Source: Actinomycetota bacterium (GTDB lineage Bacteria; Actinomycetota; Actinomycetes; Mycobacteriales; Jatrophihabitantaceae). From it: a stretch of DNA of 49,568 nucleotides. Location of the stretch: the NCBI GenBank assembly GCA_046734095.1, contig JBKPQM010000039.1, positions 1-49,568 of the forward strand, read 5' to 3'. The translations under genes were made by a program, and so were the position numbers. This document shows positions 1 to 49,568 of this stretch, in pieces. Numbering within the stretch: position 1 is the first letter of the stretch; each line of letters opens with the position of its first letter. The notes beneath the pieces are model-generated. The model was given only the letters and a program-made list of their open reading frames with translations, did not search any database and was not told where the DNA came from.

Positions 1-4
1 CGAC

Positions 5-1519
5 GTGCCTACTCTGCCCACCGGCCAAGACAGCGCCGGGTTCGGTGGGGCCCGCATCGACGGTCTTGGGCTCATGACCGGGCACGGCGACGGGGCCGGC
101 GGCATCCAATTGCAAGCCAGCGTCAACAACATGCAAATGACGAACAACGTGCTGGAGAACAACGGCGGAGTCTTCGCCGGAGGCATCGGCATCGGTCAGC
201 CGTTCGTGCACGCGAGCCACAACTACAACGTGCGGGTCGCCAACGATCGGCTGATCGGCAATGGCGGGCTGACCTCGTCCGGTGGTCTGGGGATCTTCTA
301 CGGATCCAACAACTATGACGTGGCGAACAGCATCTTCTGCTCGAACTTCGGCGTCGAGTACGGCGGTGGGCTCTCGCACATCGGGCTCAGCCCCGGCGGC
401 AACATCCACGACAACAAGATCTACTACAACGAGGCCGTCGACAGCGGCGGCGGGATCGCGATCGAAGGCGAACTGGTCGTCGGCGGTGGCACACTGAGCG
501 CCGGGTCCGGGTCGGTCAACGTCGACCGCAACCTGATCCAGAGCAACACCAGCACGCTCGACGACGGCGGCGGCATCTTCGTCCTCGACGCCCTCACGCA
601 GCCGATCAACATCCGCAACAACATGATCGTGGACAACCTTGCGGCGGATCTGGGTGGCGCGATCGCGCTCGACGACGCGTCGAACATGCGGATCGTCAAC
701 AACACGATCGCGAACAACGTGACCACGGGATCCTCGGAGAACTCCGCGATCGGAGTGCCGCACGGCGCCGGCCTGACCTCGGAGGCGAACGATCCACTGT
801 TCCAGGCGACACTTCCAGCCGGTGCGCCGGACTTCTCGAACCCGGTCGCGCTGTTCAACAACATCTTCTGGAACAACGACGCGATGACGCTCAGCCAGTT
901 CGGCCCGGGAGCGGCTCTGGTCGACAACGGCTTCATCGACTTCGAGATCCACGGCACGACCAATAACGCCGACACGTTCACCCCGCGCTACTCGACTCTG
1001 ACCAACGGCAACATCCTCGGACCGAATGGGGTGCAGCACGCGGTTCCGGGTGGTCAGGGCAACCGAATCGGTGAAGATCCGTTGTTCGTCGCGCCGTTCG
1101 TCAATGAGCTCGCGGTCGCCGGATCGCGCCTCGACCCGCAGCAGGCGGCGGTGACGATCACCGGTCAGGACCCGCCGGTCGGGCTGACGGGCGACTACCA
1201 CCTCACCGGCACGTCACCGGCCATCGACCGCGGTGTGCGTTGCTCGAACACGCCAGTCCCGGCGAACTTGACGGCTTGCGCGGCCGCGGCCGTCCCGGCA
1301 CCGACGGGGCCGCCGCTGCTGCCCCCGGGGAGTGTTGCGACCGGTAACCAGGGCGACTACGACGGGCAGTTCCGGCCGCAGCTGCGAACGCTGCGTCTGC
1401 TGACGCCATGGGATCTTGGCGCCGACGAGGTCCCCGGCGTGCCGATACCACTAGGCGGCCCGGCAGCGGCGGCGCTTGCACTTCCATCCATACCACCGGC
1501 CCGAGCTCGGATGGTCTGA
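5..1519 (+). CDS. Right-handed parallel beta-helix repeat protein (PbH1 / choice-of-anchor-Q-like), 5' end cut by the window edge
   Basis: Frame is open from the window edge. It shows repeated ~22-25 aa units such as NNVLENNGGVFAGGIGIG, NKIYYNEAVDSGGGIAIEG, NLIQSNTSTLDDGGGIFVLD, NNMIVDNLAADLGGAIALDD and NNTIANN. The C-terminal GDYHLTGTSPAIDRG ... WDLGADE is typical of beta-helix surface proteins. Stop TGA at 1517-1519. Confidence 0.7.
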   Translation: MPTLPTGQDSAGFGGARIDGLGLMTGHGDGAGGIQLQASVNNMQMTNNVLENNGGVFAGGIGIGQPFVHASHNYNVRVANDRLIGNGGLTSSGGLGIFYGSNNYDVANSIFCSNFGVEYGGGLSHIGLSPGGNIHDNKIYYNEAVDSGGGIAIEGELVVGGGTLSAGSGSVNVDRNLIQSNTSTLDDGGGIFVLDALTQPINIRNNMIVDNLAADLGGAIALDDASNMRIVNNTIANNVTTGSSENSAIGVPHGAGLTSEANDPLFQATLPAGAPDFSNPVALFNNIFWNNDAMTLSQFGPGAALVDNGFIDFEIHGTTNNADTFTPRYSTLTNGNILGPNGVQHAVPGGQGNRIGEDPLFVAPFVNELAVAGSRLDPQQAAVTITGQDPPVGLTGDYHLTGTSPAIDRGVRCSNTPVPANLTACAAAAVPAPTGPPLLPPGSVATGNQGDYDGQFRPQLRTLRLLTPWDLGADEVPGVPIPLGGPAAAALALPSIPPARARMV

Positions 1520-1556
1520 TCGGCGCCCCGGCGCCCGGCATCGAGAAGGGGGATCG

Positions 1557-2876
1557 ATGACCAGTCATCCAGGCATCGCCCGCCGCGACTTTCTAAAGGC
1601 TGCGGGGCTGGGCGCCGCCGGGGCGGTAGCCGTGGGGGCCGCGCTGCGGTCCGGGCTGTCGCGTCCCGCCTCGGCGGCCACGACGGCGCTCTCGCTGGTC
1701 GCCTCGGACGGGTACATGAGCGTGCCCGGCCGGGAAGGCAACCCCGTCTACATCTTCGGCTTCGTACCGGTCGACCCGACCCTGTCCGTCGACCAGCTCG
1801 AGGTGGCGTACAAGGGGCACACGAAGCACACCGCGCCGCATTTGAACTTCCGGCAGGACGACGACATCAAGATCACGCTGACGAATCTGGGGCTGGTGCA
1901 ACGGCCGGACCTCACCGACTCACACACGATCCACTGGCACGGTTTCGATATTCCGTCGCCCCTCAATGACGGCGTGCCTGAGGTGTCTATCGCGGTGCCC
2001 ATCGGCAAGCAGGTCACCTACTTCTACCGCCCGCACCGCGAGGGCACGTACATGTACCACTGCCACTTCGAGGACGTGGAACACGTGCAAATGGGCATGA
2101 CCGGGATCGTGTTCGTGCGTCCGCTACAGGATGTCAACGGCGCGGGCGCGGGCGTGCCGATCGCTCGCCAGGAGGGCGGAGCGTCGACGGCGCCGCTCGG
2201 CTACGCGTACAACGACGGCAACGGATCCACCGCCTACGACCGGCACTTCGCCATTTTGCTCAACGAGGTGTGGAAGAACTTCCACGATGGCGACCGCGAC
2301 ATTCAAGAGTCGATCGCTACCGACTACAACCCGCAGTGGTTCACCCTTAACGGCCGGTGCTATCCGCAAACCGTGCTGCCGAACGATGATCCTGCCCTGG
2401 CGGCCCCGATGCGGATCGCCACCCCGAACCCGAACTACAACAACGCTGTGGACTACAGCCAGCCCAACTCGGCGCTCATCCAGGTGAACCCGGGCGATCG
2501 CGTCCTGCTTCGCCTGGCCAACCTCGGGTATCAGCAGCACGCGATGCAACTGCCAGGTATACCGATGAAGGTTGTCGGGCAGGATGCGTCCTGGCTGGGC
2601 AAAGACGGTGTCGACAAGACGTACTTGACGAACACGCTCTATATCGGACCCGGTGAGGCCCGCGACGTGCTGTTCACCGCTCCCGCCTACAACTCGGCGC
2701 GCCCGTCGGGAACGGACGGCCGGGGCAGCTACAACGTCTACCTGTTCAAGAACCGAGACTGGCGCAGACTCTCCAATTTCGGGGCACCGCCCGGACCAGG
2801 GGGAATGCAAACCGAAGTTCGCGTGTACTCGACCGCGCTTCCCGCCCAGAGCAACGTGAGCCAGACCTATGTCTGA
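1557..2876 (+). CDS. Tat-exported multicopper oxidase family protein (MCO-1), Cu ligands only in the N-terminal cupredoxin domain
   Basis: ATG at 1557 is preceded by GAGAAGGGGGA. Twin-arginine signal is SHPGIARRDFLKAAGLGAAGAVAVGAA. HWHG lies at 1932-1943 and YHCHFEDVEHVQMGM at 2055-2099. The C-terminal domain has only a degenerate QQHAMQLPG. Confidence 0.85.
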   Translation: MTSHPGIARRDFLKAAGLGAAGAVAVGAALRSGLSRPASAATTALSLVASDGYMSVPGREGNPVYIFGFVPVDPTLSVDQLEVAYKGHTKHTAPHLNFRQDDDIKITLTNLGLVQRPDLTDSHTIHWHGFDIPSPLNDGVPEVSIAVPIGKQVTYFYRPHREGTYMYHCHFEDVEHVQMGMTGIVFVRPLQDVNGAGAGVPIARQEGGASTAPLGYAYNDGNGSTAYDRHFAILLNEVWKNFHDGDRDIQESIATDYNPQWFTLNGRCYPQTVLPNDDPALAAPMRIATPNPNYNNAVDYSQPNSALIQVNPGDRVLLRLANLGYQQHAMQLPGIPMKVVGQDASWLGKDGVDKTYLTNTLYIGPGEARDVLFTAPAYNSARPSGTDGRGSYNVYLFKNRDWRRLSNFGAPPGPGGMQTEVRVYSTALPAQSNVSQTYV

Positions 2877-4917
2877 GCAGGCGACCGCGCGCCGCGGAAA
2901 GAAGAGCACAATGACGCACAAGATGTGGCGCCTGGGGGCGGTTCTGGCGCTCGCCGCCGGCTCGCTGTTCGCCGTGGCCGGGCACGGGTCGGCACTACCG
3001 CCCGGCGCCAAGGTGGGCATGGTCTGCCCGGACCCGGTCGCCGGCGCCACGCAGACCTTCAACCTGGAGACAAAAACCGGCTACATCGAAACGCCCGATG
3101 GCAACAGCGTCTTCATGTGGAGCTACGACGACCCGGGCGTGAACGGCGGTCGCTTCCAGAGCCCCGGCCCGGTTCTATGCGCCAGGCAGGGACAGACGAT
3201 CGTTGTCAACCTGACGAACCACCTGCCGGAGCCGGCCTCCGTCGTCTTTCCAGGACAGCAGAACGTGACCACGACCGGGGGCACGCCTGGCCTGCTGACG
3301 ACGGAGGCTGCCTCCAACGGCGGCACCGTGACCTACACCTTCACTGCATCGAACCCGGGCACGTACCTCTATGAGAGCGGCTCAAATGTCGCGAAGCAGG
3401 TCGAGATGGGTCTGTACGGCGCCCTGGTCATCAGGCCGAGTGCCGGCGCCAACTTCGCCTACGGTGCATCCACGACGCAGTTCGACCCGAGCCGCGAGTA
3501 CCTAGCACTGCTCGCCGACATCGATCCGTTCCTGCACCACGCGGTGGAGACCGGCACCACGTACAACTTCAACGGGCGCGACAACCGGTACTTCACGATC
3601 AACGGGCGTAGCTTCCCGGACACGATCCAGGACAACGGGTCGGGCTTGCTACCGAACCAGCCGTACGGAGCGCTCGTGCGCATCCAACCGAACACCCCGA
3701 CCAACACGCTGCCGGGCCTGATCCGGATGGTCAACGCCGGCGTGGACAATCACCCGTTCCACCCGCACGGCAACCACACGACCCAGATCGCCCAGGACGG
3801 CAGCCTGCTGACCAGCCCCGGTGGCACCCCGGCGTTCACGGAGCATTTCGGCGAGACGATCGCAGCCGGGCAGACCGAGGACTTCCTGCTGCGCTGGGAC
3901 GACACCGACAAGTGGGATCCGGGAACGAACCCCCTGCCCGTGCCGCCGCCGAACTACCGGGACGTGGCCTTCAAGGACGCCAACACCTGGTACAGCGGCA
4001 GCCCGTACCTCGGCTACAAGGGAACACTGCCGGCCGGCACGACGACGCAAAACATCTGCGGCGAGTGGTATTTCCCGTGGCACAGCCACGCACTGAACGA
4101 GTTCACCAACTTCGACGAGGGCTTCGGCGGCATGGGAACACTGTTGCGCGTCGATCCGCCGGGCGGCTGCTTCACCACCGCCGCGTCGACGGCGATTCTC
4201 AGCGGCGTGTTGAAGAGCGGCTCGGCGTCGGCGTTGGCCGTGGATGACGCCAACTACTACCAGGTCAACCCGCGCACCACGACCCGTCCGACGGCGACGA
4301 CCGCAGTGCAACCGACCATCACGGTCGCCTCGGCGGCCGGCTTCCCGACGACGCCGGGCTACTACATCCGCATCGACAACGAGGTCATGCAGGTCACTGC
4401 CGGGCAGGGTACGACGACCTGGACGGTCGCGCGGGGGCAGCTCGGCACCGCGGCCGCCACGCACGCCGCCGGCGCGATCATTACCGCGTTGGCCAACGAC
4501 TGGTACGGCTCGTTCAGCGGCGTGCGGGCCGGATCGACGAACCTGAGGGTGACGTACAAGGGCAAGAACTGCGGCAACACCACTGGCGCGATCTGCGCCG
4601 CGCTGACGACAAACCTGCCGCAGCAGACGGTCAAGATCTGCAACTGGACGATTCCGCTTGCAGCCAACTGCAACAGCGCGGCATCGCCCGGATGGGTGAC
4701 CTTGCCGGCACCGCCGGCCAACCCGCAGGCCGTCGGCTCAACCGAGCCGCCCGCCTCGACCTGGACCCCGCCCGGTTCCGCCAGCCAGTACATCGGCACC
4801 GGGGCGTTCAACGGCCAGGTCCGGGTACTCATCCACAACCAGCGCTGGACGGCTCCAAACCCGACGGCGTTCTCGACGTGGGGGAACCTGCTGGCCCTCA
4901 CCTACGACGCGCCGTGA
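2869..4917 (+). CDS. Secreted multicopper oxidase family protein (MCO-2) with Cu ligands only in the second cupredoxin domain, plus a ~250-aa C-terminal extension
   Basis: ATG at 2869 overlaps the MCO-1 stop (2874-2876) by 8 nt. Signal-like N-terminus is RRGKKSTMTHKMWRLGAVLALAAGSLFAVAGHG. HPFHPHG lies at 3751-3771 and WHSH at 4078-4089. An alternative start is ATG 2911. Confidence 0.8.
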   Translation: MSEQATARRGKKSTMTHKMWRLGAVLALAAGSLFAVAGHGSALPPGAKVGMVCPDPVAGATQTFNLETKTGYIETPDGNSVFMWSYDDPGVNGGRFQSPGPVLCARQGQTIVVNLTNHLPEPASVVFPGQQNVTTTGGTPGLLTTEAASNGGTVTYTFTASNPGTYLYESGSNVAKQVEMGLYGALVIRPSAGANFAYGASTTQFDPSREYLALLADIDPFLHHAVETGTTYNFNGRDNRYFTINGRSFPDTIQDNGSGLLPNQPYGALVRIQPNTPTNTLPGLIRMVNAGVDNHPFHPHGNHTTQIAQDGSLLTSPGGTPAFTEHFGETIAAGQTEDFLLRWDDTDKWDPGTNPLPVPPPNYRDVAFKDANTWYSGSPYLGYKGTLPAGTTTQNICGEWYFPWHSHALNEFTNFDEGFGGMGTLLRVDPPGGCFTTAASTAILSGVLKSGSASALAVDDANYYQVNPRTTTRPTATTAVQPTITVASAAGFPTTPGYYIRIDNEVMQVTAGQGTTTWTVARGQLGTAAATHAAGAIITALANDWYGSFSGVRAGSTNLRVTYKGKNCGNTTGAICAALTTNLPQQTVKICNWTIPLAANCNSAASPGWVTLPAPPANPQAVGSTEPPASTWTPPGSASQYIGTGAFNGQVRVLIHNQRWTAPNPTAFSTWGNLLALTYDAP

Positions 4918-4943
4918 GCACCGAGGCGAAGGAGACAGTGGCG

Positions 4944-5924
4944 ATGAGCAAGTTTGCAGCCATGAAGCCGCGGTTGCCTCGACTGACCAAGGCGCTGGCC
5001 GTACTGATCATGATCTCAGCCGGCGTTGTCGCGGCCGGTTCGAGCGCCTCGGCCGCGCCCGTCACGATCAACCTGTGCGCCGAGCCAGGCACGGCGACGC
5101 TCACCGGCGCCGTGAGTGTGCCGATCTGGGGATTCCACACCGGCGCCTGCGGATCGGCTGCAGCGACCCTGCCCGGTCCGCAGTTGGTGGTGAACGAAGG
5201 TGACACGGTCACAGTCAACATCACCAACGGTTTGCCGGCCGGGCACACGCTGACTTTCGAGATCCCGGGCGTCACCTTCAATGCAGGCCCCACCGACATC
5301 GCGGCCGGCTCATCGGGCAGTGTGTCGTTCACGGCCAGCGCGCCCGGGACGTACCTGTACCAGGCCGGGGGCACCCAGGGGCGGCAGGCGGCGATGGGAC
5401 TCGCCGGCGCCTTGGTCGTCAACTCGGCAACCGCCGGCCAGGCGTACGACAACCCGGCGACGATCTATGACGCTCAGGCGACGCTGGTGCTGGGAGCCGT
5501 GGACCCGAATTTCAACGCCGCGCCTGACACCTTCGACATGTACGGCTATCAGGCGACGTACTGGCTGATCAACGGCAAGGCGTACCCGGATACCGCGGGG
5601 ATTATCGCGGCACCGACCCAGCGGCTGCTTCTCCGTTATGTCAACGCCGGCTTCGACAACACGTCGATGGCGTTGCTTGGCATGCACGAGAAAGTGGTCG
5701 CGCGGGATGCCCACTTGCTGAACAACCCGTTCGACGCCAACGCCGAGACGATCCCGGCCGGTGCCACCGAGGATGCCATCGCAACCGTGCCGAGCGGTCA
5801 GGCGCCCAGCTCGCACGGATTCCCCTTGTACAACCGGCAATTGCACGTAACGAACGGAGACCAGACCGGGCCCAGTCCGACGCCGGCCACCGGTGGCGGC
5901 ATGTTGACCTTCATCCATCCTTAG
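4944..5924 (+). CDS. Secreted cupredoxin / MCO-like protein (MCO-3) lacking recognisable copper-ligand motifs
   Basis: ATG at 4944 follows GAAGGAGAC. Signal peptide is MSKFAAMKPRLPRLTKALAVLIMISAGVVAAGSSASA. The scaffold is paralogous to MCO-2 (VTVNITNGLPAGHTLTFEIPG, GTYLYQAGG...AAMGLAGALVV). I found no HxH pairs. Confidence 0.65.
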   Translation: MSKFAAMKPRLPRLTKALAVLIMISAGVVAAGSSASAAPVTINLCAEPGTATLTGAVSVPIWGFHTGACGSAAATLPGPQLVVNEGDTVTVNITNGLPAGHTLTFEIPGVTFNAGPTDIAAGSSGSVSFTASAPGTYLYQAGGTQGRQAAMGLAGALVVNSATAGQAYDNPATIYDAQATLVLGAVDPNFNAAPDTFDMYGYQATYWLINGKAYPDTAGIIAAPTQRLLLRYVNAGFDNTSMALLGMHEKVVARDAHLLNNPFDANAETIPAGATEDAIATVPSGQAPSSHGFPLYNRQLHVTNGDQTGPSPTPATGGGMLTFIHP

Positions 5925-5934
5925 GGGCCCGTCA

Positions 5935-6477
5935 GTGAGCGGACGAGCAACCCTAGAGCCCGCGCCGGCGGTCCCCCCGCCGCCGCGCGCGGGGTACCTC
6001 ACCTCTCGCCGGATCCGGCTGCTCGGCGCCATCACCGGCGTCGTCGTCGTGGCCCTCGTCACGTCGCTCGTGCTCTGGCTGACCCGCGACACGCCGTCGA
6101 ACCGGGCCGAGGTGAAGGTGCCCGCATCGTGGGCCCGTCCCGTCGTCAGCGCGGCGGGCCTCGTCGACCGCAGCGGCGTCAAGATCACGCAGGTAGCGGT
6201 CACCGGGGGTGGAGGGCTGGTTGACCTGCGCTTCCAGGTGATCGACCCGGACAAGGCGAACGCCCTGCATGACGCGGCGACACCGCCGGCGGTCGTGGAC
6301 GAACGCACCGGGTTGGTCGTGCACGACCTGCTCATGAGCCACTCGCACACCGGGGCGTTCAAGCCTGGGGTCACGTACTACTACGTGTTCAACAACCCGG
6401 GTGAATTCGTCCAACGCGGTGCCCGGGTGGTCGTGATGCTCGGCAACGCGCAAGTCGAGCACGTGAAGGTGCGATGA
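5935..6477 (+). CDS. Hypothetical single-pass membrane-anchored protein
   Basis: GTG start lies 10 nt after the MCO-3 stop. It has one hydrophobic segment (LLGAITGVVVVALVTSLVLWL) followed by a ~125-aa extracytoplasmic domain containing LLMSHSHTG. Its stop overlaps the next start (ATGA at 6474-6477). Confidence 0.5.
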   Translation: MSGRATLEPAPAVPPPPRAGYLTSRRIRLLGAITGVVVVALVTSLVLWLTRDTPSNRAEVKVPASWARPVVSAAGLVDRSGVKITQVAVTGGGGLVDLRFQVIDPDKANALHDAATPPAVVDERTGLVVHDLLMSHSHTGAFKPGVTYYYVFNNPGEFVQRGARVVVMLGNAQVEHVKVR

Positions 6478-8675
6478 AACGTCTCGCTCTGGTATTGGCG
6501 CTTATGGGCGCCGTTCTGGTCGCGCCGCCGGCCGGGGCGTCGGCCCGGCCGGCGTTCGTCGACGTGGTGGTGGTGCTGAAGTCGCAAGCGAACGTGGCCG
6601 GCGTGCACGCGCCGACCCGCGCGGCCCGACTGGCGGCCGTCGAGCGCGCGCTGCGCGATCAGGCGGCCCGGACCCAATACGGCGTCCTTCGGCTGCTGGC
6701 TCAACGGCCGGACTCGGTCGCCGCGGTCACGCCGCTGTGGATCGCGAACGCCATCGAGGTGAAGGCAACGCCGGATGTGATTCGCGAGGTAGCCGCCCGA
6801 CCCGAGGTGGCTGCGGTGCAACCGAACGCTACGATCCAGGCTCCGGCGGCCGTGACGAGCAGCGCCGCCGAGCCGAACCTCGACGTCGTGAACGCCCCTG
6901 ATCTGTGGGACCTGGGATACCGCGGTCAGGGCGTCGTCGTCGCGAGCATGGACACCGGCGTGGACGCCACGCATCCTGATCTGTCCGGGTCCTGGCGCGG
7001 CGGCTCGAACAGCTGGTACGACCCGAACGGCCAGCACACGACACCGACTGACGTGAACGGACACGGCACCCAGACGACGGGCGTGATGGTCGGCGGCGCC
7101 GCCGGCGGCACGTCGATCGGCCTGGCACCGGATGCGAAGTGGATCGCAGTCAAGATCTTCAACGATAGCGGCCAGGCCACGACGAGCCGCATCCACCAAG
7201 GGTTCCAGTGGCTGCTCGACCCGGACGGCAACCCGAGTACGCCGGATGCGCCGAACGTGGTCAACAATTCGTGGACGATGTCGACCGCCAGCTGCGCGCT
7301 GGACTTCCAGCTCGACCTGCGCAGCCTGCGCGCGGCCGGCATCCTGCCGGTGTTCGCGGCCGGCAACAACGGTCCGACCGTCGGGACGGTGATGAGCCCG
7401 GCTAATCTGCCTGAGGCTTTCGCCGTCGGCGGCACCGATAACTCGGACGCGATCTACCCCTACAGCAGCCGCGGCCCGTCGTCGTGCGCCGGCGCGACCG
7501 CTCCGGCGCTCGCCGCGCCCGCCACGAACGTGCGCACGAGCGACCTCTACGGCGGCTACGTAACCGATACAGGCACTTCGATGGCCGCCCCCCACGTGTC
7601 GGGCGCGCTTGCTCTTCTGCTGAGCGCGGTGCCGGGTCTGTCCGCGGACCAGCAGGCAGCTGCCCTGGAGGGCAGTGCTGTCGATCTGGGCGCGGCTGGT
7701 CTCGACAACAACTTCGGCTACGGCCGGTTGGACGTCCTCGCCGCCTACCATCGGGTCGCGACGACCCCTGACTACACGGTGGGTGTGTCACCGTCTTCGG
7801 TCACGGTCGCTGCCGGTGGCCAGGCTTCCTACGCGGTGACGGTGACCGGCGTCAACGGCTTCATCGGCGATGTCGCGCTATCGCTCAGCGGATTGCCGTC
7901 GTCGGTGGGGTCGGCGACGTTCAGCCCAGCTGTAGTTTCCGCTGCCGGCACGTCGCAGCTGAATGTGACGACACTCGCGAGCGCGCCGCCGGGCACGTAT
8001 CCGCTGACGATCACCGGCACTAGCGGGACGACCACCCACACGGCCACGGCGACCCTCGTCATCCCGCAGCCCCCGAACTTCAGCTTTGGCGTCACGCCGA
8101 CCACGCGGACGGTCAGCTCCGGCTCGGCCGCCGCATACACCGTCTCGGTTGGATCGCTGAACGGGTTCACCGGTGACGTCGCCTTGTCGCTCAGCGGGTT
8201 GCCGGCGTCGGTCGGGTCGGCGACATTCAGCCCGGCGACCGTGGCCGGAGCCGGCAGTTCGCAGCTCACCGTGACGACGCTCGGGACTGCTCCGGGCGGC
8301 ACCTACCAGCTCACGATCACCGGCACGAGTGCCGGGATCACCCATACCGCCACGGTCAGCCTCACCGTGCAGGCGCGTGACTTCACCCTGTCGGCGACGC
8401 CACAATCGATCACGGTCACCCGCGGGCTGACCGCCTCATACAGCGTGGCTGTAGGAGTGGTCAACGGCTTCACCGGTAATGTCACGCTGTCGCTGAGCGG
8501 AGCGCCAAGCGGCTCCATCGCGTCGTGGTCGGCCAACCCGGTCGCCGCGCCGGGGACTTCGACGCTGCGCATCCGCACCACCGGGTCCACCTTGCGGGGG
8601 ACGTTCACCGTGCGGGTGACCGGCAAGAACGGCACGCTCGTCCACCAGGTGAGCGTGACCTTGATCGTCCGGTAG
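6474..8675 (+). CDS. S8 family (subtilisin-like) serine peptidase with a propeptide and three C-terminal Ig-like repeats
   Basis: Signal peptide is MKRLALVLALMGAVLVAPPAGASA. The catalytic triad motifs are VVVASMDTGVD (Asp), NGHGTQTTG (His) and GTSMAAPHVSGA (Ser). The N-terminal region looks like an I9 inhibitor propeptide. Confidence 0.9.
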   Translation: MKRLALVLALMGAVLVAPPAGASARPAFVDVVVVLKSQANVAGVHAPTRAARLAAVERALRDQAARTQYGVLRLLAQRPDSVAAVTPLWIANAIEVKATPDVIREVAARPEVAAVQPNATIQAPAAVTSSAAEPNLDVVNAPDLWDLGYRGQGVVVASMDTGVDATHPDLSGSWRGGSNSWYDPNGQHTTPTDVNGHGTQTTGVMVGGAAGGTSIGLAPDAKWIAVKIFNDSGQATTSRIHQGFQWLLDPDGNPSTPDAPNVVNNSWTMSTASCALDFQLDLRSLRAAGILPVFAAGNNGPTVGTVMSPANLPEAFAVGGTDNSDAIYPYSSRGPSSCAGATAPALAAPATNVRTSDLYGGYVTDTGTSMAAPHVSGALALLLSAVPGLSADQQAAALEGSAVDLGAAGLDNNFGYGRLDVLAAYHRVATTPDYTVGVSPSSVTVAAGGQASYAVTVTGVNGFIGDVALSLSGLPSSVGSATFSPAVVSAAGTSQLNVTTLASAPPGTYPLTITGTSGTTTHTATATLVIPQPPNFSFGVTPTTRTVSSGSAAAYTVSVGSLNGFTGDVALSLSGLPASVGSATFSPATVAGAGSSQLTVTTLGTAPGGTYQLTITGTSAGITHTATVSLTVQARDFTLSATPQSITVTRGLTASYSVAVGVVNGFTGNVTLSLSGAPSGSIASWSANPVAAPGTSTLRIRTTGSTLRGTFTVRVTGKNGTLVHQVSVTLIVR
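7767..8672 (+). repeat. Three tandem ~100-aa (about 300-bp) domain repeats inside the S8 peptidase
   Basis: Units are 7767-8069, 8070-8375 and 8376-8672. Shared motifs are NGF(I/T)G(D/N)V(A/T)LSLSG(L/A)P and TxTGTS...H(T/Q)...L(V/T)(I/V). Units 1 and 2 are also clearly similar at the DNA level. Confidence 0.75.
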
Positions 8676-8684
8676 CAGCCGGTC

Positions 8685-9647
8685 TTATCGGACGCTCCCG
8701 CCCGGCTTGAGCCGGCCGGGCGGCATCGGGGGAGCGTCCAGCCGCTCGCCACCCCCCACGACGGTGCCGAACCGGGAGGCCGCCATCCACTGCTCGCGTG
8801 CTGCCGCGATCTCCTCGCTCGAGCGGGCGACGAAGTTCCACCACATCACGATCTGTTCGGCGAACGGCTCGCCGCCGAGCAGCAGCACGCGGGCGCCTGA
8901 CGACGAGGTCAGCCGCAGATCACGCCGCGCCGCGCCGAGATACAACATTGCCCCCGGCGCCAGCGGTACGCCGTCCACATCGAGAGCGCCGGACATGACG
9001 AGGACGGCGTGCTCGAAGTCGGGCTCCAACGGCACCAGGGCGTCGGCGCCGGGCGCGAGGGTTACGTCGGCGCCGATGATCGGCGAATAGGCCTGCCCCG
9101 GGGACCTAGCGCCGGCGAGCTCGCCCATGATCACCGTCACGGACAGGCCGACGTCGCGGAGCTCCGGCAGTTCCGCGTGATGAGCCCAGGACGGCGCGAT
9201 CTCCCGCGCCGAGTCCGGCAGCGCCACCCACAGCTGCGCTCCGTGAAGCAGGGCGGGATGGGGCACCGGCGACTGCTCGGCGTGCGCGATGCCGTGGCCA
9301 GACGTCATCAGGCCAAGCTGACCGGGCTTGATCAGCTGGTCGCTGCCGATGCTGTCTCGGTGGTGAACCTCGCCCGACAGCAGCCAGCTCACCGTCTGCA
9401 GGCCCATGTGGGGATGGGGTGGCACCTGCATCCCCGGTCCGGCGGCGATGTCGTCGGGACCGTAGTGGTCCACGAAGCACCAGGGGCCGACCAGCCGTCG
9501 GCCGAGATTCGGCAACAACCGGCGCACCTTCGTGCTTTCGCCGAGCATCACCTCCCGCCCGGCGAAGACCTGATGCACCGGTGTGGCGGTCACTCCCGAC
9601 CGGCCGCCGTAGGTGCCCAGATCAGGGGTGCGGTCTAGGTTGCTCAT
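8685..9647 (-). CDS. Pirin family protein
   Basis: Cupin metal motif is HPHMGLQTVSWLLSGEVHHRDSIG. The bicupin length (320 aa) fits. ATG at 9647. Confidence 0.85.
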   Translation of the reverse strand: MSNLDRTPDLGTYGGRSGVTATPVHQVFAGREVMLGESTKVRRLLPNLGRRLVGPWCFVDHYGPDDIAAGPGMQVPPHPHMGLQTVSWLLSGEVHHRDSIGSDQLIKPGQLGLMTSGHGIAHAEQSPVPHPALLHGAQLWVALPDSAREIAPSWAHHAELPELRDVGLSVTVIMGELAGARSPGQAYSPIIGADVTLAPGADALVPLEPDFEHAVLVMSGALDVDGVPLAPGAMLYLGAARRDLRLTSSSGARVLLLGGEPFAEQIVMWWNFVARSSEEIAAAREQWMAASRFGTVVGGGERLDAPPMPPGRLKPGGSVR

Positions 9648-9658
9648 TGGCTAACCTG

Positions 9659-9720
9659 CTCTTCGCGCGAGCGCTCATCGCCCGGCTCGTTCCGCTCCTC
9701 GGCGCTGCGCGCCTGCGATG
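9659..9720 (+). repeat. Partial copy of the dispersed GC-rich intergenic repeat (23-nt core CTCTTCGCGCGAGCGCTCATCGC)
   Basis: An exact 23-nt core lies at 9659-9681, followed by GTTCCGCTCC...GCGCCTGCG as in the 25.6-kb copies. It sits between the pirin start and the B3/4 gene stop. Confidence 0.7.
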
Positions 9721-9729
9721 CTCGCTCGC

Positions 9730-11806
<2,077 letters not shown>

Positions 11807-11843
11807 ACGCCGCGCCGAATCCCCCGTCGGGTAAGAAGCCGCG

Positions 11844-12866
11844 ATGACGGCGGTTGTGGATCTGCGCAGTGACACCGTCACCCGCCCGACTCCGGCGATG
11901 CGGGCCGCCATCGCCGAGGCGGAGGTGGGCGACGACGTCTACGGCGAGGATCCCACAGTCAACGCGCTCGAGGCCGAGGTCGCCCAGCTGCTGGGCCTTC
12001 CCGCGGCCCTCTTCGTGCCAACCGGCTCGATGGGTAATCAGCTCGGAATCCGCCTGCTCGTCCCGCCCGGCAAGGAGCTGATCTGCGACACCGTCGCGCA
12101 TCTCGCCCGGGCCGAACTCGGCGCGGCCGCGGTGTTCTCCGGCATCACATTCCGCACCTGGCCGTCGAACCGCGGGCGCCTCGACGTCGACGCGATCGCC
12201 TCGTTGATCAGCCCGGACGCCGGCCCGCACCTGGTGTCCACCGCGGCGGTCGCCGTCGAGAACACGCACAACTTCGGTGGAGGCACGGTCCAGTCGTCCG
12301 CCGCCCTGGATGACGTGCGACGCCTGGCCCGAGACAACGGCTTGGCCTTACATCTCGACGGCGCGCGGCTGTGGAATGCGCACGTGGCGACCGGCACCCC
12401 GCTGCGCGATCTGGCCGCCGGCTTCGACACCGTGTCGGTGTGCCTGTCGAAGGGGCTGGGCGCACCCGTCGGCTCGGTGCTCGTCTCGTCCGCGGAACGC
12501 ATCGCGGAGGCCCGGATGTGGCGCAAGCGCTACGGCGGGGGCATGCGCCAGGTGGGCATCCTGGCCGCGGCCGGCCGCTACGCACTGGCCCACCACGTCG
12601 CCCGGCTCGCCGATGACCATGCCCGCGCCCGGCGACTGGCCGATGCGCTTGGTGTCGATCCGTCCACTGTGGACACCAATATCGTGGTGATCGACCTGCC
12701 CGACGCTCCGGCCGTGGCGACGGCCGCCGGGGCCGATGGTGTGCTGATCTCCGTGCTGGGTCCGCGCCAGGCCCGTCTGGTGACCCATCTGGACGTCGAT
12801 GACGACGGTATCGACCGGGCCGTCAAGGTGCTCGAACCCCTTGTCCGGACGGCGACACGCGGCTGA
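11844..12866 (+). CDS. ltaE: Low-specificity L-threonine aldolase (PLP-dependent)
   Basis: N-terminal motif is DLRSDTVTRPTPAMRAAIAEAEVGDDVYGEDPTVNALE. The PLP-lysine context is CLSKGLGAPVGS. Confidence 0.85.
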   Translation: MTAVVDLRSDTVTRPTPAMRAAIAEAEVGDDVYGEDPTVNALEAEVAQLLGLPAALFVPTGSMGNQLGIRLLVPPGKELICDTVAHLARAELGAAAVFSGITFRTWPSNRGRLDVDAIASLISPDAGPHLVSTAAVAVENTHNFGGGTVQSSAALDDVRRLARDNGLALHLDGARLWNAHVATGTPLRDLAAGFDTVSVCLSKGLGAPVGSVLVSSAERIAEARMWRKRYGGGMRQVGILAAAGRYALAHHVARLADDHARARRLADALGVDPSTVDTNIVVIDLPDAPAVATAAGADGVLISVLGPRQARLVTHLDVDDDGIDRAVKVLEPLVRTATRG

Positions 12867-13159
12867 CCCTGTCATCCGCGCGAAGAGCGATCTGCCATGC
12901 TGAGGCCCGCTGCCCAAGGAGGCAGCTGCGCGGCGGGCCGCGCTCGCCCAGGCGCGTAAGCCGTGCGACACGGGATCGACGCAGTCGGTGCAGATCAATG
13001 CGTTCGTGTGTCGCCAGCACACTCTCGTCGAGGCGGCCGCGATTTCCGGCAACCGCCTGCTCGTGCTGTGCACGGCGGCGGGCTCGGACGACGCTGCGCT
13101 GGCCGACGTCCGGTCCGAGCTCCGCACGCTCATCGCCGCCGTGGCGACCTAGCATCGTG

Positions 13160-14191
13160 CTAGCCGGCGAGGTGCGCGGCCGACGTCCGGCCGAGCAGGG
13201 TGGGGATCGTGGCCACCGCATCGGCCAGCTCGTCGAGCGATTCGCCGACCAGCGCTTGCGCGCCGTCGCACAGCGCCGTCTCGGGATTGGGGTGCACGTC
13301 GACCATCACACCGTCGGCGCCGGCGGCCATGCCGGCCCGCGCGAGGGGCACGACGAGGTCGCGCCGCCCGGACGCGTGGGACGGGTCGACGATCACCGGC
13401 AGGTGCGAGAGCCGCTGCACCAGCGGGACGGCCGACACATCCAGCAGGTTGCGGATGGACGACTCGAAGCTGCGGATACCGCGCTCGCACAGCACGATGT
13501 CGAGGTTGCCGCGCTGGGCGATGTACTCGGCGGCCATCAGCCATTCCTCGTATGTGGCGGTGAGGCCGCGTTTGAGCATTACCGGCTTGCCGGCAGCGCC
13601 CACCGCCTGCAGCAAGCCGAAGTTCTGCATGTTGCGGGTACCGATCTGGAGCATGTCGGCGTGCTCGGCGACCACGTCGACGTCGGCGACCTCAGTCACC
13701 TCCGTGACCACGGGCAGCCCCACCGCCTCGCGTACCTCGGCGAGGATGCGCAGGCCGGCCGCACCCAGGCCCTGGAAGGCGTACGGCGACGTGCGCGGCT
13801 TGTACGCGCCGCCGCGCAGGAGGGTGGCGCCGGCCCGCTTGGACATGCGCGCGGCCTCGAGGGTCTGCTCGGCGGTCTCGACGGCGCAGGGCCCGGCGAT
13901 CAGGGTGAACGTGTCGGGGCCGATCGGCACGCCGCCGACCCGCACCGTGGTCCGCTTGGCGTGATTTTGGGCGGACACCAGCTTGTACGGCGCCGTGATG
14001 CGCATCGTCTCGGTGACGCCGGGTAGTCCGCTGTCGTCCAGGGTTTCCAGCACGTCCTCGGAGCCGACGACACCGATGATCGTGCGGGTGACGCCGCGAC
14101 TGACGAACGCCTGCCCGCCGTGCGCCTCGATGTGCGTGACGACGCCCGCGATGTCGTACTCAGTGGCCGCCGGAGCCATGACGATGACCAT
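13160..14191 (-). CDS. Class I-beta DAHP synthase with an N-terminal ferredoxin-like regulatory domain
   Basis: N-terminal MVIVMAPAATEYDIAGVVTHIEAHGGQAFVSRGVTRTIIGVVG parallels Thermotoga-type DAHPS. The core shows GPCAVE, LLRGGAYKPRTSPYAFQG and IVDPSHASG. Confidence 0.8.
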   Translation of the reverse strand: MVIVMAPAATEYDIAGVVTHIEAHGGQAFVSRGVTRTIIGVVGSEDVLETLDDSGLPGVTETMRITAPYKLVSAQNHAKRTTVRVGGVPIGPDTFTLIAGPCAVETAEQTLEAARMSKRAGATLLRGGAYKPRTSPYAFQGLGAAGLRILAEVREAVGLPVVTEVTEVADVDVVAEHADMLQIGTRNMQNFGLLQAVGAAGKPVMLKRGLTATYEEWLMAAEYIAQRGNLDIVLCERGIRSFESSIRNLLDVSAVPLVQRLSHLPVIVDPSHASGRRDLVVPLARAGMAAGADGVMVDVHPNPETALCDGAQALVGESLDELADAVATIPTLLGRTSAAHLAG

Positions 14192-14283
14192 GAGCCGCAG
14201 GCTACCGGCTCGCGGACGACGTCGAATTGAGCCGCAGCTGCCGATCTAGCGCAGCCTGCATCGCCGGGAGCCCAGCGATCAGG

Positions 14284-16275
14284 TCAGAACACGATGAGGG
14301 TGATCGTGTCGCCGCGTTTCACCTCGGTGCCGCTGGGCGGATTCACACTGAGCACCTGCCGGCCGTCACCACCGCCACCACCGAACACCGGGCGGACCTT
14401 GACCTTGAGCCCAGCGTCCTCGAGGGTTCTGCGTGCGTCGCCGACGGGCGTGCCCGTCGCGATATCTGGCACCGTCACCCTGTCGGCACCCTTCGACACC
14501 GTCAACGTCACCGTGCCGCCCTTCGGCACTTGCGACCCGCCGCCGGGATCCTGAGAGATGACCTTGCCTTGGTCGACGTCGTTGTTGGCCTGCTCGACGG
14601 TCTTCACGTCGAAGCCGGCGTCCTGCAGCGTGTTCGTCGCGTCGTCCTGATTCTGGCCGGTCACGTCCGGGACCTCGACCATCTCCGGGCCGCTCGACAC
14701 GATCAGCGTCACCGGCGTGTTGGCACGCACGTTGGTACCAGCAGGCGGATCAGTGCCGATCGCGTCGCCTTTCTTGACGCTGCCGTCGGCGCGCTGGGTG
14801 GTCGTCACCTTGACGTGCACCGCGCTCAGGGCGTCCCTCGCCGTGCCCTCGGACTTGTTTCGCACGTCGGGCAGCACATACACCTTCGGGCCGAGTGAGA
14901 CCAGCAAGGTGATCTTGGCGTTTCGCCGCACCTGGCTGTTGCCGCTCGGTTTGGTGCCGACGACGTTGCCCCGGGCGACGGTCTCGCTGTTCACCTGCGA
15001 CGTCGTCACCTTGTCGAATCCGGCCTGGTGGAGCGCCGCGAGGGCGGTGCCCGGTGACTCACCGGCGACCACTGGTACCCGGGTGTACCGCCCGGCGACG
15101 AGCCACCACCCGGTGAACCCGGCGGCGCTGCCGATCAGCAGGAACACGAGCAGGATGATCAACAGACCGCGCCGGCGCTTGCGCCGGTGGCCGCGATGGG
15201 GGTCGATCGTAGGCGGCGGGGGAAGCCGGGTCGATCTGGGCGGCGGCGGCCGGGAGCCGAACCCGGCCGGACCATCGACTGCGGTGTCATGCACTCGGGC
15301 GCCGGGGCCGAGCCGCTGCGTCGTCCCGGCGTCTGGGCCGACCGCCGTGTTCGCGTCGGCGGCGGAGGGATTCAGCTTGGAGCGGGGACGGGCCGGCACC
15401 GGCACCACCGGCAGCCCGAGTTCGGCGCGGACCTCCGCCAGCTGCGCGAGAAAAGCCCCGGCGTCAGCGGGCCGCCCCGACGGGCCGCTGTCGGTGGCCC
15501 GCACCACGAGGTCGTCGAGTTGCGGGGGGATCCCGCCGACGCGTGAGGACGGCGCCGGCACCCGGCTGTGCACGTGCTGGTAGGCCACGGCCATCGCCGA
15601 GTCGCCGACGTACGGGGCGTCCCCGGTGAGCAGCTCGAAGAGCACGATGCCCGCCGAGTACACGTCCGTGCGCTGGTCGGCGTCAGTGCGGGTGACCTGC
15701 TCCGGCGAGCAGTACGCGACGGTGCCCATCACCAGGCCGGTACGGGTGGCCGTGCCCTCGGCGCCCACCGCTCGGGCCAGGCCGAAGTCGGCAACCTTCA
15801 CCACGCCGTCGTCGGACAGGAGGATGTTCTCGGGCTTGACGTCGCGGTGCACCAGCCCGGCGCGGTGCGCGGCCGCCAGGGCGGCAAGCACGGGCTCCAT
15901 GATCGACACCGCTTCGGCCGGGCTGAGCCGGCCGCGCTCGCGCAGTAGGTCACGCAGGGTGCGGCCCTGGACGAGCTCCATGACGAGGAACACCAGGCGC
16001 CCGTGGTCGGTATCCTCAGAGCCCTGGTCGAACACCGCGACGGTGTTGATGTGCGCCAGCTTCGCCGACGCCCGTGCCTCCCGGGTGAAGCGGTCGGCGA
16101 ATGCGGGGTCGGCGGACAGCCCGCTGGACATGACCTTGATCGCGACGAGGCGGTCGAGCCGCTGGTCGACGGCGCTGTACACCGTCGACATCCCGCCGCG
16201 GGCGATGCGCGCGCGGATCCGATATCGGCCGTCGAGAACCTGGCCGACCAACGGATCCGCGGTGGCCGTGTGCAC
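14284..16275 (-). CDS. pknL: Ser/Thr protein kinase, PknL-like, with 4 extracellular PASTA repeats
   Basis: Kinase motifs are GGMSTVYSA...VAIKVM, HRDVKPENIL and DFGLAR. The TM segment is LLIILLVFLLIGSAAGFTGWWLV, followed by four ~65-aa PASTA-like units. It is syntenic with aroG and Rv2175c-like genes. GTG start at 16275. Confidence 0.85.
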   Translation of the reverse strand: MHTATADPLVGQVLDGRYRIRARIARGGMSTVYSAVDQRLDRLVAIKVMSSGLSADPAFADRFTREARASAKLAHINTVAVFDQGSEDTDHGRLVFLVMELVQGRTLRDLLRERGRLSPAEAVSIMEPVLAALAAAHRAGLVHRDVKPENILLSDDGVVKVADFGLARAVGAEGTATRTGLVMGTVAYCSPEQVTRTDADQRTDVYSAGIVLFELLTGDAPYVGDSAMAVAYQHVHSRVPAPSSRVGGIPPQLDDLVVRATDSGPSGRPADAGAFLAQLAEVRAELGLPVVPVPARPRSKLNPSAADANTAVGPDAGTTQRLGPGARVHDTAVDGPAGFGSRPPPPRSTRLPPPPTIDPHRGHRRKRRRGLLIILLVFLLIGSAAGFTGWWLVAGRYTRVPVVAGESPGTALAALHQAGFDKVTTSQVNSETVARGNVVGTKPSGNSQVRRNAKITLLVSLGPKVYVLPDVRNKSEGTARDALSAVHVKVTTTQRADGSVKKGDAIGTDPPAGTNVRANTPVTLIVSSGPEMVEVPDVTGQNQDDATNTLQDAGFDVKTVEQANNDVDQGKVISQDPGGGSQVPKGGTVTLTVSKGADRVTVPDIATGTPVGDARRTLEDAGLKVKVRPVFGGGGGDGRQVLSVNPPSGTEVKRGDTITLIVF

Positions 16276-16334
16276 ACCGGGATTCTAGATGTCCGAGCCG
16301 AACTGGGCCCCGGACGACACCCTAGGCTGGTGGA

Positions 16335-16540
16335 TCATGAGCGCGCGAGCATCACAGGCGCCGGCGCCGACGAGTAGAGCGAGCCGGCGATGAGCGCTTG
16401 CGCGAAGAGCCCCGCCGCCGCGACGCGGCCCGCGCCGGAAGGCGCGGTGCGGGGTCGTGGATTCGCCCGAGCGCAGCGAGCGGCGGAGACGCGGCGCCGA
16501 GCAGGCGCGATAGGCCAGTGCGCTTGCGCGAAGAGCAGGG
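16335..16540 (-). repeat. Dispersed GC-rich intergenic repeat: one full ~94-nt copy plus partial cores
   Basis: 16387-16480 is, by eye, roughly 80 percent identical to the reverse complement of 25558-25650. The core at 16387-16409 has 1 mismatch. Partial cores lie at 16335-16356 and 16521-16535. Confidence 0.75.
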
Positions 16541-16544
16541 TGTG

Positions 16545-17372
16545 ATGAGCCAAGCCGTTCAATCAGGTCAGGCGGAGTTGCTCGCGGACGCCGACCGGCC
16601 GGGCGGCTGGCTGCTGCTGGTCGATCGGATCCGGCAGTCCTACGTCGATCTGGACGATCCGACCTACCTCGACTTCGAGTACCTGCGCAGCATGGCGGAC
16701 GTGTTGGATGCTCGTGGCCCCGGCCCGCTGGCGGTGACACACGTGGGTGGCGGCGCGTTCACGTTCGCGCGCTACGTCGCGGCCACCCATCCCGGGTCGG
16801 CCCAGATCGTGTTCGAGCCGGACGCCGCTTTGGTGGAGTTCGTCCGGGCCCGACTGCCGTTGCCGCGGGGGACCCGGATTCGCGTCCGGCCGCAACCGGG
16901 CCGGCCGGGGGTGCGGGAGCTGCGTGATGCCAGCGCGGACGTCGTCGTGATCGACGCCTATCTCGGCGGGCGGGTGCCGGCCGAACTGACCACTCGTGAG
17001 TTCATCGCCGATGTGGCTCGGGTGCTGCGGCGAGATGGCGTGTTGCTCGCCAACCTGACCGACGGACCGCCACTCACGTACACCCGCCGGGTCGTGGCGA
17101 CGACCCGGGTCGTCCTGCCCCGAGCGCTGCTGATCGGCTCGGCCGGGGTGCTCGGTAAGCGCCGCTACGGCAACCTCGTCCTGGCGGCGAGCCGGACCGC
17201 CCTGCCCTTGCGGGCGGTACGGCAGGCCTCGGCGTCGGCGATGTTCCCGACCCGCGTCGTCGCCGGCACTGCGTTGGACGGGCTCGCGGCCGGCGCCGAG
17301 CCGCTCAGTGATGCGACGCCGATGCGCTCGCCACGGCCCCCTGAGGAGGGCTGGCGGGTCGAGCCGGAATGA
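16545..17372 (+). CDS. Spermidine synthase-like (class I methyltransferase fold) protein
   Basis: YVDLDDPTYLDFEY...VTHVGGGAFTFARY...VVVIDAY resembles spermine/spermidine synthase-like proteins. The upstream part of the long ORF lies in repeat DNA, so ATG 16545 is preferred. Confidence 0.6.
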   Translation: MSQAVQSGQAELLADADRPGGWLLLVDRIRQSYVDLDDPTYLDFEYLRSMADVLDARGPGPLAVTHVGGGAFTFARYVAATHPGSAQIVFEPDAALVEFVRARLPLPRGTRIRVRPQPGRPGVRELRDASADVVVIDAYLGGRVPAELTTREFIADVARVLRRDGVLLANLTDGPPLTYTRRVVATTRVVLPRALLIGSAGVLGKRRYGNLVLAASRTALPLRAVRQASASAMFPTRVVAGTALDGLAAGAEPLSDATPMRSPRPPEEGWRVEPE

Positions 17373-18160
17373 TCGACCTCATGCCGCTGCCGTCCAACCG
17401 CGATCACACAAACCGGGTCCGCGCCGAGTCGTTCGGCGCCGACGCCGTGGCGTACGACCGGGTCCGGCCGAGCTACCCGGCGGCTTTGATCGACGATCTG
17501 CTCGCGGCCCGCCCCGGTGGCGTGCTCGATGTGGGATGTGGCACGGGCAAGGTGGCCCGGCTGATCGCCGCGCGGGGCCGGCCGGTGCTGGGTGTCGAGA
17601 TCGACGAGCGTATGGCGGCGGTGGCCCGCCAGCACGGCATCGATGTCGAGGTTGGCCGGTTCGAAACGTGGGACCCCGCCGGGCGCCGCTTCGACCTCAT
17701 CGTGAGCGGGCAGGCCTGGCATTGGATCGACCCGGAACGGGGCGCTCGGAAGACGGTCGACGTACTACGGGCAGGCGGTCTGCTCGCTCCGTTCTGGAAC
17801 TTCTCGAGCGTCGACCCGACGGTGCGCACGCGCATCGACGCCACCTACGCGCGCATTGCTCCGCAGATCACCCAGCGCTCGGTACTGCGTAGTGGCGGGC
17901 CGACGACCATCCCGACGATCATCGAGCACCTGCAGGGCACGGGCCTGTTCGCCAGTGTCGAGCATCGGCGTTATCGCTGGGATCACGACTACAGCCGGGC
18001 CGAGTGGCTCGCCCTGACTCAGACCCACAGCGACCACAGCACGCTGCCGCCGGCCCAGCTGGCCGCGCTGATCGCCGCGCTGGACCGGGCGATCGCCGAC
18101 GATATCGTGCACGTCCATTACGTCACGGAAGCGATCCTCGCGCGCCCCGCTCGGCATTAG
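17369..18160 (+). CDS. Class I SAM-dependent methyltransferase
   Basis: SAM motif I is VLDVGCGTGKVARLIAARG. The start overlaps the previous stop (ATGA at 17369-17372). Confidence 0.75.
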   Translation: MIDLMPLPSNRDHTNRVRAESFGADAVAYDRVRPSYPAALIDDLLAARPGGVLDVGCGTGKVARLIAARGRPVLGVEIDERMAAVARQHGIDVEVGRFETWDPAGRRFDLIVSGQAWHWIDPERGARKTVDVLRAGGLLAPFWNFSSVDPTVRTRIDATYARIAPQITQRSVLRSGGPTTIPTIIEHLQGTGLFASVEHRRYRWDHDYSRAEWLALTQTHSDHSTLPPAQLAALIAALDRAIADDIVHVHYVTEAILARPARH

Positions 18161-18170
18161 GCTGGTCGAC

Positions 18171-18515
18171 ATGCCTGACGAGGCGGAGATGGAGCTGGTC
18201 ACTCTCCCCGAGGCCGCGCAGACGCTGGGCGTCCCGGCGACTCGCATCAACCAGTGGATCCGCGACGGCGTGCTGCTCTCCGCGCGCAACGTCGTCGGCG
18301 AGCGTTGCGTACCGGCCGCCTTCATCCAGGAGTCCGCCGTCGTAAAGGGGCTTCCCGGCGTGATCACGTTGCTGCGCGACGCGGGGTACGCCGACGACGA
18401 GATCATCACCTGGCTGTTTCGCGGCGACGACTCACTGCCTGGGACCCCGATCCAAGCGCTGCGTGAAAACCGAGGCACCGAAGTGAAGCGCCGAGCACAA
18501 GTGTCAGGCTACTGA
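18171..18515 (+). CDS. Rv2175c-like DNA-binding protein
   Basis: LVTLPEAAQTLGVPATRINQWIRDGVLL...VPAAFI...VVKGLPGVITLLRDAGYADDEIITWLF resembles the winged-helix Rv2175c family, which is a PknL substrate in M. tuberculosis. Confidence 0.75.
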   Translation: MPDEAEMELVTLPEAAQTLGVPATRINQWIRDGVLLSARNVVGERCVPAAFIQESAVVKGLPGVITLLRDAGYADDEIITWLFRGDDSLPGTPIQALRENRGTEVKRRAQVSGY

Positions 18516-18631
18516 CAATCCGCCTTCCGATTCCGACCCGCCCGTGATGACCACAGAGTTCTGTTCGACGGTCGACCACCACAAGTCTGTGATCATCAGC
18601 TGCTCAGCGATCTCGGCGGCCTGACCCCTCA

Positions 18632-19027
18632 ATGGGCCATCTCGTGTACCTCGCGCTGCTCGCCGGTTGCCTGATCGGCACAGCGCCACTCGAAGTGCTT
18701 CTCCATACGCGGGTGTATGCTCGCTGGCGCCGCCTCGTCCTGGCCCTCCTCCCAACCCTGATCGTCTTTACCTTGTGGGATCTCTACGCGATCCAACAGG
18801 GCCAGTGGCGATACGAGCGGCGGTGGATCACCGGGGTAGTTCTGCCCGGCCGGCTGCCGCTAGAGGAATTGGTCTTCTTCGTCGTAATCCCCATCTGCGC
18901 GATCTTGACACTCGAAGCGGTGCGCCGGAGGCGTCCGCAGTGGGCCATCGGCGACGAAGCCGCGAGCAGCGGCGAGAGTCGGGACGCGCGGCCGGGGCCG
19001 GCTGACCGAAAGGAGACACGACAATGA
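18632..19027 (+). CDS. crtYc: Lycopene cyclase domain protein (heterodimeric cyclase subunit)
   Basis: Small polytopic membrane protein with a PLEELVFFVVIP motif typical of the lycopene cyclase domain. Confidence 0.75.
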   Translation: MGHLVYLALLAGCLIGTAPLEVLLHTRVYARWRRLVLALLPTLIVFTLWDLYAIQQGQWRYERRWITGVVLPGRLPLEELVFFVVIPICAILTLEAVRRRRPQWAIGDEAASSGESRDARPGPADRKETRQ

Positions 19028-19332
19028 CCTATACGGTGCTCGCTGTCCTGGGCGTGCTCGGCGCGGCCGCGGTCGACCAGCTGGTGCTGCGGACAAACCT
19101 CTTGCGGCGCAAGGCGTTCTGGACGGCGTACGCCATCGTCCTGTTCTTCCAGGTGATCGTAAACGGCGTGCTCACCGGCCTACCCATAGTCCGTTACAAC
19201 CCGCACGCAATCATCGGGCTGCGCTTCGTCTACGCGCCGATCGAGGACGTGCTGTTCGGCTTCACCATGGTGTTGGTGACGTTGGCTAGCTGGGTATGGC
19301 TCGGCGCTCGCGCCGCGCGGCGAGCGCGCTGA
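19024..19332 (+). CDS. crtYd: Lycopene cyclase domain protein (second subunit)
   Basis: ATGA overlap with crtYc at 19024-19027, with AAGGAG 9 nt upstream. It carries a PIEDVLFGFTMVLV motif. Confidence 0.75.
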   Translation: MTYTVLAVLGVLGAAAVDQLVLRTNLLRRKAFWTAYAIVLFFQVIVNGVLTGLPIVRYNPHAIIGLRFVYAPIEDVLFGFTMVLVTLASWVWLGARAARRAR

Positions 19333-20224
19333 TGAGCCCGCGCGCCGCGACACTGGCCCGTTTCGTCGCGGGCACCGCGATCCGGCGGCGGAATACGTTG
19401 TAGTCCGCATCCTCGATTTCGTCGAGGATGCGGCTGTACAGGACGAGCGCGGTCCGCAGGCAGTCGCGCGAGGTGGGATGTACCAGCTCGATGCCCGGCG
19501 CCGCGTGGCGGTACAGGTCGCGCGCGCGAGCGATCTCGGTGGCGAGCAGGTTGCGGATCGGCTGGTCGACCCGGCCGAAGCGCGCCGCGCGCTGCAGCCG
19601 ACCGACGTCCACGCCGAATGCGCACAGCGCCTCTTGCGGCAGGTACACGCGCCCGAGCTCCAGATCTTCGGCCACATCCCGGAGAAAGTTGGTGTACTGG
19701 AAGGCCATCCCGAGATCGATCGCGTACGGCTCGACAACTTCCCAGCGCATCCGCGGCTCGGCGCGTTCGAGAATCGGCAGCATCTGCAGGCCGATGACGG
19801 CCGCCGAGCCCCACATGTACTTCGCCAGATCGGCGAACGTCGCATACCCCGCGACGGTGAGGTCGGCCCGCATGGCTTCGAGGAAATCGGCGAAGTAGGA
19901 CTTGCGGATGTCCCAGCGGGTGATCGTGTCGATGACGGCCCGGCACACCGGATCAGCCGAGGTACCCAGACCGACGTCGGCGATGAAGTCTGCGCTCCAG
20001 GTCTCGAATCGGTCCGGGCTTGCGCCAAGTCGGTCCACGATGTCGTCGGCGTAACGCGCGAATCCGTAGAGGGCGTGGACGTAGGGCCTCTTGCCCGGCG
20101 GCAGTAGCAACGTAGCGATGTAGTACGTCTTGCCGTGAGCGGCGTTGATCCGGCGGCACAGCTCGTAGCTGGTGCGCAGCCGGGGTGACCCGATGCCGGC
20201 CGCGTTCAGCTCGCGACCTCTCAT
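19286..20224 (-). CDS. crtB: Phytoene synthase
   Basis: Motifs are YYIATLLLPPGKRPYVHALYGFARYADDIVD and YLPQE. ATG 20224 overlaps the crtI stop (ATGA). Confidence 0.9.
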   Translation of the reverse strand: MRGRELNAAGIGSPRLRTSYELCRRINAAHGKTYYIATLLLPPGKRPYVHALYGFARYADDIVDRLGASPDRFETWSADFIADVGLGTSADPVCRAVIDTITRWDIRKSYFADFLEAMRADLTVAGYATFADLAKYMWGSAAVIGLQMLPILERAEPRMRWEVVEPYAIDLGMAFQYTNFLRDVAEDLELGRVYLPQEALCAFGVDVGRLQRAARFGRVDQPIRNLLATEIARARDLYRHAAPGIELVHPTSRDCLRTALVLYSRILDEIEDADYNVFRRRIAVPATKRASVAARGLISALAARRERRAIPS

Positions 20225-21708
20225 CCGCCAATCGTGGCAGAGGGCCCGCCGGCCCGGAGCACCCGCTCGGCCGCGAGCCGACCTGAGAGGAGCACCATCG
20301 GTATGCCGACCCCGGGCTGAATGTTCGAGCCGCAGAACACCAGGTTCTCGATCCGCCGATCCAGCGTGGGCAGACGGAACGGACCGGTCTGCCCGAAGCG
20401 GTGCGCCGCCGCGAAGGGTGTTCCGGCCGGCATGCCCTGGGCGGCCCAATCGGCCGGCGTCGTGACGTGCTGGACCTCGGGATCGATATCAAAGCCGCGG
20501 CCGGCCAGCGTGTCGACCATGTGCTCGACGTAGCGGGAGCTTTCCTTCGTCCAGTCGATCGGCCGGCGGTGCTCTAGATTCGGCGCCGGGAACAGCGCGT
20601 AGTACGCGTGTGCGCCCGCCGGCGCGAGTGACGGGTCGGTCACCGTGGGCGCGGTCAACAGGAACGACGGATCGCTCATCAAGCGACCCTGCCGGATGAT
20701 CTCGTCGAACGTCGACGTCCAGGCCGACCCGAACGAAAGCGTGTGATGGGCGTCCGGACGCGCACCCCGTACGCCGGCGTACAGTACCGCGCACGACGGC
20801 GAATACCGCAGCCGCCTCGGTTCGCGGCTCAGCAATTCAGCGCAGGCCGTGGCCGGATGGGCGTTGACGACGACGACGTCGGCGGCGATACGCTCGCCGG
20901 AGCCGGTGATCACGGCCGCGGCTCGTGTGCGATCGACCTCGATCCGGGTGGCGACCGTGCCGTAGCGTATGGCGACGCCATGCTTAACGGCCGCACCGGC
21001 CAGCGCCTGGGGGACGGCCTGCACGCCGCCCATCGGGAAGTAGACACCGCCCACGCAGTCCAGGTAGGTGATTACCCCGTAGATCGCAAGAGCCTGCCCG
21101 GGCGCCAGCCCGGCATACGTCGCCTGAAAGGTGAACAGCCGGCGCAGCCGCTCGTCCCGCACGAACGAAGCCACCCTGGGTCCGAGCCGGCCGAACCCGC
21201 CGAGGCTGATCAACCGCAGCAGCGGGCGACCCAATAGCGCCCAGGGCGAATCCAGATTGCGGGCGATGAAGTGCGGCATCTCGATCTCGTACAGCTCGCG
21301 CAAGTAGGCGACGAGGCGGCGGTACCCCTGGGCATCGCGAGCACCGCAGAGCGCATGGATCGCGGCCGCCGTCGCGTCGACATCGGAGTGCACGTCGAGC
21401 GTGGATCCATCCGGGAATCGGGCCCGGTATGCGGGGTCGAGGCGTCGCAGATCCAGCCAGTTCTCGAGGTTTTCGCCAACGGCAGCAAGGGTTTCGGCGA
21501 TCAACGATGGCATTGTCAGCACCGTCGGCCCGGTATCGAACGTGTAGCCCCGGTCGTGCAGCGCGCCGGCCTGGCCGCCCGGCCGATCGGAGCGTTCGAG
21601 CACGATCACTTCGCGGCCCGCACCGGCCAAGTGGAGTGCGGCCGAGAGCCCGGCCAGTCCGGCGCCTACGATCACAATCCGGTCCGTACGCCCAGGTACG
21701 GTTCTCAC
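20221..21708 (-). CDS. crtI: Phytoene desaturase
   Basis: FAD fold is RIVIVGAGLAGLSAALHLAGAGREVIVLE. The protein is CrtI-like throughout. GTG 21708 overlaps the idsA stop (GTGA). The longer track ORF is an upstream shadow extension. Confidence 0.9.
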   Translation of the reverse strand: MRTVPGRTDRIVIVGAGLAGLSAALHLAGAGREVIVLERSDRPGGQAGALHDRGYTFDTGPTVLTMPSLIAETLAAVGENLENWLDLRRLDPAYRARFPDGSTLDVHSDVDATAAAIHALCGARDAQGYRRLVAYLRELYEIEMPHFIARNLDSPWALLGRPLLRLISLGGFGRLGPRVASFVRDERLRRLFTFQATYAGLAPGQALAIYGVITYLDCVGGVYFPMGGVQAVPQALAGAAVKHGVAIRYGTVATRIEVDRTRAAAVITGSGERIAADVVVVNAHPATACAELLSREPRRLRYSPSCAVLYAGVRGARPDAHHTLSFGSAWTSTFDEIIRQGRLMSDPSFLLTAPTVTDPSLAPAGAHAYYALFPAPNLEHRRPIDWTKESSRYVEHMVDTLAGRGFDIDPEVQHVTTPADWAAQGMPAGTPFAAAHRFGQTGPFRLPTLDRRIENLVFCGSNIQPGVGIPMVLLSGRLAAERVLRAGGPSATIGG

Positions 21709-22763
21709 GTGTGGCGTTCTGCCGCGAGTACAGCCAGACTGTCGAGTGCCTCGCGAACGTCGTCGGCGATCGCCGGGCTGAGAGCGGCCCGGGCCTGGGC
21801 TGCTCGCTCGGCGATACGAGCCTCGACGCGATCCAGGGCACCCGTCGCCGCGATCACGTCGCACAGCGCGGCCACGCCGGTGTCGTCGAGCTCGCGATCG
21901 CCCAGCCCAGCGCGGAGGATTTCCGCCTGGGTGCTTGACGCACGTTGCATGGCGAGCGCCACGAGCATCGTCCGCTTACCTTCGCGCAGGTCGTCGCCGC
22001 TCGGCTTGCCGGTGCGTCCGGGATCGCCGAACACGCCCAGAACGTCGTCGCGCAGCTGAAAGGCCTCCCCGAGCGGCAGGCCGTACCCGCTGATCGCCTC
22101 GACCACCTCGGGCGACGCGCCGGCCGCCGCGGCGCCGAACCGAAGCGGTCCCTCGATCGTGTACTTGCTGGTCTTGTACCGGGCCACGCGCAGCGCGTCG
22201 TCCACCGAGAAGTCGCCCCGAGCCTGTACGAGCATGTCGAGATACTGCCCAGCCATCACCTGCTGGCGCATGTCGTCGTAGACGCCGCGGGCCCGATGGC
22301 CGGCTGCTTCGTCGAAGCCGGCCGCGGCGAACAATGCGTCGGCCCAGGACAGCAGCAGGTCGCCGACGACGATTGCCGCTGCGGTACCGAACACGCGTGC
22401 GTCCCCGGTGAAGCCCTCCGCGTCATGGATGGTGGTGAACCGAGCGTGCACGGATGGCCGACCGCGGCGGGTGCTCGAGCCATCCATCACGTCGTCGTGG
22501 ATGAGCGCGCACCCGTGCAGAAGTTCCAGGCTGGCCGCGGCTGTGATCATCGGGCGGTCGCCGTCGGCGGAACGGACGGATCGCCAGCCGCAGTACGCGA
22601 ACATCGGACGCAGCCGCTTGCCGCCGTCGAGCACGAAACCGCGGGCGATATCGGCAAGTGGCGCGAGATCGTCGCCGAGCTCGGCAAACCGGGCTTGACG
22701 CCCGTCGAAGAACTGCGCGAGGTCCGCATCGACGCGCTGGATCACCGCGCCGAGGTCGATCAC
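21705..22763 (-). CDS. idsA: Polyprenyl (geranylgeranyl) diphosphate synthase
   Basis: First Asp-rich motif is [15 protein letters not shown] and the second is [16 protein letters not shown] 22763 was chosen because the upstream extension overlaps metF on the other strand, so the start is uncertain. Confidence 0.8.
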
Positions 22764-22787
22764 AGGGCGGACATTACGCTGGGGCGC

Positions 22788-23678
22788 ATGCCACGAACGG
22801 TGCGGGATGTGCTCGCGGCTGGACAGCGCACGTTTTCGTTCGAGTTCTTTCCCCCCAAAACGCCGGAAGACGACCGTCTCCTCTGGCAGACCATCCGTGA
22901 GCTCGAACCGCTGCGTCCCTCTTTCGTGTCCGTGACATACGGGGCGGGCGGTTCGACCCGCGACCATACGATCGAGATCGTCGAGCATATTGCCTCCGAC
23001 ACGACGCTGCTCCCCGTCGCGCACTTGACCGCCGTCAACCATTCGGTGGCCGAGCTGCGCGGGATCATCGGGCGCTTCGCTGACGTGGGCGTGGTGAACA
23101 TGCTGGCCATTCGCGGCGACCCGCCGGGTGATCCGATGGGCGAGTGGATCAGACATCCGGAGGGCTTGACCTACGCCGGTGAGCTGGTCGAGCTGCTACG
23201 GACGCACGGTGATTTCAGCGTCGGCGTGGCCGCGTTCCCGTACAAGCACCCCAGGTCGGCGACCGTTGACGAGGACACCACACGGTTCGTCGAGAAGTGC
23301 CGCGCCGGCGCCGACTACGCGATCACGCAGATGTTCTTCGACGTGGACGAGTACCTGCGGCTGCGTGAGCGGGTTGCGGCGGCCGGTGGCGAGGTGCCGA
23401 TCATCGCCGGCATCATGCCGGTGACGACGATGCGGACGATTGAGCGCTCGGAGCAGTTGTCCGGGGCGCCGTTCCCGCCTGCGCTCGCGGCGAAGTTCGG
23501 AGCCCTCGCTGACGATCCGAAGGCGGTGCGCGCGCTGGGCATCGAGGAGTGCTCGCACCTGGCGGAGCGATTGCTCGAGGAGGACGCGCCCGGCATCCAC
23601 TTCATCACGTTCAACCGCTCGAAGGCCACCCGCGAGGTATGGGCCAACCTGCGGATCACCGCGCCGACGCCGACCTGA
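22788..23678 (+). CDS. metF: Methylenetetrahydrofolate reductase
   Basis: [14 protein letters not shown]...[11 protein letters not shown]...HLT...ALRGDPP is typical of MetF. ATG 22788 was chosen within a long open frame. Confidence 0.85.
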
Positions 23679-24265
23679 TCGAGGCGTGGTCGCTGCTGCA
23701 TCAGGGGCTGCGACCGTCGCCGCTAGTGCTGCGGTGGCTGCGTGCACTGTGGAGGTTGGCCCGTCCGATCGCGGCGGCGGGCGTCTCGCCCACGGCGATT
23801 ACCGTGGCCGGTCTGGGGCTGGCCGTCGGCGCGCCGTTGACGGCCGCCCGAGTGCCTCTTGTCGCCTTCGCGCTCATCGTCCTGGCCGCGCTGTGCGACG
23901 GGCTGGATGGTGCCGTGGCCGTGGTCGCGAGGCGGGCCTCGCGCTCTGGGGCGGTCGCCGACGCTGTCGCCGACCGGGTGGCGGACACCGCCTTCGCCTT
24001 GACGATCTGGCGCTGCGGGGCGCCTTTGTGGCTCGCGCTCCTCGCGGCCGGGCTCTCGCTGGCGCAGGAGTTGACGCGCCGGCGGGTGATGATCACGATC
24101 GCGGAGCGGCCGACGCGGGTGATCTGCGCGGCGCTCGCCTGCGCGAGCGCGGCTGCTGGCGACGCGATCTGGCCGCCGACGGTCTGCGCCGCCGTCTGGG
24201 TGGCGGCCACGGCGATCGCTCTCGTTCAGCTCGGCGCGGCACCCGGCGGACGTAGCGCGGGATGA
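23639..24265 (+). CDS. CDP-alcohol phosphatidyltransferase family membrane protein
   Basis: [32 protein letters not shown] approximates the DGxxAR...G...D...D motif. The protein is hydrophobic throughout. The start is uncertain (ATG 23639 overlaps the metF end). Confidence 0.55.
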
Positions 24266-24272
24266 TGCGCGC

Positions 24273-24893
24273 TCAGATCACCTCGTAGCCGATCTCCTCA
24301 GCGGCGGCAGCGATCCAACCCAGCGTGCCCGGGTCGTCCAGCGGGCGGCTGAACAGCGGCCGCGCCGGGAACGCGTCGCGGGCAGCGGTGAACATCGTCA
24401 CTTCGGGCCGGCCGGTCATGGCCGATACGTGCCACAACCCGTCCAGATCGGGCCAGCGGGTGTAGATGACGCGCGCCCAGGCCCGGCACACGTCGTGCGG
24501 CCCGGTGTTGAGCAGGTGCGACGCGCCGTTGCGGATCGGCCAGGTGCTGGTGAAGTCCAGCAGATGCATGATGCGCGTCGGCCGCCACGCGGTCAGGTAC
24601 GGCGAGCCGCGCGACGTGTTGACGGTGCGCCGGTCCTGGAAGACCTCGGCCAGGCAGGTGGCGATGTCCGCCGAGACGTACGAGATGCCTCGGTCGGACG
24701 GACCGGGCGGTGGCTCCTGGGGGTCGAACCGGGCGTGGGAGGGCCCCCAGAACCTCAACTCGTTCCACGGCACGACGTTCTCGCCGGCGCAGCGGTGCAG
24801 GCGCCACAGGACGGTGTGGCGGGGTAGCGCGGACAGATCGCCTTCCTCCCACGTCAGCGCTTCCGGGGCCGGCGGGAGAGGAAGCTTCACCAC
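24273..24893 (-). CDS. RES domain toxin (NAD+-targeting RES family)
   Basis: The spaced R-E-S signature is HARFD ... ISYVSADIATCLAEVF ... DGLWHVSAMTG. The GTG start overlaps the stop of the upstream partner gene. Confidence 0.8.
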   Translation of the reverse strand: MVKLPLPPAPEALTWEEGDLSALPRHTVLWRLHRCAGENVVPWNELRFWGPSHARFDPQEPPPGPSDRGISYVSADIATCLAEVFQDRRTVNTSRGSPYLTAWRPTRIMHLLDFTSTWPIRNGASHLLNTGPHDVCRAWARVIYTRWPDLDGLWHVSAMTGRPEVTMFTAARDAFPARPLFSRPLDDPGTLGWIAAAAEEIGYEVI

Positions 24894-25492
24894 CGGTCGA
24901 GGTCGGCCGCGTACGCCGCGACTTGGGCGGGGTCGCCCCCGGTCAGCAGCCAGTCACGTGGGCTGACGTCGCGCCCGCGCACCCGCAGGTCGGCCTGCGG
25001 GGTGGTCATGAACCCCTCCACCTCGCGCGGATGCATGCCCTCAGGCAGCGCGGCGAGCACCGCGGCCAGCCCAGGCAGCGGCCGTAGATCGTCGCCGAAC
25101 TGCCAGGTCGGCAGCCGCAATGCACGTCCCACCCGGACGCCGTAGAGGACGCGGTTGCGGACCCGATGGCGGATCCGCGAGTCGTCCACCCCCCACTTCG
25201 CCGCGATGTCGTGTACTGGGTACGAGCGGCGCAGCAGGTCGAACTCGACCCGGGCTCGATCGACGGCGACCTGCTCGGGGCTGCCCAGCCGGGCCGCGGT
25301 CGCCGGATCGATGCCGCTGTGCTCGGCGAGTACGGCCGCCTCGGCGTCGGTGAGGGTGCTCGTGCCCGGACGGGGCTCGCGGGTCAGCGTTGCGCGCAAG
25401 GCCGACACGAAGTCGGACTCACTGCCGGACACGCCGAAGTCGGCCAGCAGGCTCGCCACGGTGGATGTCATCGCCGCCAACCTCCACCGCAC
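24887..25492 (-). CDS. Putative cognate antitoxin (HTH plus C-terminal Xre/MbcA/ParS-like toxin-binding region)
   Basis: It lies immediately upstream of and overlaps the RES gene (GTGGTGA). The HTH-like segment is HDIAAKWGVDDSRIRHRVRNRVLYGVRVGRALRLPTWQF. The C-terminal SPRDWLLTGGDPAQV resembles the DUF2384-type domain. An alternative start is ATG 25471. Confidence 0.6.
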   Translation of the reverse strand: MRWRLAAMTSTVASLLADFGVSGSESDFVSALRATLTREPRPGTSTLTDAEAAVLAEHSGIDPATAARLGSPEQVAVDRARVEFDLLRRSYPVHDIAAKWGVDDSRIRHRVRNRVLYGVRVGRALRLPTWQFGDDLRPLPGLAAVLAALPEGMHPREVEGFMTTPQADLRVRGRDVSPRDWLLTGGDPAQVAAYAADLDRW

Positions 25493-25557
25493 AGTTTACG
25501 ACACCGTCAGAAGCCGTGCTGTCCTTATCCCGCCTGCGCGGATCCGTGTCTGCACCA

Positions 25558-25780
25558 CTCGCTGCGCTCGGGTGCATCCCCGGTTCCGCTCCGCGCCTGC
25601 GGCGCGGGCCGCGTGGCGGCGGCGGGGCTCTTCGCGCGAGCGCTCATCGCGACTCGGGTGCATCCCCGGTTCCGCTCCGCGCCTGCGGCGCGGGCCGCGT
25701 GGCGGCGGCGGGGCACTTCCCACCCCACGAAATCGCTGCGCGATTTCGCGGGGACCCCGGTTCGCGCGAGCGCTCATCGC
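25558..25780 (+). repeat. Cluster of the dispersed GC-rich repeat: one full copy, an 86-bp-offset second copy, a small hairpin and a third core
   Basis: Full unit is 25558-25650. A 62-nt block at 25567-25628 is repeated exactly at 25653-25714. Cores lie at 25628-25650 and 25761-25780. A 9-bp-stem hairpin (CGAAATCGC-tgc-GCGATTTCG) lies around 25728-25748. Confidence 0.85.
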
Positions 25781-25784
25781 GGTC

Positions 25785-27272
25785 TTATCGCGCGGGGCCT
25801 ATCAGGTTGGCGACGATCTTTGCTGACAGCGCGACCAGCGGGAGTCCGCCTCCGGGCTGCGTCGAGCCGCCGACCAGGTACAGGCCGCGCACTTTCGACG
25901 CGTTCCCCGGGCGGCGCACGCTGCTGCGCAACCCGTGCAGGGCCGGGCCGTAGATCGCGCCGCCCGGCGCTCCGGTACGCCGCTGCAGGTCCGCCGGTGT
26001 CAGCACCTTGCTGAACAGCAGCCGCTCGCGTACCGGCACGCCCCGCGCGGCAAGCAGTGACAGCACCCGTCCCTCGTACCCGGACGCGAGGCCCGGGCTG
26101 TCCCAGTCCAACGCGCCGCGGCTGCCGTCGATACCGTGCCGGGGGGCGTTGACCAGCACGAACCAGGCCTCATGTTCGGGCGGGCAGATCGCCGAATCGT
26201 CTGGGGCGCTGATGTAGACGGCGGGATCCGTCACGGGACGCCCAGGGCGTCCGAACACCGCGTCGAACTCGGCGTCGTAGTCATCTCCCCCGAAGAGCAC
26301 GTTGTGGTGGGCGAGACCCGGCGTGCGGCCGCGAACGCCGAGGAGGAGCACGAACGCGCTCAGCGAATCGGCCGGCGAGCCCAGCCGTCGAGCCGGCCTC
26401 AGCAGGTTCCGGTACACGGTGCTCGCGTCGGCATTCGCGACAACGATGTCGGCGGGCAGCTGGGCGCCGTCCACCAGCCGGACGTCCGCGACCCGTCCGC
26501 CCGTCGCCGTGATCTGAGCGACCTGTGCGCCGGTGCGGATGACCCCGCCGCGCTCGCGCACCCGATTGGCCAGCGCCTCGGCCAGCTGGTGCACGCCGCC
26601 CTCGACGTACCACGCGCCGAAGGCGTGTTCCAGGTACGGGATAACGGTGAGCGCGGCCGGGGCCCGCCGCGGATCGGACCCAACGTAGGTCGCATATCGT
26701 TCGAGCAGCACCCGGGGCCGGGGGTCGTCGAACGCGCGGTTGGCGATATGCCGCAGGGACCGCCCGGGTCCTACCGCGCCGAGATCACCGACGCGAGCCA
26801 GTCGGCGCACCAGGTCGCGACCGGTGAGACTTTGCGCGAACAGCGGGATCTCGACCGCGTCCCAGATCCGCGACCCGCGAGCCATCAGGCGGCCCCAGGC
26901 GCGACCGGCGCCGACACCGAACGCGCGGTCGAAGCGGTCCGCCTGCTCGTCGAGGTTGCGGGTCGTACTCAGCACCGTGCCGTCCTGGAAGCGGTAGCGG
27001 ACGAACGGGTCGACGGTCCGCAACGTCACGACAGAATCGAGGGGATCCCCGGTATCCGCGAAGAGCTCGGCGAACACCTCGGGCATGGTGAGCAGCGATG
27101 CGCCCGTGTCGAACCGGAACGTACCGGACGGCGTGCGCTCTTCGAAGCGCCCGACCTTCCCGCCGACCGTCTCAGTCGCCTCGAGCACGGTGACGTCGTG
27201 GCGCAACGCGGCGAGTCGGGCGGCGGCGGCGAGACCACCGACGCCCGCGCCGACCACAACTGCACGCGCCAT
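25785..27272 (-). CDS. Phytoene desaturase-family carotenoid desaturase (CrtD-like)
   Basis: FAD fold is AVVVGAGVGGLAAAARLAALRHDVTVLEATETVGGK. It is CrtI-family throughout, with C-terminal GLYLVGGSTQPGGGLP. ATG 27272 was chosen; the 820-aa track ORF is a shadow extension. Confidence 0.8.
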   Translation of the reverse strand: MARAVVVGAGVGGLAAAARLAALRHDVTVLEATETVGGKVGRFEERTPSGTFRFDTGASLLTMPEVFAELFADTGDPLDSVVTLRTVDPFVRYRFQDGTVLSTTRNLDEQADRFDRAFGVGAGRAWGRLMARGSRIWDAVEIPLFAQSLTGRDLVRRLARVGDLGAVGPGRSLRHIANRAFDDPRPRVLLERYATYVGSDPRRAPAALTVIPYLEHAFGAWYVEGGVHQLAEALANRVRERGGVIRTGAQVAQITATGGRVADVRLVDGAQLPADIVVANADASTVYRNLLRPARRLGSPADSLSAFVLLLGVRGRTPGLAHHNVLFGGDDYDAEFDAVFGRPGRPVTDPAVYISAPDDSAICPPEHEAWFVLVNAPRHGIDGSRGALDWDSPGLASGYEGRVLSLLAARGVPVRERLLFSKVLTPADLQRRTGAPGGAIYGPALHGLRSSVRRPGNASKVRGLYLVGGSTQPGGGLPLVALSAKIVANLIGPAR

Positions 27273-27310
27273 GTACAGATACTGCCGCAGCCCGGATGAG
27301 CGCCGCGCGG

Positions 27311-28414
27311 CTATGCCCCTCGAGGTGAGATGACCCGCCCTTTCCAGATGAGCGTTCCGCGGCGGCGGCGGATGAACGACGAAGCGGTCAGGCCGGCCAC
27401 GGCCACGACCGAGGCGGGGTGGCCGAGCGCGTCCGGCCACACCCGGCCGCCGGTTCGGCGGGCGGCAATCACCCGGCCGGCAACCCCAGCCGCGTAACCG
27501 AGGGCGCCGATCTTGTCGCCACGTAGTGCCGCGAGCGCCGGCCCGACGTAGATGACGCCCAGCGCCGCCAGCCCGGCGGCTGCGCCCGCCGGGGAGCCGA
27601 AGGCGGCCCATAGCGATTTGCCATAGCCGTCGCGAAGCGGCGCCCAGCCGTTGTACATCCGGCAGCTGGCCAGTCGTGTCCCGTCGACGATGCCGCCGTG
27701 GGCGCCGGTCCGCCGCAGCGCGCGGGCGAGGCTCAGGTCGTCGAGCACCGCGCCGGGCGGATGGCCCCCGGCGCGTTCGTAGGCGGCGCGGCGCACCACG
27801 AGGAACTGGCCGTTCGCGGCGGCAAGCGACGGCCACGCCGATCGCTCGGCCAGGCGCAGCGGAAGGAAGGTGAGCCACGACCATTGCAGCAGTGGTTGGA
27901 CGAGCCGCTCGGCGGCGGTGCGGGCGACCTGCCGTGGATACGGGGAGACGAAGTCGAGTTGGTAGCGGTGCAGGAGCTCGACAGCCGCGCTCACGGCGTG
28001 CGGTTCGAGGCGGACGTCGGCATCGACGAACACCAGCACATGGCTGCTGAGCCGGGCGGCGGCGGCGAGCTGGCGGCAGGCGTGCGGCTTGCCGAGCCAG
28101 CCGGGTGGCAGCCGTCCGCCGGATATCACGCGAACTCGCGGATCCACAGCCGCGGCGATTTCCCTTGTCGCATCGGATGATTCGTCGTCCAGAACGAGGA
28201 TCTCGAGCCCCTGAGCCGGCCGCTGGCCCACGACGGACCGCACACATTCAGCGATGTTGTGCGCTTCGTCGCGGGCGGGTAGCAACACCGAGACGTCCAG
28301 CGTGGACGCTACGGGGCCCGCGGGTGGGCGCCGAAGCAGGCGGGCATTGATCGTGGCGTGCGCGGTGCCGATGATCGCCGCGACACTGCCCAGCACTACG
28401 AGCCGGCTGGTCAT
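27311..28414 (-). CDS. Family 2 glycosyltransferase (carotenoid glycosyltransferase candidate)
   Basis: Motifs are VSVLLPARDEAHNI, ILVLDDESSD and VFVDADV. ATG 28414 overlaps the upstream stop (ATGA). TM segments occur in the C-terminal part. Confidence 0.8.
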   Translation of the reverse strand: MTSRLVVLGSVAAIIGTAHATINARLLRRPPAGPVASTLDVSVLLPARDEAHNIAECVRSVVGQRPAQGLEILVLDDESSDATREIAAAVDPRVRVISGGRLPPGWLGKPHACRQLAAAARLSSHVLVFVDADVRLEPHAVSAAVELLHRYQLDFVSPYPRQVARTAAERLVQPLLQWSWLTFLPLRLAERSAWPSLAAANGQFLVVRRAAYERAGGHPPGAVLDDLSLARALRRTGAHGGIVDGTRLASCRMYNGWAPLRDGYGKSLWAAFGSPAGAAAGLAALGVIYVGPALAALRGDKIGALGYAAGVAGRVIAARRTGGRVWPDALGHPASVVAVAGLTASSFIRRRRGTLIWKGRVISPRGA

Positions 28415-29184
28415 CGGGAAATCACGAGCGGCACCGCGACCAGCCCCATGCCGAGCGCGCCCCAGAGGCCGGCCGCCTCCAGATCCAGGAAGGCCAACAG
28501 CCCGACGACCGACGACGCATACGTCCACAGGAACAGCACGACCATCCAGCGGTCGTCGGGGCCGGCCGTCCCAACCACACGGCTGGTGCTCGCGGACCGC
28601 GCCTGGCCCAGAATCCCTTGTACAGCAAGGGAGATCACGATCGACACGAGCAGCCATCCGGCGAAATTCGTCAGCGGAACGCCAGGCACGCCGGGCAGGT
28701 GCGGGTCGGCGTTCGCCCACTGCCAATGCCCGGCGGCGACCATCTGCGGATCGAGGAACAGATCCCATGACGCCAGCGCCCATGCGCCGACAAAGACCCG
28801 GCCGGGAACGGAGATCGCCAGCCGGCGAGCGACGAGCGCGGCCGGCCACGCCAGCATCGTCCAGGCCAAGGCGGCGATAACCGGTACCCCAGCGGCGCGC
28901 ACACCGAGGGACGTCGAGTAGTGGTACTCGCCGAACGGGATCCCGGTGTGTACGCCGGCGATCTCGGCGCTCAAGCCGACTCCGGCCGCCGCCGCGCAAC
29001 ATGCAACCCCGCGCCAACCCCGGGTCAGGGCCGCGTGAGCTACCGACGCTATCGCCGCGACGACCACCGTGGAGATAGTCAGGCGATCGCGGGCCACGCC
29101 GTGCGTGAGTGGATAGCCGATCTGCAGCCCGGCAATAGCCACGACCAGTACCGCGATGGACGCCTCACCGACGCGGGGCGGCAT
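28411..29184 (-). CDS. Carotenoid biosynthesis membrane protein (Caroten_synth / CruF-like 1,2-hydratase family)
   Basis: Polytopic membrane protein with GIPFGEYHY and WDLFLDPQMVAAGHWQW, as in CruF-type proteins. The start is ambiguous (ATG 29184 or 29229); both overlap the end of the GNAT gene. Confidence 0.6.
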   Translation of the reverse strand: MPPRVGEASIAVLVVAIAGLQIGYPLTHGVARDRLTISTVVVAAIASVAHAALTRGWRGVACCAAAAGVGLSAEIAGVHTGIPFGEYHYSTSLGVRAAGVPVIAALAWTMLAWPAALVARRLAISVPGRVFVGAWALASWDLFLDPQMVAAGHWQWANADPHLPGVPGVPLTNFAGWLLVSIVISLAVQGILGQARSASTSRVVGTAGPDDRWMVVLFLWTYASSVVGLLAFLDLEAAGLWGALGMGLVAVPLVISR

Positions 29185-29737
29185 GGAGGGGGAGTCGGGC
29201 GCCGAGCACCGCGAACGGCCGAGCGTCACCGGGAAAGCGGTGATCGCGCACCAGGTCGACGAAGCCCAGCGAGCGATACAGGCGGAAGGCGCGGGTGTCG
29301 CTGTCCGGCGTGGACAGCAGGATGGCTTGGTGCGGAATCGCCCCGGCCAGCGACGTCAGCAGCCGGCGGCCGATGCCGCCGCCCTGGTACTGCGGCAGCA
29401 CGTGCATCTCCGAGAGCTCGAACGCGTCGCGCATCCACTCGACCGCGACCTGCGCGCTCACGGCCCGACGCACGAGGTCGTGCCACCACTGCCCGCCGCT
29501 GGACGTGTAGCCGTAGGCGAAGCCGACCAGGCGCCCGTCGCTGCGCAGGGCGGCCCGGCAGGCAAAGCCGGCGTAGCTGGTGTGACCCTGGGCGGTGACC
29601 GAGCGCTGAGCCCCCGCGTAGGTCGGGTAGTTCATGGCGACGACGTAGATCGCCATCGCTTCGTTCATGCGCTGGGCGAGCTGCGGGCCGGTCCAGGACT
29701 CGACCGTCACGCTGCCCGCGGCCGGCAGCGCGCTCAT
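29165..29737 (-). CDS. GNAT family N-acetyltransferase
   Basis: Acetyl-CoA motif is VLPQYQGGGIGRRLL. ATG 29737 overlaps the upstream stop (ATGA). A GNAT (Rv2170) sits at a similar position in M. tuberculosis. Confidence 0.8.
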   Translation of the reverse strand: MSALPAAGSVTVESWTGPQLAQRMNEAMAIYVVAMNYPTYAGAQRSVTAQGHTSYAGFACRAALRSDGRLVGFAYGYTSSGGQWWHDLVRRAVSAQVAVEWMRDAFELSEMHVLPQYQGGGIGRRLLTSLAGAIPHQAILLSTPDSDTRAFRLYRSLGFVDLVRDHRFPGDARPFAVLGARLPLHAAPRR

Positions 29738-30426
29738 GATGCCGCCGCCAAGGGGTCGTGTCCGTCGAGTCGGCCGGACGTGCTCAGCACCGCGAAGCGC
29801 GCGAACAACTCCTCGGCATACCACCGCTTCGCCGCCGTCTGACGAATGGCCTCGCGGTGCGCTGTGCCGTCGTAGGCGTACCCACGCAGCGTGGTGGCGT
29901 CCCGCCACAGGCTGAACGTGCCCTGCACCGCGAGCGGCGACTCGCCGACGCCAAACGCGGCGCACAGTCCCGGGCGACCCACGAGGTCGGCCGCGACGGG
30001 CGGCACGGCTCGCCAGAAAGCGGCTGTCTGTCGCGGTGCCAGTCGAGCCCGGGTCAGGGCAGCCACCGGGCCGTCCCAGCGGGTTGGTGAGTCGGCAAAC
30101 GGCGTGCGTCCCGACCACGTGCCCCGGCTGGCCAGCGGATGCAGGACGGCCTGCCACGACTCGCGCGAGGCCGCGCCCCAGCGGCGCGACACTCGTGTGC
30201 TCTCGAAGGCGCCGGCCGCTTCCCGTGACGCCCAGCTCACCAGTAGCGCCCATCGCGTCGGATCTGCGTCACCGAGCCGGAAGGCGCGGCTCGTGCCGAG
30301 GAGCTTCGCAAACCGTACCCCGGCCAGCGCATGTACGCGGCGCCGGTCGAGCGCCACCGTTGCGAGTGCCCATGGCACGCGGTGGGCGCCGACGCGCCAC
30401 ACGTGCATGGTCACCACGCCCGGCAT
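29734..30426 (-). CDS. Spheroidene monooxygenase (CrtA)-like protein
   Basis: From memory, MHVWRV...PWALATVAL...RFAKLLGT...WALLVSW and SRGTWSGRTPF resemble CrtA-family proteins, and the protein looks like a two-lobed duplication. This was not verified by a search. Confidence 0.45.
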   Translation of the reverse strand: MPGVVTMHVWRVGAHRVPWALATVALDRRRVHALAGVRFAKLLGTSRAFRLGDADPTRWALLVSWASREAAGAFESTRVSRRWGAASRESWQAVLHPLASRGTWSGRTPFADSPTRWDGPVAALTRARLAPRQTAAFWRAVPPVAADLVGRPGLCAAFGVGESPLAVQGTFSLWRDATTLRGYAYDGTAHREAIRQTAAKRWYAEELFARFAVLSTSGRLDGHDPLAAAS

Positions 30427-30435
30427 TTGCCCACC

Positions 30436-31701
30436 CTAAGACCTACTCGTAAGCACATGGCGTAGCGCACGCCCGCCCAGGCCGAGGCCGAGCACAGCCA
30501 GGGCCGCGACGATCGACACGAGTGGCAACGTGAACGCCAAGGTCACGCAGCCGACGACACCGAGAACGTTCAGCGCGCGCGGCCATCGTCGTTGGGCCCG
30601 CGGCTGGGTGAACGCGGACGCGTTGGCGATGCCGTAATACGTGAGCACGCCGAACGATGAGAATCCGATGACCCCGCGCAGATCGGTCGTCGCGACGAGC
30701 ACGCTCACCAGAACGCCCAACGCGAGCTCGGCGTGGTGCGGCACCCGGTAGCGCGGATGCACGGCCGCCAGCCAGCGTGGTAGGTCACCACGCCGGGCCA
30801 TCGCCAGGCTGGTGCGTCCGACCCCGGCGATCAACGCGAGCAACGCGCCCAGGCTGGCCAGCACCGCACCGACTCGGACCACTGGGACGGCATAGGCCGA
30901 GCCGGCTGCCCGCACGGCGGTCACGAGCGGCGCCGTTGCGTGCGCGAGCGCGGACGGCCCGGCGGCGAGCAGCGCCGCGACGCCGACCACGGCGTAGATC
31001 GCAACGGTCACCCCGAGCGCGATGGTGATCGCACGCGGGATCGTGCGCGCAGGATCGACGACCTCCTCGCCCATCGTGGCGATGCGGGCGTAGCCGGCGA
31101 AGGCGAAGAACAGCAGGCCGGCGGACTGCAGCACGCCGTGCGCTCCGCCGATCGGCGCGACGAGATGAGATCCGGACGCGTGGCCACCGATTGCGATCGC
31201 CACGACCACGACGGTGATCGCGATTAGCGTTCCGGCGACGAGCACCCGGGTCGTGACGGCCGTGCGAGTCACGCCCCGGTAGTTGATGGCTACGAGCGCC
31301 AGCACCGCGACGACGCCGACCAGACGCTGCGCCCACGTCGGCCCCGGCACGGCGTAGGCAGCGAACGTCAACGCCATCGCCGCGCAGGATGCGGTCTTGC
31401 CCACGACAAACGCCCAGCCCGCCGCGAATCCCCAGCCCGGGCCGAGCCGCTCACGCCCGTACACGTACGTGCCGCCGGACGTTGGATACACGGCGGCCAG
31501 CTGGGCGGACGCAGTCGCGTTGCAGTAGGCGACGACGGCGGCGATGCCGAGGCCGATCAGCAGCCCGGTGCCGGCGGCGCGGGCGGCGGGCGCGAACGCC
31601 GCGAACACGCCCGCGCCGATCATCGAGCCGAGCCCGATGACGACGGCGTCGAACGTCCCTAGCCGGCGCGCGAGCTCAGGCGATGTCGGCGGGGAGGCCA
31701 C
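30436..31701 (-). CDS. APC family amino acid permease
   Basis: About 12 hydrophobic segments. The N-terminal FDAVVIGLGSMIGAGVF is typical of APC transporters. Confidence 0.85.
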   Translation of the reverse strand: MASPPTSPELARRLGTFDAVVIGLGSMIGAGVFAAFAPAARAAGTGLLIGLGIAAVVAYCNATASAQLAAVYPTSGGTYVYGRERLGPGWGFAAGWAFVVGKTASCAAMALTFAAYAVPGPTWAQRLVGVVAVLALVAINYRGVTRTAVTTRVLVAGTLIAITVVVVAIAIGGHASGSHLVAPIGGAHGVLQSAGLLFFAFAGYARIATMGEEVVDPARTIPRAITIALGVTVAIYAVVGVAALLAAGPSALAHATAPLVTAVRAAGSAYAVPVVRVGAVLASLGALLALIAGVGRTSLAMARRGDLPRWLAAVHPRYRVPHHAELALGVLVSVLVATTDLRGVIGFSSFGVLTYYGIANASAFTQPRAQRRWPRALNVLGVVGCVTLAFTLPLVSIVAALAVLGLGLGGRALRHVLTSRS

Positions 31702-32152
31702 GGGTGAGTGCCATCAGTTCGTCGAAGCTTGTGCGAAACACCGCGTGGGGGATGCCCCCGGCCGCCCACACCTGCGGATAGGCCCGCAACGCCAGGTCGA
31801 CAACCGTGCGCAACGGGGCCGGATGCGCGACCGGAGCGACGCCTCCGATCGGCTGGCCGGTGGCCACGCGCACCAAGTCGGCGTCCGCGCGGCGGACTCG
31901 GCTCGTGCTCAGTAGCGCCGCGACCTTTGCCGGGTCGACCCGATGTGCACCGCTCGTCAGAACGAGCACTGCCTCATCGTCGGCCGTCGCGAAGATCAGC
32001 GAGTTGGCGATCGCCCCGACGTCGACGCCAAGCTGATCCGCAGCGGCCACGGCCGTCGGCGCGGCATGCGGCAACAGCTGCACTCGCCCGGCGGCGCCGG
32101 CTGCGGCGAGCACGGCGTCAACCGCTACGCAGTTGGGGTGCATCCCGCTCAC
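31676..32152 (-). CDS. YbaK/EbsC-type aminoacyl-tRNA editing domain protein
   Basis: GAIANSLIFATADDEAVLVLTSGAHRVD...GQPIGGVAPVAHP matches the YbaK/ProX deacylase fold signature. Confidence 0.7.
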   Translation of the reverse strand: MSGMHPNCVAVDAVLAAAGAAGRVQLLPHAAPTAVAAADQLGVDVGAIANSLIFATADDEAVLVLTSGAHRVDPAKVAALLSTSRVRRADADLVRVATGQPIGGVAPVAHPAPLRTVVDLALRAYPQVWAAGGIPHAVFRTSFDELMALTRGLPADIA

Positions 32153-32214
32153 CGGACAGACGCTATCGGCTCGCGTCCATCAGCTGTGTCCGAGTTACGC
32201 GGCGATGCCGACCG

Positions 32215-32898
32215 CTACGTGTGCACGCCGCATTCGATCTTGCTGGTGCCCGCCCACCGGCCGGCCCGCGCGTCCTCGCCCTCGAGGATGCGCCGGGTGC
32301 ACGGCGCGCACCCGACCGAGCCGTAGCCGTCGTACAACAGCGGGTTGACGAGGACAGCGTTCGCCGCCACGTAGGCGTCGACGTCGTCCTGAGTCCACGC
32401 GGCGATCGGGTTGAGCTTGACCATGCCGCGCTTGGCGTCCCACTCGACAACGCGCACCGCGCGCCGGGTGATCGCCTCGTCGCGTCGTAGCCCGGACGCC
32501 CAGGCCCGGTACGGCGTGAGCGCCGACTCGAGAGGCGCGACCTTGCGCAGCGCGCAGCACTTGTCGGGGTCCCGCTCGAACAGCCGCGGGCCGTAATGGG
32601 CATCCTGATCGGCCACCGTTTGCGCCGGCGTGATCGTGCGCACCGTCACCGGCATGGTGGCCGCTACTGCGTCGCGGGTGCCGATCGTCTCGGCAAAGTG
32701 GTAGCCCGTGTCGAGGAAGATCACGTCCACGCCGGGCAACGCGCGCGAGGCCAGATGGGGGAGCACCGCGTCGGCCATTGACGAGGCGACGCACCATGAC
32801 GAGCCGAACTGCTCGACCGCCCAGCGCAGGATGTCCAGCGGCTCGGCGCCATCCAGATCGTCACCGGCCTTGACGGCGAGCGCTTCGAGATTCGTCAT
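32215..32898 (-). CDS. cysH: Adenosine 5'-phosphosulfate (APS)/PAPS reductase, Fe-S cluster-bearing type
   Basis: Motifs are FLDTGYHFAET, the CC pair (DKCCALRKV), CAPC, and C-terminal SKIECGVH (the ECGLH motif). ATG 32898 overlaps the stop of the small upstream ORF. Confidence 0.9.
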   Translation of the reverse strand: MTNLEALAVKAGDDLDGAEPLDILRWAVEQFGSSWCVASSMADAVLPHLASRALPGVDVIFLDTGYHFAETIGTRDAVAATMPVTVRTITPAQTVADQDAHYGPRLFERDPDKCCALRKVAPLESALTPYRAWASGLRRDEAITRRAVRVVEWDAKRGMVKLNPIAAWTQDDVDAYVAANAVLVNPLLYDGYGSVGCAPCTRRILEGEDARAGRWAGTSKIECGVHT

Positions 32899-33065
32899 GA
32901 CCGCTCCTTCGCCTCGGCGGTCCACGTCGGGGATGTGCCGACGAACGACAACCGAAACACGCGCTGGCAGGCTCCGCACCGCCACTCGCCGTGCTTCTCG
33001 CCGAATGGGCGCAGGTCCTCGTCGCCGCAGTACGGGCAGTAGAACGGCGCGGCCCGCTCACTCAT
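32895..33065 (-). CDS. Small zinc-ribbon protein (CysX-like), 56 aa, not in the supplied ORF track
   Basis: Hand translation gives MSERAAPFYCPYCGDEDLRPFGEKHGEWRCGACQRVFRLSFVGTSPTWTAEAKERS. It has CxxC...CxxC and strong GC3 bias. ATG lies 9 nt after the sirA stop, and its own stop overlaps the cysH ATG (ATGA at 32895-32898). Confidence 0.65.
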   Translation of the reverse strand: MSERAAPFYCPYCGDEDLRPFGEKHGEWRCGACQRVFRLSFVGTSPTWTAEAKERS

Positions 33066-33074
33066 GACCGGTGC

Positions 33075-34715
33075 TCACGTCAACCAGGCCTCGTCGGCGC
33101 GGGCCACATAGGCCGCGAACGACTCGGCCGGCTCTCGCCGATCGAGGTAACCCAGCAGGATCCGCTCGACGTAGTCGGGCACCTCCGCGGCGCTGATCTT
33201 GAGGCCGCGGAACTTGCGCCCGAACGCCGCCTGCGCGCCCATCTGCCCGCCGAGGTGCACCTGGAAGGCCTCCTCGTCGGTGCCGCCCGCACCGCGGGTG
33301 ACGATGCCCTTGAACCCGATGTCGGCCACTTGGAACCGGGCGCACGAGTTTGGGCAGACGTTGACGTTGATCGTGATCGGCGTGTCGAACTCCGGCAGCC
33401 GGCGTTCGAGTTCTTCGCGGATGGTCTCGGCGCGTGCCTTCGTCTCGACGATCGCCAGCTTGCAGAACTCGATGCCGGTGCACGCGATCGTGCCGCGGTG
33501 GAACGCCGATGGACGCGCAGACAGGCCCAGCCGGTCGAGCTCGTCGACCACGGCGTCGGGATCGGCAACGCCCAGAATCACCAGGCCCTGCTGGGGCGTC
33601 GTGCGAATCCGGCCGTCGCCGAGCCGATCAGCGAGATCGGCCACCGCACTCAACCCGGCGCCGGACGTGCGCCCGGCCTTGGTCGTGGCCCCGACCGCGA
33701 ACCGCCCATCCCGCTGCCGCTCGATGCCAACGTGGTCGCGGTGGGGCGGCGACGGCTCGGGCTCCGGGCCGTCCGGCAGCGCCCGCCCCAGATACTCCTT
33801 TTCGAGCACTTCCCGGAATTTCTCCGGACCCCAGTCGGCCATCAGGAACTTCAGCCGAGCGTGATTGCGCGAGCGGCGGTAGCCGTAGTCGCGGAACAAC
33901 GACGTGACGCCGGCCCACACCTCGCGCACCTCGTCCGGCTCGACGAAGACGCCCACTCGCTGCGCGAACATCGGGTTGGTCGATAGTCCGCCGCCGACCC
34001 ACAGGTCGAACCCCGGCGTGCCGTTCGGTCCGACCACCCCGACGAACGACACGTCGTTGATTTCGTGGTTGGTGCAGTGCCGCGAGCAGCCGGTGATCGA
34101 CGTCTTGTACTTGCGCGGCAGGTTCGAGAACTCCGGATCACCGAGATAGGCGGCAACGGTCTCCCTCAGCGCCGGCTCGGCATCGAGCACCGAATCAGCG
34201 GCCACCCCCTCGAGCGGGCAGCCGAGCATGACGCGCGGGGTGTCGCCACACGCCTCGGTGGTGGAAAGGCCGACGGCTTCGAGCTGCTCCCAGATCCTCG
34301 GCACGTCCTCGATCCGGATCCAGTGCAGCTGGACGTTCTGCCGATCGGTGATGTCGGCGATGTCGCGCCCGTACGTGGTCGCGATCTCGCCGACGACGCG
34401 CAGCTGCTCGCTCGTCAGCGCCCCGCCGTCGATGCGGATGCGCATCATGAAGAACTCGTCCTCGAGGTCCTCAGGCTCGAGCATGCCGGTGCGCCGGCCC
34501 GGGATGCCAGCCCGCCGCTGGGTGTACAGCCCGTACCAGCGGAACCGTCCGCGCAGGTCGGCCGGATCGATGCCGGCGAAGCCCGTGTGCTGGTAGACGT
34601 CGATGATGCGCTGGCGAACGTTCAGCCCGTCGTTGTCGCGCTTGCTGCGCTCGTTCGGGTTCAGCGGCTCCCGGTAGCCGAGCGCCCATTGGCCCAGGCC
34701 TTTACCCGCGGGCAT
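33075..34715 (-). CDS. sirA: Ferredoxin-dependent sulfite reductase (siroheme/4Fe-4S)
   Basis: The siroheme-FeS cysteine motifs are GTIACTGIEFCKLA and NVCPNSCARFQVADIG. The protein has two nitrite/sulfite reductase repeats. Confidence 0.9.
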   Translation of the reverse strand: MPAGKGLGQWALGYREPLNPNERSKRDNDGLNVRQRIIDVYQHTGFAGIDPADLRGRFRWYGLYTQRRAGIPGRRTGMLEPEDLEDEFFMMRIRIDGGALTSEQLRVVGEIATTYGRDIADITDRQNVQLHWIRIEDVPRIWEQLEAVGLSTTEACGDTPRVMLGCPLEGVAADSVLDAEPALRETVAAYLGDPEFSNLPRKYKTSITGCSRHCTNHEINDVSFVGVVGPNGTPGFDLWVGGGLSTNPMFAQRVGVFVEPDEVREVWAGVTSLFRDYGYRRSRNHARLKFLMADWGPEKFREVLEKEYLGRALPDGPEPEPSPPHRDHVGIERQRDGRFAVGATTKAGRTSGAGLSAVADLADRLGDGRIRTTPQQGLVILGVADPDAVVDELDRLGLSARPSAFHRGTIACTGIEFCKLAIVETKARAETIREELERRLPEFDTPITINVNVCPNSCARFQVADIGFKGIVTRGAGGTDEEAFQVHLGGQMGAQAAFGRKFRGLKISAAEVPDYVERILLGYLDRREPAESFAAYVARADEAWLT

Positions 34716-35212
34716 GTGCGAGCTCCTCTCGATGCGAGTCTCAGGCGACGACCCGCGCGGAGGTCCCGGCGCAGGTCAACGCGACAGACGACACGCCGCG
34801 GCGATCACTCGCAGCAGATCGACGTGCCGCCGCGCCGTCAGACGCAACGGGAGAGCTCGGTGCACCCGTCAAGGGTGGCACACGTGCGGGCGAGTCGCGA
34901 CTGTGTAGGCGCTCACCATGACTACGGGTCGAGTTGACAAACGAGGACGCTTCGCGAGCCACGCCACAACCGGCTGGCTAACGGCCGCCTTCCTGTGCGA
35001 GCATGACTACGTGTCCGCCGTCTTGCTCGTCGCGCGTTTGCACGTCGATCTGCAGCGCGTCGTCAGCGCGGCGTGTCGTCTTTCGTGAACGACCGGCTCC
35101 CTGAGTAGTCATCGCCGCCCATTCCGGGCCGGGTGACGAGCCGTGAGAACCGTATCCGGCTGAGCCGACTGGTGCGTTCGCGCACCTCCTGACCCAGTTC
35201 GCGAAGGACCTG

Positions 35213-35767
35213 ATGGCAACCGACATCGAGCTGGCCACCGGCGCCACCGTGTGGCTGACCGGCCTGCCGAGTGCAGGCAAGACCACGCTCGCAACGGCGC
35301 TGGCCGAACGACTGCACGCCGAGGGACGGCCGGTCGAGGTGCTCGATGGGGATGCCATCCGCAGCGTGCTGTCGCCCGAGCTCGGGTACTCGAGGGCCGA
35401 CCGTGATACGAACGTAGCCCGTATCGGCTGGGTCGCGCAGCGGCTGGCGAAGCACGGCATCGTTGCGATCGCTGCCGTGGTGTCGCCGTTCGCGGCCGCT
35501 CGCGAAGCAGTCCGCGCCGAGCATGAGTCGCGCGACCTTCCGTTCTTCGAAGTCCACGTCGCGACCCCGGTGCAGGTATGCGCCGCGCGCGATGTGAAAG
35601 GTCTCTATGCCCGTCAGCGCAAGGGCGCTCTGGCCGGCCTCACCGGTATCGACAGCGAGTACGAGCCGCCGTCCACCCCGGAACTTCGACTCGACACGAG
35701 TGGCCACTCGGTCGACGACATCGTCGAAGAGCTGATTGCCCTGCTGCGCAAGGAGAATCTGGCATGA
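35213..35767 (+). CDS. cysC: Adenylylsulfate kinase
   Basis: P-loop is VWLTGLPSAGKTTLA, with LDGDAIR and KGLYARQRKG also present. Confidence 0.9.
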   Translation: MATDIELATGATVWLTGLPSAGKTTLATALAERLHAEGRPVEVLDGDAIRSVLSPELGYSRADRDTNVARIGWVAQRLAKHGIVAIAAVVSPFAAAREAVRAEHESRDLPFFEVHVATPVQVCAARDVKGLYARQRKGALAGLTGIDSEYEPPSTPELRLDTSGHSVDDIVEELIALLRKENLA

Positions 35768-35831
35768 CTGTATTACGCGCGGGCCGCCTCGATCCGCTCC
35801 GGCCGAGTGCCGCTCACGCAGGGGTGCACTC

Positions 35832-36752
35832 ATGACCGCCGTCGCGAGTCGACCGGTCGCGAGCCGCTCCTGGCTAAGCGATCTGGAGGACGAGGCCATC
35901 CACATCGTGCGCGAAGTCGCCGGCCAGTTCGATCGCCCGGTCTTGCTGTTCTCCGGCGGCAAGGACTCGATCGTGATGCTTCACCTGGCCACCAAAGCGT
36001 TCTGGCCGGGACGGGTGCCTTTCCCGGTGATGCACGTCGACACCGGGCACAACTTCGACGAGGTGATCGAGTTCCGCGACCGCCATGTGGCCCAACTCGG
36101 CGTTCGCCTCGTGGTGGCGCGTGTGCAGGACTCCATCGATCGCGGACGCGTCCGCGAGACGCCCGGCCAGTCGCGCAACCCGCTGCAGACCGTGACTCTG
36201 CTCGACGCCATCACCGAACACCGCTTCGACGCGGTGCTCGGAGGAGCGCGTCGTGACGAAGAGAAGGCGCGCGCCAAGGAGCGCGTGTTCAGCGTCCGTG
36301 ACGACTTCGGGCAGTGGGATCCCCGTAACCAACGCCCCGAGCTGTGGGACCTCTACAACGGCCGCCACCGTACCGGTGAGCACGTGCGCGTTTTCCCGTT
36401 GTCCAACTGGACCGAACTCGATGTCTGGTCCTACATCGAGCGTGAGGGCATCGAGGTACCGAGCATCTACTACGCCCACCACCGGCCGGTGTTCCAGCGC
36501 GACGGCATGCTGCTCGCCGTCACCCCGTGGACCCAGCCGAGCGCGGGCGAAGCCGTCACGACCGAATCGGTTCGCTACCGCACGGTCGGAGACGCGACGT
36601 GCACCGGTGCGATCCGCTCCATTGCCTCCACCGTGGCCGACGTCGTTGTCGAGACGGCGGCCGCCACGATCTCGGAGCGCGGCGCCACCCGCGCCGACGA
36701 CCGGACCAGCGAGGCGGCGATGGAAGACCGCAAACGCAAAGGCTACTTCTAG
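35832..36752 (+). CDS. cysD: Sulfate adenylyltransferase subunit 2
   Basis: LEDEAIHIVREVAGQFDRPVLLFSGGKDSIVMLHLATKAF aligns with the E. coli CysD N-terminus. ATG 35832. Confidence 0.9.
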   Translation: MTAVASRPVASRSWLSDLEDEAIHIVREVAGQFDRPVLLFSGGKDSIVMLHLATKAFWPGRVPFPVMHVDTGHNFDEVIEFRDRHVAQLGVRLVVARVQDSIDRGRVRETPGQSRNPLQTVTLLDAITEHRFDAVLGGARRDEEKARAKERVFSVRDDFGQWDPRNQRPELWDLYNGRHRTGEHVRVFPLSNWTELDVWSYIEREGIEVPSIYYAHHRPVFQRDGMLLAVTPWTQPSAGEAVTTESVRYRTVGDATCTGAIRSIASTVADVVVETAAATISERGATRADDRTSEAAMEDRKRKGYF

Positions 36753-36796
36753 CAATGCGCCCTGCTGCCCACCCGCCCAACAACGTAACCACGAAC

Positions 36797-36819
36797 GCGA
36801 TGAGCGCTCGCGCAAAGAG
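36797..36819 (-). repeat. Core of the dispersed repeat (1 mismatch) inside the cysD-cysN spacer
   Basis: GCGATGAGCGCTCGCGCAAAGAG is the reverse complement of the 23-nt core with one substitution. Confidence 0.7.
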
Positions 36820-36840
36820 CCGCCCAGGCGGGGTGAGTTG

Positions 36841-38097
36841 ATGCCGGGCCAGTTGCTAAGAGTGGTCACCGCTGGTTCGGTCGACGACGGCAAGTCGACG
36901 CTCGTCGGCCGGTTGCTGCACGACGCCAAGGCGGTTTTGACAGACCAACTGGCGGCCATCGAGGCGGCGAGCGAGCGCCGGGGCTACGACGGCGCCGACC
37001 TCGCGCTCCTGGTCGACGGCCTGCGCGCCGAGCGCGAGCAGGGCATCACGATCGATGTCGCGTATCGCTACTTCGCGACCGCGCAACGGACGTTTGTACT
37101 CGCTGATACTCCGGGGCACGTGCAGTACACGCGCAACACAGTGACTGGTGCCTCGACCGCTGACGTAGCGGTGATCCTCATCGACGCCCGCAACGGCGTC
37201 GTCGACCAGACGAAGCGTCACGCGGCCGTCGCGGCGTTGCTGCGTGTCGAGCATGTAGTGCTCGCGGTCAACAAGATGGACCTCGTCGACTACTCCGAGG
37301 CAGTCTTCGACGAGATCGTGGGCGACTTCGCCGCGGCAGCTAGCCTGCTCGGGCTGGACTCGTTCACCCCCATCCCGGTTGCCGCGCTCTGCGGCGACAA
37401 CGTGGTCGACCGCTCGACGCGGATGAGCTGGTACGCCGGTCCGTCGCTGCTGGAACATCTAGAGCGCTTCGAGCCCGATCATCGCCCGGCCGTGCCGGCC
37501 CGGTTCCCGGTGCAACTGGTGGTGCGGCCGCGAACCGCCGAGCATCCCGACTATCGCGGTTATGCCGGGCGGGTCGAGGCCGCCGCCTTGCACGTCGGCG
37601 ACCCGGTCGTCGTGCTGCCCTCCCAGCGCACCTCCTCGGTCGTCGGCATCGACACGCCCGACGGACCCCTCGAGGAGGCAGCGCCCGGCCGGTCGGTGAT
37701 CGTTCGCCTCGGCGACGACATCGACATCTCGCGCGGCGACCTGCTCGCCGTCGACCGGGAGCCGCGTCCGGCCGTCGTCCGGCACCTCGGCGCCACCGTA
37801 TGTTGGTTGGCCGATCGTCCAGTACGGGCCGGTGATCGTTTCGCGCTGCGTCACGGCACGCGCGAGGTCGCCGCGATTGTCGACGGCGTCGAGAGCCGCC
37901 TGGACATCAACACGCTCGAGCGAGGCCGGACCGATGAGTTGGGACTGAACGACATCGGCACCATACGCCTGCGTACGGCCGAGCCGGTAACGGTGGATCC
38001 GTACGCGCTGAACCGGTCGACTGGAGCATTTCTGCTCGTCGATGAGGACGGTGGGGCCACGGTTGCCGCCGGCATGGTCGGGCCCTCCGCACGGTGA
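36841..38097 (+). CDS. cysN: Sulfate adenylyltransferase subunit 1 (GTPase)
   Basis: GTPase motifs are GSVDDGKSTLVGRLL (G1), DTPGH (G3) and NKMDL (G4). ATG 36841 was chosen; the long track ORF upstream is a shadow. Confidence 0.9.
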   Translation: MPGQLLRVVTAGSVDDGKSTLVGRLLHDAKAVLTDQLAAIEAASERRGYDGADLALLVDGLRAEREQGITIDVAYRYFATAQRTFVLADTPGHVQYTRNTVTGASTADVAVILIDARNGVVDQTKRHAAVAALLRVEHVVLAVNKMDLVDYSEAVFDEIVGDFAAAASLLGLDSFTPIPVAALCGDNVVDRSTRMSWYAGPSLLEHLERFEPDHRPAVPARFPVQLVVRPRTAEHPDYRGYAGRVEAAALHVGDPVVVLPSQRTSSVVGIDTPDGPLEEAAPGRSVIVRLGDDIDISRGDLLAVDREPRPAVVRHLGATVCWLADRPVRAGDRFALRHGTREVAAIVDGVESRLDINTLERGRTDELGLNDIGTIRLRTAEPVTVDPYALNRSTGAFLLVDEDGGATVAAGMVGPSAR

Positions 38098-38101
38098 TCT
38101 T

Positions 38102-39307
38102 GTGACCGGGTTTCCGCTGCTGCTCGACCTGACCGGGCGTCGCGTGCTCGTCGTCGGCGGCGGGCCCGTCGCCACTCGCCGGGCCGAGCGGCTGGCCGAG
38201 TCCGGCGCGGTGATCGAGGTCGTCGCGCCAGCTGTGTCGAATCGGCTTCGTGAACTCGCTGCCTGCGTTGCCGAGCGTGCGTTCGAGCCGGGAGACGTCC
38301 ACGGCGCGTGGCTCGTCCTGGCCTGTACGGACTCGCCCGCCGTGAACGCATCGGTGGCGGCGGCGGCGGCCGCGGAGCAGATCTTCTGCGTTCGCGCGGA
38401 TGCGGCGGGTGGAGGCACCGCCCGTACTCCCGCGCTGACCCGGCGCGACGGGGTGACGATAGCCGTGTCGGGGGGTGACGACCCGCGTCGCGCGGTCGCC
38501 CTGCGTGACGCGATCAGCGCGGCGCTCGATCTCGGCGAGTTGCCGCTGCGCTCGCACCGGCCGGCATCCGGCTCGGTGGCGCTCGTGGGCGGCGGGCCAG
38601 GCGATCCCGAGTTGATCACCGTGCGGGGACGGCGCCTGATCGCGTCCGCAGATGTGATCGTCGTCGACCGGCTCGCGCCGCGGGCTTTGCTCGACGAGTT
38701 GCCGCCGGACGTCGAGGTGATCGACTGCGGCAAGTCCGCGCACCGGCACAATCTCACCCAGGACGAGATCAACGCCGTGCTCGTTGATCGCGCCCGAGCC
38801 GGCAAACGCGTCGTCCGGCTCAAGGGCGGTGACCCGTTCGTGTTCGGTCGCGGTGGGGAGGAGTGGCTGGCCTGCCTCGCCGCGGGTGTTGCGGTGACTG
38901 TGGTCCCCGGTGTCAGCTCCGCGCTGGCGGCCCCGGTAGCGGCGGGTATTCCGTTGACGCACCGCGGGCTGGCCGCCGACTTCACCGTCGTTTCGGGGCA
39001 CCTCGATCCAGGACGTCCTCTCGACGCCGGTCTTGACTGGGCGGCGCTGGCCCGCGCGTCGACACTGGTCTTGCTGATGTCGATCGAGCGGTTGGACCTG
39101 ATCGTCAAGGAGCTCGTGTCGCACGGGCGTGATCCGCAGACGCCGGCGGCGGTGATCGAGCGCGCGACGCTCGATGGGCAACAGATCGTGCGCGCGCCCC
39201 TCGAGCAGCTGCCCGCCGAGGTGATCGCCGAGGGAGTGCGCGCGCCCGCGGTAGTCGTCGTCGGCGATGTCGTCAATGCTCTTGCTTCGAACACGCGTTC
39301 GCAGTAG
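38102..39307 (+). CDS. cysG: Siroheme synthase-like fusion (precorrin-2 dehydrogenase/ferrochelatase N-domain plus uroporphyrinogen-III C-methyltransferase)
   Basis: N-domain is FPLLLDLTGRRVLVVGGGPVATRRAERL. The SUMT domain shows VALVGGGPGDPELITVRG...VVDRL...RLKGGDPFVFGRGGEE. GTG 38102 lies 5 nt after the cysN stop. Confidence 0.8.
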   Translation: MTGFPLLLDLTGRRVLVVGGGPVATRRAERLAESGAVIEVVAPAVSNRLRELAACVAERAFEPGDVHGAWLVLACTDSPAVNASVAAAAAAEQIFCVRADAAGGGTARTPALTRRDGVTIAVSGGDDPRRAVALRDAISAALDLGELPLRSHRPASGSVALVGGGPGDPELITVRGRRLIASADVIVVDRLAPRALLDELPPDVEVIDCGKSAHRHNLTQDEINAVLVDRARAGKRVVRLKGGDPFVFGRGGEEWLACLAAGVAVTVVPGVSSALAAPVAAGIPLTHRGLAADFTVVSGHLDPGRPLDAGLDWAALARASTLVLLMSIERLDLIVKELVSHGRDPQTPAAVIERATLDGQQIVRAPLEQLPAEVIAEGVRAPAVVVVGDVVNALASNTRSQ

Positions 39308-39325
39308 GCTTCGAACAGGAGTTCG
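39284..39325 (+). repeat. Two tandem 18-nt hairpin-forming units (24-bp period) spanning the cysG stop
   Basis: GCTTCGAACAcgcGTTCG (39284-39301) and GCTTCGAACAggaGTTCG (39308-39325). Each can pair CGAAC with GTTCG. The region is locally AT-richer than its surroundings. Confidence 0.5.
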
Positions 39326-39328
39326 AGC

Positions 39329-39763
39329 ATGGGGAGGAGCCGAGTTGTGACCCGGTCTGTGACGACGATGCGGCCGCCCGCTACGCGCTCGGCCACGTCG
39401 CTGGTCGAGCAGGCGCGAGCGATGCTGCGCGATGCCGAGCGGGAGACGGATGCCGCGGAGCAGTTCCGCTTGGCGCACCTGGCCGCACTGCGCGCCGCGG
39501 CCGCCGTATTCGCCGAGCGGGCCCGTCCCTCGGGCCGCCGCCGACTCGTCAGCGCCTGGACGCTGGTCGACGCGGTGGCGCCGGAGCTGTCCGACTGGTC
39601 GGCCTACTTCGCCCGCACGGCCGATACCCGGGCGGCCATCGAGGCCGGCGCCCGCAGCGTGGTGTCCGATCGAGACGCCGACGATCAGCGGCATGCCGCC
39701 GAGCAGTTCCTCGCGCTGGTCGAGCAGTCACTCGGTTTGCTGGCGGCGCCGCTCGCCAGCTGA
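39329..39763 (+). CDS. HEPN-like domain protein (SAV_6107-like family)
   Basis: From memory, LVEQARAMLRDAE...EQFRLAHLAALRAAAAVFAER...SAWTLVDAVAPELSDWSAYFA...DADDQRHAAEQFLALVEQSL resembles this conserved actinobacterial family. The start is uncertain. Confidence 0.45.
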   Translation: MGRSRVVTRSVTTMRPPATRSATSLVEQARAMLRDAERETDAAEQFRLAHLAALRAAAAVFAERARPSGRRRLVSAWTLVDAVAPELSDWSAYFARTADTRAAIEAGARSVVSDRDADDQRHAAEQFLALVEQSLGLLAAPLAS

Positions 39764-39766
39764 TCC

Positions 39767-40558
39767 TTGCCGACGCTGGTGTCGGTGGTGGGCACTAGTC
39801 TTCGCGACGTGGAGACCGCTAGTCACCGGGAACGCGCCGCCCCGTCACGGCAGCGTCTCGTGACGCGGCTCCTGGCCGAGGCAATGTGGTCGGTGGCCGG
39901 CTCCGGCGCCGCACCAACCGTGCTCGACTGCGGCGGCGGCAGTGGCAGCGCCGCCGTTCCGCTGGCTCGCGCCGGCGCGCGGGTCACGGTTGTCGACGTC
40001 AGCCCGGACGCGCTGGCGACGTTACGCCGACGGGCCGCGGAGGCCGGGGTTGACGATGTCGTCGTGGCTGTGCCGGGCGACGTCGAGACGCTGGCCGAGC
40101 TGGTTCGGCCCGGGTCGTTCGATCTGGCGCTGGCCCACGAGGTGCTCGAAGCGGTCGACCATCCCGATGTCGCGCTTGCGAGTATTGCCGCCGCGGTGCG
40201 CCCTGGCGGTCTGGTGAGCGTGGTGGTCGGCAATCCCGTCGCTGCGGTGCTCGCCCGTGCACTCGCCGGCGAGGTGGCGACGGCGCTGGCCGAGATGCGG
40301 TCGCTGTCAGAAGTGTCGCCCGGCGAGCTAGACCTGGGACGGCTGCGCGCTCTGTGTGATCAGCTCGGTCTGGTCGTGGAGCAGGTACAGGGGGTGGGGG
40401 TGTTCACCGAGATCGTCCCGGGCGCCGACCTCGACCCGCAGCGTGGCGGTGCCTCGAACGCCGAGGCACTAGCCGAACTCGAGGAGCTCGCCGCAAACCG
40501 CTCACCCTTCCGCGAGATCGCCAGCCGCATCCACGTCCTGGCCCGCCGCCCGGGTTGA
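39767..40558 (+). CDS. Class I SAM-dependent methyltransferase
   Basis: SAM motif I is VLDCGGGSGSAAVPLARAGARVTVVDVS. The start is uncertain (TTG 39767 or GTG 39779). Confidence 0.7.
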   Translation: MPTLVSVVGTSLRDVETASHRERAAPSRQRLVTRLLAEAMWSVAGSGAAPTVLDCGGGSGSAAVPLARAGARVTVVDVSPDALATLRRRAAEAGVDDVVVAVPGDVETLAELVRPGSFDLALAHEVLEAVDHPDVALASIAAAVRPGGLVSVVVGNPVAAVLARALAGEVATALAEMRSLSEVSPGELDLGRLRALCDQLGLVVEQVQGVGVFTEIVPGADLDPQRGGASNAEALAELEELAANRSPFREIASRIHVLARRPG

Positions 40559-41796
40559 TGGGCCGCAGCGCTGACGTCCCGCGCGCCGCCGGCCCGACCG
40601 ACGGCGACGATTCCAGCTGCACGATTCTGCACGTCGATATGGACGCATTCTTCGCCAGCGTGGAGGTCCGGCGTCGGCCGCAGCTGCGCGGCAAGCCGGT
40701 GATCGTTGGCGGATCGACGCGAGGCGTTGTCGCGGCGGCATCCTACGAAGCGCGGCGGTTCGGCGTCCGCAGCGCTATGCCTATGGGGCAGGCGCTCCGG
40801 CTGTGCCGGCACGCCGTGGTGCTGCCGCCGGATCGCTCCGCCTACAGCGAGGTGTCCGCGCAAGTGATGGAGATCTTGCAGAGCATGACCCCGCTGGTCG
40901 AGCCGCTGTCGCTGGACGAAGCGTTCCTCGACGTCGCGGGCGCGCAGCGGCTGCTCGGACGCCCGCTCGAGGTTGGCCGGACGATCCGCGCCCGGGTGGC
41001 CGAGTCGCTCGGGCTCAGCTGTTCGGTCGGCGTGGCCTCGACGAAGTTCGTCGCGAAGCTCGCCTCGGCGCGCTGCAAGCCGGACGGCCTGCTCCTGGTC
41101 CCGGCCGCCGAGACGCTGGCGTTCTTGCGTCCGCTGCCGGTCACCGTGCTCTGGGGAGTCGGTGAGCGCACCGCGGAGCCGCTGCGCCGCTTGGGAGTGC
41201 GAACGGTCGGGGACTTGGCCGAGATTCCGCTCGACGCGTTGCAGCGCGCGGTGGGCTCCGCGGTGGCCGAGCATTTGCACGCGCTCGCGAGGGGACACGA
41301 TCCGCGCGAGGTCGACACCCACGAGGTCGAGAAGTCGATCAGCGCTGACCATACGACGGCAGCCGATCTCACCGACGAGGCCGAGGTCTCCCGCGAGCTG
41401 CTGCGACTGAGCGGCGAGGTCGGCCAGCGGCTGCGAGAACGGCACTGGGTCGCCCGGACGATCGGTATCAAGATCCGGTTCGCGGATTTCCGCACGGTAA
41501 CCCGAGTGCGCACCGTTACAGACTGGGTTGACTCCTCGGCCGCGCTTCACGAAATCGCGCTCGATCTCTACCGCGGCCTGCGCCTGGACCGGCCCCGCAT
41601 CCGGTTGGTGGGCGTGAAGGCGGAACAGTTCCGTGACGCAGCTGACGCGCCGCGCCAGCTCAGCCTGGACGATGTCGCGCCGCCGGACGGCGCCGTCGAC
41701 GAGGTCACCGATGCCACGCAGGTGCGATTCGGCCCGGCCGCGCTTCGTCCGGCGACACTGATCCCGCGTCGCGCGGCTGGCCGACCCACCAGCTAG
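40558..41796 (+). CDS. dinB: DNA polymerase IV (Y-family)
   Basis: Motifs are ILHVDMDAFFASVE, SLDEAFLDV and SVGVASTKFVAKLAS. The ATG shares one base with the preceding stop (TGATG). Confidence 0.9.
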   Translation: MGRSADVPRAAGPTDGDDSSCTILHVDMDAFFASVEVRRRPQLRGKPVIVGGSTRGVVAAASYEARRFGVRSAMPMGQALRLCRHAVVLPPDRSAYSEVSAQVMEILQSMTPLVEPLSLDEAFLDVAGAQRLLGRPLEVGRTIRARVAESLGLSCSVGVASTKFVAKLASARCKPDGLLLVPAAETLAFLRPLPVTVLWGVGERTAEPLRRLGVRTVGDLAEIPLDALQRAVGSAVAEHLHALARGHDPREVDTHEVEKSISADHTTAADLTDEAEVSRELLRLSGEVGQRLRERHWVARTIGIKIRFADFRTVTRVRTVTDWVDSSAALHEIALDLYRGLRLDRPRIRLVGVKAEQFRDAADAPRQLSLDDVAPPDGAVDEVTDATQVRFGPAALRPATLIPRRAAGRPTS

Positions 41797-41984
41797 CACC
41801 CAAAATTGCGGCTTGGGACAGGAAAGCTCACACCCAGGGGGCCGGCAAACTTTCGCCGACGCCACTGGGCTCGTATGCTCAAGAGTGTCAACTCTCAACC
41901 GAGGGCCGACGCAAGAGTTGGATCGCAGACCGCCGGCTGGTCGGTCCCGAACGGGCCATCAGTGGATGGACGAAGGAGGGCACG

Positions 41985-42359
41985 GTGCCGCTCTCCGAGC
42001 ACGAGCAGAGGCTCCTCGAGCAGATCGAGCAGGCGCTCTACGCGGAAGACCCCAAGTTCGCCTCCGCCGTGCGTGCGGGGCGCTCGAGGCTGCGTCGGCG
42101 ACGCTGGATCATCATCGCCACGGTCGGTGTTATCGCCGGGCTCGCTGTGCTCCTTGTCGGTCTGACCGCAAAATTGATCGCGCTGGGCGTCGTCGGCTTC
42201 GTGATGATCGTGGCGTCCTGCGTCTACGTCGCCACCATGCTCACGTCCAAGTCATCCGGCAAGAACTCAGAGGTCGGCAACGCCGGTTCGAAGGCCCGTC
42301 GACCCGGGGTGCGGTCGCGCATGGAAGACCGGTTGCGCAAGCGCTTCGAGCAGGAGTAG
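41985..42359 (+). CDS. DUF3040 domain-containing membrane protein
   Basis: PLSEHEQRLLEQIEQALYAEDPKFA is followed by two hydrophobic segments. The GTG start is preceded by GAAGGAGG. Confidence 0.8.
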   Translation: MPLSEHEQRLLEQIEQALYAEDPKFASAVRAGRSRLRRRRWIIIATVGVIAGLAVLLVGLTAKLIALGVVGFVMIVASCVYVATMLTSKSSGKNSEVGNAGSKARRPGVRSRMEDRLRKRFEQE

Positions 42360-42444
42360 CGCAGGCGCCGCGCGTCCCAGCTGTCGGCACTGGTGCGGCG
42401 CGCCTTATGAGTCCGTTGTTTCGACGCGGCGCATGTTGCGCGGC

Positions 42445-44742
42445 TCAGTGACGGCGCCGACGGCGTAGCCAGCCGAGCGACTGGGGCAGTAGCCGGGCTC
42501 GGGCACGCTCCCAGCCACTGCGTGTTTCCCGCATCGACACTTCGACCCGCGGCAGGTCGGTGACCAACCCGCGCGTCGCCACGCCGTCTCGATCCGGCGC
42601 ATAGCGCGACAACTCGACGGCAGTGGCCAGTGTCCGCAACGATTCGTCCGCCTCTCCCGAGACACCCTCCCGGCGGAGCCAGATCACCACCTGCCGCGGG
42701 CTGCGAACCGGCGACCAGACGTAGCCGAGATCGACGGCCGTGTCGGCGAGCTCCTGCCACAGGGCGTCGGGCTCACGCTCCGCGGCGTGCAATCGGGCCC
42801 GGCGCCGGGCGAGCCGGGCGCTGGCCGGGAGCAGGAGCAGGACCACGACCAGCCCGGCGATCCCCACGAGTAGCCAGCCGACCCAAGCGGGCACGTCGCT
42901 GCTGCCCGACGCGGCCGGCGCCGCGCCGCCGTCAGACTCGAGCGAGGTCCGCCGGCCGGACGCGCCACTTAGGGTGCCGCTGCCTGCGCTTCCCGGGTCG
43001 CCGGGAGCCGGGGCCGGGCGTGACTGCGGCGCCCACGGCATCTGCGCGGCTCGGAGCGCATCAGGGCCACTGAGCGGAGTGGGGTCGAACGGCAGCCACC
43101 CGACGCCGCCGAAGTACGCCTCGACCCAGGCGTGCGCGTCATTGGTCGTGACCGTGAAATTGCCGTCCTTGTCCGGAGCCTTATGGGTGTAGCCCACGAC
43201 AACCCGTGACGGAACTCCCGCCATTCGCAGCATGATCGCCATCGCACCCGCGTACTGCTGGCAGAAGCCCTCCTTGTTGGTCAGGAAGTCGACCAGGGCG
43301 CTGCCGGAGTCACCGGTCTTCGTCGTAAGGCTGTAGGTGAAGTTGTTCTTCGGGAAGTAATTGAGGATTGCCAGCGTCCGGTTGTAGGGCGACTTAGCGC
43401 CGCCGATGGCCTTCAGGACGTCTTGCCCGACCACGTCCGGCATGGTGGGATGCGTCAGCCAAGGCTGCAGGGCGGTGTCCTTGGCGAGCGACTCGGACTG
43501 CCGCAGCGCGGGGATCAACGGCTGCGGCTGCTCGACACTCTCTTCGTAGGTCTGGCCCTTGCTGATCCGCCCGCCGAGCACGGCAGCGTCGTGCGCACTC
43601 CACGTCCAGTCGCCCTCCAGTCCGACGATGCGCGTCGGTGACTGAAAGATGGGCACGGCCACGTCGTCGAGGCTCTTGACGGTGATCGTGGCCGAGTAGT
43701 CGAGCGGCGATGTATTCGCCGGTAGCTCCGGCGCGGCGACGAACTCTGTGTCCTGCAACGGCTCGGTGGCACCTCTAGGTCCGGGATGCCAGCCCGACGC
43801 GTCGTAGGTGTCGAGGACATATTCGCTCAGGTACAGCGGACGAGGTTGGCCCGAACCGTTGACCTTCACGTCCACCAGGTCGACCGGATCCTTGCGGGTG
43901 AGCTGTCCCTTCAGCCGCACGAACGGATCCAGGCTGACCCCGCCATCGCCGCCTCCACCGGAACCGCCGTGAAACGCGTCGGCGAGCAGGTTGGTCTTCG
44001 GGACGGGCAGCAACAGCGGTGCCGCCAGCGCGATCACGATCGCGATCAGCGCGATCCGTCGTCCGGTCAGCGCCTTGACTGCCGCGCGCGACGCGCCCGC
44101 TTGGTGGGGCATCAGCCGTCCCCACCGCGAAACCTCGTCGCGGGTGTCGGAACTGAGCAGCAGGAGATAGCCGAGGGCGGCCAGCACGAACCACAGCCAC
44201 CCGACGGCGTGGCGGGGCACCGTCCCGGCGACGGTGTACACCGCCAGGAACGCAACCCCGGCGAGTGCCGGGCGACGAGCTACCACGGCAACCAGGTCGA
44301 CGGCCACCGCCACGAGCACGAGCAGCGCGGCGAGCACCATGCGCACGGCCTCGGTGGAGTGCAGCGGCGCCGCGCCGTCACGGACCGTCGTGTGGAACTC
44401 GCCGTTCAGCACGGCGACGTCCCTCCACGCGCCGGCCAACGGCACGAAACCGCCCCAGGCGTGGTCAGGGACGAACCGTGCCGTCAGGTAGAAGACGGTG
44501 AGCACCAGGCCGGGCAGCAAATGGATGATCCGCGCCGGCTGCCGAGTACGTAGCAAGGCCGCCGGCCCGATCGCGAGCAGCATCGCCACCCAGACGTTCG
44601 GCAGCCAGGCCCAGTCAGTGAAGATCTCGCGAAGCGGCAGTACCGCAAGCGCGGACGCAACCAGGCCCGCGACGGTGCGCCGGGCCGCGTTCTCCGGTCC
44701 GGCGATCCGGTCCGAGGCCGCCCAGGCCCGAATCCCGGTCAC
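42445..44742 (-). CDS. Transglutaminase domain-containing membrane protein (TgpA-like)
   Basis: Multiple N-terminal TM segments. The catalytic core is EGFCQQYAGAM (Cys), DAHAWVEAY (His) and FDPT (Asp). GTG 44742 overlaps the DUF58 stop (GTGA), so it is preferred over the longer track ORF. Confidence 0.85.
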   Translation of the reverse strand: MTGIRAWAASDRIAGPENAARRTVAGLVASALAVLPLREIFTDWAWLPNVWVAMLLAIGPAALLRTRQPARIIHLLPGLVLTVFYLTARFVPDHAWGGFVPLAGAWRDVAVLNGEFHTTVRDGAAPLHSTEAVRMVLAALLVLVAVAVDLVAVVARRPALAGVAFLAVYTVAGTVPRHAVGWLWFVLAALGYLLLLSSDTRDEVSRWGRLMPHQAGASRAAVKALTGRRIALIAIVIALAAPLLLPVPKTNLLADAFHGGSGGGGDGGVSLDPFVRLKGQLTRKDPVDLVDVKVNGSGQPRPLYLSEYVLDTYDASGWHPGPRGATEPLQDTEFVAAPELPANTSPLDYSATITVKSLDDVAVPIFQSPTRIVGLEGDWTWSAHDAAVLGGRISKGQTYEESVEQPQPLIPALRQSESLAKDTALQPWLTHPTMPDVVGQDVLKAIGGAKSPYNRTLAILNYFPKNNFTYSLTTKTGDSGSALVDFLTNKEGFCQQYAGAMAIMLRMAGVPSRVVVGYTHKAPDKDGNFTVTTNDAHAWVEAYFGGVGWLPFDPTPLSGPDALRAAQMPWAPQSRPAPAPGDPGSAGSGTLSGASGRRTSLESDGGAAPAASGSSDVPAWVGWLLVGIAGLVVVLLLLPASARLARRRARLHAAEREPDALWQELADTAVDLGYVWSPVRSPRQVVIWLRREGVSGEADESLRTLATAVELSRYAPDRDGVATRGLVTDLPRVEVSMRETRSGWERARARLLPQSLGWLRRRRRH

Positions 44743-46073
44743 GGCGTGCTCGATCGGGCGCCAGGCTGGACGGCGGGGCCGGCGGAGGCCGTCCGCTGGC
44801 CGAGCAGCCGGCTCCAGACGGCGGGAATCGCCTCGTCGGCCCGCGCGGGCACGACCCACCAGCCGGCAGCGCGCAGTATCTCGGCGACCCGGCGGCTCTC
44901 GTTCGTCCATACCGGACCGGCAGAATCGTCAGTCGGCGAGGTGGCGCGCCACGAGTCGACATCGAGCAGGATGGCGAATGCCGGCGTCGCCGACCCGCGC
45001 GGGTGGGCCTCGGCCAGCGCGTGCGCGCTCGAGTCGTCGAGGTGTCCGAGCACCGCGACGACCGTGGAGTCGCGCATGGCCAGCCGCAACTGCGGCACGA
45101 TCGGCGCCAAGCTGGTCTCGCTGCGGGCGGTGACGTCGGCCAGGTGGTCGACGAACGTCCCCTGCGAGCCGAAGCGCGTCCGATCGCGCGCCGCCAAGTC
45201 GGCGATAAGGCTTACGTCGCGGCCGGTGAGGAACAACTGGCTGCCGATACTCGCGATCGCGCTGATCGCCCATTCCAGGCTGCGTCGGCGCCGGTCGTCA
45301 CCGCCGCTGCGGGCCTCGTCAGCCTCCACGTGCGCCGATGCCCGCAGGTCGAGCAACAGTGTGGTATGTCCCTGCCAGGGACGTTCCTCGTGCCGGACCA
45401 TGATCGCGCCGGTGCGCGCGGTGGACCGCCAGTGGATTTTGCGAAGATCGTCGCCCTGCCGCCACTCGCGCGTGGAGGCGTCGTCGGCACCTCGCGACCC
45501 GATCGAGTGGCTGCCGGCGTTCTCGCCGAGGTCCCACGAGTTGGGTACGTGCAGGTCCGGCAACCGCTCGACGATCGGCGTGATGACGAACCGCGATCGG
45601 GCGGTGAACGACCGGGTCGTGTCGATGAGCCCGAACGGGTCCGTCAGCCGTACCCGTAACGGTCCGGCGTCGTAGTGACCGCGCGGCAGCGCCGGCACGC
45701 GATACGCGACGGTGCGGGTCTCTCGGCCGTTGAGGCCGTCCAGCACGAACCGCGCTTGCCCGGTCAGCCGGGCAGGCAGGCGGTCCTCGAGCATGAGGGA
45801 CGTGGTGGGTATGAGCGATCGGTTGGTCACCGTTAGCGAGATGACGACCTCCGAACCAGCTTGGGCGCGGGCATGAGAGACCCCACGACGGCTGGCGATC
45901 GTCACCTGCGAGCGATGCACGATGATCGCGGCCACCACCGGGACGGCGACCAGCAGCGCACCGGCCCGGACGAGGTCGACCTCGCCGAAGCCCAGGCCGC
46001 ACAGCACCGCGGTGATCCCGCCGGCGACCAGGCAGCGGGCACGGGTGGTGAATCCCGGCCGGATCCGTCGCAT
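44739..46073 (-). CDS. DUF58 domain-containing protein
   Basis: REWRQGDDLRKIHWRSTARTGAIMVRHEE is the DUF58 signature. Two N-terminal TM segments. Confidence 0.8.
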   Translation of the reverse strand: MRRIRPGFTTRARCLVAGGITAVLCGLGFGEVDLVRAGALLVAVPVVAAIIVHRSQVTIASRRGVSHARAQAGSEVVISLTVTNRSLIPTTSLMLEDRLPARLTGQARFVLDGLNGRETRTVAYRVPALPRGHYDAGPLRVRLTDPFGLIDTTRSFTARSRFVITPIVERLPDLHVPNSWDLGENAGSHSIGSRGADDASTREWRQGDDLRKIHWRSTARTGAIMVRHEERPWQGHTTLLLDLRASAHVEADEARSGGDDRRRRSLEWAISAIASIGSQLFLTGRDVSLIADLAARDRTRFGSQGTFVDHLADVTARSETSLAPIVPQLRLAMRDSTVVAVLGHLDDSSAHALAEAHPRGSATPAFAILLDVDSWRATSPTDDSAGPVWTNESRRVAEILRAAGWWVVPARADEAIPAVWSRLLGQRTASAGPAVQPGARSSTP

Positions 46074-46082
46074 CGCTCGCGC

Positions 46083-47084
46083 CTACCGGTGGGTGTCCGG
46101 CGTCGGGATCGGAACCGTCGCGACGACCTTCGACAACACGTCCTCGGCGGTGCGCCCTCCGATGCTGGCATCGGCGGTGAGCAGCAGCCGGTGGGCCAGC
46201 ACTGGCCCGGTCAGCGCCTGCAGGTCGTCCGGGATGACGTAGTCGCGTCCGTCCAGGGCAGCCCACGCCTTGGACGCACGCAGCAGCTGCAGTGTGGCGC
46301 GGGGAGAGGCACCGAGGCGCACGTCAGCCGCCCGTCGGGTGGCCTCGGCGAGGTCGACGGCGTAGCCCTTGATGCCTTCGGCCACGTGCACCGCGTGGAC
46401 GCGGTCGATCAGTGACCGGACCTCGGCGGCATCCGACACCGGCCGGAGCGTTTCGAGCGGGTCGCCCGCGGCATGCTCGGCCAGCATGGCGATCTCCGCT
46501 ACGCGGTCGGGGTAGCCCATCGAGATTCGGGCGGTGAACCGGTCGCGCTGAGCCTCGGGCAGTGGATAGGTGCCCTCCATGTCGATGGGATTCTGGGTGG
46601 CCAGCACGAGGAACGGCGCTTCGAGTGGGTAGGTGACGCCGTCGACAGTGACCTGGCGTTCCTCCATGCATTCGAGCAGGGCCGCCTGGGTCTTCGGAGA
46701 CGCTCGGTTGATCTCGTCGCCGACGACGATGTTGGCGAAGACGGGGCCGGGCTTGAACTCGAAGTCGCGCGATTCGGAGTTGTAGACGCTGACGCCGGTG
46801 ACGTCGCTGGGCAGCAGATCCGGGGTGAACTGCACCCGTCGCACGGAACTGTCGATCGATCTGGCCAGTGCCTTGGCGAACTTGGTTTTGCCGACGCCGG
46901 GAACGTCTTCGATCAGTAGGTGCCCCTCGGCGAGCAGCACGGCAAAGCCGAGGCGAATCGTGCTCACCTTACCCTCGATGACCTGCTCGATGTTGGCGAC
47001 GATCCGCTCGCCCGCGGAGCGGACCGCGCTGATGTCGTCAAGGTCCTCCACAGCCTGCAACCCTGCCCCCACCTGATCCACCAC
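46083..47084 (-). CDS. MoxR-like AAA+ ATPase
   Basis: Walker A is LIEDVPGVGKT and Walker B is FANIVVGDEINRASPKTQ. LATQNP and PEAQRDRF are also present. Confidence 0.9.
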   Translation of the reverse strand: MVDQVGAGLQAVEDLDDISAVRSAGERIVANIEQVIEGKVSTIRLGFAVLLAEGHLLIEDVPGVGKTKFAKALARSIDSSVRRVQFTPDLLPSDVTGVSVYNSESRDFEFKPGPVFANIVVGDEINRASPKTQAALLECMEERQVTVDGVTYPLEAPFLVLATQNPIDMEGTYPLPEAQRDRFTARISMGYPDRVAEIAMLAEHAAGDPLETLRPVSDAAEVRSLIDRVHAVHVAEGIKGYAVDLAEATRRAADVRLGASPRATLQLLRASKAWAALDGRDYVIPDDLQALTGPVLAHRLLLTADASIGGRTAEDVLSKVVATVPIPTPDTHR

Positions 47085-47254
47085 CTGCTGCTCCCACGGC
47101 GCCGTTCGGCTGCGGCGTCGGGTGCGCCGCGTTCACGTGGAGTATCCCCGAGTCCGGAAACACAACGGTAACGCCGGCCGCCGTAAGCCCGGCTCCCCCA
47201 CCCGGCTAAGGCCTGGATTTGCTGGGCCGAAGCGATCACGACGCACCGGGAAGA

Positions 47255-47307
47255 GTGGGCTCTTCGTTGACGGTGGATGGAAGTGGGGTACGGTGGGGGA
47301 TCGTGGG
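47255..47307 (+). promoter_or_regulatory. GTGGG direct repeats, candidate MraZ operator
   Basis: GTGGG lies at 47283, 47293 and 47303 (exact 10-bp phasing), with a further GTGGG at 47255. All are within 90 bp upstream of the mraZ start. Confidence 0.55.
47267..47294 (+). promoter_or_regulatory. Candidate housekeeping-type promoter of the dcw cluster (TTGACG-N16-TACGGT)
   Basis: TTGACG lies at 47267-47272 and TACGGT (a TANNNT pattern) at 47289-47294. This is a motif match only, with no transcript data. Confidence 0.3.
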
Positions 47308-47339
47308 GGCAGCGGGCGGTGGCGTGAGGGGTGGTGCGA

Positions 47340-47771
47340 GTGTTTCTCGGGACGCACACACCACGCCTCGACGACAAGGGACGGCTCGCGCTGCCGGCGA
47401 AGTTCCGCCCCGAGCTCGACAGCGGCCTGGTGATCACGAAGGGCCAGGAGAGGTGCCTGTTCGTGTTCCCGATCATCGAGTTCAACCGGCTTACCGAGCT
47501 GCTGCGCACCGCGCCGGTCACCGATCGCCGAGTGCGCGACTACAGCCGCATCTTCTTCGCGAGCGCCTCGCAGGAGGTGCCCGACGCCCAGGGCCGCATC
47601 ACGGTGCCGCAGCAACTGCGCCAGTACGCCGGGCTGACCAAGGACAGCGTCGTCATCGGTGCCAACACGAGGGTCGAAGTTTGGGACGCCCGGGCCTGGC
47701 AGGAGTACCTGGACAGCAGCGAGCAGGCCTTTGCCGACGCCGAAGAGGAGGTGCTGCCGGGGCTGCTCTGA
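47340..47771 (+). CDS. mraZ: Transcriptional regulator MraZ
   Basis: [22 protein letters not shown] is followed by the second half-repeat [18 protein letters not shown] 47340 gives the canonical 143 aa. Confidence 0.9.
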
Positions 47772-47793
47772 GCGTGCGGCCCGACGCTCGAGC

Positions 47794-47900
47794 GTGACGT
47801 CCGATCCGGCCTCCTCCCGTCGCCGGCCCTCACTTGGCGTACCTTCCCCGGCGCCAAGCGGGAGTTCGCGCCGACGGGCGGGGACCCGATCGGACGTCAC
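47794..47900 (+). repeat. 13-bp perfect inverted repeat bracketing most of the mraZ-rsmH spacer
   Basis: GTGACGTCCGATC (47794-47806) pairs with GATCGGACGTCAC (47888-47900). An inner 7-bp pair is CTTGGCG (47833-47839) / CGCCAAG (47852-47858). Confidence 0.7.
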
Positions 47901-47929
47901 CGACGCCGACAGGGGAGGAGGTGGCGCTG

Positions 47930-48865
47930 ATGGACGAACACGTGCCGGTCATGCTCGACCGCGTGCTGGCGTTGCTCGCGCCGGCGCTGTCCGGACGGCC
48001 CGCGGTTGTCGTCGACGCGACTGTCGGGCTCGGCGGCCACGCCGAGGCGCTGCTCGCGGCTCATCCGCAGCTCACCCTGGTCGGCCTCGACCGCGATCAG
48101 GCGGCCCTCGACCGCAGTCAGCAGCGTCTGGCGCCGTACCGCGAGCGGCTGCACCTTGTGCACGCCGTCTACGACCGGATGCCGGCGGTGCTCGCTTCGC
48201 TCGGGTTTCCCCGGGTCGACGGTGTGTTGTTCGACCTGGGCGTCTCGTCGATGCAGCTTGACCGGCCCGAGCGTGGATTCGCCTACGCCCACGACGCGCC
48301 GCTGGACATGAGGATGGACCAGACCTCCGGGCGTACCGCGGCCGACGTCGTCAACACCTACCCGGTCGCGGCGTTGGCTCGCGTGCTTCGCGAGTACGGC
48401 GAGGAGCGGTTCGCGGCACGGATCGCCGCGGCGATCGCGCGCGAGCGGCCACTGACGTCGACCGCGCGACTCGCCGAGCTCGTGCGGACGTCCATTCCCG
48501 CGCCGGCGCGGCGTACCGGTGGGCATCCGGCGAAGCGCACCTTCCAGGCGCTGCGCATCGAAGTCAACGCCGAGTTGGACGCGCTCCGGGCGGCGCTACC
48601 CGAGGCGATCGCTGCTCTGCGCGTGGCGGGCCGCATCGTTGTGCTCTCCTACCAATCGCTCGAAGATCGCCTCGTCAAGCAGGCATTCGCGGCACTGGCC
48701 ACCGACGCGACGCCGCCGGAGCTGCCGGTGCCGATCGCCGCGTACGGACCCCAGCTGCGGCTACTGGCCCGCGGCGAGGTACCCACGTCCGCCGAAGTCG
48801 CGGCCAACGCACGAGCCGCGTCGGCACGGCTGCGGGCCGCCGAGCGGATCCGGGAGCCGGCATGA
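47930..48865 (+). CDS. rsmH: 16S rRNA (cytosine1402-N4)-methyltransferase
   Basis: Motifs are [32 protein letters not shown] and [14 protein letters not shown] 47930 follows GGGGAGGAGG. A longer N-terminus from TTG 47834 cannot be excluded. Confidence 0.9.
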
Positions 48866-48881
48866 CCAGCGCACTCATTCC

Positions 48882-48952
48882 GTTGAGTGGCGCGTTATCG
48901 CTCGAGTGGTGCGTTATCGCCCACCACTCGACGCGGAACGCACCACTCAACT
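48882..48952 (+). repeat. Nested inverted and direct repeat element between rsmH and the ftsL-like gene
   Basis: The outer arms are GTTGAGTGGCGCGTT (48882-48896) / AACGCACCACTCAAC (48938-48952), matching 14 of 15. The inner arms are TCGAGTGGTG (48902-48911) / CACCACTCGA (48922-48931). The direct repeat is GAGTGG(C/T)GCGTTATCGC at 48885 and 48904. Confidence 0.7.
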
Positions 48953-48971
48953 GGCTGGCCGGGGGTGCCCG

Positions 48972-49421
48972 GTGAGCGCACCGCGCCGGATGCCGTTCAT
49001 CTTGCTGTTCGCGGCCCTGCTCGTCGGCGGCCTGTGCGCGCTGCTCGCCCTCAACACCGCCGCCGCGGCCGCCGAGCTGCGCCGGCAGTCGCTGATCCAG
49101 GCCAACGGCAACGCAGCGGACAGCGTGCAGCAACTCAAAGCAGAGCTCGCCGCGCGGGAGGCTCCGGCGGCGCTGAGCACAGCGGCGGCCGCGCTCGGAA
49201 TGGTGCCCGCCGACCATCCAGCCTTCCTGCGCATCCAGCCAAACGGTGGCGTCACTGTGGTTGGGTCGGCAGCGCCCGCCGCCCCCACCCCGAGGCCGAC
49301 GCGGACACCCGCCTCCACCCCGGCCAGGGCGCCGACGCCGAACCGGAACGCGGCGCCGAGGCCGACGACCGGGCCACGCAAGCCGACCGCGACACCTACG
49401 CCGACCGGCAGGCGCCGGTGA
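48972..49421 (+). CDS. FtsL-like septation protein (single TM, coiled region, Pro/Thr-rich tail)
   Basis: It sits between rsmH and the ftsI-like gene. The TM segment is MPFILLFAALLVGGLCALLALN, followed by AAAAAELRRQSL...QQLKAELA. The start is GTG 48972 or ATG 48990. Confidence 0.6.
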   Translation: MSAPRRMPFILLFAALLVGGLCALLALNTAAAAAELRRQSLIQANGNAADSVQQLKAELAAREAPAALSTAAAALGMVPADHPAFLRIQPNGGVTVVGSAAPAAPTPRPTRTPASTPARAPTPNRNAAPRPTTGPRKPTATPTPTGRRR

Positions 49422-49568
49422 CCCCGCCACCCGATCACCGCCAGCCCCGGCGCCCGTCGGGAGCAACGGGGCGCCCATATGCCCCGACCGCCCGCCCACA
49501 GACTCCGACGGGCCGCCCGTCCGGCGCAACCGCTCGTCCGCCGGCTGGTGCCGCTCGCTCTCCCGGCG
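49418..49568 (+). CDS. 5' end of a probable FtsI/PBP-type gene (runs off the window)
   Basis: GTG 49418 overlaps the ftsL-like stop (GTGA). The frame stays open to the window end and encodes an Arg/Pro-rich N-terminus. The call rests on dcw gene order only. Confidence 0.35.
   Translation, partial: MTPPPDHRQPRRPSGATGRPYAPTARPQTPTGRPSGATARPPAGAARSPG

Follow-up and report, generated by a model that had tools for sequence, protein, structure and literature searches.

Multicopper oxidases (MCOs) are described in textbooks as enzymes in which one chain, or a set of identical chains, gives all of the copper ligands. In the type C two-domain MCOs, which include the blue copper oxidase of Nitrosomonas europaea (3g5w) and the metagenomic mgLAC (2zwn), each chain of a homotrimer carries four HxH pairs, and in each of the three resulting centers the cluster lies where domain 1 of a subunit meets the second domain of the adjacent one. 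Ceruloplasmin, hephaestin, and Bacillus MnxG form a ring of six cupredoxin domains from a single polypeptide, with a single interface cluster and, in ceruloplasmin, three type-1 (T1) sites. In the scheme of Nakamura and Go, such six-domain MCOs are said to derive from a two-domain trimer. NirK, a trimeric two-domain cupredoxin that also has inter-subunit copper, holds a mononuclear type-2 site of three His and lacks HxH and HCH motifs.

Several described systems come closer to an MCO of mixed subunits. According to the Mnx authors, writing in 2017, MnxG was the only characterized MCO that needs accessory proteins; these partners, MnxE and MnxF, are ∼12-kDa proteins unrelated to MCOs or to characterized proteins (PMC5622069). 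Nmar_1354 of Nitrosopumilus maritimus (9cck) is a type C-like two-domain trimer that has been called an α-α-α′ "heterotrimer" (PMC11761707). In Leptothrix MofA, copper motifs A to D are found in one chain, and the mofABC operon also encodes an FKBP-type protein and a cytochrome c (PMC8218464). No heteromeric or heterotrimeric MCO or laccase was described in the literature that we searched.

The locus analyzed here lies at the start of a 49,568-nt stretch of DNA, referred to below as the window, from an Actinomycetota bacterium of the Jatrophihabitantaceae (contig JBKPQM010000039.1). Three adjacent genes encode MCO paralogs, and the features that we discuss are as follows.

5 to 1519, forward strand: C-terminus (∼500 amino acids) of a giant secreted protein, folded here as a right-handed beta-helix; the N-terminal remainder lies beyond the window start.
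1557 to 2876, forward strand: MCO-1, a two-domain MCO paralog with predicted Tat export, carrying in domain 1 a T1 site and half of a trinuclear cluster.
2869 to 4917, forward strand: MCO-2, a two-domain MCO paralog with a Sec-type signal, a ligand-free domain 1, and four cluster His in domain 2.
4189 to 4914, forward strand: C-terminal extension of MCO-2, ∼240 amino acids, Cys-containing.
4944 to 5924, forward strand: MCO-3, a two-domain cupredoxin paralog with a Sec-type signal and no copper ligands; proposed ring-closing subunit.
5935 to 6477, forward strand: small membrane-anchored protein of 180 amino acids with an MxHxH motif; candidate extracytoplasmic copper chaperone.
6474 to 8675, forward strand: S8 subtilisin-like peptidase (Pfam Peptidase_S8, E 3e-52), overlapping the preceding gene by 4 nt.

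The three MCO open reading frames are intact and have high GC3. All three proteins scored above the cut-off for Pfam multicopper-oxidase domains (Cu-oxidase_3, Cu-oxidase_2, and Cu-oxidase among them), and their sequence matches in the PDB were MCOs, 9cck included, and NirK. An MCO-1 relative was found in 403 species, and conservation was followed in the best 80 of these species matches. The resulting set of ∼75 to 80 orthologous loci comes from Actinomycetota and Chloroflexota, and its 75 to 80 sequences share 43 to 92% identity with the window protein. No exact copy of the window's MCO-1 turned up in the contig collection.

MCO-1 matched Cu-oxidase_3, Cu-oxidase_2, and Cu-oxidase, and its best PDB matches, extending across both domains, were the type C enzymes 3g5w and 2zwn. 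Its signal (RRDFLK, 1581 to 1598) scored above the cut-off of TAT_signal_seq; the RR pair is invariant in the alignment of 80 orthologs, and a twin-arginine motif was present in 75 of 79. The initial annotation had assigned to domain 1 two His pairs and a full T1 set, citing HWHG at 1932 to 1943 and YHCHFEDVEHVQMGM at 2055 to 2099, and our motif check agrees on both the content and the positions. We add H123, the first T1 His, which lies three residues before HWHG in HTIHWHG (1923 to 1943), so that, together with residues of HCHFEDVEHVQMGM (2058 to 2099), the T1 set of domain 1 is complete (H123/C169/H176/M181). The His of the trinuclear cluster in this protein (H126, H128, H168, and H170) are likewise all in domain 1. 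Across the 80 orthologs H123, H126, H128, H168, C169, H176, and M181 are invariant and H170 is kept in 79, and the T1 ligand is the only conserved Cys. Domain 2 is different: the sequence at the expected position is QQHAMQLPG (2532 to 2558), and "hamqlpg" falls opposite "haihthg" of 3g5w in the PDB alignment. Profile-profile alignment of the ortholog families gives H/Q/P at these ligand positions, where 3g5w has H/H/H, and no second HxH. The substitutes are themselves conserved, with Q331 kept in 67 and P333 in 71 of the 80 orthologs and the whole pseudo-ligand stretch QH..Q.PG nearly invariant.

MCO-2, which matched Cu-oxidase_3, had been read as the mirror image of MCO-1, and this reading held. 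Its domain 1 is free of ligands, with TNHLPEPASVVFPG (3214 to 3255) and YLYESGSN (3364 to 3387) at the expected places, whereas domain 2 contains HPFHPHG (3751 to 3771) and WHSH (4078 to 4089). The PDB profile alignment confirmed this mapping: "svvfpgq" and "ylyesgs" stand opposite "htihwhg" and "mwyhchv" of 3g5w, and "hpfhphg" stands opposite "hgihlhg" of 4f7k. At the domain 1 ligand positions the profile-profile alignment shows A/V/P and E/S/G/Q/L, and YESG is nearly invariant among orthologs. In domain 2, each of the 74 orthologs that cover the columns retains H298, H300, H405, S406, and H407; S406 is the Ser that had been noted at the position of the T1 Cys. The Cys pairs C53/C104 and C397/C434 are also conserved. 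An AF2 model of MCO-2, built from a shallow alignment (≥69% identity), was poor (mean pLDDT 59; ∼30 in the WHSH-bearing part of domain 2) and was used for a coarse Foldseek comparison only, in which two-domain MCOs and NirK were the best matches.

MCO-3 retains the cupredoxin scaffold (Cu-oxidase_3, E 8e-12; Cu-oxidase, E 2.5e-5), and none of its His, Cys, or Met residues is conserved among 74 orthologs. In the profile-profile alignment its domain 1 ligand positions read H/gap and Q/A/G/Q/L and those of domain 2 read T/A/L followed by a deletion, with Ala at the position of the T1 Cys. Its closest paralog is MCO-2 (hhalign E 3e-89). More generally, profile comparison of the three proteins matched domain 1s with domain 1s and domain 2s with domain 2s, indicating that MCO-1, MCO-2, and MCO-3 are whole-gene paralogs.

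Taken together, these data bear directly on the central claim of the initial annotation, that the eight His of one trinuclear cluster are available only when MCO-1 and MCO-2 are combined. An exhaustive scan for HxH located two in domain 1 of MCO-1 and two in domain 2 of MCO-2 but no others in the trio, MCO-3 lacking the motif altogether, which means that no such motif had been missed. In the window and in ∼80 orthologs, neither MCO-1 nor MCO-2 has all four pairs, and both the profile-profile alignment and the alignment to solved MCOs place each half-site in one paralog only. Three of the six domains are ligand-free, and MCO-1 domain 2 has vestigial His only. This split is more than chance, as the ligands are near-invariant while only about one-quarter of the columns reach 95% conservation. 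It is also retained in distant lineages, at only 35 to 40% identity, in which MCO-1 is fused to the giant protein; there the distribution is HxxHxH plus HCH...H...M in the first paralog, HPxHHH plus WHSH or FHSH in the second, and nothing in the third. None of the MCO paralogs was found genuinely fused to another. An apparent MCO-2~MCO-3 fusion in one locus (L066) is a frameshift artifact: MCO-3 still has its signal peptide there, and the true C-terminus of MCO-2 is encoded in a different frame. P0415 is a chimera of the same kind, as P0337 probably is too.

Set beside the known systems, the trio most resembles the type C enzymes. MCO-1 domain 1 shares with them the T1 site and two HxH pairs, and HTIHWHG and YHCH align residue for residue. 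However, their same-chain domain 2 gives the other two pairs, and that of MCO-1 does not; no chain of the trio has more than two pairs, and because the halves sit on different paralogs and the third has none, there can be at most one center per three subunits. Nor are the three proteins orthologous to stand-alone homotrimeric laccases, as their nearest solved relatives, 3g5w and 2zwn, were matched at only E 1e-13. The ligands predict for the trio the same arrangement of a six-cupredoxin ring with a single interface cluster that is found in ceruloplasmin, hephaestin, and MnxG, but here it would be composed of three open reading frames with their own signal peptides and a single T1 site, and our PDB comparison yielded no match specific to six-domain MCOs. 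Mnx (MnxG plus an MnxE3F3 hexamer) is, as is proposed for the trio, an MCO of several subunits whose genes are adjacent, but all of its MCO copper sites are in MnxG, whereas the partners in the trio are MCO paralogs, two of which divide the cluster ligands; MnxE and MnxF were compared by their descriptions. Nmar_1354 is heterogeneous because proteolysis removes an additional cupredoxin domain from one copy, and all of its chains come from the same gene with complete ligands in each. NirK, too, turned up in the PDB and Foldseek comparisons, but the motifs of the trio (HxxHxH and HCH) are of the MCO type, and scores of 31, 26, and 35 bits against the NCBIfam NirK model TIGR02376, whose cut-off is 296, led us to reject a NirK identity. 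MofA and other large Mn-oxidizing MCOs are large secreted proteins superficially like the fusions of the giant protein with MCO-1, but MofA has no two MCO paralogs downstream of it, and a MofA-type identity was rejected because all four motifs of MofA are in one chain.

The gene order is as conserved as the ligands. Among the best 80 of 403 species matches, every locus of sufficient length has all three paralogs in one fixed order, within the series giant protein, MCO-1, MCO-2, MCO-3, and small protein. The 8-nt overlap of MCO-1 and MCO-2 (ATGTCTGA, 2869 to 2876) and the 26-nt gap between MCO-2 and MCO-3 (4918 to 4943) are as first annotated. The overlap is typical, since the distance between MCO-1 and MCO-2 has a median of −8 nt over 77 loci and is zero or less in 62 of them, and the two genes are translationally coupled. 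The initial reading of the trio was supported but left out that these three genes form the core of a wider conserved module of giant beta-helix protein, trio, small MxHxH membrane protein, and S8 protease, usually accompanied by CopC-CopD and a two-component system. In 76 of 80 loci MCO-1 is preceded by the giant-protein gene; an S8 peptidase gene was located no more than 8 kb from the trio in 67 of the 80, and CopC-CopD in 61. SCO1/SenC is linked to the trio in a distant lineage.

In at least 25 of the best 150 representatives of clusters at 50% identity, the giant protein is fused N-terminally to the MCO-1 module. Its ortholog in Cellulomonas is 1,745 to 1,772 amino acids long and has a signal peptide, SdrD_B, CarboxypepD_reg, and fn3_3 domains, and a weak NosD-like match where the beta-helix begins. 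The window fragment was modeled by AF2 as a beta-helix (pLDDT 87, pTM 0.88), and a Foldseek search with it returned no PDB match at an E value of ≤1e-3, the top ones being AlgE epimerases and polysaccharide lyases. A NosD-like function was rejected, as the NCBIfam match was weak and partial (E ∼1e-6, 26 bits versus a cut-off of 300) and no NosD was among the Foldseek matches at E ≤1e-3.

Given that the half-sites are on separate paralogs and that the split is kept in more than 80 bacterial species, we think that the trio most likely builds one enzyme. From the sequence evidence, we judge it probable that the three genes encode a single extracytoplasmic, heteromeric two-domain MCO whose catalytic center would lie where domain 2 of MCO-2 meets domain 1 of MCO-1. 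Complementarity, synteny, and translational coupling suggest a heterotrimer and, more tentatively, a 1:1:1 stoichiometry. The ancestor would have been a homotrimeric type C two-domain MCO whose gene was triplicated, with complementary loss of ligands thereafter. MCO-1, exported folded through Tat, would bring the T1 copper together with H126, H128, H168, and H170, and MCO-2, exported through Sec, would bring H298, H300, H405, and H407 from its domain 2. The trinuclear cluster would form between these subunits, domain 1 against domain 2, and MCO-3 would take the ligand-free third position of a pseudo-six-domain ring, presumably ordered MCO-2, MCO-1, MCO-3, with a single T1/trinuclear unit. Electrons would be taken up at the T1 site of MCO-1 and carried by the Cys-His bridges to the cluster that the two subunits share, where O2 would be reduced to water. 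As MCO-1 has a twin-arginine signal and MCO-2 and MCO-3 have Sec-like ones, the different export routes would make hitch-hiking through Tat impossible, and assembly of the complex and its copper cluster would have to take place outside the cytoplasm, an unusual situation among MCOs. Such assembly would explain the linked copper genes, namely, CopC-CopD, the MxHxH membrane protein, and, in the distant lineage, SCO1/SenC. We further propose that the giant beta-helix/Ig-repeat protein, the product of the upstream gene, is a partner of the complex and probably its docking site, and that it may present a substrate that is polymeric or particulate.

The composition of this complex is the point at which other explanations have to be weighed. 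The ligand pattern demands only that MCO-1 and MCO-2 be paired, so the two could share the cluster as a heterodimer or in some other ring, with MCO-3 acting as a copper-free adaptor to the giant protein, the cell wall, or the substrate. The ring-closing role that we propose for MCO-3 draws on trimer geometry and strict co-occurrence. Moreover, MCO-3 is the least conserved of the three (36 columns at ≥95% versus 112 and 103), and in one clade it has long Ig/PKD extensions typical of binding modules. We nevertheless regard this explanation as unlikely, because the solved two-domain relatives (3g5w, 2zwn, and NirK) are trimers, a pair would leave two interfaces open, and MCO-3 has both domains of its paralogs, resembles MCO-2 most closely, and is present in every complete locus, including those of the distant fused lineages. 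An Ig-like C-terminal extension occurs on MCO-2 in one clade and on MCO-3, not MCO-2, in another, distant one, which fits an appendage of the complex rather than of one protein.

Synteny, taken alone, marks a functional link and would also fit separately acting proteins of one pathway. MCO-1, possibly as a homotrimer, might then carry electrons as a blue-copper protein or be an enzyme whose cluster is incomplete, MCO-2 might bind copper at its four His as a chaperone, store, or mononuclear site, and MCO-3 might be a non-catalytic binder, all serving the giant protein. The different signal peptides, and hence separate export, agree with this, as do the nearby copper-handling genes, which make copper trafficking part of the module. 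What it leaves unexplained is that exactly the eight His of one canonical cluster, and no others, are near-invariant and are distributed four and four on the domain types that face each other in trimers, and that the split has survived at such low identity; the HCH bridge of MCO-1 would also be purposeless without a cluster to feed. We therefore consider separate action improbable. Random ligand loss in decaying duplicates, or pseudo-enzymes, could account for ligand-free domains and vestigial His, but this is hardly credible for intact genes conserved across two phyla, with relatives of MCO-1 in so many species and strong purifying selection on ligand and pseudo-ligand positions (YESG and QH..Q.PG) alike; the conservation data effectively refute it.

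If a heteromeric MCO is indeed formed, an O2-reducing cluster divided between two gene products, with a copper-free paralog closing the ring, would be a quaternary arrangement new to MCOs and a living example of the proposed step from two-domain trimers to ceruloplasmin-type six-domain oxidases. A broader conjecture, which strikes us as plausible rather than probable, is that the locus represents such an intermediate as an obligate heterotrimer with one shared center, Tat- and Sec-exported subunits, and dedicated copper chaperones, carried on (and, in other phyla, fused to) a beta-helix/Ig scaffold of 1,700 to 2,800 residues. This would amount to a hitherto unrecognized oxidase machine that is extracellular, widespread among Actinomycetota and Chloroflexota of the soil, and active on a polymeric or mineral substrate. 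Hundreds of genomes label these genes "multicopper oxidase domain-containing protein," and if the cluster is shared, expressing any one of them on its own as a laccase would fail. The trio's conserved association with genes for a giant secreted beta-helix protein, for a protease, and for copper delivery suggests that abundant soil bacteria possess an uncharacterized extracellular oxidative system.

Downstream of the trio, the gene of the small protein begins a median of 8 nt after MCO-3 (63 loci). The protein has a hydrophobic helix at its N-terminus and the sequence MSHSH at 6334 to 6348, and M134, H136, H138, and H111 are conserved in 62 orthologs; a homolog after MCO-3 in a distant locus (L084) is without the MxHxH motif. 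No Pfam or NCBIfam family above the cut-off was found for it, and kinship with EfeU/Ftr1 was rejected because the match (E 0.002) was confined to the transmembrane helix. The translation of the S8 peptidase ends in three tandem Ig-like repeats.

Three adjacent, co-directional genes encode MCO-1, MCO-2 and MCO-3, two-domain multicopper oxidase (MCO) paralogs. Together with their neighbors, they occupy the first 8.7 kb of the window:

5-1519: giant secreted protein, C-terminal third (gene extends upstream of the window; full length ~1750 aa)
1557-2876: MCO-1, 439 aa
2869-4917: MCO-2, 682 aa
4189-4914: C-terminal extension of MCO-2 (residues 441-682, ~240 aa), with Cys conserved among close homologues
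4944-5924: MCO-3, 326 aa
5935-6477: small membrane-anchored protein, 180 aa, with conserved M134-x-H136-x-H138 (MxHxH) and H111
6474-8675: S8 peptidase, overlapping the preceding gene by 4 nt

All motif coordinates in the initial annotation proved correct, as did the 8-nt overlap and 26-nt gap that it placed between the MCO genes. MCO-1, MCO-2 and MCO-3 each match Pfam multicopper-oxidase domains, and none reaches the cut-off of a curated NCBIfam family. Scores for CopA, CueO, laccase, ascorbate oxidase and NirK fell far below cut-off. The twin-arginine signal of MCO-1 exceeds the TIGR01409 cut-off.

The annotation had further claimed that copper ligands are divided between MCO-1 and MCO-2 and lacking from MCO-3, and a scan for every HxH revealed no pair beyond those it cited. 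MCO-1 contains HWH and HCH only, both in domain 1; MCO-2 contains HPH and HSH only, both in domain 2; and MCO-3 contains no HxH. Because H123, three residues ahead of HWHG, completes a canonical HxxHxH, domain 1 of MCO-1 carries a full type-1 (T1) copper set (H123, C169, H176, M181) plus four His of the trinuclear cluster. MCO-1 finds its closest solved relatives in two trimeric type C two-domain MCOs, 3g5w and 2zwn, which align across both domains. HTIHWHG and YHCH of MCO-1 align with these residue for residue, and HAMQLPG of its domain 2 stands opposite HAIHTHG of 3g5w. In MCO-2, 'svvfpgq' and 'ylyesgs' of domain 1 align with 'htihwhg' and 'mwyhchv' of 3g5w, and 'hpfhphg' of domain 2 aligns with the 'hgihlhg' motif of laccase 4f7k. 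Profile-profile comparison of the three orthologue families agrees with this: in each of the four ligand-free domains, the ligand columns are either occupied by non-ligand residues or deleted. Only the combination of MCO-1 domain 1 with MCO-2 domain 2 provides all the ligands of one canonical four-copper unit.

A scan of one genome per species identified MCO-1 relatives in 403 species, and we compared the best 80 loci. These fall into two main groups, Actinomycetota (Jatrophihabitantaceae at 92% identity, Cellulomonas, Kribbella, Micromonospora, Actinoplanes, Dactylosporangium, Solirubrobacter and others) and Chloroflexota (Chloroflexia and Anaerolineae). The three paralogs co-occur in fixed order wherever the locus is long enough, and every such locus reads beta-helix protein (the giant protein), MCO-1, MCO-2, MCO-3, small protein. 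MCO-1 and MCO-2 overlap by a median of 8 nt, with a distance of 0 or less in 62 of 77 loci. Across 75 to 80 orthologues, the MCO-1 ligands are invariant except for H170 (79/80). Each of the 74 MCO-2 sequences that span the relevant columns has the four His and, in place of the Cys, the Ser. No His, Cys or Met is conserved in MCO-3. The pseudo-ligand positions (YESG of MCO-2, for example, and Q-H-x-x-Q-x-P-G of MCO-1) are themselves nearly invariant, which argues against decay of duplicated genes.

Domain 1s most resemble other domain 1s, and domain 2s other domain 2s, which makes MCO-1, MCO-2 and MCO-3 paralogs over the whole gene; MCO-2 and MCO-3 are the most similar two. We found no genuine fusion between them in the data searched. 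An apparent 1,123-aa fusion of MCO-2 to MCO-3, from a long-read MAG (L066, 9131-12502), is a frameshift artefact; the protein P0415 looks like a chimera of this kind, and P0337 probably does too. Such chimeras call for caution in Rosetta-stone arguments from metagenome assemblies. The predicted MCO-2 monomer model is of poor quality overall. Its C-terminal extension has no Pfam match, with parts modeled by AF2 at pLDDT 70-93.

Fusions of another kind involve the giant protein. Its Cellulomonas counterpart (1,745 to 1,772 aa) has a signal peptide and SdrD_B, CarboxypepD_reg and fn3_3 domains, and structure prediction models the window fragment with confidence (pLDDT 87) as a right-handed beta-helix. 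No specific structural relative of the fragment was found, the top matches (AlgE epimerases, polysaccharide lyases) all lying above E 1e-3. In an exhaustive MCO-1 search against cluster representatives, the 150 best matches included at least 25 fusions, 900 to 2,800 aa long, that join this beta-helix protein to a C-terminal MCO-1 module, and the N-terminal 1,200 residues of these fusions align with the separate Cellulomonas giant protein. An MCO-2-like gene follows the fusion gene. In L084 and L086, two such loci on long enough contigs, an MCO-3-like gene follows as well, with ligands split as in the window, and L084 also encodes a small-protein homologue. This makes the giant protein part of the system.

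Fused homologues can bear extra domains, for example Big_9/cadherin-like repeats. In one fusion, P0505 (L083, 3460-11910), a PAP2/vanadium-haloperoxidase-like domain (residues 2297-2424) separates the Ig repeats from the MCO-1 module. Next to the L086 cluster lies a gene for a glyoxal-oxidase-like protein with CBM96 (4140-6692, minus strand); its presence may point to an extracellular oxidative setting or may be coincidental.

Type C two-domain MCO trimers bring domains 1 and 2 face to face across subunit interfaces. The ligand pattern is most economically read as that of a heteromeric enzyme whose one T1/trinuclear center lies at the interface between MCO-2 domain 2 and MCO-1 domain 1; MCO-3 would close the ring, leaving the remaining two interfaces copper-free. 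The MCO-1/MCO-2 pairing is strongly implied, and we infer a 1:1:1 ring from trimer geometry and co-occurrence. Assembly outside the cytoplasm would fit the Tat motif of MCO-1 (75 of 79 orthologues), whose only conserved Cys is the T1 ligand, versus the Sec-like signals of MCO-2 and MCO-3 and the conserved Cys pairs of MCO-2. Copper would be supplied there by the module's copper-handling genes. One clade has the Ig-like C-terminal extension on MCO-2 and another has it on MCO-3, as an appendage of a complex would be expected to behave; in the distant clade, the extension is missing from MCO-2, and MCO-3 bears Big_13 or PKD domains instead. The axial Met of the T1 site and its conserved acidic loop (HCHFEDVEH; E172, D173 and E175 invariant, E172/E175 kept in L084) are compatible with a metal-ion substrate, although this is only a hint.

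Comparative evidence supports the annotation's heteromeric interpretation, which should be widened to a multi-gene module including a giant scaffold protein. A full-text literature search turned up no MCO, heteromeric or heterotrimeric, built from paralogs. Nmar_1354 has been termed an alpha-alpha-alpha' heterotrimer, but the name reflects proteolysis of a single gene product (PMC11761707). Mnx combines a complete MCO with small unrelated subunits (PMC5622069), and MofA has all four motifs on one chain (PMC8218464). The present system would work much as type C two-domain MCOs or ceruloplasmin-like rings do, but it lacks the defining single chain of each, with all ligands in the former and six domains in the latter.

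Among the other genes of the module, the 180-aa membrane-anchored protein, which matched no curated family, is a candidate extracytoplasmic copper chaperone. The S8 peptidase lies close to the trio in 67 of 80 loci; its C-terminus contains three tandem ~97-aa repeats (GF[TI]GDVALSLSGLP...). A CopC-CopD fusion occurs within 8 kb of the trio in 61 of 80 loci and is absent from the window; here the gene probably lies upstream of the window start, as in the homologous locus L001. L084 instead has SCO1/SenC copper chaperone and cytochrome c genes (9032-9652 and 7401-9053, minus strand), divergent from the giant-protein~MCO-1 gene, in the place held by CopC-CopD in actinobacterial loci. About 45 loci include a histidine kinase and response regulator.

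Window genes past 8.7 kb are housekeeping and unrelated to the MCO module. Two DAHP synthases, one class II and the other type I with a ferredoxin-like N-terminal domain, lie less than 4 kb apart (10445-11806, plus strand; 13163-14191, minus strand). A PknB-like Ser/Thr kinase bearing four PASTA domains (14287-16275, minus strand) and, after it, phytoene synthase and desaturase (19289-21864, minus strand) are ordinary for actinobacteria and separate from the MCO finding.
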